DNA of 64,000 nucleotides, from the NCBI GenBank assembly GCA_944381515.1, contig CALWLM010000118.1:37137-101136 (forward strand). Reading direction: 5' to 3'. Each line of letters opens with the position of its first letter. Positions within the stretch are counted from its first letter, which is position 1. Origin of the DNA: an uncultured Lachnospiraceae bacterium (lineage in GTDB: Bacteria > Bacillota > Clostridia > Lachnospirales > Lachnospiraceae). Shown here piece by piece: positions 1 to 64,000 of this stretch. A program made the translations under genes and the position numbers. The notes below the pieces were generated by a model. The model was not told the DNA's origin and made no database searches. It saw nothing but the letters and a program-made list of their open reading frames with translations.

Positions 1-497
1 AGGACGGCGTTATTCAGCAGGTGGGAACGCCTCAGGAGGTGTTCGACCATCCGGCCAATCTGTTTGTCGCCGGTTTCATCGGCGTGCCTCAGATGAATTT
101 CTATGACGCCGAGCTTGTGCGGGACGGCGCCGGAGTCTATGCAGTAAAAATTGACAACGTCTACATCCGTCCTTCCGATGAAAAGCAGGAGAACCTTCGC
201 CGGAATAATACGGAGCCTCAGAGCATTACCCTGGGCGTGAGACCGGAGCATATCGTTCTGGCCGATGAAGGCGAAAACGTGCTGCACGGCACGGTGGAGG
301 TGACGGAGATGATGGGAAGCGCCGTTCATCTGCATGTCAACTTCGGCGGCAGAGACAGTATTATCATCGCTCAGACCATGAGCCTCGGCGGTAAGAATCC
401 GGCCCATTTCGGAGCGGGAAGCACGCTGGCTTTCAGCTTTGACGGCGATGTGATTCATATGTTTGGCAAGAAGGATGGGAAAAATCTGGAGGCCTGA
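1..497 (+). CDS. sugar ABC transporter ATP-binding protein, C-terminal part (MsmX/MalK-like; 5' end outside window)
   Basis: The ORF enters from the window edge. The tail (FVAGFIGVPQMNF..., TOBE-like regulatory C-terminal domain) matches MalK/MsmX-type ATPases. No cognate permeases are adjacent. Confidence 0.6.
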   Translation, partial: DGVIQQVGTPQEVFDHPANLFVAGFIGVPQMNFYDAELVRDGAGVYAVKIDNVYIRPSDEKQENLRRNNTEPQSITLGVRPEHIVLADEGENVLHGTVEVTEMMGSAVHLHVNFGGRDSIIIAQTMSLGGKNPAHFGAGSTLAFSFDGDVIHMFGKKDGKNLEA

Positions 498-576
498 GCG
501 GCAGAGCAAAGGTTTATTAAAAGTTTGAATGCAAGACAGCTGAAAACACCACTGTAATGAAAATACTGCTGCAATG

Positions 577-643
577 AAAACACCGCAGCCGTGAAGCGTG
601 AAGACTTGATTTTTAGTCTGAGGCTTTTCGGCTGCGGTGTTTT
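577..643. terminator. stem-loop terminator between convergent ATPase and nrdD genes
   Basis: A 15-bp inverted repeat AAAACACCGCAGCCG / CGGCTGCGGTGTTTT is followed by a T-rich tract (tttcttcggtttgttttttg). It lies between the stops of two convergent genes. Confidence 0.55.
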
Positions 644-708
644 ATGCGCTTTCTTCGGTTTGTTTTTTGCTTGCCTATTTCTCTCTGTTTCTCTGTTTTG
701 CTCTGCTT

Positions 709-3141
709 TTATCTCTGCTCCGCGTACCTTTTAATCTCGGAGGTGTTGCGGTAGGCTTCGTACTGATCGCCGTGGACAACTACCAGCGTGGGAGCCTGGC
801 GGACGCCGTAGCGGCTCACCAGATCGGCATGCTCATCGGCGTCGATCTTGTCGTAAGTCAGATGGGCGCTGGTAAGGTAAGCATCGGCCATGCGGCAGTT
901 AGGGCAGGTCTTGGTGGTAAAGAGATACAGATGGCTGCCGCCCGCAGGCGCCGCGCAGGCTTTTGGAGACGGCGGAACGTCTTTTTCATTTTCGGACACC
1001 AATGGCGTTTCGGAGGAATTGGTCTGAGCAGGCCGGTTTTCCTCCATAAGAGGATCTGGCATATAGCGGGAGCGGCCAATATCATAGACCTTGCGTTCCT
1101 TGAATTCCTGAGCCTTGCCGTCGTTCCAGTTCTGCACCGGGCGGTAGTAACCGGTAATCCGGCTGTATACCTCTGTGGCGGCTCCGCAGATGGGACATTT
1201 GTACTGCTCACCGGAAAGATAGCCGTGATCCTTGCAGATAGAATAGGTGGGCGAAAGGGTATAGTAGGGAAGCTTATAATTCTCCGCAATCTTTCGCACC
1301 AGGGAAGCGGCGGCCTTCCAGTCGGGCAGCTTCTCGCCCAGGAAGGCATGAAACACCGTGCCGGAGGTGTAGAGAGTCTGCAGCTCGTCCTGAACATCCA
1401 GTGCGGCGAAGATATCCTCCGTATATCCCACAGGCAGATGGGAGCTGTTGGTATAATAGGGGGTTCCGCCGGGTTCGCTGGCTGTGATAATGCCGGGGAA
1501 CTGCTCTACATCGTGCTTGGCCAGGCGGTATGCGGTGGATTCCGCCGGGGTGGCCTCCAGGTTGTAAAGATCGCCATACTGTTCCTGGTAGTCAGACAGC
1601 CGTTCACGCATATGATTCAGGACGTCCTTGGCAAACTGCTGCGTCTTTTCATGGGTCAGATCAGCCTGAATCCAGGAGGCATTGAGCCCCGCTTCATTCA
1701 TTCCTACCAGACCGATGGTGGAAAAATGATTATCAAAGGTACCCAGATACCGTTTGGTATAGGGGTAGAGTCCTTCGTTCAAAAGCTTGGTGATCACGGT
1801 CCGCTTGGTCTTTAAGGAGCGGGCGGAAATGTCCATCAGGCGATCCAGCCGCTCATAGAAATCCTTTTCATCCTTGGCCAGATAGGCGATTCGGGGCATA
1901 TTGATGGTGACGACGCCTACAGAACCGGTGGACTCGCCGCTGCCAAAAAAGCCGCCGGATTTTTTGCGCAGCTCTCTCAGATCCAGCCGCAGGCGGCAGC
2001 ACATGCTGCGCACATCGCTGGGAGCCATGTCGCTGTTGATGTAGTTGGAAAAGTAAGGAGTGCCGTATTTGGCGGTCATTTCAAAGAGCAGGCGATTGTT
2101 CTCGGTCTCCGACCAGTCGAAATCCTTGGTAATAGAGTAGGTGGGGATCGGATATTGGAAGCCGCGGCCGTTGGCGTCTCCCTCGATCATGGTCTCGATG
2201 AAAGCCTTGTTGACCATATCCATCTCCCGCTTGCAGTCCTTGTAGCAGAAATCCATCTCCTTGCCGCCTACGATGGCCGGCAGATCTGCCAGGTCATCGG
2301 GCACGGTCCAGTCCAGGGTTATATTGGAAAAAGGAGCCTGCGTACCCCAGCGGCTGGGAGTATTTACGCCGTAAATAAAGGATTCAATACATTTCTTGAC
2401 CTGCTCGTAAGAGAGATTATCCGTCTTTACAAAGGGGGCCAGGTAGGTGTCAAAAGAGGAGAAGGCCTGAGCGCCGGCCCACTCGTTTTGCATGATGCCC
2501 AGGAAATTGACCATTTGGTTGCACAGGGTGGAGAGATGTTTGGCAGGAGCAGAGGTGATCTTGCCGGTAATGCCGCCCAACCCTTCCTGAATCAGCTGCT
2601 TTAGAGACCAGCCGGCGCAGTAGCCGGTGAGCATGGACAGATCGTGGATATGAATATCAGCGTTTCTGTGTGCGTCGGCCACCTCGTCGTCATAGATTTC
2701 GGAAAGCCAGTAGTTGGCGGTGATGGCGCCGCTGTTGCTCAAGATCAGGCCGCCCACCGAATAGGTGACGGTGGAATTTTCCTTGACGCGCCAGTCGTTG
2801 ACCTTTACATAGTTGTCCACCAGTTCCTTGTAATTGAGAAGTGTGGACTTGGCATTGCGCACCTTCTCTCTCTGGCGGCGATACAGGATGTAGGCCTTGG
2901 CTACATCGGCATAGCCGGCCTGGCTCAGCACAGATTCCACACTGTCCTGAATGTCCTCCACCTGAATGATGCCGTTTTTGATTTTCGGTTCAAAGTCCGC
3001 CGTTACCCGCAGAGCAAGAAAATCGATGATGTCCGGATGATACTGTTTTTTTCTGGCGTCAAAAGCCTTTGTAATAGCTGCGCTGATCTTTTTTATGTCA
3101 AAATCAGTGACTTTGCCGTCCCGTTTCATTACCTGATACAT
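709..3141 (-). CDS. nrdD: anaerobic ribonucleoside-triphosphate reductase (class III) with a C-terminal thioredoxin/glutaredoxin-like (NrdH/YruB-like) domain
   Basis: An N-terminal ATP-cone (MYQVMKRDGKVTDFDIKKI) and the glycyl-radical motif RITGYYRPVQNWNDGKAQEF sit near residue 680. These are followed by a ~45-aa low-complexity linker and a 75-aa thioredoxin-fold segment with a CPNC dithiol motif. The RBS AAGGGAGGG precedes the ATG at 3141. Confidence 0.9.
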   Translation of the reverse strand: MYQVMKRDGKVTDFDIKKISAAITKAFDARKKQYHPDIIDFLALRVTADFEPKIKNGIIQVEDIQDSVESVLSQAGYADVAKAYILYRRQREKVRNAKSTLLNYKELVDNYVKVNDWRVKENSTVTYSVGGLILSNSGAITANYWLSEIYDDEVADAHRNADIHIHDLSMLTGYCAGWSLKQLIQEGLGGITGKITSAPAKHLSTLCNQMVNFLGIMQNEWAGAQAFSSFDTYLAPFVKTDNLSYEQVKKCIESFIYGVNTPSRWGTQAPFSNITLDWTVPDDLADLPAIVGGKEMDFCYKDCKREMDMVNKAFIETMIEGDANGRGFQYPIPTYSITKDFDWSETENNRLLFEMTAKYGTPYFSNYINSDMAPSDVRSMCCRLRLDLRELRKKSGGFFGSGESTGSVGVVTINMPRIAYLAKDEKDFYERLDRLMDISARSLKTKRTVITKLLNEGLYPYTKRYLGTFDNHFSTIGLVGMNEAGLNASWIQADLTHEKTQQFAKDVLNHMRERLSDYQEQYGDLYNLEATPAESTAYRLAKHDVEQFPGIITASEPGGTPYYTNSSHLPVGYTEDIFAALDVQDELQTLYTSGTVFHAFLGEKLPDWKAAASLVRKIAENYKLPYYTLSPTYSICKDHGYLSGEQYKCPICGAATEVYSRITGYYRPVQNWNDGKAQEFKERKVYDIGRSRYMPDPLMEENRPAQTNSSETPLVSENEKDVPPSPKACAAPAGGSHLYLFTTKTCPNCRMADAYLTSAHLTYDKIDADEHADLVSRYGVRQAPTLVVVHGDQYEAYRNTSEIKRYAEQR

Positions 3142-3225
3142 ATATACCCTCCCTTACCTTCCCGTGATTGGCCGTCCATAAAGACGCGCCCGGATACTGC
3201 TTATCATAGCACGGATAAAAGACTG

Positions 3226-3283
3226 AGTCAATATATTGAGGACAACTCCCGATATTTCCCTTTTAAACCACAAGATATTGTGA
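3226..3283. promoter_or_regulatory. two candidate NrdR boxes upstream of nrdD
   Basis: agtCAATATATTGagg (inner 10-mer 3229-3238) and ccaCAAGATATTGtga (3271-3280) fit the palindromic NrdR-box core CwAtATaTwG. Their centres are 42 bp (four helical turns) apart and ~100-150 bp upstream of the nrdD start. Confidence 0.45.
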
Positions 3284-3346
3284 AAGCCTCGGACGGCGGC
3301 CGCGAGGGGAGCGTGCCTGCACGCGCAGCCGCGCGGACATCGGACG

Positions 3347-4039
3347 CTATACCCCCCGCAGCTGTGCCGCCGGCACATAGGGCAGGACAAGAAGACGGTA
3401 TTTTTCCATTTCCTCTGCGTTCAGACCGTGCAGGCCGGAGCGTATCACGGTATCTGAGGCTGCGAAGCTTTGCAGATAATAGCGGCTGGCGCCCTGGATC
3501 AGCCGGCCGATGGAAAGCATGTCCTCCGGCCGATGGAACTCACGCACTATTGTGGTGCGAAATTCATAGGGTACGGTTCCTTTCATCAGCCAGGAGATGG
3601 ATTCTCCAATGGGAGTCAGATCAAACCCTGCGGGGAGGCCTGCGGTTTCCGGATAGCGCTCCGGGCTGTTTTTAATGTCCATTGCTATGTAATCGATCAG
3701 CCCTTTTTCTGCCAGAGCCTGGAGGCGGTCGGGAAAGCTTCCGTTGGTGTCAAGCTTGATCAGGTAACCCAGAGAACGAATGCGGGAGAGAAAATCTTCG
3801 ATGCCGTCCGAGAGCAGCGGTTCCCCTCCCGTGACGCAGACGCCGTCCAGGATACCGGTTCGCTTTTTCAAAAAGTTAAAAAAATCTTCCTCGGATATCC
3901 CGGGGCCGTTCGGGGTAAGCACCAGGTCCCGGTTGTGGCAGAAGGGACAGCGAAAATTGCAGCCGCCGGTGAAAACGGTGCAGGCCACCTGCCCCGGATA
4001 ATCTAATAGAGTCAGTTTTTGTAAGCCGCGTACATTCAT
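3347..4039 (-). CDS. nrdG: anaerobic ribonucleotide reductase activating protein (radical SAM)
   Basis: CNFRCPFCHN radical-SAM cysteine motif, ~230 aa, typical NrdG N-terminus. The RBS AAGGAG lies 5 nt before the ATG. The gene sits upstream of nrdD on the same strand. Confidence 0.9.
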   Translation of the reverse strand: MNVRGLQKLTLLDYPGQVACTVFTGGCNFRCPFCHNRDLVLTPNGPGISEEDFFNFLKKRTGILDGVCVTGGEPLLSDGIEDFLSRIRSLGYLIKLDTNGSFPDRLQALAEKGLIDYIAMDIKNSPERYPETAGLPAGFDLTPIGESISWLMKGTVPYEFRTTIVREFHRPEDMLSIGRLIQGASRYYLQSFAASDTVIRSGLHGLNAEEMEKYRLLVLPYVPAAQLRGV

Positions 4040-4272
4040 TGGTTCTCCTTTATTTTTCGGTTATTTCCGGTTATCCTCTGTCAGGACCGGGATATTGGCA
4101 GATCGCATCTTTGTTCTTCTTTCTTAATATATCAAAAAACAGAAGAAATTCAACCGGACCGGACAGGAGTCTGTCATGCGGCCAGGCAGAAATAAATGAC
4201 GGATGAATTGATTCATGCTATAATTATTCCGGGGGTATGGAGAGGGAAACAAGAAGAAAGCGGAGGTGCGAG

Positions 4273-4428
4273 ATGAATAAAAGCGGTATAAGCAACTATT
4301 TGTATATTATAGCGGGGATTCTGTTCCTTGCTTGCGCCATATTGGGAGGCAGCGCTGCCTTTTATGCTCTGGGCCTTTTCTTTATAATTCTTGGAGTTAC
4401 AGAGGCCAAAAAGGATAAAGACAACTAA
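4273..4428 (+). CDS. hypothetical small membrane protein (51 aa, two predicted TM helices)
   Basis: The ATG at 4273 is preceded by GGAGGTG. The product is hydrophobic (ISNYLYIIAGILFLACAILGG...LGLFFIILGV). I recognise no homology. Confidence 0.3.
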   Translation: MNKSGISNYLYIIAGILFLACAILGGSAAFYALGLFFIILGVTEAKKDKDN

Positions 4429-4499
4429 TTTATTTCAATACAGAGCGGACAGGCACTGTTTTTGCTGAATGCTCAACCTTTGAAGGACGGAAAGAAAAA

Positions 4500-5294
4500 A
4501 TGACAATCAACGAATATCAGAAACTGGCTCTGCGGACAGCCAATCCGGCCATGTCCCGGCAGGAAATGCTGATTAACGGCGTAATGGGACTGTGCGGAGA
4601 GTCGGGAGAGGTCATCGATATAGTGAAGAAGCATCTGGCTCAGGGGCATGAGCTGGACCGGGAACATCTGGCCCAGGAGCTGGGGGATGTGGCCTGGTAT
4701 CTGGCGGAGACCGCCTATGTACTGGGATTTTCTCTGGAGGAAATTCTTCAGGGGAATATTGATAAACTGAAAAAACGCTTTCCCGAGGGATTTGAAGAGG
4801 AACGGTCTGTAAACCGTCTGAGCCTTCGGCAGTACCGGCCGGAGGATCTGCCTGCCATGGAACAGCTTTTTTATGACACGGTACATGAAGTCTGTGCGGC
4901 GGACTACAGCGAGGAACAGCTGGCTGCCTGGGCGGACGGTCACGTGGATTCGCAGGCCTGGAATGCTTCTTTTTTATCTCATTATACGATGACGGCCTGG
5001 ATGGGCGATGTCCTGGTCGGCTTTGCAGATCTGGATGAGGGCTGCTCTGCGGCTTATCTGGACCGGCTTTATGTACACAGAAATTATCAGACACAGGGAA
5101 TAGGACGGGAGCTGGCGGAATGTATGGAACGCAGGGCCTGGACTGTGGGGGCCGGAGAGATTACGGTCCATGCCTCTGTGACAGCCCGGCCTTTCTTTGA
5201 ACGGCTGGGGTATAGGGTCCGGCGGGAGCAGCAGGTGGTGCGCCATGGCGTAAGCCTTAATAATTTTGTCATGAGTAAGAAACTGAAGGAGTAA
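4500..5294 (+). CDS. MazG-like nucleotide pyrophosphohydrolase fused to a GNAT N-acetyltransferase
   Basis: Residues 1-100 resemble the small all-alpha MazG/YpjD family (EYQKLALRT...GLCGESGEV...ELGDVAWYL). Residues 110-264 carry GNAT motifs (YLDRLYVHRNYQTQGIGREL). Confidence 0.6.
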   Translation: MTINEYQKLALRTANPAMSRQEMLINGVMGLCGESGEVIDIVKKHLAQGHELDREHLAQELGDVAWYLAETAYVLGFSLEEILQGNIDKLKKRFPEGFEEERSVNRLSLRQYRPEDLPAMEQLFYDTVHEVCAADYSEEQLAAWADGHVDSQAWNASFLSHYTMTAWMGDVLVGFADLDEGCSAAYLDRLYVHRNYQTQGIGRELAECMERRAWTVGAGEITVHASVTARPFFERLGYRVRREQQVVRHGVSLNNFVMSKKLKE

Positions 5295-5372
5295 GCAAAA
5301 AGGGATCAAGCAAAAGGCAGATCCGATAAAAAGGGAAAAATAAAGGAACCAAGTAAAGGAAGCAAATAAAAA

Positions 5373-5404
5373 GGGGGCCATGTCCGGATGCCGGCATGAC
5401 CCCC
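5373..5404 (-). terminator. rho-independent terminator of the GH65 operon
   Basis: A GC-rich hairpin GGGGGCCATG...CATGACCCCC is followed on the minus strand by TTTTTATTTGCTT, directly after the GH65 stop at 5456. Confidence 0.6.
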
Positions 5405-5455
5405 TCGGCGATTATATCTGCCGCCGCAAAAGGAAAGAAGATAGTATCAGGCTGT

Positions 5456-7615
5456 TTATTTATCTTGTTCCGGAATTTCCGTAAGACTGCTTTGCTTGCT
5501 GGTGATGTCGGCCCGGTAACGCCTGCCTTGGTAGCTAAAGGAGAAGGCCAGGCGGTTCCATGCGGAGGGAAGCCTGGGAGAGAGGGAGGGATGTCCGTCC
5601 TCAAAGCTCAGTCCGGCGAAGCCAAATACCACGGCCTGCCAGGTTTCGCCGAAGCAGGCCAGATGCAGGCCTTCTTTGCCGGTATTGTTCATCAGCTCCT
5701 TTAAATCTAGAAACAGCGCTTTGGAAAAGTAGGTTTCCGCCGCGTCCATGATTCCGTTCTGCGCGGCAAAAAGCGCGTGGGAGGCAAAGCTCAGGGTGGA
5801 ATCATGGAGGCAGAGGGGCTCGAAATCCTGCCATGCCGCTTTTTTCTCCTCGGAGGAAAATTCCCCGGGGAGTCTGGTCATCAGAAGCAGAACATCGGCC
5901 TGCTTGATTACCCGATAGCGCTGCAGCCGATCGAAGCATACCTGGTGATAGCTGGCTTCGTCGCCTTTTTTTATTGTCCGTATGTCTGCCGGCTCCAGCC
6001 GGCTCAAGGTCTCGTCCTGAAGCCAGCGGCCGGTCCGGGGATCTCTGGGAAGCGTGATGCCAGCGGCGAATTCCTCCCAGCTGTCACGTTCCTTCTTGGT
6101 TAAATGCAGGCGCTGATACTGCTCTGGATCAAGATGCTCCAGAATATCGGCGGCCTGCGCGGCGATCCTCATGTTGTGCTGCACCATTTTGTTAGTGAAA
6201 AGATTGTTGGAGGTAATGCCGCAGTATTCGTCGGGGCCTTTGCAGAACAAAAGATTCTGTCTGCCGGTATCGGGGTCTTTGGTGTAGCGGCTCGGCCAGA
6301 AACGGGCTGTCTCAATCAGGGCCTCCGCTCCTCCCCGCAGGAAAAAGTCCAGATCCCTTGTGCAGTCCATATACTGTCCCAGAGCGTAGGCCACATCGGC
6401 GGTCACATGAACCTCACTGCTGCCGATATCCCAGGTCTCGCATTGCTCGCTGCCATCCAGGGCCACCATCCAGGGGTAGCGGGCTCCCGTCCCGTTCATT
6501 CTGGCTGCATGGGCCTTGGCCTGAGGTAGTGTTTTTACGCGAAAACTCATCAGGCTTTTGGCTGCCTGCGGGTCGGTAAACAGATAGAAAGGCATCATAA
6601 ACAGATCTGTGTCCCAGAAATAGCAGCCCTTGTAACGGGTGTGCGTCAGGCCGCGGGCGCCGATATTGACGGAATCGTCACGGGCGGAGCAGTTGACAAT
6701 CAGCTGGTATATGGCATAGCGCATAGCGGTCTGGGCCTGCTTATCACCTTCGATTACCACATCGGTCTGCTGCCATTTGCGGGCCCACCATTCCCGTTCT
6801 TTTTCCTCCAGTTCGTCGAAGGACCAGGAGGGGGGAGCGGGCTGGATTTCACTGTCTGTGTCGCGGCTGGTGGTAATGGATGAGAGCTTTTCGATGCAGC
6901 AGCTCTGTCCGGCGCTCAGATCACAGCTAAAGCGCAGCCCGGCGGCTTGCTCCGGCTCTGCGAAGGGAGAGGCGGGCAGAGGGCAGCGGTATCTTACGGA
7001 CAGCTTCATCCGCAGATCTGAAACTATGGTTGCCGCTTCTATGGAAAATCCGTCCTTTGCAAAGCAGGGCCCTGTGCAGCGGGTGTAGAGCCGTGTCTCT
7101 GTGGCCTCCTTTACTTGATCGTCCGGCACCGGCTGGTTGCGGCAGCAGAGTTCCGCGCCGCTTTCCACGGTCAGATGCAGGTCCTGCCTGGCAAGAAGGC
7201 GGGTGCGCTGCATCAGAAGGGCCGGGTTTGTTATGGAAAACAGCCGTTCTTCTGTTATCAGAATTACCTTATCCTTAACGCCCGCGCTGTAGGTGAGACT
7301 TAACTTGCCGCAGCTTAAATCCAGATCCCTCTGCACTGGTGAAAGCAGGGTGGGATATTCTCCGTCTATTTGAATCTTTTCCCAGACGGGCGTGGGCAGG
7401 TTGACAAAATCCGTGATGGTTCCCTGGTAGTAGTCAAAAAATCCTGCGATAAACATGCCGGTCTGGGTGGGGCGGGAAATGGGCCGCAGAGCCGGATACC
7501 CCCGCAGTCCCATTCGTCCGTTGCCGGTAAAGAAGATACTTTCGGCAAACAGATCGTCAAAAGAACTGGTATCTGTGCGTACATGCCAGCCGTCAAGTTG
7601 AATGTCATTTCTCAT
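5456..7615 (-). CDS. glycoside hydrolase family 65 phosphorylase (maltose/kojibiose/nigerose/trehalose phosphorylase class)
   Basis: N-terminus MRNDIQLDGWHVRTD...FFTGNGRMGLRGYP is typical of GH65. I chose the start at the ATG at 7615 with a GGAGGG RBS. This is not the longer track ORF; that ORF would overlap the upstream gene by ~125 nt. Confidence 0.85.
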   Translation of the reverse strand: MRNDIQLDGWHVRTDTSSFDDLFAESIFFTGNGRMGLRGYPALRPISRPTQTGMFIAGFFDYYQGTITDFVNLPTPVWEKIQIDGEYPTLLSPVQRDLDLSCGKLSLTYSAGVKDKVILITEERLFSITNPALLMQRTRLLARQDLHLTVESGAELCCRNQPVPDDQVKEATETRLYTRCTGPCFAKDGFSIEAATIVSDLRMKLSVRYRCPLPASPFAEPEQAAGLRFSCDLSAGQSCCIEKLSSITTSRDTDSEIQPAPPSWSFDELEEKEREWWARKWQQTDVVIEGDKQAQTAMRYAIYQLIVNCSARDDSVNIGARGLTHTRYKGCYFWDTDLFMMPFYLFTDPQAAKSLMSFRVKTLPQAKAHAARMNGTGARYPWMVALDGSEQCETWDIGSSEVHVTADVAYALGQYMDCTRDLDFFLRGGAEALIETARFWPSRYTKDPDTGRQNLLFCKGPDEYCGITSNNLFTNKMVQHNMRIAAQAADILEHLDPEQYQRLHLTKKERDSWEEFAAGITLPRDPRTGRWLQDETLSRLEPADIRTIKKGDEASYHQVCFDRLQRYRVIKQADVLLLMTRLPGEFSSEEKKAAWQDFEPLCLHDSTLSFASHALFAAQNGIMDAAETYFSKALFLDLKELMNNTGKEGLHLACFGETWQAVVFGFAGLSFEDGHPSLSPRLPSAWNRLAFSFSYQGRRYRADITSKQSSLTEIPEQDK

Positions 7616-9437
7616 ATTTTCCCTCCAATGCCCACCGGATGGCGTGACATACGAAACCGGCGCAGGTGGCAAAGGCCTCTCCTGTAGTGCAGACGCCGGT
7701 ATTCTCATCGATGCTTTCGCAGACGATGCCATTGTCCATAGGGGCTTTTTTTAGTATATCCAGAGACTGCCCGGTTCTGCCGCAGAGCAGGCTGTTGGCT
7801 ACGGAGAGCAGCCACGGATGCGGCGCGTGGGGGCAGCCGATCTCGGCGATGGGACAGCCGGCAAAACTGTAGGGATAATCGGCAGAGCGAATCCGGCGCA
7901 CCGTATTTATATAGGTCTCATCCCGTGCGCTGCAAAAGCCGAGATAGGGAAGCAGCTGCAGGCTTCCCGGAGGTTCGTCGTATACGTCGTGACGGCCTTC
8001 CAGATCCACTGACCAGGCAAAGTAGGGCCCTTCCGGACCATTTTGGACGCAGTGGGTATAAATGGCTTCCTTTACATGGGCTGCGGCGCTCAGAAATTCC
8101 GCGCGGCGGCTTTCGTCTGCGGTGAGAGAGGCCGCTGTGGTATAGGCCAGCCAGACCAGCACATTGTCATAAGTCAGGTAAGGATAGACATGTTCGTCGT
8201 CCGTAGGCTGGAGAAAGGTGGAGTACAGCCAGATATCGGGATGCCTGCGGCTTTCAAGCTTGTGCCAGATTTCTGCCAGCCCTTTCTGCACATCCGCTTC
8301 CTTTAAAAGACTGCGGTCTGCGGTGGATTCTATGTAGCGGCCCAGCGCAATGACGGGGGCCATGAGTTCGTCCAGCTCAAAGCCGGGCTCCAGAACCGTA
8401 CCATCGATATAACGGGAATGTATGCCGATGTTGCGGCGCTGGCGGCCAAAAACATAGGAGAGCATCTGGCGCGCCAGATGAGGGTCTGCGTCTAAGACGG
8501 CGGGAAAGCTCCAAAAGAGACTGTCTCTGTCCCAGTAGGCGGCGCTGACATAATAGCGGGTGCTGCGGCTGGTGACCAGAACAAGCTCTTCTGTATCCAG
8601 GGTGATTCCCGTGGAAAAGTAGATACAGAAATACAGGTTGGTGTGATAAATCCTTCGCAGCTGGGGATCGTCGATTTTAAGGGACATTTTTTGGAGGGCT
8701 GCGAGGGTTTTTACCTCCTGAACGGCGTATCCCTGCCGCAGCATCTCTTTGGCGCTGGTGGCCGCAGCCACCTCCTCAAAGCCAAAACCCCAGTAGATAA
8801 CAGTCTCCCGGCATTCTCCCGGTTCCAGCTGGGCAGAGTGTGAGAGCTGGTAGGAAAACCCCGGCTCTGAGAGCTGCGGATTGGAGGGGCCGGGGGCGCC
8901 GGCTTGAAAGAAGGACTGGCAGTCCGGGTCGCTGGACATGGGGGCAAAGGCAAACAGAGGAGTGCCGCAGCGCATATCAAAGATCAGACTGCTGTTCCAG
9001 AGGCTGGGATAGCAGTGCATGGTTCCTTCGATTTTTTTATCCTCATTGACGCAGTGCCAGGCAGATTCCCAGTACCCGTACAGGCCGTAGTCCACGAGGC
9101 AGGATGAAGAGCCATGATTGCAGAGCACCATGCGATAGGCAAAGCCCCTTTCTCCTGTGGGAGGTAAAATCGTGCCTTCCAGGGAGACCTTGCCGGCCCT
9201 GCCGGTAAAGCGGGGAATCCAGAAGTCCAGCCTCTCCCAGCGCAGATCGGTCAGAGGCAGCTCCTCTCCTTCTGCTTTGACAAAGGGGGCTATGAGAGGC
9301 GTGGCTTCACTGCCCCGGATTTCAATCAGACCCCTGGAGGCCATATGCAAAAAAGTGATATCTTCAATTCCCGCGGTTTGTTCATTTAATTTCGGGATAG
9401 AGATCATTTCATTTCCAGTGGGAAGGTATTTGTTCAT
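7605..9437 (-). CDS. putative cytoplasmic glycoside hydrolase, family not assignable by eye (possibly six-hairpin/(alpha/alpha)6 type)
   Basis: A 610-aa soluble protein with no signal peptide. It is translationally coupled to the GH65 gene by an 11-nt overlap. It sits in a carbohydrate locus. An aromatic/acidic-rich C-terminal half is compatible with a glycosidase fold. RBS GGAGGTG. Confidence 0.4.
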   Translation of the reverse strand: MNKYLPTGNEMISIPKLNEQTAGIEDITFLHMASRGLIEIRGSEATPLIAPFVKAEGEELPLTDLRWERLDFWIPRFTGRAGKVSLEGTILPPTGERGFAYRMVLCNHGSSSCLVDYGLYGYWESAWHCVNEDKKIEGTMHCYPSLWNSSLIFDMRCGTPLFAFAPMSSDPDCQSFFQAGAPGPSNPQLSEPGFSYQLSHSAQLEPGECRETVIYWGFGFEEVAAATSAKEMLRQGYAVQEVKTLAALQKMSLKIDDPQLRRIYHTNLYFCIYFSTGITLDTEELVLVTSRSTRYYVSAAYWDRDSLFWSFPAVLDADPHLARQMLSYVFGRQRRNIGIHSRYIDGTVLEPGFELDELMAPVIALGRYIESTADRSLLKEADVQKGLAEIWHKLESRRHPDIWLYSTFLQPTDDEHVYPYLTYDNVLVWLAYTTAASLTADESRRAEFLSAAAHVKEAIYTHCVQNGPEGPYFAWSVDLEGRHDVYDEPPGSLQLLPYLGFCSARDETYINTVRRIRSADYPYSFAGCPIAEIGCPHAPHPWLLSVANSLLCGRTGQSLDILKKAPMDNGIVCESIDENTGVCTTGEAFATCAGFVCHAIRWALEGKYEK

Positions 9438-9540
9438 CCGCGCACCTCCGAACGTATTTTAGTATTTAGTAGGATATTAGTAGGAACAAAGACAAAGAAT
9501 TTTATTTATCACAGTTTGTCACAGGATTCAATACAGGATG

Positions 9541-9554
9541 TTTAAGCGATTAAA
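9541..9554. promoter_or_regulatory. candidate LacI-family operator, copy 1 (TTTAAGCGATTAAA)
   Basis: A 14-bp near-palindrome with a central CG (half-sites TTTAAGC / TTTAATC). It is located in the 5' region of the divergent minus-strand GH operon. Confidence 0.45.
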
Positions 9555-9627
9555 TCATTATATATTAAAGTTTAACAAAAATACTGCGGTTGTCAATAAC
9601 TTTTTAGTAAAAACAATGAAAAAAATC

Positions 9628-9656
9628 TTGACATATCCCAGAGTATAGGCTATTAT
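9628..9656 (+). promoter_or_regulatory. sigma-A type promoter for the LacI-family regulator gene
   Basis: TTGACA - 17 nt - TATTAT, ~150 nt upstream of the ATG at 9804. Confidence 0.5.
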
Positions 9657-9671
9657 GTAGGTGAAGCTGAA

Positions 9672-9685
9672 TTTAAGCGATTAAA
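9672..9685. promoter_or_regulatory. candidate LacI-family operator, copy 2 (identical TTTAAGCGATTAAA)
   Basis: An exact second copy of the 14-mer, 16 nt downstream of the -10 of the 9628-9656 promoter. This is a typical repressor roadblock position. Confidence 0.45.
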
Positions 9686-9803
9686 CAAACCGGCAGTAAA
9701 ACGACAATAAGTAAACGGCAGCGAAGCGCCGGAGAGGAGACAATATAACTTTACTTTCAAATTAATTCAGCCTAAATCCGGGAGATGAAGAGAGGAAAGA
9801 TAA

Positions 9804-10817
9804 ATGAAAACGACATTGAAAGATGTGGCCCAGCGCGCCGGAGTATCTCCCGCTACGGTGTCCTATGTGCTGAATGGAAAACGCACCATATCCGAGAGCA
9901 CCAGACAGCGGGTCATGGACGCGGTCAGAGAACTGGACTATGTGCCGGATCTGAACGCGAGAGGGCTGAGCATGAGAGATTCCAAGCTGATCGGCGTCGT
10001 GGTGCCTCAGACAGAGCCGGGGGACCGCCTGATGTTCCAGAACAGCTTTTACAGTGAAGTGCTGGGGAGCATTGAGTATTATGCCCGCCAGGAAGGGTAT
10101 CACATTTTGATTTCGGCAACAGACGCCAATGAAAGCTATCTGACTTTGGCCAAGCAGCGCAATCTGGACGGGATCATCGTCATCGGGATGTATCCCAGTG
10201 ATTTTTACCGTCAGATGAAAAAGACGCAGATTCCCATCGTGCTGGTGGACAGCTACTGCAACGACTATTATTATCACAATGTGCGTATCGACGACGCCTA
10301 TGGGAGCTATCTGGCCACCCAGTACCTGCTGCGGTGCGGCCATCGGTCCATTGCCTTTTTCGTGGGGCAGATGTGTGAGAACGGAGTCATGAAGAAACGC
10401 CTGGTCGGTTATCAGAGGGCTCTTGAGGAATTTTCCGTAGATTACCGCGAGGAGTACGTTTTTGAGGGACAGATTGATTATGAGAACGGCGTGCTGTTAT
10501 CCCGCAAGCTTTTGGACTCCGGTCTTCCTGCGACGGCGGTGGTAGCGGCGGCGGATATTCTGGCCATTGGAGCGATGAAAGGCTTTTATGAAGCGGGAGT
10601 GAAGATTCCGGAGGATATTTCAATTATTGGTTTTGATGATCTGGAGATTTCACAGTATCTGACGCCGGGACTTACTACGGTACGTCAGCAGATTTCCCTG
10701 AAGGGGCAAAAGGCGGTGGAGCTTCTGCTGCGGCATATTGCAGAGCCGAATCTGACTAAGCAGGAGGTGATTCTCCCCCTTCAGCTGATCGAGAGGGGAT
10801 CTGTGCGCAAACTCTGA
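9804..10817 (+). CDS. LacI-family transcriptional regulator
   Basis: N-terminal HTH (LKDVAQRAGVSPATVSYVLNG) and a periplasmic-binding-protein-like sugar-binding core. Confidence 0.9.
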   Translation: MKTTLKDVAQRAGVSPATVSYVLNGKRTISESTRQRVMDAVRELDYVPDLNARGLSMRDSKLIGVVVPQTEPGDRLMFQNSFYSEVLGSIEYYARQEGYHILISATDANESYLTLAKQRNLDGIIVIGMYPSDFYRQMKKTQIPIVLVDSYCNDYYYHNVRIDDAYGSYLATQYLLRCGHRSIAFFVGQMCENGVMKKRLVGYQRALEEFSVDYREEYVFEGQIDYENGVLLSRKLLDSGLPATAVVAAADILAIGAMKGFYEAGVKIPEDISIIGFDDLEISQYLTPGLTTVRQQISLKGQKAVELLLRHIAEPNLTKQEVILPLQLIERGSVRKL

Positions 10818-11004
10818 TACCAGAACGCATTCCTTACGGCCGTCCGGCGGGGAGTGCGGCTGATATAACGCAAAAAAGCCTGCACGGGCTCGGTTAAAAC
10901 ACGTGCAAGCTTTGAGCGAAGCAAGTCTTACAAGGCTGTTTTCGCTGAACCTATTGTAAGCGAAAAGGGCCGAAAAAGCAACAAAAATTTAAGGAGGGAA
11001 AGAC

Positions 11005-12333
11005 ATGAGACGCAACAAAAACCTTATTTCGCTGATTGCCTGCCTGATGATTTTAATCATGGCATTGTCGGCCTGCACCGCTTCGGCTACGTCCGAGAGC
11101 ACAGCGCCTGCGCCGCAGGAGACCGAAGGCCAGGCGGATGCAACAGAGGCTCCTGCTTCCGAACCGTCCGCAGAGGAGCCGGTGACGATTACGTACTGCA
11201 ATTTTAATGCTTCCGGCGGCAATGAAGAGACGCTTCAGAAAATGTATGAGGCCTTCCACGAGGAATATCCCAATATTACGGTGGAGATTGAGACCATCGG
11301 CTTTGACGATTATTTTACTCAGATGCAGACGAGAGTTGCCGGCGGCACGGCGCCTGACTGCTACGAGTTAAATATTGAGAATTTTGCGGCTTATGCGTCA
11401 AGGGGCGTGCTGGCGGAAATCACGGGAGTGGAATTGAGCGGTATTGATGAGACGGCTCTCAATGCCTTCAATGTGGACGGCAAGCAGTATGGCCTGCCCG
11501 GCAATTTCTCCAATGTGGTGCTGTTTTACAATAAGGATTTGTTCGATCAGGCCGGCATCGATTATCCCACCGCCGACTGGACGCAGGAGGATGTACAGGC
11601 GGCAGCGGAGGCGATCCGTGCTTTGGGAGAGGATATTTACGGTTATTATCAGCCGATTACCTACAATGAGTTTTACAAGGTGGCGGCTCAGTACGGCGGC
11701 AGTCTCTTAAATGAAGACAGAACGGCCTTTACCATCAATTCGCCGGAGAATCTGGAAGCCGCGCAGATGATGGTGGACCGTGTGCTGGTCAGCAATGTAC
11801 AGCCCACCGACGTGCAGATGGGCGGTATGGGCGACTGGGACCTGTTTATGAGCGGACGTCTGGGAATGATGCCTACCGGTATCTGGGCCTTTAATACCTT
11901 TGCCGAGGGCTGCGATTTTGAATGGGACGTGGTAGTAGAGCCCGGCGCCGATCAGAAGGCCACTGCCTTCTTCTCTAATGCCTGCGTAATCAATGCGGAA
12001 AGCGAGCACAAGGAAGCGGCGGCTACATGGATTACCTGGCTGACCTCCAGCGAAGCGGCGGCAGCTCTTAGAATCGAAGCCGGCTGGGATCTGCCTGCGG
12101 TGAACGATGAGGAAGTGCTGGCTCCTTATCTGAATATCACACCTCCGCAAAACCGTCAGGCTGTGTTTGACTCCTTGGATTATCTGATTCTGCCTCCGGT
12201 CATCGAGGATTACAGCATGATGAGCGATATTATCGGACAGAAGCTGTCTGCGGCGGCGAGCGGCTCCATGACAGTGCAGGAAGCTTTGGATGAGGCGCAA
12301 AGCGAATGTGAAGCGCAGATTCCTCTTTCTTAA
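11005..12333 (+). CDS. ABC transporter sugar-binding lipoprotein (family 1 extracellular solute-binding protein)
   Basis: Signal peptide with lipobox LSAC, 442 aa, RBS AAGGAGGG. It is followed by two permease genes. Confidence 0.85.
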   Translation: MRRNKNLISLIACLMILIMALSACTASATSESTAPAPQETEGQADATEAPASEPSAEEPVTITYCNFNASGGNEETLQKMYEAFHEEYPNITVEIETIGFDDYFTQMQTRVAGGTAPDCYELNIENFAAYASRGVLAEITGVELSGIDETALNAFNVDGKQYGLPGNFSNVVLFYNKDLFDQAGIDYPTADWTQEDVQAAAEAIRALGEDIYGYYQPITYNEFYKVAAQYGGSLLNEDRTAFTINSPENLEAAQMMVDRVLVSNVQPTDVQMGGMGDWDLFMSGRLGMMPTGIWAFNTFAEGCDFEWDVVVEPGADQKATAFFSNACVINAESEHKEAAATWITWLTSSEAAAALRIEAGWDLPAVNDEEVLAPYLNITPPQNRQAVFDSLDYLILPPVIEDYSMMSDIIGQKLSAAASGSMTVQEALDEAQSECEAQIPLS

Positions 12334-12360
12334 TAAGGACATGTAAAAAGACATGCAAAG

Positions 12361-12388
12361 GGGAGGACAAAGAGTTCCTCCCCTTTTT
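12361..12388 (+). terminator. intra-operon hairpin (partial terminator/attenuator) between binding-protein and permease genes
   Basis: GGGAGGA-caaagagt-TCCTCCC followed by CTTTTT. This is the usual arrangement that gives excess binding-protein transcript in ABC operons. Confidence 0.45.
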
Positions 12389-12414
12389 CAAGGATAGTGG
12401 AAGGAGATTACCCG

Positions 12415-13344
12415 ATGGCGTCCAAAACAAAAAGGCTTAAATTCAGACGATCTCAGGAAGGCCTCTTACATGCGTTCCCCTTCCTGCTGCCGAGTCTTCT
12501 GGGGCTGCTTGTATTTTCTGCATTGCCGTTAATCATCTCGGCCTTTATCAGCCTGACGGACTGGAACGGACTGGACCAGCTCCTGGAGCCAGGGATGTTC
12601 GAGGAACATTTCGTCGGACTTGACAACTACAGGAATATATTTGCCAGCAAGGAGTTCTGGCAGGTTTTAAAAAACACCTGCTATTATATTGTGCTGTATA
12701 TTCCTTTGATGCTGATTACCTCGCTGGCGGTCGCGCAGCTTTTGGCAAAGAAAAGGCGCGGTGTGACGGTCTTTCGGGTGATCTACTATATTCCGGTTCT
12801 CACTTCCTGGGTGGCGGCCTCCCTTATCTGGAAGAGCGTATTGTCTCCAGAGTACGGAGCTCTCAATAATCTGCTGGCCTTATTCGGCATAGAGGGACCG
12901 GGCTGGCTTCTGGACGAGACCTGGGCGATGCCGGCTATCGTGCTGGTGTCCGTGTGGAAAGACATGGGATTTTTTGGCCTGATTCTACTGTCCGGCATGG
13001 TGAGTATCAATCCCAGCTACTATGAGGCGGCCTCCCTGGACGGGGCGGGAGCCTGGTCAAAATTCTTCCGGATTACGCTTCCTTTAATGTCTCCGGTAAT
13101 CTTTTATGTATTGATTGTCAGCCTGATTAACGCATTCCAGCTGTTTCCGCAGATTATGATCATGACGGACGGCGGACCCAACGGGGCCACCCAGGTTATG
13201 GTGGAGCGAATCTATAAATACGGTTTCCGCTATTATCGGATGGGCTATGCCGCTGCGTTCTCCTGGATACTCTTTGTCATTATTATGATCTGCACCTTCA
13301 TACAGATGAAGTGCCAGAAAAGGTGGGTGAATTATGACTCGTAA
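12415..13344 (+). CDS. sugar ABC transporter permease (MalF/UgpA-type)
   Basis: Six TM segments and an EAA-like loop (EAASLDGAGAW). I chose the start at the ATG at 12415, 7 nt after GGAGA. Confidence 0.85.
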   Translation: MASKTKRLKFRRSQEGLLHAFPFLLPSLLGLLVFSALPLIISAFISLTDWNGLDQLLEPGMFEEHFVGLDNYRNIFASKEFWQVLKNTCYYIVLYIPLMLITSLAVAQLLAKKRRGVTVFRVIYYIPVLTSWVAASLIWKSVLSPEYGALNNLLALFGIEGPGWLLDETWAMPAIVLVSVWKDMGFFGLILLSGMVSINPSYYEAASLDGAGAWSKFFRITLPLMSPVIFYVLIVSLINAFQLFPQIMIMTDGGPNGATQVMVERIYKYGFRYYRMGYAAAFSWILFVIIMICTFIQMKCQKRWVNYDS

Positions 13345-14161
13345 GCGTAAAGGACAGACCCTGTTATATTATACGGTGGCCATTTTGGTGGCGGTCATTG
13401 CCTTGGTCCCCTTTGCCTGGATGGTTTCGACTTCGTTTAAAAGCAGAGGTGCTCTGATGTCGATTCCCATCGAGTGGATTCCCGAAGAACCTACGCTGGA
13501 TGCTTACCGTACCGTTTTTGAGAGATTTCCCTTTTTGCGCACCGTGGGCAACAGCCTGTTTATCTCCGTGACTTATACGGCAATCACCCTTATTTCGGCT
13601 TCCATGGCGGCCTATGCCTTTGCCAAGATCCGTTTTCGCGGGTCGGGGATTTTGCTGGGCGTCTATCTGGCTACCATGATGATTCCTACCCAGGTGACGA
13701 TGATTCCCCTCTTTGTGGTGATGAATCAGCTGGGACTGATTAATCATTACAGCAGCGTGATTCTCCCGTCGATTTTCCGTCCCTTTGCCGTCTTTATGCT
13801 GGTGCAGCAGATGCGGACCATACCGGGAGATTATCTGGACGCCGCGCGGGTGGACGGGGCCTCTGCTTTTCGGATTTACCGCCAGGTGATGCTGCCTTTA
13901 TGCGCTCCTACGCTGGCAACCCTGGCTGTTACCACCTTTATGGAGTCCTGGAACGATTATCTGTGGCCGCTCCTGATGCTGACGGACCGGTCCAAGATGA
14001 CGCTTCCTATCGCTTTGTCCACTCTCAACGGCCAATACAACACCGAGTACAATGTTTTGATGGCAGGCAGTCTGATTTCCATGATTCCCATTGTCCTGAT
14101 CTATATTTTTGCGCAGAAATATTTTCAGAACGGAATAATGGCCGGCGGCATTAAAGGGTAG
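13334..14161 (+). CDS. sugar ABC transporter permease (MalG/UgpE-type)
   Basis: Overlaps the previous gene by 11 nt. Has an EAA loop (DAARVDGASAFRIYRQVMLPL). Confidence 0.85.
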   Translation: MTRKRKGQTLLYYTVAILVAVIALVPFAWMVSTSFKSRGALMSIPIEWIPEEPTLDAYRTVFERFPFLRTVGNSLFISVTYTAITLISASMAAYAFAKIRFRGSGILLGVYLATMMIPTQVTMIPLFVVMNQLGLINHYSSVILPSIFRPFAVFMLVQQMRTIPGDYLDAARVDGASAFRIYRQVMLPLCAPTLATLAVTTFMESWNDYLWPLLMLTDRSKMTLPIALSTLNGQYNTEYNVLMAGSLISMIPIVLIYIFAQKYFQNGIMAGGIKG

Positions 14162-14172
14162 AGGAGCAGGAA

Positions 14173-16164
14173 ATGAAAAGAATACTTTTATCGGAAGCGG
14201 ACCGCAAGCTGCAATGGGAGTATAACAGAGGAACGGCTCTCCTGGACTGGCAGGGGGGAAAGGAGCAGGGAATTTTGCAGATTTACCTCTCCTACCGGGG
14301 AGCGTACGGCATGGGCGAGCGATATAACGCCCTGAATCAGAAGGGACGAACTGTCCTTAATCAGGTGGAGGAGAAATTCTGTTTTCAGGGAGAAAAGACC
14401 TATTGTCCGGCTCCATTTTTCTGGACGGACAGCGGTTTTGGACTGTACGCCGATACAGAGGAGACAACACAGTTTTGCTTTGAGGAGGACAGAATACAAG
14501 TACAGCTGCCTGCGGGAAGCGAAGTGGTTTTGTTTAAGGGGACGCCGGCCAAGATAATCCGGGACTATATGAGTCTTTTTGGACAGCCCCATATCCCGCC
14601 GGTCTGGGCGTTTGGACCATGGATCTCCGCCAACCACTGGGACAGTCAGGCCAAGGTGGAAAAGGCCGCCGCCGAGGCGGCCCAATACGGATATCCTGTA
14701 TCGGCTCTGGTAATAGAGGCGTGGAGCGATGAGGCGACCTTCTATATCTTTCGCGGAGCCAAATACAGCCCCCGTCCCGATGGCGGCCTCCTGAAAACAG
14801 AGGATTTTGATTTCAGCCAGAGTCCCTGGCCTGATCCGGCCGCCATGATCGAGAGACTGCACCGGCAGGGGATTCATGTTCTGCTGTGGCAGATTCCGGT
14901 TTATAAGCGTCTGGGGGACGAGGAAGAGCCCAACAGGCAGAATGAACTGGACAGGGAGGACGCTGTGAAGCGGGGCCTGTGCGTGAGCTGCCGGGACGGC
15001 AGTCCTTATACCATACCAAAGGGGAATTGGTTTGCCGGTTCCATGATTCCGGACTTCACCAATCCGGATACGGAAAGGACCTGGTTTGCCAAGAGGGATT
15101 ATCTGACGGAGCTGGGGGTGGATGGATTTAAGACCGACGGAGGAGAGTTTATCTACCGGGAGGATGTGGTCTTTCATGACGGTACGGAGGGGCGAAGCGG
15201 AAAAAACCGGTATGCCCAGGAATATACGGCGGCCTATACCCGCCATCTGCGGGAGGGGCAGATTTTGTTCAGCCGGGCCGGATTCTCCGGGCAGCATACC
15301 ACTCCCATGCACTGGGGCGGTGACCAGCAGTCGCAGAATGGAGAGCTTAAGAGCGTGCTGACTGCCGGGCTGTCGGCGGCTCTGACCGGGATTTCCTTCT
15401 GGGGTTTTGATATCGCCGGCTTTGCAGGCCCTCTTCCGACGCTGGACTTGTATCGGAGAGCGACGCAGCTGGCCTGTTTCTGCCCGGTGATGCAGTGGTA
15501 TTCGGAGCCGGACGGCGGCCAGTTTAAGCTTTTGATGCCGGGAGGAGAGGGAAATAATGAGCGGAGCCCCTGGAATCTGGCGGCCGCCTGGGGAGAGCCG
15601 GGATTTATCGAGGAGATGGCTTTCTGGCACAGACTCAGGAGAAATCTTCTGCCCTATCTGTGGAACGCTGCCCGGCTGACAGGCGAAGGGGGCAGACCTA
15701 TGATGTGTCCGCTGGTATACGACTGGCCGGAGGATGAGCAGGCCCTGGCCTGTGAGGACGAATTTTTGCTGGGAGAGAGCCTGTTAGTGGCGCCTCTTCT
15801 GGAGGAAAATGCCTTTGAGAGAGAGGTATATCTGCCGGAGGGAGAGTGGATCGGTCTGTTTGACCGGCGCCGGGTCTGCGGCGGCCGGAGGATTATGGCC
15901 GGCGGCGCGGGGCGGCTCCCTGTTTTTCTGCGCTGCGGATATGGCGTGGCGCTGCATTTGGGAAAGGAACGGTCTCTTGGAACGGCTGTGAAGGAGGGAG
16001 AAGAGCGTCTTCATTTTATTCTGGCCGGAGCTGAGGGAAAGGCCGTTTTTGCAGGTATGAAGGAGAAGGGAGAGGCGTCCATGTGGACGCTGGAGTGGAG
16101 CGGCGGAGCCGCACAGGTGAGGGGAGGAGACGCAAGCGCCTTTACCTGGGAAATATGGGAGTGA
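14173..16164 (+). CDS. glycoside hydrolase family 31 alpha-glucosidase/alpha-xylosidase-like enzyme
   Basis: YicI-like catalytic region (GVDGFKTDGGEF...MHWGGDQQS). 663 aa with no signal peptide. Confidence 0.8.
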   Translation: MKRILLSEADRKLQWEYNRGTALLDWQGGKEQGILQIYLSYRGAYGMGERYNALNQKGRTVLNQVEEKFCFQGEKTYCPAPFFWTDSGFGLYADTEETTQFCFEEDRIQVQLPAGSEVVLFKGTPAKIIRDYMSLFGQPHIPPVWAFGPWISANHWDSQAKVEKAAAEAAQYGYPVSALVIEAWSDEATFYIFRGAKYSPRPDGGLLKTEDFDFSQSPWPDPAAMIERLHRQGIHVLLWQIPVYKRLGDEEEPNRQNELDREDAVKRGLCVSCRDGSPYTIPKGNWFAGSMIPDFTNPDTERTWFAKRDYLTELGVDGFKTDGGEFIYREDVVFHDGTEGRSGKNRYAQEYTAAYTRHLREGQILFSRAGFSGQHTTPMHWGGDQQSQNGELKSVLTAGLSAALTGISFWGFDIAGFAGPLPTLDLYRRATQLACFCPVMQWYSEPDGGQFKLLMPGGEGNNERSPWNLAAAWGEPGFIEEMAFWHRLRRNLLPYLWNAARLTGEGGRPMMCPLVYDWPEDEQALACEDEFLLGESLLVAPLLEENAFEREVYLPEGEWIGLFDRRRVCGGRRIMAGGAGRLPVFLRCGYGVALHLGKERSLGTAVKEGEERLHFILAGAEGKAVFAGMKEKGEASMWTLEWSGGAAQVRGGDASAFTWEIWE

Positions 16165-16174
16165 GATTGCAAAA

Positions 16175-16912
16175 ATGGATTCAGACAGAAAAATAAAATC
16201 GGATACAGGCTGGGCTGACGGGACCGAAGCGAAGTCTTCCCGCCAGCCTTCCTGCAACAGTCTGGCGAAATCCTGCGCCGGGATAAGAGCGGTGATATTT
16301 GATCTGGACGGCGTGATCTGCCATACAGACGAATACCATTATCAGGCGTGGCTGGCCGTGGCCAGACGTCTGGGCATCCCTTTTGACCGCAGGATCAACA
16401 GCCGCCTGCGGGGCGTAAGCCGTATGGAAAGTCTGAACATCATACTGGGAGAGGCTGGACGCCATTATACAGAAGAAGAAAAACAGCGGCTGGCCGAAGA
16501 GAAGAACCGGATTTATCGGGAAATGTTAGGCCGGATGACGCCGGAGGATTTGAGCGGTGATGTGAAGTCGGCCTTAAACGGCCTCCGGCTGAAAGGTATC
16601 GGGCTGGCCGTGGGCTCCTCCAGCAGAAACACCAGCTTTATTCTGGAACGTCTGGGACTGTCGGACTATTTCGACGCAGTGGCGGACGGGACTCAAATCA
16701 CCCGTTCCAAGCCGGACCCGGAGGTGTTTTTGCTGGCGGCGGACAAGCTGGGGGTCCAGCCGGCTCGCGCCCTGGTGGTGGAGGATGCCGCCGCGGGAAT
16801 AGAGGCTGCCCGTGCGGGAGGCTTTCCTTCGGCAGCCATAGGCGAGGCGGCCTCCCGCATGGGTGCGGACTATGTTCTTGAGAAGATTTCCGATGTATTA
16901 AAGCTGGTATAG
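16175..16912 (+). CDS. pgmB: beta-phosphoglucomutase (HAD superfamily)
   Basis: VIFDLDGVICHTDEYHYQAWL... HAD motif I with the beta-PGM cap. This is the usual partner of GH65 phosphorylases. There is an unusual ~35-aa N-terminal extension if the ATG at 16175 is used; an in-frame GTG near 16292 is an alternative start. Confidence 0.8.
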   Translation: MDSDRKIKSDTGWADGTEAKSSRQPSCNSLAKSCAGIRAVIFDLDGVICHTDEYHYQAWLAVARRLGIPFDRRINSRLRGVSRMESLNIILGEAGRHYTEEEKQRLAEEKNRIYREMLGRMTPEDLSGDVKSALNGLRLKGIGLAVGSSSRNTSFILERLGLSDYFDAVADGTQITRSKPDPEVFLLAADKLGVQPARALVVEDAAAGIEAARAGGFPSAAIGEAASRMGADYVLEKISDVLKLV

Positions 16913-16926
16913 TTTCCGTTTCGTTA

Positions 16927-17787
16927 TTAGTTGAAGCCCCGGAAGCCTTTGCCGATAATTTCACTGCTGTTGGTGATGGTGATGAAAGCGCCTGGTTCGT
17001 GGCGGCGGACAAAGTTGCGCAGCTGAACGGCCTGGCTGCGCTTCATCACCGTCAGAATCACGGTCTTGGGACGGTGTGCATAGGCGCCCTCAGCTTTGTA
17101 GACCGTGGCGCTGCGGTTCAGATTTTTCATAATAAAATCGCAGATGGGCTGCGGGTCGTCGCAGACAATGGTGAAATACTTGCAGAGATTGATGTTTTCG
17201 ATGACGCCGTCGATGACCAGAGACTTGGCCATCAGGCCGGTAAAGGAAAAGAGGCCGGTCTGCGTGTCAAAAACAAAGAAGGCGGAAACCACCATGAAAA
17301 GATCCACGATGAAGAGAGCCATGCCGATGTTAAAGCTGCTGTATTTTTTCAGGATCATGGCCACAATGTCTGTGCCTCCGCTGGAAGCGCCGATGTTAAA
17401 CAGAATTGCGGAGCTGACAGCGGGCAGAATGGTGGCGAAGATCAGTTCCAGCACAGGCTCATTGGTGACGGGCTGCGAGATAGGGAACCATTTGTCGGCC
17501 AGGCTCAGCGCCACGGAAGTTAATATGCTTACGTAAACGGTTTTGATTCCAAAGCTTTTGCCCAGGAAAATAAAACCAAAGACCAACAGCACCATATTGA
17601 TGATAAAGGTATAGGTGCTGGCGCTCAAGGCTCCCAGCTGTCCCAGGATGACGGCAAAGCCGGTGACGCCGCCGAAGGAAAAGTTGTTGGGAAATTTAAA
17701 GACATGGACGCCGACCACCAGAATCAGGGTGGCGATGGTCAGAATACTGTACTCAATCAGTGTCTGTGTCACTTTGCTGCGTTCCAT
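16927..17787 (-). CDS. YitT-family (DUF161/DUF2179) membrane protein
   Basis: Multi-TM N-terminal part and a C-terminal ...AFITITNSSEIIGKGFRGF motif. I preferred the ATG at 17787 (286 aa) over the track TTG start; the start is uncertain. Confidence 0.55.
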   Translation of the reverse strand: MERSKVTQTLIEYSILTIATLILVVGVHVFKFPNNFSFGGVTGFAVILGQLGALSASTYTFIINMVLLVFGFIFLGKSFGIKTVYVSILTSVALSLADKWFPISQPVTNEPVLELIFATILPAVSSAILFNIGASSGGTDIVAMILKKYSSFNIGMALFIVDLFMVVSAFFVFDTQTGLFSFTGLMAKSLVIDGVIENINLCKYFTIVCDDPQPICDFIMKNLNRSATVYKAEGAYAHRPKTVILTVMKRSQAVQLRNFVRRHEPGAFITITNSSEIIGKGFRGFN

Positions 17788-17968
17788 AGTTTTAGAAACA
17801 CTCCTTATCGGTAGAAATAGCGGAGAAGAGCCGTCTTTTGCCAGGGGCATTTTCTCCACAGCGTAGCTTAGCACAAAAAGGATTCGGATACAATAAAAAA
17901 GGCTTGAAATTTTCAAAAAACTGTGTTAGGATGAAAAAGTAAATTCCAAAGGTAAATTACAGAGCGTT

Positions 17969-17997
17969 GGATTGTAACTGCCAGAGCAGGCAAGACC
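17969..17997 (+). promoter_or_regulatory. RAT (ribonucleic antiterminator) element with overlapping terminator, leader of licT
   Basis: GGATTGTAACTGCCAGAGCAGGCAAGACC matches the LicT/SacY RAT consensus. It is followed by a stem and a T7 run at 18041-18047. Confidence 0.6.
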
Positions 17998-18108
17998 AGA
18001 ACATCGGAGATAGCCATAGGGTATCTGCGTGTTTGCGGTCTTTTTTTATTGCATGGCGGTGAATTCCCAGATTGGTAATTCCGGCTCTGGAGGGGATGGT
18101 GGGGGCCG

Positions 18109-18948
18109 ATGGTAATCAAGAAAATTTACAACAATAATATCCTGCTGGTGGAGGATGAAAGACAGCTGGAGATGATTCTGATTGGCAGGGGAATTGCCTT
18201 TCAGAAAAAAGTGGGGGACAGAATTTCACAGGACCGGGCCGAGAAGCGTTTCGTCATCGATTCTCCGGAGCTTACCTCCCGCTTCGCGGAGCTGGTAAAG
18301 GAAGTGCCGGTCAATCATCTGGAGCTGGCCTGCCGCATCATCGAGGAGGCGCAGGATGCGCTGGAGGTCAAATTCAGCGATGCCATCTATATCGGACTGT
18401 CGGACCATATCAGTTATGCGCTCCATCGTTACAAGCAGAACCTGCCCCTGAAAAACAATCTTCTCTGGGAGATTCGGCGATTTTATCCGCGGGAGTATGA
18501 ACAGGCGAAAAAAGCTCTGAAAACCATTGCCTACTATGAAAATGCGCATCTGCCGGAGGATGAGGCGGGATATATTGCCCTGCATTTCGTCAACGCTACG
18601 CAGGAGGGCGAGGAAATGCAGACCACGATCATGGTGACAGAGACGGTTCAGGATCTGCTGCAGATCGTGCAGATTCACTTTAATACCCATCTGGATGAAA
18701 AGACGCTCAGCTACGAACGGCTGGTTACCCATCTGCGTTACTTTGTTCACCGGCTGTTTGTAGGGGAATTGGCGGAGAGTGAGGACGATACGCTGTATGA
18801 ACAGGTGAAGGCAGCCTATCCCCGCTGTCACAGCTGCGTTGAAAAAATCTGTGAGTATATCCAGATGAAATTTCATGCGCAGCTCACCCAGGAGGAAAAA
18901 ATGTATCTGATGCTGCATATCAGCCGGGTGACGGACAGAAAGAATTAA
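18109..18948 (+). CDS. licT: BglG/LicT-family PRD-containing transcription antiterminator
   Basis: CAT RNA-binding N-terminus MVIKKIYNNNILLVEDE...IGRGIAF followed by two PRD domains. Confidence 0.85.
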   Translation: MVIKKIYNNNILLVEDERQLEMILIGRGIAFQKKVGDRISQDRAEKRFVIDSPELTSRFAELVKEVPVNHLELACRIIEEAQDALEVKFSDAIYIGLSDHISYALHRYKQNLPLKNNLLWEIRRFYPREYEQAKKALKTIAYYENAHLPEDEAGYIALHFVNATQEGEEMQTTIMVTETVQDLLQIVQIHFNTHLDEKTLSYERLVTHLRYFVHRLFVGELAESEDDTLYEQVKAAYPRCHSCVEKICEYIQMKFHAQLTQEEKMYLMLHISRVTDRKN

Positions 18949-19025
18949 GATTATCATTAAGATTATCAGCCGAAGAAGCCATAAGATACAGCGGAAGCGA
19001 TAAGAATAGAACAGAATAAGCAAAT

Positions 19026-19056
19026 GGATTGTAACCGCATCGAAGCGGGCAAGACC
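19026..19056 (+). promoter_or_regulatory. second RAT element plus terminator, leader of the PTS gene
   Basis: GGATTGTAACCGCATCGAAGCGGGCAAGACC. A hairpin and T-run follow to ~19105. Confidence 0.6.
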
Positions 19057-19167
19057 GGAGGGAACAAGGCTGTGCAGACAGCTTGTGTTTCCGCTGGTCT
19101 TTTTATTTGCTGCAAAGTGAATCAGCATCTCAAAAAGAGATAGCCATAAAGAAAGAGAGGTAAGAGT

Positions 19168-21006
19168 ATGAACTACGAGAAGATGGCCCGGGATATTCTG
19201 GGCTGCACAGGAGGCATCGAGAACATTTCTTTCATGACTCACTGCGCCACCAGGCTGCGTCTGAATTTCAAGGACGAGTCCAAGGTGGACCTGGAGGCGG
19301 TCAAAAAGGTGGAGGGAGTCATCGGAGCGGTAAAGAAGGGCGGACAGTACCAGATCATTATCGGCACCGATGTGGCTCAGGTTATGAACGAGGTGAATAA
19401 GCTGGGGAAAATCACCGGCGGCGAGAGCGGCCAGGAGAAGAAGGAGAATCTGATTAACCGGCTGATGAGCGTGATTGCAGGAATTTTCACACCGATTATT
19501 CCGGCCCTGATTGCAGGCGGTATGGTCAAGGCTGTGCTGACGCTTCTGACCTTCTTTAAGGTGATGGATTCCGCCTCCCAGACTTACTATATTATTAATT
19601 TTATTGCGGACACGCCTTTTTATTTCCTGCCGGTGCTGGTGGCGATTTCCACGGCGGCAAAATTAAAGTGCAATATGTATCTGGCGGCCGTCATTGGGGC
19701 GGCGCTGCTGCACCCGAACTTTACTTCTCTGGTCAGCGCCGCAGAGCCGGTGAGCTTTATCGGACTGCCGGTGACGCTGATTTCCTACGGTTCCAGCGTT
19801 ATTCCCAGCATCCTGGCTATCTGGCTGATGTCGGTGGTGGAACCCTTTGCAGATAAGATTTCGCCCAAGCCCATCAAGTTTTTGTCCAAGCCGTTAATCA
19901 CTGTGATTATTGTGGCGCCGATCACCTTTATTGTACTGGGCCCTCTGGGATACACGGTGGGCAGCGCCCTGGCTGTGGCGGCGGATTTCCTGAATCAGAA
20001 CGTGGGCTGGCTGGTTCCTACGCTGATGGGCGCCTTTATGCCTCTTCTGGTTATGACCGGTATGCACTGGAGCTTTACCCCCATTATCATGCAGTCCTAT
20101 GCCAGCTATGGCTATGAGGCGATTATGGGACCCGGCAGTTTTGTATCCAACATCTGCCAGGGCGCGGCTTCTTTGGCCGTTGCTTTCAAAACCCGGAATA
20201 AGGAAATGCGCCAGATCGCTACCTCTGCCGGCATTACTGCTTTGCTGGGCGTTACGGAACCGGCCATGTTCGGTGTGACGCTGAAGCTCAAAAAACCTCT
20301 GTATGCTGTGATGATCGGCGGCGCCTGCGGCGGTCTCTACGCGGGACTCAACGGCGTGGTGCGCTATACCTCCGGTACGCCCGGTCTGGCTTCCTTCGCC
20401 GTATTTATCGGCGAGAATCCGATGAATATTGTTCATGCCTTTATCTCTGTGGGAATCGGTGCGGCGATCACCTTCGTTCTGACCCTGGTCTTTGGCTTTG
20501 AGGACGAGGCTGCGTCTGTCAAGGCTGAGCAGAAGGAGGCGGAGCCACTGGTGCAGAAGATCCAGGTGGAGAGTCCGGCCGATGGGAAGTTAGAGCCCTT
20601 GTCCCAGGTGAAGGATGAAACTCTGGCGTCCGGAATTTTGGGCAAGGGTGCTGCCGTCGTTCCGGATAACGGCCGGGTGGTATCTCCGGTGAACGGCAGA
20701 ATTACCAGCGTTTTTCCTACCGGTCATGCTGTGGGAATCGTTGATGAAAACGGAGTGGAGCTGTTAATCCACATCGGTATTGACACGGTCAAGCTGGAGG
20801 GCAGGTATTTTACGGCCCATGTGAAGGATGGAGACGTGGTCAGGAAGGGAGATCTGCTGGTGGAATTTGACCGCAGGGCCGTGGAGGCAGAAGGATATGA
20901 TACAGTCATTGCTGTGCTGGTTACCAACAGTCAGGAGTTTTTGGACGTGATTCCCGCCCAGGCCGGAGCGGTGAAGGCCGGACAGCAGCTTTTTACTGTA
21001 GTGTAA
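19168..21006 (+). CDS. PTS beta-glucoside-specific transporter subunit EIIBCA
   Basis: EIIB Cys motif (HCATRLRLNF), a long EIIC membrane domain, and a C-terminal glucose-family EIIA (HAVGIVDENGVELLIHIGIDTV). Confidence 0.85.
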   Translation: MNYEKMARDILGCTGGIENISFMTHCATRLRLNFKDESKVDLEAVKKVEGVIGAVKKGGQYQIIIGTDVAQVMNEVNKLGKITGGESGQEKKENLINRLMSVIAGIFTPIIPALIAGGMVKAVLTLLTFFKVMDSASQTYYIINFIADTPFYFLPVLVAISTAAKLKCNMYLAAVIGAALLHPNFTSLVSAAEPVSFIGLPVTLISYGSSVIPSILAIWLMSVVEPFADKISPKPIKFLSKPLITVIIVAPITFIVLGPLGYTVGSALAVAADFLNQNVGWLVPTLMGAFMPLLVMTGMHWSFTPIIMQSYASYGYEAIMGPGSFVSNICQGAASLAVAFKTRNKEMRQIATSAGITALLGVTEPAMFGVTLKLKKPLYAVMIGGACGGLYAGLNGVVRYTSGTPGLASFAVFIGENPMNIVHAFISVGIGAAITFVLTLVFGFEDEAASVKAEQKEAEPLVQKIQVESPADGKLEPLSQVKDETLASGILGKGAAVVPDNGRVVSPVNGRITSVFPTGHAVGIVDENGVELLIHIGIDTVKLEGRYFTAHVKDGDVVRKGDLLVEFDRRAVEAEGYDTVIAVLVTNSQEFLDVIPAQAGAVKAGQQLFTVV

Positions 21007-21025
21007 GCAGCGGCGCGCGCAATGA

Positions 21026-22477
<1,452 letters not shown>

Positions 22478-22509
22478 GATAAAGCTGCGGCCGCGGGCAA
22501 AGAAAAACA

Positions 22510-22554
22510 GAGGACAGCGACTTCCTGCGGGAAGGCTGTCCTCGGCTTTTATTT
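22510..22554. terminator. bidirectional terminator between GH1 and CBS genes
   Basis: GAGGACAGC...GCTGTCCTC hairpin. It is flanked by an A-run upstream and TTTTATTT downstream. Confidence 0.6.
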
Positions 22555-23034
22555 GGTGGGCTGTTTGCCGGCCGCGGCCGTAACGGCAGCCGCAAAGACG
22601 GCGTCCTTCTGGGCGGAAACCTGTTCCTGAAGCTTGATCAGCTCCTGGTAGCAGTAGAGGATAATGTCCCGGCGGGTGATGATACCGATAAATTTTTCCT
22701 GATCATCCACTACGGGGACAAAATTCTGACCGGCCGCCCGCTCAATCAAATCCTCCATTCGGGCTCCGGCGTGAACGGAGTGGACCGGACGCCCCTTGGG
22801 AATATCGTTTACAAAGATGCTCTCCGCCTCTTTTAAGTCCAGATCGTACTCCTTTTTGACTACCCGCAAAATATCCCCTTCGGCCAGGGTGCCCACATAA
22901 CGGCCCTGGCGGTCCAGAATCGGGACGGCGGTGTAGCCGTGATAGTCCATCTTTTCGATGGCCTGCCGCAGGGTAAAATCGTCGTAAATATAGTCTACTT
23001 CACTTTTCGGTGTCAGAAAAAACAGTATGTTCAT
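22549..23034 (-). CDS. CBS-pair domain protein
   Basis: Two CBS motifs (VPILDRQGRYVGTL... / FVPVVDDQEKFIGIITRRDI). Confidence 0.6.
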   Translation of the reverse strand: MNILFFLTPKSEVDYIYDDFTLRQAIEKMDYHGYTAVPILDRQGRYVGTLAEGDILRVVKKEYDLDLKEAESIFVNDIPKGRPVHSVHAGARMEDLIERAAGQNFVPVVDDQEKFIGIITRRDIILYCYQELIKLQEQVSAQKDAVFAAAVTAAAGKQPTK

Positions 23035-23207
23035 AAAGATGGCTCCTTTTGTATGTGCTGCTCTACTCCAGTATACTTCATTCCAGGCGGCAGGTCAAAA
23101 GAATTGCGGGAATTCATAAAAAATTAAGGGATGAATCTGCCGGCAGTATTGAATCGGTAAAAAATATCTGTTAGGATAAAATAAACAGAGGAAAGGCAGG
23201 CGGAGAA

Positions 23208-23390
23208 ATGGCGGGACAGGAGGGCTGCGAATATTGCAGCAATTATGTGTACGATGAGGATTACGAGTGCTACGTATGCGATATGGATCTGGATGAGGAT
23301 GAGATGGTCCGTTTCCTGCAGGGCAGGACGGCGGGCTGTCCCTATTTCCGGTTTGACGACGAGTACCGAATTGTGCGCAGGCAGATGTAA
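23208..23390 (+). CDS. hypothetical small acidic Cys-rich protein (60 aa; possible zinc ribbon)
   Basis: CEYC...CYVC...GC spacing with an acidic core. The RBS GGCGGAG is weak. The stop lies inside a 4x12-nt tandem repeat. Confidence 0.35.
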   Translation: MAGQEGCEYCSNYVYDEDYECYVCDMDLDEDEMVRFLQGRTAGCPYFRFDDEYRIVRRQM

Positions 23391-23446
23391 AGACAGATAT
23401 AAAGACGGATGTAAAGGCAGATGCAAAATCAGCCTGCCGGTTAATG

Positions 23447-23485
23447 AAACAGGCGTCTCTCTTAGGAGGAGAGACGCCTGTTTTT
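23447..23485. terminator. rho-independent terminator (serves convergent fba)
   Basis: AAACAGGCGTCTCTC-ttaggagg-AGAGACGCCTGTTTTT. Confidence 0.65.
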
Positions 23486-23553
23486 AAGCTTGTCCGCTCC
23501 GGAAAAAGTATCCGGCTGAAGACAGATCAGATTTCGATCCTGGAATCTGGTTC

Positions 23554-24519
23554 TCAGGCCTTGTTGTCGCAGCCCAGAACGTCTACGATCTTGTGCATAA
23601 CAAGCTTCTTGATGTTCTCACGGGCGGGCTTTAAGTACTGACGGGGATCGAAGTGAGAAGGATTCTCGTCGAAGTACTGACGGATGGTGCCGGTCATGGC
23701 CAGACGCAGATCGGAGTCGATGTTGATCTTGCAGACAGATCTTCTGGCAGCCTCACGCAGCTGCTCCTCCGGAATGCCAACGGCATCGGGCATCTTGCCG
23801 CCGTGCTCGTTGATCATCTTCACATACTCCTGAGGTACGGAAGAAGAACCGTGCAGAACGATGGGGAAGCCGGGCAGTCTCTTGGAGACCTCCTCCAGAA
23901 TGTCGAAACGCAGGGGCGGGGGAACCAGCTCGCCCTTCTCGTTGCGGGTGCACTGATCTGCAGTGAACTTGTAAGCGCCGTGGGAGGTGCCGATGGCAAT
24001 AGCCAGGGAATCGCAGCCGGTACGGGTCACAAATTCCTCAACCTCCTCGGGACGGGTATAATGGGACTCCTCAGCGGATACATTCACATCATCCTCGATG
24101 CCGGCCAGAGCGCCCAGCTCAGCCTCTACTACTACGCCATGAGCGTGAGCATATTCTACGACCTGCTTGGTGATGGCGATATTCTCCTCAAAGGGCTTGG
24201 AGGAGGCGTCGATCATGACGGAGGTGAAACCATCGTCGATACAGGATTTGCAGGTCTCAAAGCTGTCGCCGTGATCCAGATGCAGAACGATCGGCAGGCC
24301 GGTCTCGATAACGGCAGCCTCTACCAGCTTGACCAGATAGGTGCGGTTCGCATAGGCGCGGGCGCCTTTGGAAACCTGCAGAATTACAGGAGCGTTGCAC
24401 TCCTTTGCAGCTTCGGTGATACCCTGAATGATCTCCATGTTGTTGACATTGAAAGCGCCGATGGCATAACCGCCGTCATAAGCTTTCTTGAACATTTCGG
24501 TTGAAGTAACTAAGGGCAT
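23554..24519 (-). CDS. fba: class II fructose-bisphosphate aldolase
   Basis: MPLVTSTEMFKKAYDGGYAIGAFNVNN... and zinc-binding His in ...LHLDHG... The start is the ATG at 24519 after AGGTGG (the track start is a GTG inside the RBS). Confidence 0.9.
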   Translation of the reverse strand: MPLVTSTEMFKKAYDGGYAIGAFNVNNMEIIQGITEAAKECNAPVILQVSKGARAYANRTYLVKLVEAAVIETGLPIVLHLDHGDSFETCKSCIDDGFTSVMIDASSKPFEENIAITKQVVEYAHAHGVVVEAELGALAGIEDDVNVSAEESHYTRPEEVEEFVTRTGCDSLAIAIGTSHGAYKFTADQCTRNEKGELVPPPLRFDILEEVSKRLPGFPIVLHGSSSVPQEYVKMINEHGGKMPDAVGIPEEQLREAARRSVCKINIDSDLRLAMTGTIRQYFDENPSHFDPRQYLKPARENIKKLVMHKIVDVLGCDNKA

Positions 24520-24696
24520 TTTATTTTCCACCTTTCTTATTATTTTAGGCGGGCGGATTAGGGACGACGCCCTGCCGCCTTCCTCTTCATTATACCATAA
24601 GAATTTGATCTGTATAGAAGAATTTTTGACATATAATGAGAAAAAGTGCGGGAGAAAACTGTACGGCCCTATGGCGCGCCGGAAAAATACAGGGCT

Positions 24697-26580
24697 CTAA
24701 CCCAGCCCGATCAGACGGCAGACAGCTGCGACGGTAATGCAGAGCAGCATTCCGGTCAGGGCCGGAATCAGGAAGGCGGCGATGGTCCAGCGCAGGCTGC
24801 CGGTCTCTTTTTTGATGGTGAGACAGGTGGTGGAGCAGGGCCAGTGAAAGAGGCAGAAGGTCATGGTGCACAGGGCGGTGGTCAGAGTCCAGCCGTTGGC
24901 GGTGAGGATCTGATGGAGATTGGTCAGACTTTCGTAGTCGGTCAGGGTGCCGGCAGACAGGTAGCACATCAGAATGATGGGCAGGACGATTTCGTTGGCG
25001 GGCCAGCCCAAAATAAAGGCGGTGAGGATTACGCCGTCCATTCCCATCAGCCGCCCCAGAGGATCGAGAAAGGAGGAAAAGCGGCTAAGCAGAGAGATTC
25101 CTCCAGGCGATACGTTGGCTAAGGTCCAGATAAGCAGGCCAGCAGGGATGGCGATAATTACGGCGCGGCCCAGGACGAAAAGGGTGCGGTCCAGGACAGA
25201 GCGGATCAGCACCCGCAGCACCTGGGGGCGGCGATAGGGCGGCAGCTCCAGAGTAAAGGCCGAAGGCTCTCCCTTTAGCAGAGTGCGGGACAGCAGATAG
25301 GAAGCGGCAAAGGTCATCAGGATGCTGAAAAGAATCAGACCGGTCATGGCAGCTGCGGACAACAGGGAACCGGCGCTGCCGCAGTCAAGCCCCACCACAA
25401 ACATGGAAATAAGGGCCAAAAGAGTGGGAAAGCGGCCGTTGCAGGGCACGAAGGAATTGGTCAGTATGGCGATCAGCCGTTCCCGGCCGGAATCGATGAT
25501 ACGGCAGCCGGCCACGCCGCAGGCATTGCAGCCAAAGCCCATGCACATGGTCAGAGCCTGCTTGCCGCAGGCCCGGCATTTTTTGAAAAAAGGGTCCAGA
25601 TTGAAAGCCACTCTGGGCAAATAGCCCAGATCTTCCAGAAGGGTAAACAACGGGAAAAATATGGCCATGGGAGGCAGCATGACGGATACGACCCAGGCCA
25701 GAACGCGGTACATACCCTGGATGAGAAGGCCGGAGAGCCAGGCGGGAGCGCCCAGAACCTGGGCCAGCGCAAGGAGCCGTTCTTCAATACCGAAAAGCAG
25801 GGAGGATAAAAGAGCGGAGGGATAGTTGGCTCCCCAGATGGTCAGCCAGAAGATTCCCAAAAGAAAGAGGAGCATAATAGGGATGGCGGTCAGGGGACCG
25901 GTGAAAAGCCGGTCCAGACGGCGATCCAGGCTGCGGCTGTCCGGACGGGAAAAATGAACGGCAGAGGCAGAGATCTTCTCAGCCTTTGCGATAAAGGACA
26001 GAGCCGTTTCCTCGTCAAGGAGCGCAGCGGGAGCAAAGGTCTTGGATGCAGCGGTTTCAGATGCAGGAAGAGAGGCCATTTTGGCAATCTCGTCCATCAG
26101 CCGGTCCAGCCCCTGCCTGCGGGCGGCGCTGGCGGATACCACCGGCGCTCCCAACAGCTGGGACAGGCGGGGAAAATCTATGGATATTCCTTTACGGGCG
26201 GCTTCGTCGCAGAGGTTCACGCAGACAATGACCCGGCGGGTGAGGGACATTATCTGAAGAACCAGATTCAGATTGCGTTCCAGGCAGGTGGCATCGCAGA
26301 CCACCACGCAGGCGTCCGCCCCGCCGAAACGGATAAAATCGCGCGCCACCTCTTCCTCAGCGGAGTGGGCGATAAGGGAATACGTCCCCGGCAGATCGAT
26401 CACGGTATAGTCCTGTCCATTCCAGGAGGCGGTACCCTGGGCGCAGGCGATGGTTTTTCCTGCCCAATTTCCAGTATGCTGACGCATGCCGGTGAGACAA
26501 TTAAAAATCGTGCTTTTTCCCACGTTGGGATTGCCGGCCAGAGCGATGACAGGCTGGCCGCCGTCCAGGCGTTGAACCAT
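24697..26580 (-). CDS. feoB: ferrous iron transporter FeoB
   Basis: G-domain motifs GNPNVGKST / DLPGTYS / NLCD, followed by a polytopic membrane domain. 627 aa. Confidence 0.85.
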   Translation of the reverse strand: MVQRLDGGQPVIALAGNPNVGKSTIFNCLTGMRQHTGNWAGKTIACAQGTASWNGQDYTVIDLPGTYSLIAHSAEEEVARDFIRFGGADACVVVCDATCLERNLNLVLQIMSLTRRVIVCVNLCDEAARKGISIDFPRLSQLLGAPVVSASAARRQGLDRLMDEIAKMASLPASETAASKTFAPAALLDEETALSFIAKAEKISASAVHFSRPDSRSLDRRLDRLFTGPLTAIPIMLLFLLGIFWLTIWGANYPSALLSSLLFGIEERLLALAQVLGAPAWLSGLLIQGMYRVLAWVVSVMLPPMAIFFPLFTLLEDLGYLPRVAFNLDPFFKKCRACGKQALTMCMGFGCNACGVAGCRIIDSGRERLIAILTNSFVPCNGRFPTLLALISMFVVGLDCGSAGSLLSAAAMTGLILFSILMTFAASYLLSRTLLKGEPSAFTLELPPYRRPQVLRVLIRSVLDRTLFVLGRAVIIAIPAGLLIWTLANVSPGGISLLSRFSSFLDPLGRLMGMDGVILTAFILGWPANEIVLPIILMCYLSAGTLTDYESLTNLHQILTANGWTLTTALCTMTFCLFHWPCSTTCLTIKKETGSLRWTIAAFLIPALTGMLLCITVAAVCRLIGLG

Positions 26581-26696
26581 AAAAAATCCCCCATTTATGC
26601 AAAAAGAGAGGAAACACTGCAGGCGCAGCGCTTCCTCTTCTGCGTGTTTGCTATCAGCATATGCAAAAAGAGATGGGGTGGTGAATCATACCGGAC

Positions 26697-27122
26697 TTAT
26701 TTAAAGTCGTCGTCGAAATCATCGTCGGGTCCGTCAGGCCCGCCGGGGCCTCCGTGGCCGCGTCCGCCGTAGAATTCCTTGCCGACTACGTTTTTCTTGT
26801 CGCGGGCCGTCTCGACCAAGTCGGACAAAAGGCTCTTTATGTACACAGGTTTTTTGATATTAACCAGAAAGATATGCTGGTCGTGGTCTACTTTGGTGCA
26901 CAGCTCGATGGTACCGGTGCCGAAGATCTTCTGACCGAAGGAACGGCTCAGCCGGATGTCGGTGATCCGATACAACAGTACTTCTTCAAAGGAAGTGCTG
27001 AACAGACCGGTCTGCGTGTAGAGACGGTCGTTCTGAACAGAATACTTGGTGAAGGAGAAGGGAAACCACATAAAATGCTTGCGGTCCTTCCAGATCACAG
27101 TCGATTGGGTTGTTTCAGCCAT
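26697..27122 (-). CDS. bacterial PH-domain (bPH_2/DUF304-like) protein with Gly/Asp-rich tail
   Basis: The ...YRITDIRLSRSFGQKIFGTGTIEL... pattern resembles YdbS/YdbT-like PH domains. Has its own extended -10 (TGTGTATAAT) and an AAGGAGG RBS. Confidence 0.45.
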   Translation of the reverse strand: MAETTQSTVIWKDRKHFMWFPFSFTKYSVQNDRLYTQTGLFSTSFEEVLLYRITDIRLSRSFGQKIFGTGTIELCTKVDHDQHIFLVNIKKPVYIKSLLSDLVETARDKKNVVGKEFYGGRGHGGPGGPDGPDDDFDDDFK

Positions 27123-27263
27123 GGCGAAGCCTCCTTTTTCGTTGGTTGGCGAAAGCCTTCTGGAAGAAACTCCAGGGTCTTGCCGTTACCGTTATTATAC
27201 ACACATATGCCGCGGGCCGCAACTGCTTTGTGAGCTGAAGGGCTCCCGCTTTTGCGCCGGCTT

Positions 27264-28289
27264 TTATTCCGGCTGCTGTCGTTCCTCTCCGTCCTCCAGA
27301 GGGCGGTATAACAGTTCATGCTGCCGCAGGACTCTGTTTTGCACCTGTTCCCAAAATTTTTCCGGACCCAGCACGCGAAGCACCGGGCCAAAGGAGAGCA
27401 GTTCGATCAAAAGCTCCGTTTCGTCGGCGGAATCGTACCAGATGGAGCAGAGCCAGGTGTCGGACTCCGGCTCATAGGAGGTCTGCTTGTCGTAATGGGC
27501 GAAATGGAGCATACACCGTTCCAGAGCATTGCGTTCGTTTTGGATGCGGATCTGAACCGAGGGCATGTCCCTGCCGGCATTCCAGGCAGATTCGGGGGCA
27601 AAGCGTTTGGGAGGCAGACGGCGGGACAGATGGCAGGCGCGTATGCGTCCCAGATTCAGCGTAACTGGACGACCGGTCCGGCCATGGCGAAATTCCAGGG
27701 CCAGCAGGCGGAATTTGTCGTTTTTGAACGAATACTGGAGGCGGCAGGGCAGGACCTCCATGGTCATGGAATTTCCCTTGCCGCTTTCGTAGGCGGCGAT
27801 CAGCGGCTTTTTCTTTGTGAGCGCCCCAAGGACCGTTTGGAAATTCTGCCGGTACAGAGCGGACTCATAGTCGTCCCCGTCTTCGTATCGATCAAAATAG
27901 TAAAAATCCGAGAGATCAAAAAGAGGCTCCGTCTCTTTAAGTTCACCGGCGATGCAGTCAAGCTGTTCCCGGGAGAAAAACAGTCGAAAGCGTCTGTCCT
28001 CCAGCAGGGATTTGAGCCAGGCCTTCTGCAGACCGGTCAGGGGCGTCTTCAGGGACGAATGGGAGAGGGAGCTGCGCCAGGCCTTGGCATCCCCCTTTTC
28101 TCTGCGCAGCAGGGAGGACCAGGGGCCCCTGATTAGTTTGGGAACAATGGAGGAAGGGCTTTCCTCAAAGGCGCAGGCGCGAACAATTTGAATCATATCC
28201 TTTTCGGTTATTGCAGTCACAGCGGCCTTTTCCAGGATTTTTCGCACCGCCTGAAAATAAGAGCCGTAGATTTCCTCAAACAGAGCCAT
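27264..28289 (-). CDS. WYL-domain regulator, second of a coupled pair (WYL + WCX-like C-terminus)
   Basis: ...KFRLLALEFRHGRTGRPVTLNLGRIRACHL... WYL-like strand and a C-terminal ...LSFGPVLRVLGPEKFWEQV... WCX-like region. The start MALFEE (GGAGGT RBS) overlaps the upstream stop by 14 nt. Confidence 0.5.
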   Translation of the reverse strand: MALFEEIYGSYFQAVRKILEKAAVTAITEKDMIQIVRACAFEESPSSIVPKLIRGPWSSLLRREKGDAKAWRSSLSHSSLKTPLTGLQKAWLKSLLEDRRFRLFFSREQLDCIAGELKETEPLFDLSDFYYFDRYEDGDDYESALYRQNFQTVLGALTKKKPLIAAYESGKGNSMTMEVLPCRLQYSFKNDKFRLLALEFRHGRTGRPVTLNLGRIRACHLSRRLPPKRFAPESAWNAGRDMPSVQIRIQNERNALERCMLHFAHYDKQTSYEPESDTWLCSIWYDSADETELLIELLSFGPVLRVLGPEKFWEQVQNRVLRQHELLYRPLEDGEERQQPE

Positions 28290-36655: not shown

Positions 36656-37300
36656 ATGTCTCTGCGGGAGGCGGTGTATCAGACTCTGCGCAGGGCGATT
36701 TTGACGGATGTGTTTAAACCCGGCGAGCGGCTCATGGAGATGAAGCTGGCGGCTCAGCTGGGAGTGAGCCGTACGCCGGTGAGAGAGGCTATTCATTTGC
36801 TGGAGAAGGAGTCCCTGGTCCGGCAGGTGCCCCGCAGAGGCGTGGTGGTGGCTCAGATCACGCCCAAGCAGCTGCGGGATGTGCTGGAGGTACGCAGCAT
36901 GCTGGAGGAGCTGGCTGTGCAGCTGGCCTGCCGGCGGGCTACGGCAGAGGGCTTTGAGCGATTAAAAAAAGCCGAGGAGGATTTTTCTGCGGCTGTGTAT
37001 GGCAATGCGCCGGTAACGGAGCTGGCGGAGAAGGACGTGGCCTTTCATGATGTGATTTATCAGATGACGGAAAATGACAAGCTGGTGCAGCTGGTGGCCA
37101 ATCTTTGGGAGCAGATTTACCGATACCGGATTGAATATCTGAAGGATGTGAAGGTTCGGGAGGCTCTGGTGGAGGAGCACCGGCAGCTGCTCCATGCTCT
37201 TTGCGAGCGAAATGCAGCCGAGGCGGTTCGTCTGGCCCGCCTTCATATTGCCAATCAGGAATTGACCATAGCCAGACAGCTGGAGGAGGAGAAAAAGTGA
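36656..37300 (+). CDS. GntR-family (FadR/FCD subfamily) transcriptional regulator
   Basis: wHTH (LRRAILTDVFKPGERLMEMKLAAQLGVSRTPVREAIHLLE) and an all-alpha FCD C-domain. The ATG at 36656 is preferred. The track ORF starts further upstream and would overlap ispE. An in-frame TTG at 36623 is an alternative. Confidence 0.8.
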   Translation: MSLREAVYQTLRRAILTDVFKPGERLMEMKLAAQLGVSRTPVREAIHLLEKESLVRQVPRRGVVVAQITPKQLRDVLEVRSMLEELAVQLACRRATAEGFERLKKAEEDFSAAVYGNAPVTELAEKDVAFHDVIYQMTENDKLVQLVANLWEQIYRYRIEYLKDVKVREALVEEHRQLLHALCERNAAEAVRLARLHIANQELTIARQLEEEKK

Positions 37301-37497
37301 CGTTCAGGGAGAAGTATCTGGCCGGAGAGATCGAGTTTGAGGAGATTGATTCCTATGTCAGCCGCTGGGGCTTCGATGATACTACCTGCACGCTGCGGGA
37401 GTATCTGGGCCTTACGGTGGAGGAGGAGACCGCATGGGTCGAGGACAGCGACGAGGCGCTTCAAGAGCTTTTAGACCGGGAGAAGGCCGGGAAATAG
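37296..37497 (+). CDS. hypothetical small acidic protein (67 aa), GTGA start-stop coupled to the GntR gene
   Basis: The GTG at 37296 overlaps the GntR stop. GGAGGAG lies 5 nt upstream. The product is MTFREKYLAGEIEFEEIDSY... Confidence 0.35.
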
Positions 37498-37544
37498 AAA
37501 GTGAAAAAACCGCAGATAAATGAGATAAACATCAGGATGAAAAG

Positions 37545-37600
37545 GAGACGGAGAATCTGCCTGAAAATGGCAGGGGACTCGGTCTCCTTTATTATTATTT
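37545..37600. terminator. bidirectional terminator between the GntR operon and spoIIR
   Basis: Nested hairpin GGAGAC...CTGCC-tgaaaat-GGCAG...GTCTCC followed by TTTATTATTATTT. There is a T-run on the other strand as well. Confidence 0.55.
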
Positions 37601-37646
37601 GTCAGGGGGGCGGGAGGGGCAAAGGGGGGCAGCCCCATCTCTTTGC

Positions 37647-38312
37647 TCAGGAAAAAAGCTCTCCCAGCCATTCCAGGAGCTTGAAGCGCACCACGGGTCT
37701 GCCGGAGTTTTCCAAAACCTCGTAATCCTCCTCGCCCAGGGCCTCCCGCAGCTGTTCCTGGGACTGTTTGGGTACGGAGGCGGTGCCTTCCTCCGTGAAA
37801 CACAGGAGCGGGTAAAGGACGCACCACCAGTTCTGTCCGTCAGCTTCACCGATCTTTACCTGCAGCGCCCGGTAGGAGCCGGCGGGAAAGGTCAGATCCC
37901 CATAGGTTTTATCCGGGAAAGAACACCAGGCAACAGAGGCGGTGACGGGATAATCCTGCCCGGCCTGACGGATTACATCAGCAGCTACCTCCGTCAGTTC
38001 GTTGCAGTGTGAGGCAGCGAAAGCAGCGGCTTCATCGGCGCTGTCAAAAGCTTCGCCGTTCTCGGCCATATAGGCGATAAGGGCGTCGCGCACTTCCAGC
38101 TTCAGAGCCTGATCGGCTTCACTGTCGCTGTTGGCGACGACATGGAAACGCAGCACCTGATCTGCTATGCGGCTGACGTAACCAGCCTGCGTTATGTTGG
38201 AAATCAACAGCCATATAAGGACCGCCAGAAAGCAGACGGCGCTGAAGATACCGGCGATCAGGCCGGCCCGCAGCAGCCGCGGATTTGTATTGGAAAAAGA
38301 AAAATCATTCAT
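37647..38312 (-). CDS. spoIIR: stage II sporulation protein R
   Basis: ...RFHVVANSDSEADQALKLEVRD... and ...NWWCVLYPLLCF... are SpoIIR hallmarks. Signal anchor. Start at the ATG at 38312 (MNDFSF) after AAGAGGA. Confidence 0.7.
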   Translation of the reverse strand: MNDFSFSNTNPRLLRAGLIAGIFSAVCFLAVLIWLLISNITQAGYVSRIADQVLRFHVVANSDSEADQALKLEVRDALIAYMAENGEAFDSADEAAAFAASHCNELTEVAADVIRQAGQDYPVTASVAWCSFPDKTYGDLTFPAGSYRALQVKIGEADGQNWWCVLYPLLCFTEEGTASVPKQSQEQLREALGEEDYEVLENSGRPVVRFKLLEWLGELFS

Positions 38313-38507
38313 GATACCATCCTCTTTGTCATAAGCTCTTAAGGAGAGCATTGCCAAATTGGCGCGTCTTATTCAGCCATACTTGAAAATAGGCGCGAAA
38401 GGAAGTAAAATAAAACAGACTTCGATAGAAGGCCGGTCTTGGCCCCGGTAATGGCCGGCTGCTCTCAGACGAGACGGTATATAACTGTATGGAGAAAAGG
38501 AGTTTTT

Positions 38508-39563
38508 GTGGAAAAAACCAGATTGTTGATATTGTTCGGCGGTCAGTCGGCAGAGCACGAGGTGTCCTGCCGTTCTGCCGTTACGGTGATCCGGGCAGTG
38601 AATCCGGAGAAATATGAGCTGCTGCTGGTGGGAATTACCAAGGAGGGACGCTGGGTAAAGACGGACAATGCAGACCAGATCGAGAAGAATTGCTGGCAGA
38701 CCGGCAAAACCTCAGCGGTGCTTTCGCCGGACGCTTCCTGCCGCGGCGTCTGGCTGATGGACGGAAAGAAGATGCAGTTTTGGCCGGTGGACGCAGCATT
38801 TCCGGTGCTGCACGGCTGGCTGGGAGAGGACGGGAGCGTTCAGGGGATTTTTGAACTGGCCCGCATTCCCTATGTAGGCTGCGGCGTTCTGTCGTCGGCC
38901 ATCGCCATGGACAAAGTATTTACAAAGCGAATTGTAGAGGGGCTGGGGATTCGTCAGGCGGCCTATGTGGTTCTGCATAGAAGACAGCTCTCCGATATGG
39001 ACCGGGCCATAGGGCAGGTAGAGGATAAGCTTTCCTACCCTGTCTTTGTAAAGCCCTCCTGCTCCGGGTCCTCCCGCGGCGTCAGCCAGGCGAAAAACCG
39101 GGCGGAACTTAGAGAAAGTCTCATGCTGGCTGCTGGCTACGACCGCAAGCTTCTGGTGGAGGAGACGATCACAGGGCGGGAGCTGGAGTGCGCCGTGCTG
39201 GGCGGGGAGGAGCCCAGGGCCTCCGGTGTGGGAGAGATTCTGTCTGCGGCCGCCTTCTATGATTATGACGCCAAGTATAATAATCCCCAATCCCGTACGG
39301 TGGCAGACCCGCAGCTGCCGGGGGATGCAGCCGCGCAGATCCGGCGGGATGCTGTGGAGATATTCCGCGCCGTGGACGGCTGGGGAATGGCCAGGGTGGA
39401 CTTCTTTCTGGAGGAGGCCACCGGCCAGGTGGTTTTCAATGAAATGAATACCATACCGGGATTTACCTCCATCAGCATGTATCCCTTTTTGTGGGAGTCC
39501 AGAGGCTTGTCGGTGGAAAATCTGGTGGAGCGTCTGATTCGTCTGGCCTTTGCCAGGGAATAG
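38508..39563 (+). CDS. ddl: D-alanine--D-alanine ligase
   Basis: TRLLILFGGQSAEHEVS N-terminus and an ATP-grasp core. GTG start at 38508 after AAAGGAG. Confidence 0.85.
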   Translation: MEKTRLLILFGGQSAEHEVSCRSAVTVIRAVNPEKYELLLVGITKEGRWVKTDNADQIEKNCWQTGKTSAVLSPDASCRGVWLMDGKKMQFWPVDAAFPVLHGWLGEDGSVQGIFELARIPYVGCGVLSSAIAMDKVFTKRIVEGLGIRQAAYVVLHRRQLSDMDRAIGQVEDKLSYPVFVKPSCSGSSRGVSQAKNRAELRESLMLAAGYDRKLLVEETITGRELECAVLGGEEPRASGVGEILSAAAFYDYDAKYNNPQSRTVADPQLPGDAAAQIRRDAVEIFRAVDGWGMARVDFFLEEATGQVVFNEMNTIPGFTSISMYPFLWESRGLSVENLVERLIRLAFARE

Positions 39564-39660
39564 GGAGACTTTATAGAATTTATTGAGGAAAAACTTTTCT
39601 ATTTATGCTATTTAAGAGAATTTGGGTGCGGCAGAATGCAGCTGCCAGGGAGTGAGAAAG

Positions 39661-40548
39661 ATGGAGAGAGATTTTACAGCGGATAAGAACGCCCCGGTGG
39701 GGGTATTTGATTCCGGCGTGGGCGGCCTGACTGTGGTTCGTGAAATTATGCGCCAGATACCCGGTGAGGATATTATTTATTTTGGAGACACGGCCCGCGT
39801 GCCTTATGGAAGCAAGTCCAAGGCTACGATAATTCGTTATTCCCGCCAGATCGTCAATTTCCTGCGGACCAAAAAGGTCAAGGCCATTGTCATAGCCTGT
39901 AATACGGCCAGCGCGCAGGCCCTTCAGGTTATTGAGGCGGAGCAGGATATTCCCGTGCTGGGGGTTATAGGCGCCGGCGCCAGGATGGCGGCTCAGGTGA
40001 CCAAAAATAATCGGATCGGCGTCATCGCCACGCGGGGAACCATCGACTCCGGCGTCTATGGACAGGTCCTTCACGGACTGGACCCACGTTTTCAGGTGTT
40101 TGGAAAGGCCTGCCCGCTGTTTGTGCCGCTGGTGGAGGAAGGTCTGACCCATGATTTTATCACCGAGGAGATTGCCCGGCGCTATGTGAAGGATCTGCAA
40201 TATAAGGATATTGACACGCTGATTTTGGGCTGTACCCATTATCCCCTGCTTCGTACGCTGCTGCGAAAGGTGATGGGGCCTGGCGTCACGCTGGTTAATC
40301 CTGCCTATGAGACGGCTATCGAGCTCAAAGAGCTGCTCAGAGAACGGGGGCTGGCCAGGGACGAGCGTTTGGACGGACAAGCCGACTACCGCTTTTATGT
40401 AAGCGATCTGGCGGATCAGTTTCAGGAATTTGCCGCTTCGATTCTGCCCTATGATATTCATCAGACCGAGCAGATCGATATTGAGGAATACGGCACGCTG
40501 CGGGAAGAAACGAGGGAGGAGAGCCATGACCCGGAAGGTAAGGATTGA
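39661..40548 (+). CDS. murI: glutamate racemase
   Basis: VGVFDSGVGGLTV and GCTHYPLL catalytic cysteine motifs. Confidence 0.85.
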   Translation: MERDFTADKNAPVGVFDSGVGGLTVVREIMRQIPGEDIIYFGDTARVPYGSKSKATIIRYSRQIVNFLRTKKVKAIVIACNTASAQALQVIEAEQDIPVLGVIGAGARMAAQVTKNNRIGVIATRGTIDSGVYGQVLHGLDPRFQVFGKACPLFVPLVEEGLTHDFITEEIARRYVKDLQYKDIDTLILGCTHYPLLRTLLRKVMGPGVTLVNPAYETAIELKELLRERGLARDERLDGQADYRFYVSDLADQFQEFAASILPYDIHQTEQIDIEEYGTLREETREESHDPEGKD

Positions 40549-40972
40549 GACCGCCGGAGTGCAGACGTGGGCCGGCCGGGACGAGGCCGGCGAGATAATC
40601 GAAGAAAAGGAAGAAACCATAACGACAGCCGAGGGAACCTGGTCCGTACAAAATGGCAGGGATTTTCTGCTCTATGACGAGGAGACACAGGACGGCACGG
40701 TGCGCACGATGATCAAGCTTTCCCCCGAAAAAATGGAGGTGATAAGAAGCGGCGCGGTCCGTTCCCGCCTGGAGCTGGAGCCGGGCAGGATCTGTGAGAC
40801 CTGGTATAATTTGCCCGCCGGAAGGCTGGCTTTGAAAATTCACACGACAGGACTGGAGGCAGTAAGAGAGAATGGCTGTCTTCGGATGGTCCGCGCAGAG
40901 TACAGGCTTATCTGGGGAGATGGGATGGAAGTGAGCTGCCGCCTGGAGGTACGGGTGCTGTCAGAAGCATAA
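40526..40972 (+). CDS. DUF1934 (YwiB-like) beta-barrel protein
   Basis: The ATG at 40526 (GGAGGAG RBS) overlaps the murI stop by 23 nt. ~148 aa with a Glu-rich N-terminal half, typical of the family. Confidence 0.4.
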   Translation: MTRKVRIETAGVQTWAGRDEAGEIIEEKEETITTAEGTWSVQNGRDFLLYDEETQDGTVRTMIKLSPEKMEVIRSGAVRSRLELEPGRICETWYNLPAGRLALKIHTTGLEAVRENGCLRMVRAEYRLIWGDGMEVSCRLEVRVLSEA

Positions 40973-41007
40973 AGCGCTGATAAAAATGTGATAGGAAAGA
41001 TAAAAAA

Positions 41008-41051
41008 GGACGGCTTGCGCAGCTGCTTGTACTGCGAAGCCGTCTGTTTTT
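41008..41051. terminator. rho-independent terminator
   Basis: GGACGGCTTGCGCAG...CTGCGAAGCCGTC followed by TGTTTTT. An A-run lies upstream. Confidence 0.6.
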
Positions 41052-41150
41052 AATGAAATCGAGAAATTTCCCCGGCTGAACCTGGGTGACCTGGGCGAAT
41101 CTGGCCGGGCTTGCTGTCCGGCGATATCCGCGGCGGCGAACCGGCCGGAT

Positions 41151-41693
41151 TTATTCGGAGGCCAGGCTGTACTCGATGGAGGTTATCTCATCGTTCTCGA
41201 TGATGAAGGACAGCTTTACGCTGCCTTTTACATAGGTGTAAGCATTACCGCTCTGCGTATAATCCTCACCGTAAGCGGCGGTCATATCGGCAGTCGTCAT
41301 GTAAAGGGACACGCCCTCGGGGGTAGATGCCAGGTCGTCCCGCAGGGCGATGGTGGAAATTTCATTGACGCCGTCGGCATTGGGGATGGTGACGATCTCC
41401 ACGCTGCCGTAAGTATAGGTGTAGTCGGTGCCCTGTCCGGCGCAGCTGGGGGCGCTGAATACGTTATCCGTCTCGCCGACTGCGCTGATCATATCATCCT
41501 GAGCCATGCCGGGTACCAGCTTCTGGCCGTTGAGCTCAAAGTAAAAGCCTTCGTCCGCCGCAGCCGCAGCCGTGGTCTCGCTTCCGCCGGCAGCCGTGGT
41601 AGAGGTATTGGAATCTCCGCCGCAGCCTACAGCCAGGAGAGCGGACAGGCACAGTATCAGCGCACAGGCAGTTAATTTCTTTTTCATTACCAT
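41151..41693 (-). CDS. hypothetical lipoprotein
   Basis: Lipobox LAVGC, a Thr/Ala-rich linker, then a ~130-aa domain. AGGAG lies 6 nt before the ATG at 41693. Confidence 0.5.
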   Translation of the reverse strand: MVMKKKLTACALILCLSALLAVGCGGDSNTSTTAAGGSETTAAAAADEGFYFELNGQKLVPGMAQDDMISAVGETDNVFSAPSCAGQGTDYTYTYGSVEIVTIPNADGVNEISTIALRDDLASTPEGVSLYMTTADMTAAYGEDYTQSGNAYTYVKGSVKLSFIIENDEITSIEYSLASE

Positions 41694-41886
41694 TAAATCT
41701 CCTTCCTTTTGAAAAAGCAATCATTCAAAATTTTCATCGTCTAGTTTAGCGCATTTTGATGGAAGAAGCAAGCCCTCTTTTGACAAAGAGAGGATAGCTT
41801 TAAGCGAGAACGGGATTACATCTTCTGTATGCAGGACGTAAGGAATATAAGTTTGTTTTTCGTACAATAGATTGCTTTTCTTGTTC

Positions 41887-42563
41887 TCATCCCGCTTTTA
41901 TATAGGCCTGGGCCTCGTCGCGGGACAGATGGAAAGTCAAAATCAATTCTTCTGCAATTTTGCTGTCGGAGCAGCCGGCCCTGCGCAGCATCGCGATTGC
42001 CCCTGCTATTCCTGCCCGCAAGCCTTCTTCCCGTCCTTTTTCTTGACCTTCTTTGCGTCCTTCTTCCCGTCCCTGGAGAAGACCTTTTTCCTCACCCTGC
42101 TTAATATAACGATCCAGCAGTTCACACATAGTGATTCCTCCTTCCTGTTTCAGAAATTCATTGGCTAGGATATCCAGATATCGTTTATCCTTGGTGAGTT
42201 CGGCCAAAAGCCGAAGCACCTCAGATACATGTTTTAGCTTGTGGGCTGAGAAAGCTGTTCCCTTTTGCACACTGCGGAAATATTCTGCCACAGCGCGAAA
42301 ATCGCTGTGAAAGCAGGAAATCTGTTCATCGGACAGGAAGGCCATCTCGAAGAGATTCATCTGATAATCATTTACATAGGGCTTTAACCGATCTTCTATC
42401 GGGATGGCTTCACTCAGTTTTCTTGCCTTTTGCCAGTGGGCCCGTCCTCCAATTGATCTTCCGCAATCAGTTTTTCACCGGAAAAAAGCAGAGTATTTAC
42501 AATATCTGCGAAAACATCGTTGTAGGATTCCAGGCGTTTTTCAGCAATATCTTTTTGTCCCAT
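41887..42563 (-). pseudogene. remnant of an Rpn/YhgA-family (PD-(D/E)XK) recombination-promoting nuclease / putative transposase gene with an internal deletion and frame break
   Basis: An N-terminal fragment (MGQKDIAEKRLESYNDVFADIVNTLLFSGEKLI...) ends at a stop. A second ORF carries only the family's C-terminal region with EGR/EKG repeats (...GREEGRKEGQEKGREEGLRAG...). The catalytic core in between is missing. Confidence 0.4.
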
Positions 42564-42649
42564 TTTACTTTTGTACCTCTTTCCGGCAGAACCGCAAAGG
42601 GCTCTGCCTATAGTATATCCCATCGGGTGTTGTTTTTCAATTTGCTTTT

Positions 42650-42956
42650 GAGAGGAATGCGTGGGGTGGATGCGTGATGTATGAAATGATGCATGAAACA
42701 ATGCGCAAAGAAGTGCGCAAAGAAATATAGAAAACAAGAAAGAACCTGAAAACAGAAAATTGAGGAAATAAAAAACGAGAAAAAGAGAAGAAAATAACGA
42801 GAAAACAAACAGGGCGAAACAGGAGAGCCGGAAAGCAATAAGAAAGAGAAATAGAAACAGAAATCAAAGTAGAAATAAAAGTAGAAGTAAAAGTAAAATC
42901 AGATGTGAAAACAGAAGAAAAAGAAATGGGAGCAGGAAGGAGGCGCAGGGAAAGCA
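42650..42956 (+). repeat. ~300-bp polypurine (A/G) low-complexity tract with degenerate short tandem units
   Basis: Almost exclusively A/G on the plus strand (for example gtagaaataaaa gtagaagtaaaa gtaaaatcag; tgcgcaaagaag tgcgcaaagaaa). No credible ORF. Confidence 0.5.
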
Positions 42957-42968
42957 GCCTCCCTTCCT
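42905..42968 (-). terminator. rho-independent terminator of the Dlt-like operon
   Basis: AGGAAGGAGGC-N12-GCCTCCCTTCCT hairpin, followed on the minus strand by CATTTCTTTTTCTTCTGTTTTC. Confidence 0.55.
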
Positions 42969-43044
42969 GTCCGATAAGATCATTTTAGCATATCGTTGGT
43001 TTGCATTGCAAGTTTTATGTTTTATATTCCCTTATATTCCCCGA

Positions 43045-44085
43045 CTAATTTCCGGCGGCGATCTCCGCCTCCTGACGGGCCTTATCCTCCTGATACCAGA
43101 GGGCCTTTTCCTGCCAGGCAGCCTCCAGAGCCTCTTCTCCGCGGCGGCTCTCCAGGCCGCACTGATCCCGCAGGATGGCTCCGAAGTAGTGGGACAGCTT
43201 TTCTGCTCCCGACAGATTCAGATGGAGCCCGCCGTCGTAGGTGTCGGTCTGAAAATCCAGCCCGGCCTCGTCGGCCTGATCCAGAAGATTTACATAGAGA
43301 AGATCATGCTCGTTGGCATAATCGACGATCTGAGCATCCCACTCGTCGTACCAGTAAGGGTAAAGGCTGGGCGCCTTGACCAGCACCAGCTGGATGCCGT
43401 TTTCCTCGCAGAGGATGCGGATCTTGTCCAGATATTCCATCTGCGCAGCGTCGATGGTATAATCTCCCAGAGGTCTTCCCTCCGGTACGTTTTCGGCGGG
43501 AAGGGAATCCACCCGCATATAGTAGCCGTTGTGGGAGACCAGATCCCGGTGGAAGAGATAGGTGAAATCATCCGCCGTCAGCTCCGTGATCCGGGAATGG
43601 TAACGCAGCAGAGGAAATACATAGTCGAGGAAGGATTCCTCCTCTGTCATGGAATCCAGAATGGCGTTTACCTTGGAAAGGGACCAGCGCATGCCATCCA
43701 GAGTCATCCGGTTGTAGGATTCCCTGGGAGCCTCGTTGTAGGGAACAGCCAGAACGCTGAAGACCACCACGTCGGGAGTCTCGTAACGCAGGGTATCCTC
43801 CAGAATATAATAGGACTGGCTCACCAGCTGCTGAGCGCTGCCCCGGATATAGCTGTTGATTCCGTATTCCTCCCACAGCACCATGGGGGAGAAGTTCTCA
43901 TAGACCTCGCAGTCTCCCAGGAAGATCACGTCGTGATCCTTTTCTTCATCGTAGTATTCGGCGATAAAGTTGCCTTCCACCACATCGTCCATATATTTAG
44001 GCATAACCAGGCGCTGCAAGAGATACAGGCTGCCGGCGATAAACAGTATTATGACGACGGCGGACAAAAACTTTTTCTTTTTCAT
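43045..44085 (-). CDS. signal-anchored SGNH-like (AlgX/AlgJ/DltD-analogous) protein, predicted extracytoplasmic acyl/aminoacyl transferase
   Basis: N-terminal TM (FLSAVVIILFIAGSLYLL). C-terminal block DGGLHLNLSG resembles the SGNH D-x-x-H block. The N-terminal block reads FLGDCEV instead of GDS. It is the last gene of the operon with the MBOAT. Confidence 0.5.
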   Translation of the reverse strand: MKKKKFLSAVVIILFIAGSLYLLQRLVMPKYMDDVVEGNFIAEYYDEEKDHDVIFLGDCEVYENFSPMVLWEEYGINSYIRGSAQQLVSQSYYILEDTLRYETPDVVVFSVLAVPYNEAPRESYNRMTLDGMRWSLSKVNAILDSMTEEESFLDYVFPLLRYHSRITELTADDFTYLFHRDLVSHNGYYMRVDSLPAENVPEGRPLGDYTIDAAQMEYLDKIRILCEENGIQLVLVKAPSLYPYWYDEWDAQIVDYANEHDLLYVNLLDQADEAGLDFQTDTYDGGLHLNLSGAEKLSHYFGAILRDQCGLESRRGEEALEAAWQEKALWYQEDKARQEAEIAAGN

Positions 44086-44096
44086 GGCCGTCCTCC

Positions 44097-45686
44097 TTAA
44101 AACTGATTGTAGATGAACTGGGTGGCGTCATAGCCGATGCCGTAAGCGCCAAACAGAATCACGATGAGGAACAGGCCATACCAAGCAATAACGCGCACCG
44201 GCAGGGCGCGGGCGGCGATGAGACCGCGCACGGACTGGCCTTTTTCCTGAATCCGGCTGATGATAAAGACCAGAATCAGAGATACCAGGAGAATCCAGTA
44301 ATCTACAGCGGACAGGCCGATGGCAAGCAGGCTTCCATCCCAGAATACCGAGAGACGGAAGGATGTAAACATGCTGACAAAAGAGCGGACCACAGTGGAG
44401 ACGCTGTCATAATAGTCAAACATGCACAGAAGGCTTACGAACAAGAAGGTACGGACCATTCGAAAGCTATTCCACAGAGCATTTTTTTCCAGCCGGGGGA
44501 AACGCTCGTAGAAGCGCCGGTAGGAAGGCTCCAGCTCCTGGGACAAAAGCAGAAAGAAGCCGTTTAACAGCCCCCAGACAACGAAGTTCCAGCTGGCGCC
44601 ATGCCAGATGCCGGTGGACAGCCACACGGTCATGGTGGCGGTGTAGACAGTGAAACGGCGGCTTAAGCCCTCGTGGCCGGCGGCCTTCATCTTCTTGGCC
44701 CGGGCCAGCATGGCAGGACTGGTGGAAATCGGATAGAACAGATAGTCCTTAAACCAGTTGCACAGAGATATATGCCAGCGGTGCCAGTAGTCCTTCAGAC
44801 TCTTGGAGAAATAGGGCCGCTTGAAGTTTTCCGGCAGGGTGATGCCCAGGGCCTGGGAAAGACCGATGACGATATCGATACCGCCGGAAAAATCCATATA
44901 CAGATCGATGGCATAAAAGATCATGCCGACGAAAACGTAAGCTCCGGTATAGGCGGACGGGTCGCCGGATATGGTGGTCAGGCCGGCGATAATCCGGTCT
45001 GCTATGACCATCTTTTTGAAGTATCCGTAGAGCATCCGCTGCAGGCCGAAGGATACCTGCCTGCCATCGAAGGGATGACTGGCATAGAGGTCCTTTGACA
45101 GAGAGCCAAAACGGCTGATGGGGCCCTGGATCAGCTGCGGGAAAAAGGAGACGAACAGAGAAAACTTAAAGAAATTTCTCTCCGGCTCGTATTCTCCCCG
45201 GTACAGATCAATCAGATACCCCATGGTCTGGAAGGTGTAAAAGGAAATGCCCAGGGGAAGAGTCAGCTGAAAGAACAGATCTTCCCCGGAGGCTCCGAAA
45301 AGGCCGCTTATGTTGGAGACAACAAAGTTTCCATATTTGATGACGCCCAGAATGCCGAAATTGAACAGCAGGGCGAATATCAGCCAGGCCTTTTGCTTTT
45401 TCTTGACCGCAGCCTTGTAGGCTTTCTTTTCCTCGCGGCTGAGCTCATCCTTATGCAGCTTAAGCCTTGCGTCCTGCCTGCGCTTAAGCTCCCAGATCCG
45501 CAGAGACACAAAGTAAGCGCAGATCGTGGTGGACAGGATATAGCCCAGGTATTTGACTCCGGAAAAGCAGTAAAAGGCGTAACTGGCAATAAGCAGCAGG
45601 GCCCACTGCCACCGGCGCGGAATCACATAATAGAGAATAAGCAGCAGTCCGGCAAAAAGCAGAAAGCTGTAGGAGGTGATGGACAT
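44097..45686 (-). CDS. MBOAT-family membrane O-acyltransferase (AlgI/DltB-like, long form)
   Basis: ...FYTFQTMGYLIDLYRG... and the conserved His region (WHRWHISL). 529 aa, polytopic. Confidence 0.8.
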   Translation of the reverse strand: MSITSYSFLLFAGLLLILYYVIPRRWQWALLLIASYAFYCFSGVKYLGYILSTTICAYFVSLRIWELKRRQDARLKLHKDELSREEKKAYKAAVKKKQKAWLIFALLFNFGILGVIKYGNFVVSNISGLFGASGEDLFFQLTLPLGISFYTFQTMGYLIDLYRGEYEPERNFFKFSLFVSFFPQLIQGPISRFGSLSKDLYASHPFDGRQVSFGLQRMLYGYFKKMVIADRIIAGLTTISGDPSAYTGAYVFVGMIFYAIDLYMDFSGGIDIVIGLSQALGITLPENFKRPYFSKSLKDYWHRWHISLCNWFKDYLFYPISTSPAMLARAKKMKAAGHEGLSRRFTVYTATMTVWLSTGIWHGASWNFVVWGLLNGFFLLLSQELEPSYRRFYERFPRLEKNALWNSFRMVRTFLFVSLLCMFDYYDSVSTVVRSFVSMFTSFRLSVFWDGSLLAIGLSAVDYWILLVSLILVFIISRIQEKGQSVRGLIAARALPVRVIAWYGLFLIVILFGAYGIGYDATQFIYNQF

Positions 45687-45688
45687 GC

Positions 45689-45919
45689 TTATTCCTCATC
45701 TTCCAGGCGCTCGATCAGAGCCCACAGGGCCTGAGCCGAGTTGAAATTCTCCGGGATAATATCCTTGGCGGAAATGTTTACGTCAAACTCATTGTTGATT
45801 TCCGCGATCAGAGAGACGATGTCGAAGGAGTCCAGGATCTCGTCGTCGATCAGCGTATCGCAGGTCTCAAAGTCCACATCGGGGTGCAGGTCGTTTAAAA
45901 TCTCCAATAAGGTATCCAT
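45689..45919 (-). CDS. DltC-like aminoacyl/acyl carrier protein
   Basis: 76 aa. ...DEILDSFDIVSLIAEINNEFDV... parallels the DltC phosphopantetheine-Ser region (...LLDSFGTVELLLAIENRFDI...). Confidence 0.7.
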   Translation of the reverse strand: MDTLLEILNDLHPDVDFETCDTLIDDEILDSFDIVSLIAEINNEFDVNISAKDIIPENFNSAQALWALIERLEDEE

Positions 45920-45921
45920 AG

Positions 45922-47448
45922 TTATCTTTTCCTTTCCTTTAAATAATTTTCTTTTAGAAGCACACGGTTGATTTTACCGGTAGCTGTCAGAGGCATGGTC
46001 TCCAGCTGGCGGATGGTGTTGGGAAGCATGTAGCGCTGGAGCTTTTCTTTCAGGGCCTGCATCAGATCTTTTTCGCTGATGCCGCCCACATAGAAGAGGA
46101 CAATCTTGCCCTTTTCCGTATCGTAGATGCAGCCGGAGCTTTTGATTTCGTCCAGCATGTTCACATTGGCCTCGATCTCGCCCAGCTCGATGCGGTGGCC
46201 CATATGCTTGATCTGAAAATCCTTGCGGGAGACGAATACCAGATCGCCGTCCTTGTTAAAGCGGCCGATATCTCCGGTCCGGTAGATGAGCTCCGGCCAG
46301 GATTTGTTCAGCGGATTCTGCACAAAGGAGGAGGCTGTCCGCTCCGGATCGTTGATGTAGCCCAGAGAAACCGCCGTTCCGCGAATGCAGATTTCTCCCT
46401 GTTCGCCGGGGGCGGCCAGGGTGTTGTCGTCCTTTAACAGCAGAATTTCCGTGTTTTTGAAGGGACGGCCGATGGGGATGGCCTCGTCCAGACCAAACTC
46501 CCTCTCCACATGGTAGTAGCAGCAGACGCCGGTGCCCTCGGTGGGACCGTAGAGGTTGGTAAAGCGCGCGTTGGGCAGGGCCCGTTTCCAGATATTGAAC
46601 TGCTTCACCGGGAAAACCTCGCCCACAAAGGCGATGGTATGCAGATATTTTGGAGGCAGCTCCGTAAGAGCGCCAAAGGCCGACAGCATGGTCAGTGCCG
46701 AGACCACCCAGCACAGGGTGTTGACCTGATGTTCATTTAAAAACTCCAGGACTTTCATCGGGAATTTGAACATGCTCTTGGGCACGATGTAGGCCGTGGC
46801 CCCGCACTTCAGCGTAGGATAGATATCCTTTAAGCTGGCGTCGAAGTAAAGAGGGGTCTGGTTGGCAAAAACCGTATCCTCGTTAAAGCCCAGGGTCTCT
46901 GACAGCTGTTCGATGTAGTTGATCAGAGAACGGTGGCAGGCCGCCACGCCCTTGGGGATGCCGGTGGAACCGGATGTAAAGAACACATAGACCGGATCGG
47001 TGTCAATGGTGCGGCTGCGCACATTCGCCAGAGCGGCTGCATCGGCCGGGGTCTGAATCAGGTCGCCGTAAAGCCAGAGTTCGCCGTCAAAATCAAAGGT
47101 GCGGGCCGTATCCAGAGTGGTTTCATCGCAGATAATGGCTCTGGGATGAAGATTTTGAAGGATTAAATCAATGCGGGCCCGGGGCATTTCCTCGTCGATG
47201 GGGACATAATAGCAGCCCCCCTGCAATACGCCCAGGAAGGCGACGACCGCATTGGGATGGCGGTTCATAAAGACCACCACCGGCTGGCGGAACATCCCCA
47301 GGGCTGCAAGATAAGAGCCGATGGAACGGCTTCTGTCATCCAGCTGCCGGAAGGTGACGCCGTCTTCTTGGCTGACGCCGCCAAAGGCCAGTTTGTCCGG
47401 CACGCGCCGTACAGTCTGATCCAGATAATCCAGAATGTGATTTTGCAT
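45922..47448 (-). CDS. DltA-like adenylation enzyme (amino acid--carrier protein ligase)
   Basis: FTSGSTGIPKGV, NLYGPTE, FQIKHMGHRIELGEIE and ATGKINR motifs. 508 aa, i.e. DltA-sized. RBS AAAAGAGG. Confidence 0.8.
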   Translation of the reverse strand: MQNHILDYLDQTVRRVPDKLAFGGVSQEDGVTFRQLDDRSRSIGSYLAALGMFRQPVVVFMNRHPNAVVAFLGVLQGGCYYVPIDEEMPRARIDLILQNLHPRAIICDETTLDTARTFDFDGELWLYGDLIQTPADAAALANVRSRTIDTDPVYVFFTSGSTGIPKGVAACHRSLINYIEQLSETLGFNEDTVFANQTPLYFDASLKDIYPTLKCGATAYIVPKSMFKFPMKVLEFLNEHQVNTLCWVVSALTMLSAFGALTELPPKYLHTIAFVGEVFPVKQFNIWKRALPNARFTNLYGPTEGTGVCCYYHVEREFGLDEAIPIGRPFKNTEILLLKDDNTLAAPGEQGEICIRGTAVSLGYINDPERTASSFVQNPLNKSWPELIYRTGDIGRFNKDGDLVFVSRKDFQIKHMGHRIELGEIEANVNMLDEIKSSGCIYDTEKGKIVLFYVGGISEKDLMQALKEKLQRYMLPNTIRQLETMPLTATGKINRVLLKENYLKERKR

Positions 47449-47575
47449 GATTACCTCTTTTCAAAATGTTCTTGATCTTAAATATCTTGGCTGACGAGGC
47501 GGGGAAAGCTCCCCGCCATCATCAACATAGCATGATTTGCGGGCAGATACAAGCCCGGCTGCCGTAAAAAGTTTA

Positions 47576-50500
47576 TTATTCAACCTCCGGATAGAGGCTC
47601 TTGTCGTACACGTGGGTGCCGTTGTGCGTGGAGGAGTAGGCCTCCAGCTCTGCATCCGTCAGATAGAAGAAGGTGGAACCGTCCTTTCTGGGCGTGCAGT
47701 CAAAGTGATACCAGCCCTCGCCGATGTTGACCAGACTCCAGAAATGGGTCGGGATATCGGTGGAACCCTCCGGCACCACCTTGGCCACGTCGATGTTGGC
47801 GATACCGGCGCGGGTCAGCAGGAATTTGGCCTGAGCGGCATAGGTGAAGCAGTCGCCGCTGTGCTGGGTAAAGCCCTGGTACGCTCCCAGAGTGTAATCT
47901 TCCTCCTGGGCATGGCTGGTATAGCTGGTATTCTGACGAATCCAGTTGTAAATAGCCCGGAGCTTCTCCATTTCGGTCATGTCATCCGTGATGATCTCCG
48001 CCAGGATTTCGTCTGCCATGGCGTTCACCTCGTCGATGTCGGCCACTTCTGCATCCGCCTCCAGCACATAGACTGTGCCGGTGGCAGTGGCGGCGTTGCC
48101 GGAGGAGTCGGTGACGGTGGCCGTATAGGTGTAATCGCCGACGGTATTTAAATCTACCTGGCTGTTGTCCGCTTCTACGGTCAGCTGATCTTCGGTGTCC
48201 AGATTGTCATAGGCCCGGATCGCTTTTTTGTAGGAAACGGTGCCGCCCACGGTCACATGAATGTCGTCGGCAAAGACCTCGGGAGCCGCCGTATCCTTTA
48301 CGACCAGCGTGGAGGAGAGGGTCTGATCCCCCGCCTGTATGGTTACCGGATATTCTCCAGGGACGCTGGTATCCACCTCGGGCTCCGCGGAAAAGGAGAC
48401 GGCGTCCGCCGTTATGCCCTGGCCTTCCAGTACGGACAGATATTCATCGGACAGAAAGGCGGAGGCGGCGGGAATCTCCTCGCCGGTACCGATTTCCACC
48501 GAGGGTCTGGCGCCGCTGACGGTCAGGGTGGCAGTCACGGTAGCGCTGTTGCCGGCGGCGTCGGTGAGTATAATCTCCACCTGCTGATCGCCGTCGGTAT
48601 ACAGATCGGGCTCAGAGGCAAAGGCCGCGGTTACTTCGGTGGCATCCTGCAGCTGATCGATAAAGTCCATGGGCTCCACAGCTTCACCGTAAGCGGTGGT
48701 TACAGCTTTGGTGGTAGCCGCTGGCTTGGTAGTATCCTGTACATGGATGGTGGAATGATAGGTAAAGGGCGACAGGCGGATTTCCACCTCATAGTCTCCT
48801 GGTACACTGGTGTCGATATTCAGGGGCTGCGTATTTTTGGCCTTGTCGCCGTTATAGCGCATCAGATCCGCAGTGGTGATGGAGGCGCCCGCTTCCACAT
48901 TGAGGGTGCCGATCACGCGGCGTCCAAAGTAAAGGCCGACTGCCAGGCAGATAACGGCGATGAAGGCTGCGGCGCCGATGATAAAGGGCAGCGTCTGGTT
49001 CTTGCGGCGGCGAGGCGGCCGGGATGCGCCTCCGCTTCCGTTTGTTCCATTTCCCCCATTCCTGCCGCCATTTCCACCGTTTCCTCCGTTACGGCTGCTG
49101 CCGCTGCGTCCGGCGGCTTCCGGACGGGGACGGCGATTTGACGCGGAGGGACGGTCTGTCCCCTGGGCGTTTCGCTCCTTGTCCCGGGGCGAAGGGGCGG
49201 AAGTTCTGGATGCGGCAGAGGCGGTGTGCCTGGGGCCGGATTCTTTGAGAACGTCCGTCTCCGGAACGAAGCGCTTGGGCGTATGGGCTGCCGGTCTGGC
49301 TGCCGGGGCCGCCGTTCGCTCGGAAGCGGAAGTACGGCCGGCGGAGCTGCTGCCTGAACTGCTGCCGGAACCGGCGCTGCGTGTGACCGGCTGACGGCTG
49401 GAGACGGACGGAGTCCGGCTCTGGCGGGTCAGGGGAATCACATTGATGCCGTCGTCGGGACGGCCGGGCACGGTCAGGCGGGGAGCCTCATTGTCTTTTT
49501 TCAGTTCCTCCAGCACAGTGGGAGAGGGAGCTGGCGCCTCCTGCTTTTGCAGGCTGGCGAATACGGAATCTGCCAGCACGGAATCCTTCAGCATGGAATC
49601 GGTCAGGACAGAATCTCCCAGGGCAGGATCGTCAAATACGGTATCGGCGTGGGCACCGTTTTGGAATACGGAGTCAGAGCTTCTCTGCTCCTGCATATGA
49701 ACGGAAGCCTTGGGACTGTCCAGCCGGGGGCTGCCCAGCTCGGGCGTGTTGAGCAGATGGCTGGGAATACCCTTGCGCACCAGGCGGATACCCTTTTTAT
49801 GATCGGCAAAATAGATATTGGGCAGATCGCGGCTCAAAAAGAGGTAGCCGCCCTCCGTCACCGAATAGGCGCCGATATTATGGAACAGGAAATAGTCGCC
49901 GATGCGCAGATCCTGTACCGGGAAATTGCGGGCCACCACGTCGTTAAAGGTACACAGGGAGCCGCACAGCATATAGGTTTTGGGAGGCTCGTCCTTTATC
50001 CGGTGCATGGGTACATGCTCGATCCGGGGCGTTTTCATGGCCATATTCTGGCCGTAGTAATTGATATGGTGAATGCCGCCGTCGATGATGCAGTAGCCGG
50101 CTTCCTTATTGAATTTAACGTCCTCTGCCCGGGTGGCAAAATATCCGCAGGAAGCCACGGGATAACGGCCCATTTCCAGAATGATCTGGCAGGGATATTT
50201 TTTCTCCTCCAGATAGTCGCGGATGCGGGTCAGATCGGCGAATTCATTGTCAAAGGAATCGTTGGTGAAATAGGGGACCCACAGGCCTGTGCCGTATTCC
50301 ATCTGTTCCGGCTGGAAATCATAAATTTCTTTCAGCTTGTCGCAGAAGCCGAATACATATTCCAGCTCCTCGATGGTATGGGCCACTTTCTTTTTCTGAG
50401 TGCCGGTGAAATACTGAATGCCCAGAATGTGGACATAGGGATTTAACTGCCGGCGGGCTATGATCTGTTCGATATCCTCCTCGTTCATGCCAAACTGGGA

Positions 50501-50920
50501 GCCGTTGGTCAGACGCAGAATCACCGGAATTACCTGGCGCAGATTGGTTGCGCATTCCGATATCAAATCAAACTGGTGGACGGACTCCGCGGTCATGACG
50601 CCTACCCGGTAATTTGCGGCGACGCGCACGGAGTCGGCAGTCTTATTGATGCCGGAGAAAACCACTTTATCCATGGGGATGGCGCAGTTTTTGCAGATCT
50701 CCAGTTCGCCGGGGGAGCAGACCTCGTACTTGGGGACCAGATCGTCCATTGCGTTCAGAACAAAGGGATTTGCCTTGACGGCATAGCACATTTTGGCACG
50801 GTCTCCAAGAAGCTCGCAGATCATGGCCACCTTGCGCCGCAGTATGTCAAGGTCAAAGATATAGGCAGGCGTCTGGATGACGCCGTTCTTTACATTGGAA
50901 ACAATATCCTGATATTCCAT
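47576..50920 (-). CDS. chimeric membrane protein: N-terminal PLP-dependent Orn/DAP/Arg-type decarboxylase, low-complexity linker, single TM, Ig-like repeats, C-terminal transglutaminase-like domain
   Basis: A continuous 1114-codon ORF. It carries CYAVKANPF (PLP Lys) through GAYSV (decarboxylase). It carries the TM LPFIIGAAAFIAVICLAVGLYFG after RPPRRRK. It carries three TSVPG(D/E)Y...GN..T Ig-like repeats. It carries GDCFTYA / THFW / YHFD (transglutaminase Cys-His-Asp). Confidence 0.7.
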   Translation of the reverse strand: MEYQDIVSNVKNGVIQTPAYIFDLDILRRKVAMICELLGDRAKMCYAVKANPFVLNAMDDLVPKYEVCSPGELEICKNCAIPMDKVVFSGINKTADSVRVAANYRVGVMTAESVHQFDLISECATNLRQVIPVILRLTNGSQFGMNEEDIEQIIARRQLNPYVHILGIQYFTGTQKKKVAHTIEELEYVFGFCDKLKEIYDFQPEQMEYGTGLWVPYFTNDSFDNEFADLTRIRDYLEEKKYPCQIILEMGRYPVASCGYFATRAEDVKFNKEAGYCIIDGGIHHINYYGQNMAMKTPRIEHVPMHRIKDEPPKTYMLCGSLCTFNDVVARNFPVQDLRIGDYFLFHNIGAYSVTEGGYLFLSRDLPNIYFADHKKGIRLVRKGIPSHLLNTPELGSPRLDSPKASVHMQEQRSSDSVFQNGAHADTVFDDPALGDSVLTDSMLKDSVLADSVFASLQKQEAPAPSPTVLEELKKDNEAPRLTVPGRPDDGINVIPLTRQSRTPSVSSRQPVTRSAGSGSSSGSSSAGRTSASERTAAPAARPAAHTPKRFVPETDVLKESGPRHTASAASRTSAPSPRDKERNAQGTDRPSASNRRPRPEAAGRSGSSRNGGNGGNGGRNGGNGTNGSGGASRPPRRRKNQTLPFIIGAAAFIAVICLAVGLYFGRRVIGTLNVEAGASITTADLMRYNGDKAKNTQPLNIDTSVPGDYEVEIRLSPFTYHSTIHVQDTTKPAATTKAVTTAYGEAVEPMDFIDQLQDATEVTAAFASEPDLYTDGDQQVEIILTDAAGNSATVTATLTVSGARPSVEIGTGEEIPAASAFLSDEYLSVLEGQGITADAVSFSAEPEVDTSVPGEYPVTIQAGDQTLSSTLVVKDTAAPEVFADDIHVTVGGTVSYKKAIRAYDNLDTEDQLTVEADNSQVDLNTVGDYTYTATVTDSSGNAATATGTVYVLEADAEVADIDEVNAMADEILAEIITDDMTEMEKLRAIYNWIRQNTSYTSHAQEEDYTLGAYQGFTQHSGDCFTYAAQAKFLLTRAGIANIDVAKVVPEGSTDIPTHFWSLVNIGEGWYHFDCTPRKDGSTFFYLTDAELEAYSSTHNGTHVYDKSLYPEVE

Positions 50921-50953
50921 GGTATAGAAAGCCCTCCTTTCTTTAACTTAGTA

Positions 50954-50982
50954 AGTGTAGCATAAAGAAAAGACCTTGACAA
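50954..50982 (-). promoter_or_regulatory. candidate sigma-A promoter of the chimera/Dlt-like operon (TTGTCA-17-TACACT)
   Basis: Minus-strand -35 is at 50977-50982 and -10 at 50954-50959, ~30 nt upstream of the ATG at 50920. Confidence 0.35.
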
Positions 50983-51035
50983 TATTGGCCATAGGTTTTT
51001 TCGATATTGAAAGAAAAAATTAATTGAATCGAACA

Positions 51036-51106
51036 ATACACCTCCGGCCCATTATAAGTCAGGCTGCGACGGCCGGCTTATGTCCATAATGAGTCTGGAG
51101 GTGTAT
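51036..51106 (-). other. 71-bp imperfect dyad (ATACACCTCCGG...CTGGAGGTGTAT with structured interior)
   Basis: Outer arms of 12 nt with one mismatch. The inner segments also pair (CATTAT/ATAATG; ATAAG/CTTAT). Lies between the lipoprotein stop and the chimera promoter. A T-rich tract follows ~15 nt away on the minus strand. Confidence 0.4.
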
Positions 51107-51142
51107 CTTTAGAAGGGTATTGACAGTCTAAAACACCAGATC

Positions 51143-52033
51143 TTATTTCGTATTGGAAGATCTGTGCGCGTCCTTTACGGCAATGTCGATATAGTCGCCT
51201 ACGGCATGGATGTAGGGGAATACCAGATGAAGAGTACCGTCCTGCCAGTAGGTGCAGCCCACAGCGGAAGGGTTCTTGCCGTCAAAGTCCATCTGATTAA
51301 AAAGCTCCGCCAGGGCGGCCTCGTCTGATTTGGCGGCCCGGTTGGGGATGAATTCCTCGTACATATCAAGGAGGCCTTCCATGGTGATGTGACGGGTCAC
51401 ATCGGTGCCGTCCGGAGCGGCTACGGTGTAGGCGGTCTGAGCCTCGCCGTCCGCCGCAGCCTTATCGGCGGCAATCAGATCGGCAGCGATGGAATTGGTG
51501 CTGCAAAGCTGATGCAGGCGAAGGCTGTCGCCGGTGGAAGGATCGATATTGTAGGAGGTCAGAGTGACGGTAGGATAGGCAGCATCCTGAACCGTGGTCT
51601 CCGTGATTTTTACAAGGCTTGCCAGACGGGAGGTCTGGGAGCTCAAGCGCCAGCTGACGGTAACGGTGTCTCCCTCGGAGAGTCCTTCCGCCGTGCTGGC
51701 GGCGTCCTGCCGGAAATAGTCGTTCCAGCGCGTCACATCCGACTCACTGCGCAGCCCTGTCAGCTGGGGATAGCTGATGTCGGAGCCTTCCGGCGCTTCG
51801 TAGCTTACCAGAGAGACGGCAAATTTCGGTTCGGAGGCAGTGGTCTCGGAGGCGGTAGTCTCCGGCGCTGCCGTCGCAGGCTCCTGCGTGGGCGCCTCGG
51901 TGGACGGGGCCTGGGTCGTGGAAGGCTGGGTGATGACAACAGGCTCATCGGCTGCACAGGAGCAGGCCGACAGGACCAGTGCGCACGTAATAGACAATAC
52001 AGTAAAGGCGATTCCCTTTTTCATCTTTTGCAT
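51143..52033 (-). CDS. lipoprotein, DUF4163/DUF3298-like flavour
   Basis: Lipobox LSAC, a Thr/Pro/Ala-rich linker, then a ~230-aa domain. The start is ambiguous between MQKMKK and MKK. Confidence 0.45.
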   Translation of the reverse strand: MQKMKKGIAFTVLSITCALVLSACSCAADEPVVITQPSTTQAPSTEAPTQEPATAAPETTASETTASEPKFAVSLVSYEAPEGSDISYPQLTGLRSESDVTRWNDYFRQDAASTAEGLSEGDTVTVSWRLSSQTSRLASLVKITETTVQDAAYPTVTLTSYNIDPSTGDSLRLHQLCSTNSIAADLIAADKAAADGEAQTAYTVAAPDGTDVTRHITMEGLLDMYEEFIPNRAAKSDEAALAELFNQMDFDGKNPSAVGCTYWQDGTLHLVFPYIHAVGDYIDIAVKDAHRSSNTK

Positions 52034-52135
52034 CCTTTCTGCTGCGCCAGCTTTGCAACCGGCTGCGCAGCGGCAGTTTTCATACATAGTAACGTCCGCG
52101 CCGGCGGATATATTTATGTGATGCCTTATGAGACG

Positions 52136-52164
52136 ATTATAAGCGGGGACCGCCGATATTGCAA
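52136..52164 (-). promoter_or_regulatory. sigma-A promoter for the lipoprotein gene (TTGCAA-17-TATAAT)
   Basis: Near-consensus hexamers with exact 17-bp spacing on the minus strand. Confidence 0.5.
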
Positions 52165-52206
52165 CGAAAGTAAGAAATTTGTAATCAATTTTGTCCCGGG
52201 GAGCGG

Positions 52207-53160
52207 TTAGTAGCCTTCCTTCAGCAAATCCTGGTAGACAGATCGGGAAATTTCAAACTGAGGGGAGCCCATGGAGCCGGGAGCGATCTCATATTCGTCG
52301 AACTGGATTACCAGGTTGCCGTCCTCGGAGAAGAAGAAATTCTGGTCCGGAGTGATGGAGTGAAAATCCATGCCCTCATATTCGGTGTCGATCCAGTAAG
52401 TTATATTGTCGTCCTTTGCCATCTGTTCCTTCATCTGGCGAAGAATTTCATCACTGATGACAGTCTGATAATCGCTTCCCTCCAGGAAAAGGTCAGACAG
52501 CTGTACGATCTGGCCGCTCTGCTTGTCAATATGATAATAGTAGTAGGTCTGCGTGCCGCTGCCGGAACCGTAGTAAACCAGAATCTGCAAGGTGAACCAG
52601 GCGTCGTTGTTGGTAACGACCTGATAGGAGACGGACAGTTCTGTGTGGCCGGAGTCGCCAAGCGCGGCCCGATCGGCCTCAAACTCTGCGATCAGCCGGT
52701 CAGTCATGGCCTGCACATCGGCGTTGATGGCATCTACGGAATCGCCCAGAGAGCTGTTCTCGCTTTCCGTCTCCAGCTCCACCTGAGGCACGTCCACGCT
52801 GGAGCGGTGGTAGCCGTCATCGTAAAAATAGTTGCGAATGGTGATGACCTCCACAATGGCGCCGATGACTGGCAGCTCGCTCATGGTCTCAGCGGCCGAC
52901 GCGCTGATATTGGGAAGCAGAAAAAAGAGGGCGAGTACAGCGGCGGCAGCAGCGGCCGGCCGGGGCAAACGGGGTTTCCTCCGGGAGGAGGACAGCTTGC
53001 GTGCCGCAGGAAATGGCCCTGGCTCTTCCGCCTCATCGGAGGAGCCGGGCGTGCTTGGCAGACGCCTTAAGGTGCGCCGGATGCACTCCTCTGTCTCCGG
53101 AGGAAGCGTAAGTCTTTCCTTCCGTGCCAGACTGCGTATTTGTTTGTCGATAGGGTTCAT
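52207..53160 (-). CDS. anti-sigma factor, RsiV-like (cytoplasmic N-domain, one TM, extracellular DUF4163/DUF3298-like domain)
   Basis: N-terminal ~35-aa anti-sigma segment, TM AAAAAVLALFFLLPNISA, and a ~220-aa extracellular domain. The start is 12 nt after the sigma gene stop. Confidence 0.55.
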   Translation of the reverse strand: MNPIDKQIRSLARKERLTLPPETEECIRRTLRRLPSTPGSSDEAEEPGPFPAARKLSSSRRKPRLPRPAAAAAAVLALFFLLPNISASAAETMSELPVIGAIVEVITIRNYFYDDGYHRSSVDVPQVELETESENSSLGDSVDAINADVQAMTDRLIAEFEADRAALGDSGHTELSVSYQVVTNNDAWFTLQILVYYGSGSGTQTYYYYHIDKQSGQIVQLSDLFLEGSDYQTVISDEILRQMKEQMAKDDNITYWIDTEYEGMDFHSITPDQNFFFSEDGNLVIQFDEYEIAPGSMGSPQFEISRSVYQDLLKEGY

Positions 53161-53171
53161 AACCTTTCTCC

Positions 53172-53660
53172 TTATAGATCGAGCATCGTCTTCAGGCGGC
53201 CTCTGGCCCGGGAGAGCCGGGTTTTGACCGCGCCGGCGGACAGCCCTGTTATTTCACTGATCTGTTTCACGGACATTTCCTCGTAATAGAAAAGGATAAC
53301 AACGGTGCGGTATTCCACCGGCAGGGCCTTTATTGCATCTCCCAGGGCCATATCGGCGGAATAGGATGGAGTATCGGAAGGCTCTTTACCGGGCGGGATG
53401 TCCGAGAGCGAGACGGAAGGCTTGCGTTGGCGAAGAATATCATAGGCCGCGTTATGCAGAATACGTATGATCCAGGGACGAAATTTATCCGGGTCCCTGA
53501 GTGCGCCAAGCTTTTCATAGCCGGCGCACAAGGCCTCCTGGAGGGCGTCTCTGGCATCCTCCTCGTCGCGCAGCAGGCTGACAGCCAGCCTGTAAAGGCT
53601 CGCCTGGCAGGCAGTGATCTGTTCGGTGTACCACTTCTTTTTATCGGTTATATATGTCAT
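53172..53660 (-). CDS. ECF-type RNA polymerase sigma factor (sigma-70 regions 2 and 4)
   Basis: Region 2 (...YRLAVSLLRDEEDARDALQEAL...FRPWIIRILHN...) and region 4 HTH (...MSVKQISEITGLSAGAVKTRLSRARGRLK). 162 aa. Confidence 0.8.
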   Translation of the reverse strand: MTYITDKKKWYTEQITACQASLYRLAVSLLRDEEDARDALQEALCAGYEKLGALRDPDKFRPWIIRILHNAAYDILRQRKPSVSLSDIPPGKEPSDTPSYSADMALGDAIKALPVEYRTVVILFYYEEMSVKQISEITGLSAGAVKTRLSRARGRLKTMLDL

Positions 53661-53677
53661 CAGGCTTCAGTCCTTAG

Positions 53678-54646
53678 TCATTGGGCAGGCTTTGACTGGA
53701 CGCAGGTTTCGTAGATCCATTGACCCCACTGGGCGTAATATTTGCCGTAAGGGTGCGTATCATCGGCGCTGTATTCTGCATTCAAAGCCCCGTTTTCATC
53801 GTCAAACAGGGGATTGACATCGAGATAAAAAATGTTTTCATTGTCGGCCAGGGCGGCGATTTCCGCATTGAGACGGTTAATATTATCGTTGTTATAGATC
53901 TCGTCTGAGTCGGATCGGCTGGCGGTCAGGTGCAGGTTGGCGCACACGTAGAGAGTGGCCTGGGGCTGCATCTGGCGGATGAAATCTACCACCTCGCTGT
54001 ATTGGCTGACTACGGATGAAAAACTGTATCCCAGTTCGTTGATCCCCAGCATTAAAAAGATTTTACCATAGCTTTTTTGCTCAAACAAGGTGGTCAATGT
54101 TACTTTTCCCACATTCGGCACGGAAACTTCTTCGGAGAGGACCTTAAAGGAGCTCATTCCCGATGTGGCAAAGAAGTTGGCGGTGTCAAGACCGGCGTAT
54201 TCCATCAGGCCCACGGTGCGGGAATCTCCGATAAAGAGCACGTCGGAGAAGAATTCCTCTTTGGTAGGCGTTTCGGAGGGAGCAGCCTCTCCCGACGTAT
54301 TGGAGCCGGCGGTGGTTTCGTTTGTATTGGTTTCGCCGGACTCGTTTCCGGCAGCGGTGGTTTCATCGGCAGGATTACCTGCTGCGCCGGTTTCTCCGGC
54401 GGCCGTCTCGCCTGCCGGGTCTGTCTCGCCTGCCGGAGCTGTTTCATCTGCCGGGAGCGCTGCGCCTGTTTCGTCCTCATTGCCCTGGGGTTCCGTCTGA
54501 GACACGGTGGGAGGCTCCTGGACGATGGGGGTCTGCGTATCGTCAGCATCCTGCTTGAAAAGATCGTTGCGCAGGACAAAGGGCATCAGTACCAGGACAG
54601 AGAGCACGATTAGTATAGAAAAAAGAATATCGGAATGTTTCTTCAT
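53678..54646 (-). CDS. membrane-anchored GDSL/SGNH-family protein (PatB/OatA-C-like O-acetyltransferase/esterase)
   Basis: N-terminal TM, an acidic Thr/Gly/Glu repeat linker (AGETDPAGETAAGETGAAG), the GDS block FIGDSRT and the DxxH block DDTHPY. The stop overlaps the sigma gene start by 19 nt. Confidence 0.65.
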   Translation of the reverse strand: MKKHSDILFSILIVLSVLVLMPFVLRNDLFKQDADDTQTPIVQEPPTVSQTEPQGNEDETGAALPADETAPAGETDPAGETAAGETGAAGNPADETTAAGNESGETNTNETTAGSNTSGEAAPSETPTKEEFFSDVLFIGDSRTVGLMEYAGLDTANFFATSGMSSFKVLSEEVSVPNVGKVTLTTLFEQKSYGKIFLMLGINELGYSFSSVVSQYSEVVDFIRQMQPQATLYVCANLHLTASRSDSDEIYNNDNINRLNAEIAALADNENIFYLDVNPLFDDENGALNAEYSADDTHPYGKYYAQWGQWIYETCVQSKPAQ

Positions 54647-54658
54647 GTCTGTCTCCTC

Positions 54659-64000: not shown

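Follow-up and report, generated by a model that had tools for sequence, protein, structure and literature searches.

A Dlt-like gene cluster with a fused decarboxylase domain in gut Lachnospiraceae and its predicted role in aminoacyl transfer

The window (the whole 64-kb stretch of DNA that was analysed) contained a cluster encoding a stand-alone adenylating enzyme (A), an aminoacyl carrier, an MBOAT and a DltD-like SGNH-fold protein (D), preceded by a chimeric decarboxylase/transglutaminase-like gene. The cluster is real, widespread in gut Lachnospiraceae and a distinct family, with relatives in at least 588 species genomes; no description of it was found in the searchable literature. What is shown, by computation, is which genes it contains, their folds and motifs, and how far they are conserved and linked. 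The explanation preferred here, with moderate confidence, is carrier-dependent extracytoplasmic aminoacyl transfer on the Dlt/MBOAT-SGNH plan, with an Asp/Glu-derived substrate.

Organisation and conservation of the cluster

The four core genes were all on the minus strand (Table 1), with gaps of 2 (A-carrier), 2 (carrier-MBOAT) and 11 nt (MBOAT-SGNH-like). The gene for the 1114-aa chimera (47576-50920) preceded the A gene, and the 127-nt spacer between them folded at -45.8 kcal/mol (z = -4.0), had no Rfam match and included the ribosome-binding site of the A gene (AAGAGG). Given this strong hairpin, co-transcription of the two genes is unproven and can only be regarded as possible. The terminator hairpin downstream (-26.9 kcal/mol, z = -3.7) was overlooked by a simple terminator scan because of its bulge and long loop. 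The conserved lipoprotein, whose probable true start is Met12, had a tandem BLIP/DUF4309/BamE-like fold with an invariant APSCAG motif; such a BLIP-fold lipoprotein is usually present in related loci, and here inserted sequence places it ~1.3 kb from the operon.

The preliminary description, made from the sequence alone, had reported four tightly packed same-strand genes following the chimera and ending at a good terminator. This held, with exact coordinates and lengths, and the hairpin energy, z-score and U-rich tract supported the terminator. However, the unit was drawn too small, as the chimera and the downstream lipoprotein, both parts of it, were left out.

Table 1. Features of the cluster and its flanking signals (aa, amino acids).
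Feature	Position	Strand	Basis or remarks
Conserved lipoprotein, sixth cluster member	41151..41720	-	Lipobox LAVGC, Cys33
Intrinsic terminator	42905..42972	-	Bulged GC-rich hairpin 42929-42972, then U-rich tract
Signal-anchored DltD-like SGNH-fold protein, 346 aa	43045..44085	-	Structure match, alignment
AlgI/PatA-type MBOAT, 529 aa	44097..45686	-	PF03062, motifs
Aminoacyl carrier protein, 76 aa	45689..45919	-	PP-binding
Stand-alone amino-acid adenylating enzyme A, 508 aa	45922..47448	-	AMP-binding, TIGR01733
Structured 127-nt spacer between chimera and A genes	47449..47575	-	GC hairpin GGCGGGGA-GCUU-UCCCCGCC, no U-tract
Chimera: extracellular Ig-like/Rib domains and transglutaminase-like core	47576..48922	-	Pfam
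Chimera: single transmembrane helix, residues 644-666	48923..48991	-	LPFIIGAAAFIAVICLAVGLYFG; hydropathy scan
Chimera: ~260-aa Ser/Pro/Gly/Arg-rich low-complexity cytoplasmic linker, residues 386-643	48992..49765	-	Sequence
Chimera: cytoplasmic type III PLP decarboxylase domain, residues 1-385 of 1114	49766..50920	-	Pfam, PDB match
Ribosome-binding site of first gene (chimera)	before ATG at 50920	-	AAAGGAGGG
Promoter-like site 5' of first gene	50954..50982	-	TTGTCA-17 nt-TACACT with TG; consensus match only, function not shown

Among the 56 loci with complete upstream sequence, all possessed the A, carrier, MBOAT, D and transglutaminase-like genes, while a racemase was found in 50 and a decarboxylase in two. 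The locus racemase matched TIGR00035 (208-223 bits) and was not MurI; since it also scored above the cutoff of the 'cysteate racemase' equivalog, candidates other than Asp exist. A gene in a sister operon (L092) resembled glutamate-2,3-aminomutase (611 bits) more than lysine aminomutase (441 bits), and Arg278 was present in the ligase pocket of that operon.

Properties of the encoded proteins

The A enzyme possessed all core A-domain motifs and passed the amino-acid adenylation domain cutoff (TIGR01733; 353.7 vs 317.4 bits), but the DltA models reached only 270.9 and 285.5 bits (cutoffs 559.85 and 476). Its specificity code was DAKCAVLVCK, in which none of the eight variable residues (A-K-C-A-V-L-V-C) was shared with solved DltA (L-M-T-L-C-T-A-V), and the DltA Cys at position 301 was lost. 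Lys207 (codon 46828-46830) corresponds to GrsA position 239, kept basic (Lys/Arg) among related A enzymes; only by analogy with NRPS Glu codes, it is taken here to be a putative carboxylate-binding residue. At 20.8 bits, the match of the carrier to PP-binding just equalled the cutoff, and the DltC model reached 30.2 bits (cutoff 68), with the phosphopantetheine attachment site assigned by motif to Ser31 (LDSFD; codon 45827-45829).

The MBOAT (PF03062, 37.6 bits; DltB model 158.1 vs a cutoff of 375) had a core that aligned with DltB and a conserved catalytic His (His305 in RWHISL; codon 44772-44774), followed by two extra C-terminal transmembrane helices (residues 451-483 and 492-519). It ended in FIYNQF (44100-44117; Tyr526, codon 44109-44111), matching the FxYxxF acyl-shuttle motif known from PatA/AlgI-type MBOATs. 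Among the window ORFs with an FxYxxF-like ending, only the two MBOATs had it after a transmembrane helix, and QFIYN[QR]F was kept in related loci wherever the MBOAT C-terminus was intact. Experiments have established the FxYxxF acyl-Tyr shuttle in DltX and PatA (PMC12148441). No DltX-like micro-ORF was found in the window; by analogy, and as an inference from sequence alone, the DltX function would be built into the MBOAT C-terminus rather than absent, and the lack of a separate dltX would be due to this fusion.

For the 346-aa protein, Pfam returned only the C-terminal end of Lipase_GDSL_2 (23.7 vs a cutoff of 32.9 bits), and structural comparison gave an SGNH fold with DltD as the longest alignments. 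The SGNH blocks comprised Cys59 (I, FLGDCEV; codon 43909-43911), Gly82 (II), Asn125 (III) and Asp284/His288 (V, DGGLH). The stretch G57-D58-C59-E60 was invariant in 63 homologues with identity down to 62%, and Cys59, Gly82, Asn125, Asp284 and Asn290 were invariant across the clade, with His288 nearly so. The GDC motif was also universal in 80 genome loci, partly by construction, since GDCE[VL]YEN was one of two search patterns. An unbiased set of 119 aligned sequences, made up of the window protein and 118 representatives of 50% clusters, had Ser in the Cys59 column 87 times and Cys 31 times. Cys59 is thus a genuine residue and no error, occupying the Ser nucleophile column of the superfamily. 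Experiments on TviD provide a precedent for Cys as the block I nucleophile of an SGNH protein (PMC8760489).

The decarboxylase domain of the chimera (PLP lysine K49 in AVKAN; codon 50774-50776) matched Orn_Arg_deC_N (63.4 bits), Orn_DAP_Arg_deC (38.4 bits) and, weakly, Ala_racemase_N (23.7 bits). Its top PDB match was BtrK, the L-glutamyl-[BtrI ACP] decarboxylase (E 5e-29), with which it shared FTGTQ, EMGRY, DGGIHH, GSLCT and IGAY; FTGTQ, DGGxHH and xLCT were not found in LysA. The BtrK-like assignment is weakened by a lead of only ~14 bits over DAP decarboxylases, and the top NCBIfam model, TIGR03099 (151 bits), and the DAP decarboxylase TIGR01048 (148 bits) were both under cutoff. At least four lineages kept the decarboxylase fused or adjacent, namely the window, L001, L002 and L087, the last with a separate gene at the same operon position, and the full-length chimera recurred in independent assemblies. 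Every close homologue examined adjoined a ligase and a carrier; in such ligase-decarboxylase-carrier trios, the decarboxylases (~47-48%), ligases (43-44%) and carriers (49-53%) were identical at these levels to their window counterparts. The helix of the chimera was preceded by RPPRRRK (positive-inside). Its extracellular part matched Transglut_core (38.2 bits), Rib (37.5) and Bact_surface_Ig-like (35.6), with a triad of Cys1024 (GDCFTYA; codon 47849-47851), His1059 and Asp1074 that was at least 95% conserved when the window protein was aligned with 72 homologues (73 sequences). In P0124 and P0162, the transglutaminase-like protein was fused to an SGNH-like domain.

Concerning these proteins, the preliminary description held in calling the system Dlt-like but non-canonical (failed equivalog models, differing pocket, decarboxylase context), in assigning DltA motifs and a DltC-like Ser motif (both sets were found), in placing the MBOAT in the larger AlgI-like type (C-terminal helices, FxYxxF ending), and in reading FLGDCEV as a replacement of the GDS block. 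The lack of an SGNH fold in the 346-aa protein, which it had named as refuting, did not materialise. Its D-x-x-H block is corrected to D-x-x-x-H, the canonical spacing occurring in 32 of the 119 aligned sequences (gap at one intervening column), and its statement that no dltX is present held for the gene but overlooked the fused motif.

Proposed transfer route and alternative explanations

Every chemical step, the amino acid identity, the side-chain carboxyl loading and the acceptor are inferred, without biochemical data for any member. The A enzyme would adenylate an acidic amino acid (Asp/Glu type) and thioesterify it to carrier Ser31. In the clade of the window, the BtrK-like domain, anchored at the inner membrane face as part of the chimera with the transglutaminase-like protein, would strip the free alpha-carboxylate on the carrier, giving beta-alanyl- or gamma-aminobutyryl-carrier, while in the majority of the remaining members a D-amino acid would come instead from an Asp-type racemase encoded in the operon. 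MBOAT His305 would then mediate passage of the acyl group through the membrane to Tyr526 of the same protein, leaving DltX unneeded. Cys59 would take it as a thioester with His288/Asp284 as base (the triad geometry was not measured), and the DltD-like protein, working with the extracellular Cys-His-Asp transglutaminase-like enzyme and the BLIP-fold lipoprotein, would pass it to a cell-envelope acceptor.

The Asp-type racemase, the BtrK-like decarboxylase and the L092 aminomutase together point to Asp/Glu-derived acyl groups, and for the window a carrier-made beta-alanyl or GABA group is inferred as probable. BtrJ/I/K, CtaD/E/F and FlvN/L/O are documented to decarboxylate Glu/Asp to GABA/beta-Ala while the amino acid is loaded on the carrier through its side chain (PMC11350588). 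All computational tests run supported the earlier suggestion of surface-polymer aminoacylation with a non-Ala, possibly decarboxylated substrate; the claim that the substrate is unreadable from sequence partly failed, given this family context. Among the points against the preferred explanation, the window-type code (DAKCAVLVCK/DARCAVLVCK) also occurred in racemase-bearing loci (L008, L013, L024), so that one pocket would have to serve both racemase-fed and decarboxylase-coupled routes, a difficulty should loading run via the alpha-carboxyl in one route and via the side chain in the other.

Two alternatives are unlikely. In the first, the PLP domain is a racemase that takes over from the missing Asp/Glu racemase, so that the D-amino acid attached in this clade is that of the other family members. 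In its favour, the domain fills the niche of the missing racemase, the A code is identical to that of some racemase-bearing loci, Ala_racemase_N matches weakly and NCBI calls homologues 'alanine racemase'. However, both decarboxylase-domain matches were much stronger and included the C-terminal sheet domain, which alanine racemases lack in this form; the catalytic motifs were kept, including EMGRY and the GSLCT cysteine; the closest structures were BtrK and DAP decarboxylases; and homologues lie in trios like the BtrK/CtaF/FlvO systems. In the second, the substrate of the decarboxylase is a free amino acid, used either prior to loading or within separate metabolism such as lysine or polyamine synthesis, and the fusion is incidental to the A-carrier-MBOAT-SGNH chemistry. 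The near-equal sub-cutoff TIGR01048 and TIGR03099 scores and a basic pocket residue shared with non-decarboxylase loci favour this reading, but the repeated fusion or adjacency, the recurrence of the whole chimera and the constant ligase and carrier neighbours argue against it, and decarboxylated Asp/Glu would have no second carboxylate for a Lys239-type contact.

That the 346-aa protein takes the modification off as a hydrolase, or is a catalytically dead scaffold, instead of serving as the terminal transferase, is very unlikely. SGNH proteins are mostly esterases, GDSL models matched only under cutoff, and degeneration is a conceivable reading of the change from Ser to Cys; against this stand the clade-wide conservation of its block residues, the alternation of Cys and Ser in one superfamily column (a functional nucleophile pattern), its DltD/PatB position beside an MBOAT with a shuttle motif, and the acyl transfer supported by the TviD block I Cys.

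Finally, a rearranged housekeeping dlt operon D-alanylating teichoic acids, although consistent with the same four roles, with NCBIfam giving DltA and DltB as the best single-domain names of the A enzyme and MBOAT, with the DltD alignments and with the absence of canonical dlt genes from the 64-kb window (the sole region searched, which also bears on the earlier term 'second' system), is all but excluded, as every Dlt equivalog model fell far under cutoff, the pocket comparison that had been proposed as a check differed at all eight variable positions with Cys301 lost, D-Ala needs neither an Asp-type racemase nor a decarboxylase partner, and dlt has no fused shuttle, Cys nucleophile, or transglutaminase-like and lipoprotein partners.

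Comparison with known systems

The preferred system resembles DltXABCD of Firmicutes teichoic acids in its stand-alone adenylating enzyme, dedicated ~76-80 aa carrier, MBOAT with conserved catalytic His, acyl-Tyr shuttle hexapeptide, membrane-anchored DltD-like SGNH-fold protein and extracytoplasmic end point. It differs in gene order (A-C-B-D), in all four proteins being under Dlt equivalog cutoffs, in sharing none of the variable DltA pocket residues, in carrying the shuttle on the MBOAT and not on DltX, in having Cys instead of the DltD Ser, and in the family's additional transglutaminase-like enzyme, BLIP-fold lipoprotein, and racemase or decarboxylase.

PatA/PatB and AlgI/AlgJ/AlgX share the ~470-530 aa MBOAT with two extra C-terminal helices and an FxYxxF end (FIYANF in NgPatA vs FIYNQF), as well as a separate extracytoplasmic SGNH-fold partner. 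These O-acetylation pairs use acetyl-CoA as donor and are stated to work without a carrier protein (PMC12148441), whereas the window system comes with a dedicated ligase and carrier, and its nucleophile is Cys. An ordinary MBOAT-SGNH example of the O-acetylation type is also present in the window (53678-56083).

TviD, the Vi antigen O-acetyltransferase, has an SGNH fold whose block I Cys and block V His are required for activity. It is, however, cytoplasmic, acetyl-CoA-using and TPR-fused, is related to the window protein by fold only, and has a Gly-Ser-Cys block gapped relative to GDS, while the window GDC is in register with G[DS]S. The exosortase-A-associated pair TIGR03098/TIGR03099 is an AMP-ligase and a DAP-decarboxylase-like enzyme recurring in surface-polymer loci; TIGR03098 was among the better NCBIfam matches of the A enzyme (193.5 bits, cutoff 592; the TIGR03099 cutoff is 478). 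That pair is proteobacterial, tied to PEP-CTERM loci and not known to have an MBOAT or SGNH link.

The ligase, ACP and type III PLP decarboxylase roles are those of BtrJ-BtrI-BtrK, CtaD-CtaE-CtaF, FlvN-FlvL-FlvO and VinN-VinL-VinO, BtrK being the closest structural-database relative of the window decarboxylase domain with common signature motifs, and Lachnospiraceae polysaccharide loci carry the trio homologous to the window A enzyme, carrier and decarboxylase. BtrJ is an ATP-grasp enzyme and not an A-domain enzyme. These modules feed cytoplasmic natural-product or polysaccharide assembly, whereas the window carrier would lead to MBOAT export and its decarboxylase is fused to a membrane protein.

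The operon and its relation to dlt

The ORF listing fully confirmed the four genes of the preliminary description, as minus-strand ORFs encoding the adenylating enzyme A, the carrier (C), the MBOAT (B) and the SGNH-like protein D, with the gene of the chimera, a protein carrying a PLP decarboxylase domain and a transglutaminase-like half, located 5' of A. Intergenic gaps between A, carrier, MBOAT and D were 2, 2 and 11 nt, and 127 nt separated the chimera gene from A. The A protein possessed AMP-binding and amino-acid adenylation domains (TIGR01733, 353.7 bits, above cutoff; Pfam/NCBIfam), the carrier, which has a Ser motif and is of the generic PP-binding type, had a Pfam PP-binding match sitting at the cutoff, and the MBOAT gene encoded the MBOAT domain PF03062 (Pfam). 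For D, Pfam and NCBIfam offered nothing beyond Lipase_GDSL_2, matched below threshold and only at its C-terminal end.

A promoter-like TTGTCA-17-TACACT element and a strong ribosome-binding site were located 5' of the chimera gene, and a bulged GC-rich hairpin (-26.9 kcal/mol, z = -3.7), with a U-rich tract behind it, was found about 70 nt past the D stop codon. With a folding energy of -45.8 kcal/mol (z = -4.0), the spacer between the chimera gene and A forms a very stable structure. It is built around a GGCGGGGA/UCCCCGCC hairpin that lacks a U-tract, and roles in RNA processing, RNA stability or attenuation are possible. A riboswitch search for a clue to the substrate returned no Rfam match at E <= 1 in either leader region, this spacer included.

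Coordinates of the operon and of neighbouring features, in window positions
Feature	Position	Strand	Size	Basis
Chimera	47576-50920	-	1114 aa	ORF listing
Linker of the chimera (residues 386-643)	48992-49765
Chimera/A spacer	47449-47575		127 nt
A	45922-47448	-	508 aa	ORF listing
Carrier	45689-45919	-	76 aa	ORF listing
MBOAT	44097-45686	-	529 aa	ORF listing
D, SGNH-like	43045-44085	-	346 aa	ORF listing
Bulged GC-rich hairpin	42929-42972
Interval of lower GC	41887-43040
AT-rich stretch	~42400-42930
ORF within the interval	41887-42360		157 aa
Lipoprotein	41151-41720	-
Ddl and MurI	38439-40548	+
MurI	39622-40548	+
Second MBOAT/SGNH pair	53678-56083	-
Second MBOAT	54659-56083	-	474 aa
Second SGNH protein	53678-54646	-	322 aa
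ECF-type sigma factor	53172-53660	-
DUF4179/DUF3298 anti-sigma-like protein	52207-53160	-

Between the operon and the lipoprotein gene, the GC content fell to 48%. This interval contained an ORF with no Pfam match, weak FliH-like coiled-coil matches and a homologue in only one related locus, as well as an AT-rich stretch in which short direct repeats rich in T occurred, and is likely to be an insertion separating the operon from its lipoprotein gene. Genes for Ddl and the glutamate racemase MurI (TIGR00067 at 256.6 bits) were located some 2.5 kb past the operon's 3' end. This pair was also found near the operon in the related locus L001 (14073-16046), and its nearness probably reflects synteny of close relatives, not functional linkage.

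None of the Dlt equivalog models reached its cutoff, with scores of 270.9 (TIGR01734, cutoff 559.85) and 285.5 (NF003417, cutoff 476) for A against DltA, 30.2 (NF003464, cutoff 68) and 21.9 (TIGR01688, cutoff 52.35) for the carrier against DltC, and 158.1 bits (TIGR04091, cutoff 375) for the MBOAT against DltB. Among solved structures, DltA was no nearer to A than NRPS A-domains were. The ten specificity-code positions of A were set by alignment to GrsA-PheA, and the numbering was checked, as its published code DAWTIAAICK was reproduced. The resulting code of the window enzyme was DAKCAVLVCK, while a residue-level HMMER alignment of this segment gave D-L-M-T-L-C-T-A-V-K, in register, for the DltA pockets of B. 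cereus and B. subtilis (3FCC, 3E7W). All eight variable positions differed, including the DltA Cys at position 301 (GrsA numbering), the only matches being the two universally conserved positions; a pocket identical to that of D-Ala-specific DltA, which the preliminary description had named as a finding that would refute it, was thus not observed. As the equivalog scores were far under their cutoffs and the pockets did not match, the operon is very probably not a dlt operon.

The MBOAT and the SGNH-like partner

The MBOAT core aligned with DltB (6BUG), with the catalytic His conserved (RWHISL on DltB RWHMSL). DltB is an MBOAT of about 400 aa without the C-terminal shuttle helices. The operon MBOAT was about 100 residues longer; its C-terminal part had two further hydrophobic helices (451-483 and 492-519), joined by a basic loop, and its last six residues were FIYNQF (...QFIYNQF). 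The motif QFIYN[QR]F was kept in related loci wherever the MBOAT C-terminus was intact. DltX ends in the acyl-shuttle motif FxYxxF, and PatA/AlgI-type MBOATs carry it themselves, fused on a pair of additional TM helices (Anderson et al. 2025, PMC12148441); in NgPatA it reads FIYANF, and PatA auto-acylates the motif Tyr (PMC12148441). As the window MBOAT carries a terminal FIYNQF on two extra helices, the sequence motif makes it very likely that the acyl shuttle is built into this protein. In a six-frame scan, no small ORF with a terminal FxYxxF after a TM helix was present anywhere in the window, this feature being restricted to its two MBOATs; the reported lack of dltX therefore held for a separate gene, the shuttle motif being fused to the MBOAT C-terminus instead. 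Non-Dlt MBOAT/SGNH pathways have no carrier protein because they use acyl-CoA (PMC12148441). With a high degree of confidence, the operon can be inferred from its sequence to join a Dlt-type input (ligase and carrier) to a PatA-type MBOAT, the donor itself being inferred.

The second MBOAT/SGNH pair in the window had neither ligase nor carrier. Its MBOAT was 34% identical to the operon MBOAT and ended in FMYFRF (FxYxxF), and its SGNH protein was canonical (FIGDSRT and DDTHPY), with a long Thr/Glu/Ala-rich linker. Because ligase and carrier are absent, this pair presumably performs acetyl-CoA-dependent O-acetylation, and its ordinary character makes it a useful internal contrast to the operon. 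An ECF-type sigma factor and an anti-sigma-like protein were both encoded directly downstream of it, and these genes may be involved in envelope-stress regulation.

An alpha/beta/alpha SGNH fold was found in D, so that the absence of such a fold, also put forward beforehand as a refutation, was not borne out. Cys59 occupied the canonical position of block I, just after strand 53-57 and at the start of helix 59-62. Gly82 (block II), Asn125 (block III), Asp284 and His288 were conserved, the Ser of block I being replaced by Cys59; block V, which had been read as D-x-x-H, is D-x-x-x-H in this clade. Among homologues down to 62% identity, G57-D58-C59-E60, G82, N125, D284 and N290 were invariant and H288 was at least 90% conserved. 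A profile search with D across 1.84 billion representatives returned 8260 relatives, and 118 full-length representatives among the top 150 matches were aligned with the window protein (119 sequences). In this alignment, the Cys59 column contained Ser in 87 sequences and Cys in 31, the Cys forms making up the best-scoring block. Alignment of the family with the canonical GDS-type SGNH protein of the window (hhalign) placed Cys59 on the Ser of FIGDSRT, over only 15 residues and with an E-value of 0.018, a result that is consistent but too weak on its own. Given the Ser/Cys column and the invariance of Cys59 within the clade, Cys59 is very likely a clade-specific replacement of the nucleophile Ser; this is a sequence-based inference, as are catalysis and the geometry of the triad. 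An experimental precedent is TviD, an SGNH acyltransferase in which the block I Cys is needed (PMC8760489).

Two possible correlates of the Cys were considered. A tie to carrier dependence was rejected, since a sister operon (L092) is carrier-dependent yet has Ser, and a tie to the transglutaminase partner is not strict, since one homologous fusion protein (P0162) is of the Ser type.

Gene content of the wider family and predicted substrate

In a scan of one genome per species, at least 588 genomes had a relative, nearly all of them Lachnospiraceae (Acetatifactor, Roseburia, Butyrivibrio, Agathobacter and others). Two patterns were used in the genome scan from which 80 loci came, one being GDCE[VL]YEN, so that the universal GDC among these loci is partly by construction; one locus (L003) was 99% identical to the window. 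To count linkage, the 80 loci were searched with the window proteins by tblastn, and the 56 with at least 7.5 kb upstream of D were treated as complete. All 56 possessed A, carrier, MBOAT, D and a homologue of the chimera C-terminal half, and an Asp/Glu-racemase-family gene (236-245 aa) lay within the cluster in 50 of them. The commonest order, seen in 38 loci, was transglutaminase-like, racemase, A, C, B, D, and a few permutations occurred. The four-gene unit of the preliminary description was therefore too small, as the transglutaminase-like partner was never missing from complete loci and the lipoprotein is also counted as a member.

The C-terminal half of the chimera consisted of Ig-like/Rib domains and a transglutaminase core, whose Cys/His/Asp triad was at least 95% conserved (73 sequences, i.e. 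72 homologues and the window protein). An SGNH-like domain was fused directly to Ig and transglutaminase domains in two homologous proteins (P0124, Cys-type; P0162, Ser-type), and the D and transglutaminase-like genes overlapped in locus L085. The lipoprotein had a BLIP/DUF4309-like tandem fold with an invariant APSCAG motif. Its gene adjoined D in most related loci and is displaced in the window; the lipoprotein is counted as part of the system. In Acetatifactor aquisgranensis (L062, 9173-9913), a RelB/PIN toxin-antitoxin pair was inserted between MBOAT and D.

Source databases gave no protein names for the window's five proteins and at most generic ones for relatives. The label PF27429 ('LB_356') was precomputed on proteins P0052, P0055, P0072 and P0108 and on locus L093, and part of the family may already be covered by a model in a recent Pfam release. 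The gene combination was not described in the literature searched, an earlier mention in the survey of Schultz et al. 2023 (PMC10664464) not being excluded; in the Lipocone preprint, MBOAT/SGNH appear in another context only.

The window clade (window, L001 and L002) had no racemase. Instead, its transglutaminase-like protein began with a type III PLP decarboxylase domain, which a linker of about 260 aa and then a TM helix connected to the rest. This fusion is real, since L001 and L002 also have it in frame and several independent assemblies contain the 1114-aa protein. The linker, a very long low-complexity cytoplasmic segment joining the decarboxylase to the TM helix, was internally repetitive, with DSV[LF] units, a GGNGGNGGRNGGNG tract and runs rich in Ser/Pro/Arg, and its conservation in L001 and L002 was only 31-32%. 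Both Pfam decarboxylase domains were above cutoff, and the AVKAN Lys and the EMGRY, GSLCT and GAY motifs aligned to BtrK, an L-glutamyl-[BtrI ACP] decarboxylase, so that the PLP Lys and catalytic motifs are intact. BtrK was also the nearest solved relative (E 5e-29, 104 bits, vs 90 bits for DAP decarboxylases), and shared (F/Y)TGTQ, DGG(I/M)HH and (S/P)LCT, where DAP decarboxylase has HIGSQ, DAGMND and GLCES.

In locus L087, the decarboxylase was a separate gene (66% identical) directly upstream of the transglutaminase-like and A genes. Homologues of 47% identity occurred in Lachnospiraceae polysaccharide loci (L088, L090) within ligase-decarboxylase-carrier trios, whose ligase was 43-44% identical to the window A and whose carrier was 49-53% identical to the window carrier. 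These trios (~7460-10480) lay beside glycosyltransferases, DegT aminotransferases and an EpsG polymerase, a gene context from which an aminoacyl-decorated capsule or EPS can be inferred as likely; L088 also contained a second decarboxylase and a PylC-like ATP-grasp gene (122-2259). In the BtrJ/I/K, CtaD/E/F and FlvN/L/O modules, Glu or Asp is loaded on an ACP via its side-chain carboxyl and alpha-decarboxylated to GABA or beta-alanine (PMC11350588), and VinN/L/O is a module of the same kind (PMC5785472).

The cluster racemase matched TIGR00035 (aspartate-racemase subfamily) at 208-223 bits, was also above the 'cysteate racemase' equivalog cutoff, and was clearly distinct from MurI. The sister operon L092 (5623-11294) had the order A-C-MBOAT-SGNH, an MBOAT ending in FVYMNF, a Ser-type SGNH protein (GSSTVY) and a radical SAM gene, with no transglutaminase and no racemase. 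This gene scored 611 bits for glutamate 2,3-aminomutase vs 441 for lysine 2,3-aminomutase, and the A code was DAIRIGIVCK. The L092 ligase had been taken as a negative control for Lys239, a lysine aminomutase and a basic substrate being expected; this use failed, and as the enzyme is glutamate-2,3-aminomutase-like, L092 counts as supporting evidence instead. Its gene content suggests a beta-glutamyl version of the pathway.

The ligase pocket contained a basic residue in each form, K/R239 with the racemase, the decarboxylase and the polysaccharide trios, and R278 in L092. The NRPS Glu and Asp codes underlie the reading of such a residue as a carboxylate contact, which by this analogy is possible. 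From the family matches, it is inferred that the three alternative accessory enzymes (racemase, decarboxylase, aminomutase) probably all act on acidic amino acids; the TIGR00035 racemase, the BtrK-like decarboxylase and the glutamate-aminomutase-like gene thus define an acidic-substrate theme. Because the window-type A code also occurred with the racemase (L008, L013, L024), the code leaves the loading mode (alpha vs side chain) unresolved, and Asp, Glu and cysteate are indistinguishable from the present data. The V301/V330 code variant was rejected as a marker of the decarboxylase clade, as it was also found with the racemase.

Proposed mechanism and comparison with known systems

A mechanism was inferred from established knowledge of Dlt, PatAB and BtrK-type modules. 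A would load an Asp/Glu-type amino acid on the carrier, and in the window clade the membrane-tethered decarboxylase would turn the carrier-bound amino acid into a beta-alanyl or gamma-aminobutyryl thioester, this on-carrier chemistry being itself inferred. His305 of the MBOAT would then move the acyl group to Tyr526 at the outer face, from which Cys59 of D would accept it as a thioester. The acyl group would finally go to a hypothetical envelope acceptor, with the transglutaminase-like enzyme and the lipoprotein as putative partners.

A bolder reading, considered unlikely, is that the end product is not an ester, the acyl group passing from Tyr ester to Cys thioester to an amide (isopeptide) bond. 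It rests on the replacement of Ser by Cys and on the fact that the extracellular transglutaminase-like Cys-His-Asp enzyme is an obligatory partner. Just as doubtfully, peptidoglycan stem peptides or a surface protein would provide the acceptor (an amine or a glutamine), and the BLIP-fold lipoprotein would be a regulator or inhibitor of the route. If true, Asp/Glu-derived bridges or tags would be added to the wall by an extracytoplasmic 'thiotemplate' route that needs no ATP.

Under the preferred mechanism, with its acceptor left unspecified, the predictions, if true, would mean a surface polymer decorated with D-Asp/D-Glu, beta-Ala/GABA or beta-Glu, which would alter surface charge and probably also interactions with host antimicrobial peptides, phages and immune receptors. 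The cluster occurs in hundreds of species of Lachnospiraceae, dominant gut commensals whose envelope chemistry is poorly known, and its breadth there, together with an interchangeable 'substrate-preparation' slot that exists in racemase, decarboxylase or aminomutase versions, should interest envelope biologists. In addition, what an SGNH transferase gains from a thioester intermediate could be studied here in a natural setting.

MBOAT/SGNH pathways have been split in two, with Dlt using a carrier and the separate DltX shuttle, and all others acyl-CoA and a fused shuttle (PMC12148441). The present family merges carrier-protein input with a fused shuttle across this division, and adds a Cys nucleophile, a transglutaminase-like enzyme and a lipoprotein. 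The window system is inferred to work like Dlt, yet its A, carrier and MBOAT each fail the Dlt protein tests. DltD is a membrane-anchored SGNH-fold protein with a Ser-His-Asp triad, and D has the fold but Cys59 at the position of the Ser. It resembles the PatAB/AlgI pairs in having an MBOAT with the catalytic His and a fused C-terminal shuttle next to an extracytoplasmic SGNH-fold partner, but differs from them in encoding a ligase and a carrier directly upstream, in 56/56 complete loci. With the BtrK/CtaF/FlvO modules, it shares a decarboxylase of BtrK type in the same operon as a ligase and a small carrier.

Follow-up and report, generated by a model that had tools for sequence, protein, structure and literature searches.

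A conserved PLP decarboxylase-transglutaminase fusion in a Dlt-like gene cassette of gut Lachnospiraceae

The Dlt pathway of Firmicutes (DltA/DltC/DltB/DltX/DltD) combines an adenylating ligase that charges a small carrier protein, an MBOAT of the DltB type that moves the aminoacyl group outward onto the tyrosine of an FXYXXF motif, and a membrane-anchored enzyme of the SGNH fold located outside. The FXYXXF motif is an acyl shuttle that carries the acyl-tyrosine in DltX and PatA (PMC12148441). In the biosynthesis of butirosin (BtrI/BtrJ/BtrK) and vicenistatin (VinN/VinL/VinO), an acidic amino acid is bound through its side-chain carboxyl group to a stand-alone carrier, where a PLP decarboxylase converts it to a GABA- or beta-aminoacyl thioester. 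BtrK and VinO act only on carrier-bound glutamate or 3-methylaspartate (PMC7857480; PMC11284099).

The window, a stretch of 64,000 nucleotides from an uncultured Lachnospiraceae bacterium (GCA_944381515.1, CALWLM010000118.1:37137-101136), shares with Dlt the ligase and carrier, the anchored SGNH-fold enzyme and, judged by sequence, a parallel to the MBOAT transfer step. Its first cassette gene encodes a decarboxylase fused to a transglutaminase-like ectodomain. We consider it somewhat better than an even bet (a probability of about 0.55) that this fusion is a bitopic protein providing two accessory activities of a Dlt-like pathway that aminoacylates the envelope from outside the membrane. The fusion cassette belongs, as one variant, to a widespread and still uncharacterised relative of the Dlt pathway.

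The fusion gene and its domains

47576..50920, minus strand: fusion gene (1114 aa) composed of decarboxylase, disordered tail, transmembrane helix, Ig-like stalk and transglutaminase-like domain; intact ORF, architecture kept in about 20 clusters
49736..50920, minus strand: cytoplasmic fold-type-III PLP decarboxylase domain, aa 1-395; PF02784 and PF00278 above cut-off, BtrK as best PDB match
49001..49735, minus strand: low-complexity cytoplasmic tail or linker, aa 396-640, with DSVF/DSVL repeats; 22% mean identity across homologues
49250..49276, minus strand: short linear motif (K/R)RF(V/T)PET(D/N)V, aa 549-557, in the variable linker; invariant in 20 homologues
48923..48994, minus strand: single transmembrane helix, aa ~643-666, N-in/C-out; sole hydropathy peak (2.58), RPPRRRK just before it
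48056..48916, minus strand: extracellular stalk of four ~70-aa Ig-like/Rib-type modules (A-B-A'-B'); Pfam Rib, Bact_surface_Ig-like and HYR
47579..48055, minus strand: extracellular transglutaminase-like Cys-His-Asp domain, aa 956-1114; Transglut_core match
50954..50982, minus strand: promoter-like site TTGTCA-17-TACACT (with TG) upstream of the fusion gene; from a consensus scan

The single 1114-codon minus-strand reading frame reported in a preliminary description is uninterrupted, and every domain call made there was confirmed by profile HMMs, alignment or modelling; checked segment by segment, both the decarboxylase and the transglutaminase Pfam models match above gathering score. Independent Lachnospiraceae assemblies contain the full-length fusion with its whole architecture in about 20 protein clusters (50-81% identity), annotated no further than "hypothetical protein", and it recurs in seven further variants of at least 90% identity, all 1114 aa long (NCBI, ENA and Logan assemblies). 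The gene is real and conserved in gut Lachnospiraceae. The linker is of low complexity and GC-rich (65% GC), a type of sequence prone to indel errors, which might suggest that an assembly or frameshift error has joined two genes into one long ORF. This possibility is practically negligible, as one ORF is found in about 20 diverged clusters despite linkers differing in length and sequence, the length of 1114 aa is repeated in several independent assemblies, GC3 is even along the whole gene and an invariant motif lies in frame within the linker. Mean identity across the family amounts to 75% in the two catalytic domains versus 22% in the linker, and equal, strong constraint acts on both catalytic domains.

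The linker contains the DSVF/DSVL repeats described before, its length being about 245 aa instead of the roughly 220 aa given. Within its motif, R550, F551, P553, E554, T555 and V557 do not vary among 20 homologues. Stand-alone relatives carry similar repeat-rich tails (e.g. seven copies of DSAF in P0075), and the motif is nearly missing from these tails (2/149). The basic patch RPPRRRK followed by one hydrophobic helix in N-in/C-out orientation was correctly recognised: exactly one strong helix is present, and the fusion protein has no N-terminal signal peptide. A strong hydrophobic helix within the first 400 residues was likewise found in 142 of the 149 stand-alone relatives, mostly after a short basic tail.

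The earlier assignment of the N-terminal domain to the fold-type-III PLP decarboxylases is upheld by both Pfam domains, Orn_Arg_deC_N (PF02784, aa 27-256, 63.4 bits, cut-off 23.4) and Orn_DAP_Arg_deC (PF00278, aa 201-350, 38.4 bits, cut-off 23). K49 (CYAVKANPF), E249 and R252 (EMGRY), C323 and Y352 (GAYS) are invariant in 20 homologues. The G-G-G phosphate-binding loop is replaced by an invariant G210-T211-G212, and F171 takes the place of the ring-stacking histidine, a position where BtrK has a tyrosine; the GTG loop and the phenylalanine count against our preferred explanation. BtrK (2J66/7RU7) is the first of 46 PDB matches (E 5e-29), before all DAP and ornithine decarboxylases, in an alignment spanning aa 15-381 that is significant yet divergent. 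The best NCBIfam model is TIGR03099 (151 bits, far under its cut-off of 478), and the alanine racemase fold PF01168 matches weakly (23.7 bits, under cut-off). An identity as LysA was rejected (TIGR01048 equivalog, 148 bits versus a cut-off of 297.9).

In the stalk, Rib and Bact_surface_Ig-like are above gathering score at aa ~883-952 (Pfam). Its Ig-like nature was recognised before; the number of modules is four, not three, with internal similarity scores of 86 for A and A' and 84 for B and B'. Module A' is absent from six homologues. The C-terminal domain has the transglutaminase/papain-like fold, with Transglut_core (PF01841) above gathering score at aa 973-1075. The proposed triad, C1024 (GDCFTYA), H1059 (THFW) and D1074 (YHFD), is invariant in 20 fusion homologues and invariant or at least 90% conserved in 63 diverse relatives. 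This fold holds both hydrolases and transferases, and its members that move a thioester-bound acyl group to amines include arylamine N-acyltransferases, GdmF and true transglutaminases. Precedent does not favour a transferase role, since hydrolases (LapG, PeiW/PeiP) predominate among the bacterial PF01841 proteins with a characterised function.

Downstream genes and sister cassettes

45922..47448, minus strand: stand-alone NRPS-type adenylation enzyme (ligase), pocket code DAKSAVLGVK; TIGR01733 at 354 bits, above cut-off
45689..45919, minus strand: 76-aa carrier protein with LDSFDIV phosphopantetheine site; PP-binding at cut-off, weak DltC matches
44097..45686, minus strand: DltB-like MBOAT with two extra C-terminal helices; DltB the only solved relative, RWH aligned with its catalytic histidine
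44100..44117, minus strand: C-terminal acyl-shuttle motif FIYNQF (FXYXXF) of the MBOAT; kept in all sister cassettes
43045..44085, minus strand: membrane-anchored SGNH-fold acyl-transfer enzyme with predicted Cys nucleophile (GDC59E, N125, D284...H288)
41151..41687, minus strand: lipoprotein of ~178-180 aa, conserved last cassette member; similarity to sister-cassette genes

The downstream genes had been described as a DltA-like ligase, a DltC-like carrier, an AlgI-type MBOAT and an SGNH-like protein. The first two assignments stand, with 271 bits against the DltA model (cut-off 560) and 30 bits against the DltC model (cut-off 68). The ligase is closer to ordinary NRPS A-domains (LgrA A2, 349 bits) than to known beta-amino-acid enzymes (169 bits), and it carries the canonical D235 of alpha-amino-acid A-domains; its pocket also contains K239, which we take to be a feature of Stachelhaus codes for acidic residues. 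The third protein is an MBOAT, related to DltB (158 bits, cut-off 375) and not to AlgI as proposed, with its extra transmembrane segments at aa 458-476 and 499-517. The gap at 47449-47575 contains no ORF for a separate DltX microprotein, and a consensus scan gave no terminator-like site there. The fourth protein has the expected fold and operon position and is an extracytoplasmic partner with an N-terminal anchor like that of DltD and PatB; in block I, an invariant G57-D58-C59-E60 (49 homologues) offers cysteine, not serine, as nucleophile. This GDC aligns with GDS/GAS in cassettes lacking a transglutaminase: cysteine occurs in 7/7 cassettes with a transglutaminase and serine in 4/4 without, among 11 cassettes that are not phylogenetically independent. 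The lipoprotein, separated from the cassette in the window by an insertion of ~1.3 kb, is 32-91% identical to the gene after the SGNH or transglutaminase gene in four sister loci (L084 and L087-L089).

No named or characterised protein with the architecture of the fusion was found in a same-architecture search, nor did a literature search on the cassette and its parts yield a description. To call the protein an unprecedented chimera was nevertheless an overstatement, as its TM-Ig-transglutaminase half occurs very commonly as a separate protein, usually encoded beside the same ligase, carrier, MBOAT and SGNH genes. This stand-alone family is very large (845 representatives at E<=1e-30), and 5/6 sampled contexts contain those four genes together with an aspartate-type racemase. 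As a point against the pathway proposed below, L093 has a transglutaminase relative without the cassette within the available 13 kb. Because the stand-alone ectoprotein normally adjoins the same genes and a racemase, the window gene is a fusion of two components within an existing, widespread cassette type, with a decarboxylase taking the place of the racemase. What is general is that a transglutaminase-like ectoenzyme accompanies Dlt-like machinery; the fusion is not. The order fusion-ligase-carrier-MBOAT-SGNH is itself syntenic in three different flanking contexts.

The stand-alone proteins of racemase-type cassettes (examples with their loci are P0062/L087, P0063/L088 and P0081/L089), themselves uncharacterised, are 37-53% identical to the C-terminal half of the fusion and share its triad, anchor and repeat-rich cytoplasmic tail. 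The adjoining ligase, carrier, MBOAT, Cys-SGNH and lipoprotein genes are 32-79% identical to those of the window. In contrast to the window, the genes are separate and a 238-246-aa aspartate-type racemase replaces the fused decarboxylase. Sister-cassette racemases reach 193-212 bits with TIGR00035 and 200-214 bits with the CuyB model (cut-off 190). The carriers of sister cassettes are 69-79% and their ligases 55-68% identical to the window proteins, and the pocket code is the same or nearly so, being identical in the racemase-type L089. Counting against the proposal below, an identical pocket in both cassette types does not fix the stereoisomer that is loaded, and the window cassette is without a racemase.

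Proposed pathway and alternative readings

The pathway probably decorates the cell envelope with an amino group derived from aspartate or glutamate. In our proposal, the ligase would adenylate aspartate, or else glutamate, as the acidic amino acid to be loaded onto the 76-aa carrier, probably via the side-chain carboxyl group. This mode of loading is required because alpha-decarboxylation is proposed to take place on the carrier; it is put forward as a proposal only, since the ligase has D235 and resembles ordinary NRPS A-domains. The membrane-tethered PLP domain would then strip the alpha-carboxyl group, as BtrK and VinO do, giving a beta-alanyl or GABA-type thioester without negative charge or chiral centre. 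The DltB-like MBOAT would carry this group through the membrane and attach it to the shuttle tyrosine in its own C-terminal FIYNQF, from where it may pass to the cysteine of the anchored SGNH-fold enzyme. Lastly, the transglutaminase-like domain on its Ig-like stalk may hand the group on to an acceptor in the wall, an amine that would yield an amide being the most plausible one, or edit it in some other way. The fusion would place tailoring and the final extracellular step at the same MBOAT. An acidic substrate is suggested by the racemases in the sister slot, the shared ligase pocket and K239, and a thiol relay by the co-occurrence of Cys-SGNH and transglutaminase and by the fold neighbours that transfer acyl groups to amines. 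Decarboxylation on the carrier, by analogy, is consistent with the adjacency of ligase, decarboxylase and carrier in the window and in 9/9 Clostridia relatives. It also agrees with BtrK as the top solved-structure match and with the covalent ligase-decarboxylase fusion, followed by carrier and MBOAT, in P0023/L086; the analogy with BtrK in the preliminary description is therefore strengthened.

A different division of labour outside the membrane is possible, if less probable than the relay just outlined: along the same pathway, the Cys-SGNH enzyme would make the final transfer and the transglutaminase-like ectodomain would hydrolyse, either as an esterase for editing, taking off or redistributing aminoacyl groups in the way that DltE of Lactiplantibacillus treats D-Ala, or as a cell-wall (iso)peptidase by which acceptor sites are opened. 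Among the bacterial proteins of this fold that have been characterised are the proteases LapG and PeiW/PeiP besides putative proteases, the SGNH enzyme suffices alone in DltD and PatB systems, and cassettes without a transglutaminase exist and presumably work; Dlt systems are known to enlist a further esterase outside the cell. Hydrolysis leaves unexplained why the SGNH cysteine occurs only where a transglutaminase is present, and many amine-acylating transferases also belong to the fold.

On the cytoplasmic side, the decarboxylase might act on a free metabolite ahead of the ligase, yielding for instance beta-alanine, GABA or lysine in free form for loading, its membrane tether serving only for co-localisation. 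Most enzymes of this fold use free substrates, and the racemase of the sister cassettes, judging by its family, takes the free amino acid as substrate prior to ligation. We nevertheless regard this order as unlikely: the best match BtrK is carrier-dependent, ligase-decarboxylase didomain proteins exist, the LysA model gives 148 bits where 298 are required, and the ligase pocket is that of the racemase-type cassette and keeps K239, which fits an acidic residue and not beta-alanine, GABA or lysine. More doubtful still is a PLP domain that racemises or epimerises instead, in the role which a cofactor-independent aspartate racemase has in the sister cassettes, so that the same D-amino acid would be installed. 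The domain occupies the same functional slot beside the same ligase pocket, and alanine racemase has the same fold (the weak PF01168 match); yet PF01168 stays under its cut-off where both decarboxylase Pfam domains, C-terminal beta-sandwich included, exceed theirs, the nearest relatives are all decarboxylases, and Cys323 and the EMGR motif, both of the decarboxylase type, do not vary. We know of no racemase within PF02784/PF00278.

Comparison with known systems

Two streptococcal proteins, TglA of S. pyogenes (PDB 9CRN) and the TGase of S. suis (4XZ7), are just 12-21% identical to the transglutaminase-like domain. TglA is barely detectable by profile (E 0.04), and our literature search found no paper on its function. 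The logic of ligase, carrier and decarboxylase within glycan loci recurs in the exosortase-A-associated trio of proteobacterial EPS loci (TIGR03098 ligase, TIGR03099 decarboxylase and a carrier) and in the Clostridia locus L003. Identity to the trio is 24-28%, its ligase is of the acyl-CoA-ligase type, and MBOAT and transglutaminase are absent.

Polymer O-acylation systems of the PatA/PatB and AlgI/AlgJ type share the two extra C-terminal MBOAT helices with FXYXXF and the anchored SGNH partner. They differ in using acetyl-CoA as donor instead of an aminoacyl carrier protein, in their SGNH serine nucleophile and in lacking a transglutaminase partner. VinN of vicenistatin biosynthesis is an adenylation enzyme, as is the ligase of the window. 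The butirosin and vicenistatin systems are cytoplasmic antibiotic pathways, whereas the product in the window is proposed to pass to the MBOAT for export; unlike their decarboxylases, that of the window is membrane-tethered and fused to an ectoenzyme.

From Dlt itself, the window differs in that all its proteins fall under the Dlt equivalog cut-offs (DltA, DltB and DltC models), that the MBOAT itself carries the shuttle motif, as PatA and AlgI do, in place of a DltX gene, and that the SGNH nucleophile is a predicted cysteine. Its ligase pocket contains K239 and is paired with a decarboxylase, or in the sister cassettes with an aspartate-type racemase, not with an alanine racemase. To the machinery shared with Dlt, the window adds a transglutaminase-like ectoenzyme and a lipoprotein.

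Architecture and conservation of the fusion protein

The fusion gene (47576..50920, minus strand) is a single unbroken open reading frame of 1114 codons, as the preliminary description had seen it, and its product bears in any source only the name 'hypothetical protein [Lachnospiraceae bacterium]'. The following Pfam families match it above their gathering scores:

aa 27-256, Orn_Arg_deC_N
aa 201-350, Orn_DAP_Arg_deC
aa ~883-952, Rib and Bact_surface_Ig-like
aa 973-1075, Transglut_core

These matches, along with the invariant catalytic motifs, confirm the domain calls first made by eye, and every motif quoted at that time is present and conserved. Across the fusion family K49 (CYAVKANPF), EMGRY, C323 and GAYS are invariant, as is the transglutaminase triad C1024 (GDCFTYA), H1059 (THFW) and D1074 (YHFD).

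The fusion ORF is not an artefact. A search of 5.8 billion proteins recovered the complete architecture in about 20 clusters (50-81% identity), and a length of exactly 1114 aa is shared by seven more variants of at least 90% identity, taken from NCBI, ENA and Logan assemblies. GC3 is even along the whole gene. In the family alignment the mean identity to the window protein is 75% for each catalytic domain and 22% for the linker, which differs in length among homologues and in none of them contains a stop. The fusion is rare: when clustering is relaxed from 90% to 50% identity, its clusters merge into what is practically a single one, represented by P0014. Among the matches listed in a scan of species-representative genomes the full-length protein was not found, only relatives of the decarboxylase domain with at most 47% identity. 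Midway through the linker lies an in-frame motif, (K/R)RF(V/T)PET(D/N)V (aa 549-557, window 49250-49276), which is invariant in 20 of 20 fusion homologues and nearly missing from the tails of stand-alone relatives of the extracellular half, where a VPE(S/T)(D/E)-like string occurs in 2 of 149. As a speculation, it is a candidate docking site for a partner from the cassette.

Hydropathy predicts exactly one membrane helix (aa ~643-666), preceded by the basic patch RPPRRRK, and no N-terminal signal peptide was found in the fusion protein. Both features support a predicted N-in/C-out topology, as do the ATP- and carrier-dependent partners of the PLP enzyme, the Ig/Rib-type modules typical of surface proteins and the anchor—a short tail followed by a helix—shared with the stand-alone relatives. 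Fold-type-III PLP enzymes are obligate dimers with shared active sites, and hence the fusion protein is probably dimeric as well. Tethered to the membrane beside the MBOAT, the decarboxylase would guide the tailored aminoacyl-carrier towards export.

A Dlt-like cassette and its neighbours

The gene had been presented as an unprecedented-looking chimera. The fusion itself is real; it is rather a gene fusion inside a widespread cassette, the other members of which lie downstream:

45922-47448, NRPS-type adenylation enzyme (ligase), downstream of the fusion gene
45689-45919, carrier of 76 aa with the site LDSFDIV
44097-45686, MBOAT
43045-44085, SGNH-like protein of 346 aa, weak GDSL match only
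41151-41687, cassette lipoprotein of ~180 aa, the sixth member

Exact-protein look-ups recovered the order fusion gene, ligase (508 aa), carrier (76 aa), MBOAT (528-529 aa) and SGNH-like protein (345-348 aa) in three unrelated flanks (L081, L082/L083 and L084). A promoter-like site directly precedes the fusion gene, and the 127-bp gap between this gene and the ligase holds no sequence resembling a terminator. Control by a sigma-V-type promoter was considered on account of the sigV-rsiV genes just upstream and rejected, the only match there being sigma-70-like; neither L081 nor L082 shares the sigV neighbourhood. The lipoprotein gene comes after the cassette in relatives and directly adjoins the SGNH-Cys gene in the 90%-identical locus L084. 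In the window ~1.3 kb (41721-43044) separate the two, probably a recent insertion. This stretch holds an ORF (41887-42360, minus strand) of 157 aa that matches no family and whose C-terminal half is rich in Glu, Gly and Lys.

The solved relatives of the MBOAT are DltB structures only, and the catalytic His of its RWH motif aligns with theirs. The protein is ~100 residues longer than DltB; its C-terminus carries two additional helices, and its last residues are ...ATQFIYNQF. The acyl-shuttle motif FXYXXF, the tyrosine of which becomes acylated in DltX and PatA, resides either on the DltX microprotein or at the C-terminus of acetyl-CoA-using MBOATs (PMC12148441). With DltB-like relatives and a C-terminal FIYNQF, the MBOAT is a hybrid, carrier-protein-dependent as DltB and self-shuttling as PatA and AlgI. 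The placement of the motif on the MBOAT accounts for the lack of a DltX-like mini-ORF in the 127-bp gap or in overlapping frames. The invariant C-terminal SLYPE(V/I)(E/Q) of the fusion protein was also considered as a DltX-like shuttle and dropped, as it departs from FXYXXF, of which the MBOAT has a perfect copy.

Further genes lie upstream of the fusion gene:

51143-52087, minus strand, directly upstream of the fusion gene: predicted lipoprotein of 314 aa, lipobox LSAC
53678-56083, minus strand, with 53172-53660 and 52207-53160: second MBOAT (474 aa), GDSL protein (322 aa), ECF sigma factor and RsiV-like anti-sigma factor

The 314-aa lipoprotein has no Pfam or NCBIfam match; L081, L084 and L085, but not L082, have a homologue (38-79% identity) at the corresponding place. 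The second MBOAT ends in FMYFRF, another FXYXXF motif, and together with the GDSL protein is encoded directly upstream of the sigma and anti-sigma genes, the latter scoring 236 bits with NF052658, slightly below the cut-off of 250. This group has the appearance of a sigV-type lysozyme-stress operon that adjoins the cassette and includes a PatA/PatB-type O-acetylation pair; the arrangement is present in L084 and absent from L081 and L082. In L082 a separate Transglut_core protein of 293 aa (17482-18363, minus strand) is encoded on the opposite strand directly after the fusion-type cassette.

Stand-alone relatives and the origin of the fusion

An exhaustive HMMER search with the extracellular half (aa 640-1114) against 1.84 billion representatives yielded 4168 matches, 845 of them at E<=1e-30. 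Nearly all are stand-alone proteins of 400-700 aa with Ig-like modules and a C-terminal Transglut_core, and most begin with a short basic tail followed by one membrane helix. Among the best 150 of the 4168 matches the decarboxylase fusion has one representative only, P0014. The genomic context was sampled for six stand-alone relatives with informative contigs.

Gene content of sampled loci with a cassette
L087, L088, L089: transglutaminase protein, Asp/Glu-family racemase (238-246 aa), ligase, carrier, MBOAT, ~350-aa protein, ~180-aa lipoprotein
L091: transglutaminase, racemase, ligase, 173-aa protein
L092: racemase, ligase, carrier, MBOAT, 356-aa protein, on the opposite strand and two genes from the transglutaminase

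No cassette was found within the available 13 kb of the sixth locus, L093. The transglutaminase relative there (2593-10262) is 1142 aa long and has many Ig modules; its neighbours are a Peptidase_M15 (VanY-like) gene, an RCC1/WD40 protein and the lipoprotein of ~200 aa. Transglutaminase and lipoprotein may form a unit of their own. The racemases of the sister cassettes exceed the curated cut-offs ('amino acid racemase' TIGR00035, 193-212 bits; cysteate racemase CuyB, 200-214 bits, cut-off 190), which marks them as aspartate-type enzymes that handle acidic amino acids of four carbons. A GATase_7 gene next to L087 was examined as an AsnH-like amidase and set aside, its best match being PurF. Between the window and the racemase-type cassettes the ligases are 55-68% identical, the carriers 69-79%, the MBOATs 52-55%, the SGNH-Cys proteins 63-67% and the lipoproteins 32-40%. 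From the sampled contexts and these shared proteins it follows that a transglutaminase-like ectoenzyme with Dlt-like machinery is the rule in this family. The window gene represents a special case: its tailoring enzyme is a decarboxylase, joined to the transglutaminase protein through the cytoplasmic tail of the latter.

The 'linker' itself is this tail in its ancestral form. Stand-alone relatives often possess long low-complexity tails of aromatic/acidic tandem repeats, such as DSAF (seven copies in P0075), SAYDSPPRRR, YQSE and GYE (P0075, P0065, P0204 and P0088), which resemble the DSVF/DSVL repeats of the window protein (aa ~415-455). In three of the longest-tailed relatives Pfam matched Ig and Transglut_core only and no folded domain in the tail, and the remaining long tails are of low complexity by eye.

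The decarboxylase domain has another ancestry. It is not LysA, as its 148 bits fall short of the cut-off of 298 and the context also speaks against that identity. The analogy with BtrK drawn in the preliminary description holds: this L-glutamyl-[BtrI carrier protein] decarboxylase is the best solved relative (E 5e-29) and ranks above all DAP, ornithine, lysine and arginine decarboxylases. Outside the fusion family, its closest homologues (39-47% identity) occur in other Clostridia, where the decarboxylase always adjoins a ligase and a carrier. Sometimes, as in P0023 (locus L086), ligase and decarboxylase form one polypeptide, and genes for a carrier, an MBOAT and a Ser-type SGNH-like protein come next. 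Sometimes the trio is part of a glycan-biosynthesis locus, as in an uncultured Lachnospiraceae genome (L003, 6417-17760), where it is accompanied by a GFO/IDH/MocA oxidoreductase, a hexapeptide acyltransferase, a DegT aminotransferase, a glycosyltransferase, a UDP-GlcNAc 2-epimerase, an EpsG polymerase and DUF6077, which suggests cytoplasmic N-aminoacylation of an amino sugar and not MBOAT export. Given these varied settings, ligase, carrier and decarboxylase form a portable module, which would supply a donor of unusual aminoacyl groups for decorating glycans or the envelope. The window cassette is a mosaic, with the decarboxylase from the trio lineage and the other genes from the racemase-type transglutaminase lineage; the non-decarboxylase genes are 52-79% identical to the latter versus 22-59% to L086.

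Substrate, outside steps and comparison with known systems

In the DAPDC-related clade, to which BtrK belongs, the amino-acid moiety that is decarboxylated is attached to a larger molecule (PMC7857480). Likewise, VinO decarboxylates 3-methylaspartyl-VinL, loaded beforehand by the adenylation enzyme VinN, and does so only after thioester formation (PMC11284099). Specificity positions of the A-domains were mapped via alignment to LgrA and conserved core motifs. The pocket code of the window ligase, D-A-K-S-A-V-L-G-V-K, is identical in the racemase-type ligase of L089 and differs at two positions in L087 and L088 (DAKSAGLGMK); transglutaminase-less decarboxylase-type ligases keep D-x-K-S (DVKSLSLCNK). 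A lysine at position 239 is typical of Stachelhaus codes for acidic residues. Three independent lines—the BtrK/VinO precedent, the aspartate-type racemase in the sister slot and the ligase pocket—hence point to aspartate or glutamate as the likely substrate. The decarboxylase domain is rather likely to act on the carrier-bound acidic residue; a PLP alpha-decarboxylase can do so only if the side-chain carboxyl forms the link to the carrier, as it does with BtrI and VinL. By this analogy we infer a decarboxylation of the side-chain-linked residue that would yield beta-alanyl- or GABA-S-carrier, though the ligase is more like ordinary alpha-amino-acid A-domains than the VinN class. In lactic acid bacteria D-Asp is joined to peptidoglycan via its beta-carboxyl, and amidation of the free alpha-carboxyl removes a negative charge and raises resistance to lysozyme and cationic peptides (PMC4155827). 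Decarboxylation would neutralise the charge in a similar manner and in addition abolish the chiral centre.

Outside the membrane, the SGNH-like protein is held by an N-terminal anchor. Its block I, G-D-C-E, is invariant in 49 homologues, and N125 and D284...H288 complete the signature, which makes Cys the nucleophile in place of Ser. Neither this protein nor the extracellular half of the fusion had a useful match among solved structures by sequence, and both were therefore compared by fold. All seven transglutaminase-containing cassettes examined have a Cys-type SGNH protein and all four without transglutaminase (L006, L007, L008 and L086) a Ser-type one, a small sample of cassettes that are not phylogenetically independent. 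The co-occurrence suggests a thioester relay ending in aminolysis, i.e. in an amide on a wall amine. The transglutaminase fold has in its neighbourhood both Cys-His-Asp hydrolases (LapG, the PeiW/PeiP isopeptidases, PNGase) and enzymes that pass an acyl group from a Cys thioester to an amine (arylamine N-acyltransferases, the amide synthase GdmF, TG2/TG3), and so the fold cannot decide between transferase and hydrolase. In the literature covered, which was incomplete and in which absence is not proof, no report on the function of S. pyogenes TglA/9CRN was found. A final acyl transfer to an amine by the transglutaminase domain is a tentative and rather doubtful assignment; we place it slightly above a role as hydrolase or editing enzyme, and rate neither highly.

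That the cassette encodes an extracytoplasmic, carrier-dependent aminoacylation pathway is very probable. The overall model—aspartate or glutamate loaded on the carrier, decarboxylated there, exported and installed by two thiol enzymes—receives a probability of roughly 0.55. An extension of it, which we consider improbable as a whole, would make the cassette family an unrecognised, ATP-free route to isopeptide-type amide bonds of the wall outside the membrane. The aminoacyl group, beta-alanyl or GABA here and D-aspartyl in the racemase-type sisters, would be made in the cytoplasm, exported as a tyrosyl ester and passed as a thioester to the Cys-SGNH enzyme, and the stalked transglutaminase-like domain would then use it on a wall polymer, peptidoglycan or another, for N-acylation or cross-linking. 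In this reading the decarboxylase fusion would be one lineage's way to supply a charge-neutralised, achiral and peptidase-resistant amine handle.

The fusion itself matters less than the large family of uncharacterised cassettes to which it leads. The envelope chemistry of Lachnospiraceae, dominant commensals of the gut, is poorly known, and the locus represents one form of a Dlt relative that is very common and unannotated. Such envelope modifications usually govern surface charge and the sensitivity to lysozyme and antimicrobial peptides, and are therefore relevant to host-microbe interaction. If the overall model is true, carrier-protein-dependent MBOAT export reaches beyond D-alanine, a large family of 'transglutaminase-like' surface proteins gains a function, and the carrier-bound decarboxylation of antibiotic pathways also serves envelope decoration. 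The SGNH component has thousands of homologues; the cultured Acetatifactor muris and Roseburia carry the SGNH-Cys marker gene, and probably the sister cassette too, which makes the pathway amenable to direct test.

The interpretation in the preliminary description is thus partly supported. Its statement that no characterised precedent is known stands, as no description of the cassette or of the decarboxylase-transglutaminase architecture was found in the literature, with the proviso that coverage was incomplete and absence is not proof. The cassette works like the Dlt pathway and PatAB-type MBOAT-SGNH systems, yet belongs to neither. In contrast to Dlt, the window proteins score below the cut-offs of all Dlt equivalog models, no DltX gene is present and extra components are; unlike both Dlt and PatAB, the SGNH nucleophile is Cys. 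The evidence as a whole suggests that the pathway installs something other than D-alanine, with two thiol enzymes outside the cell. The decarboxylase would resemble BtrK and VinO in its mode, but operate within an envelope pathway.
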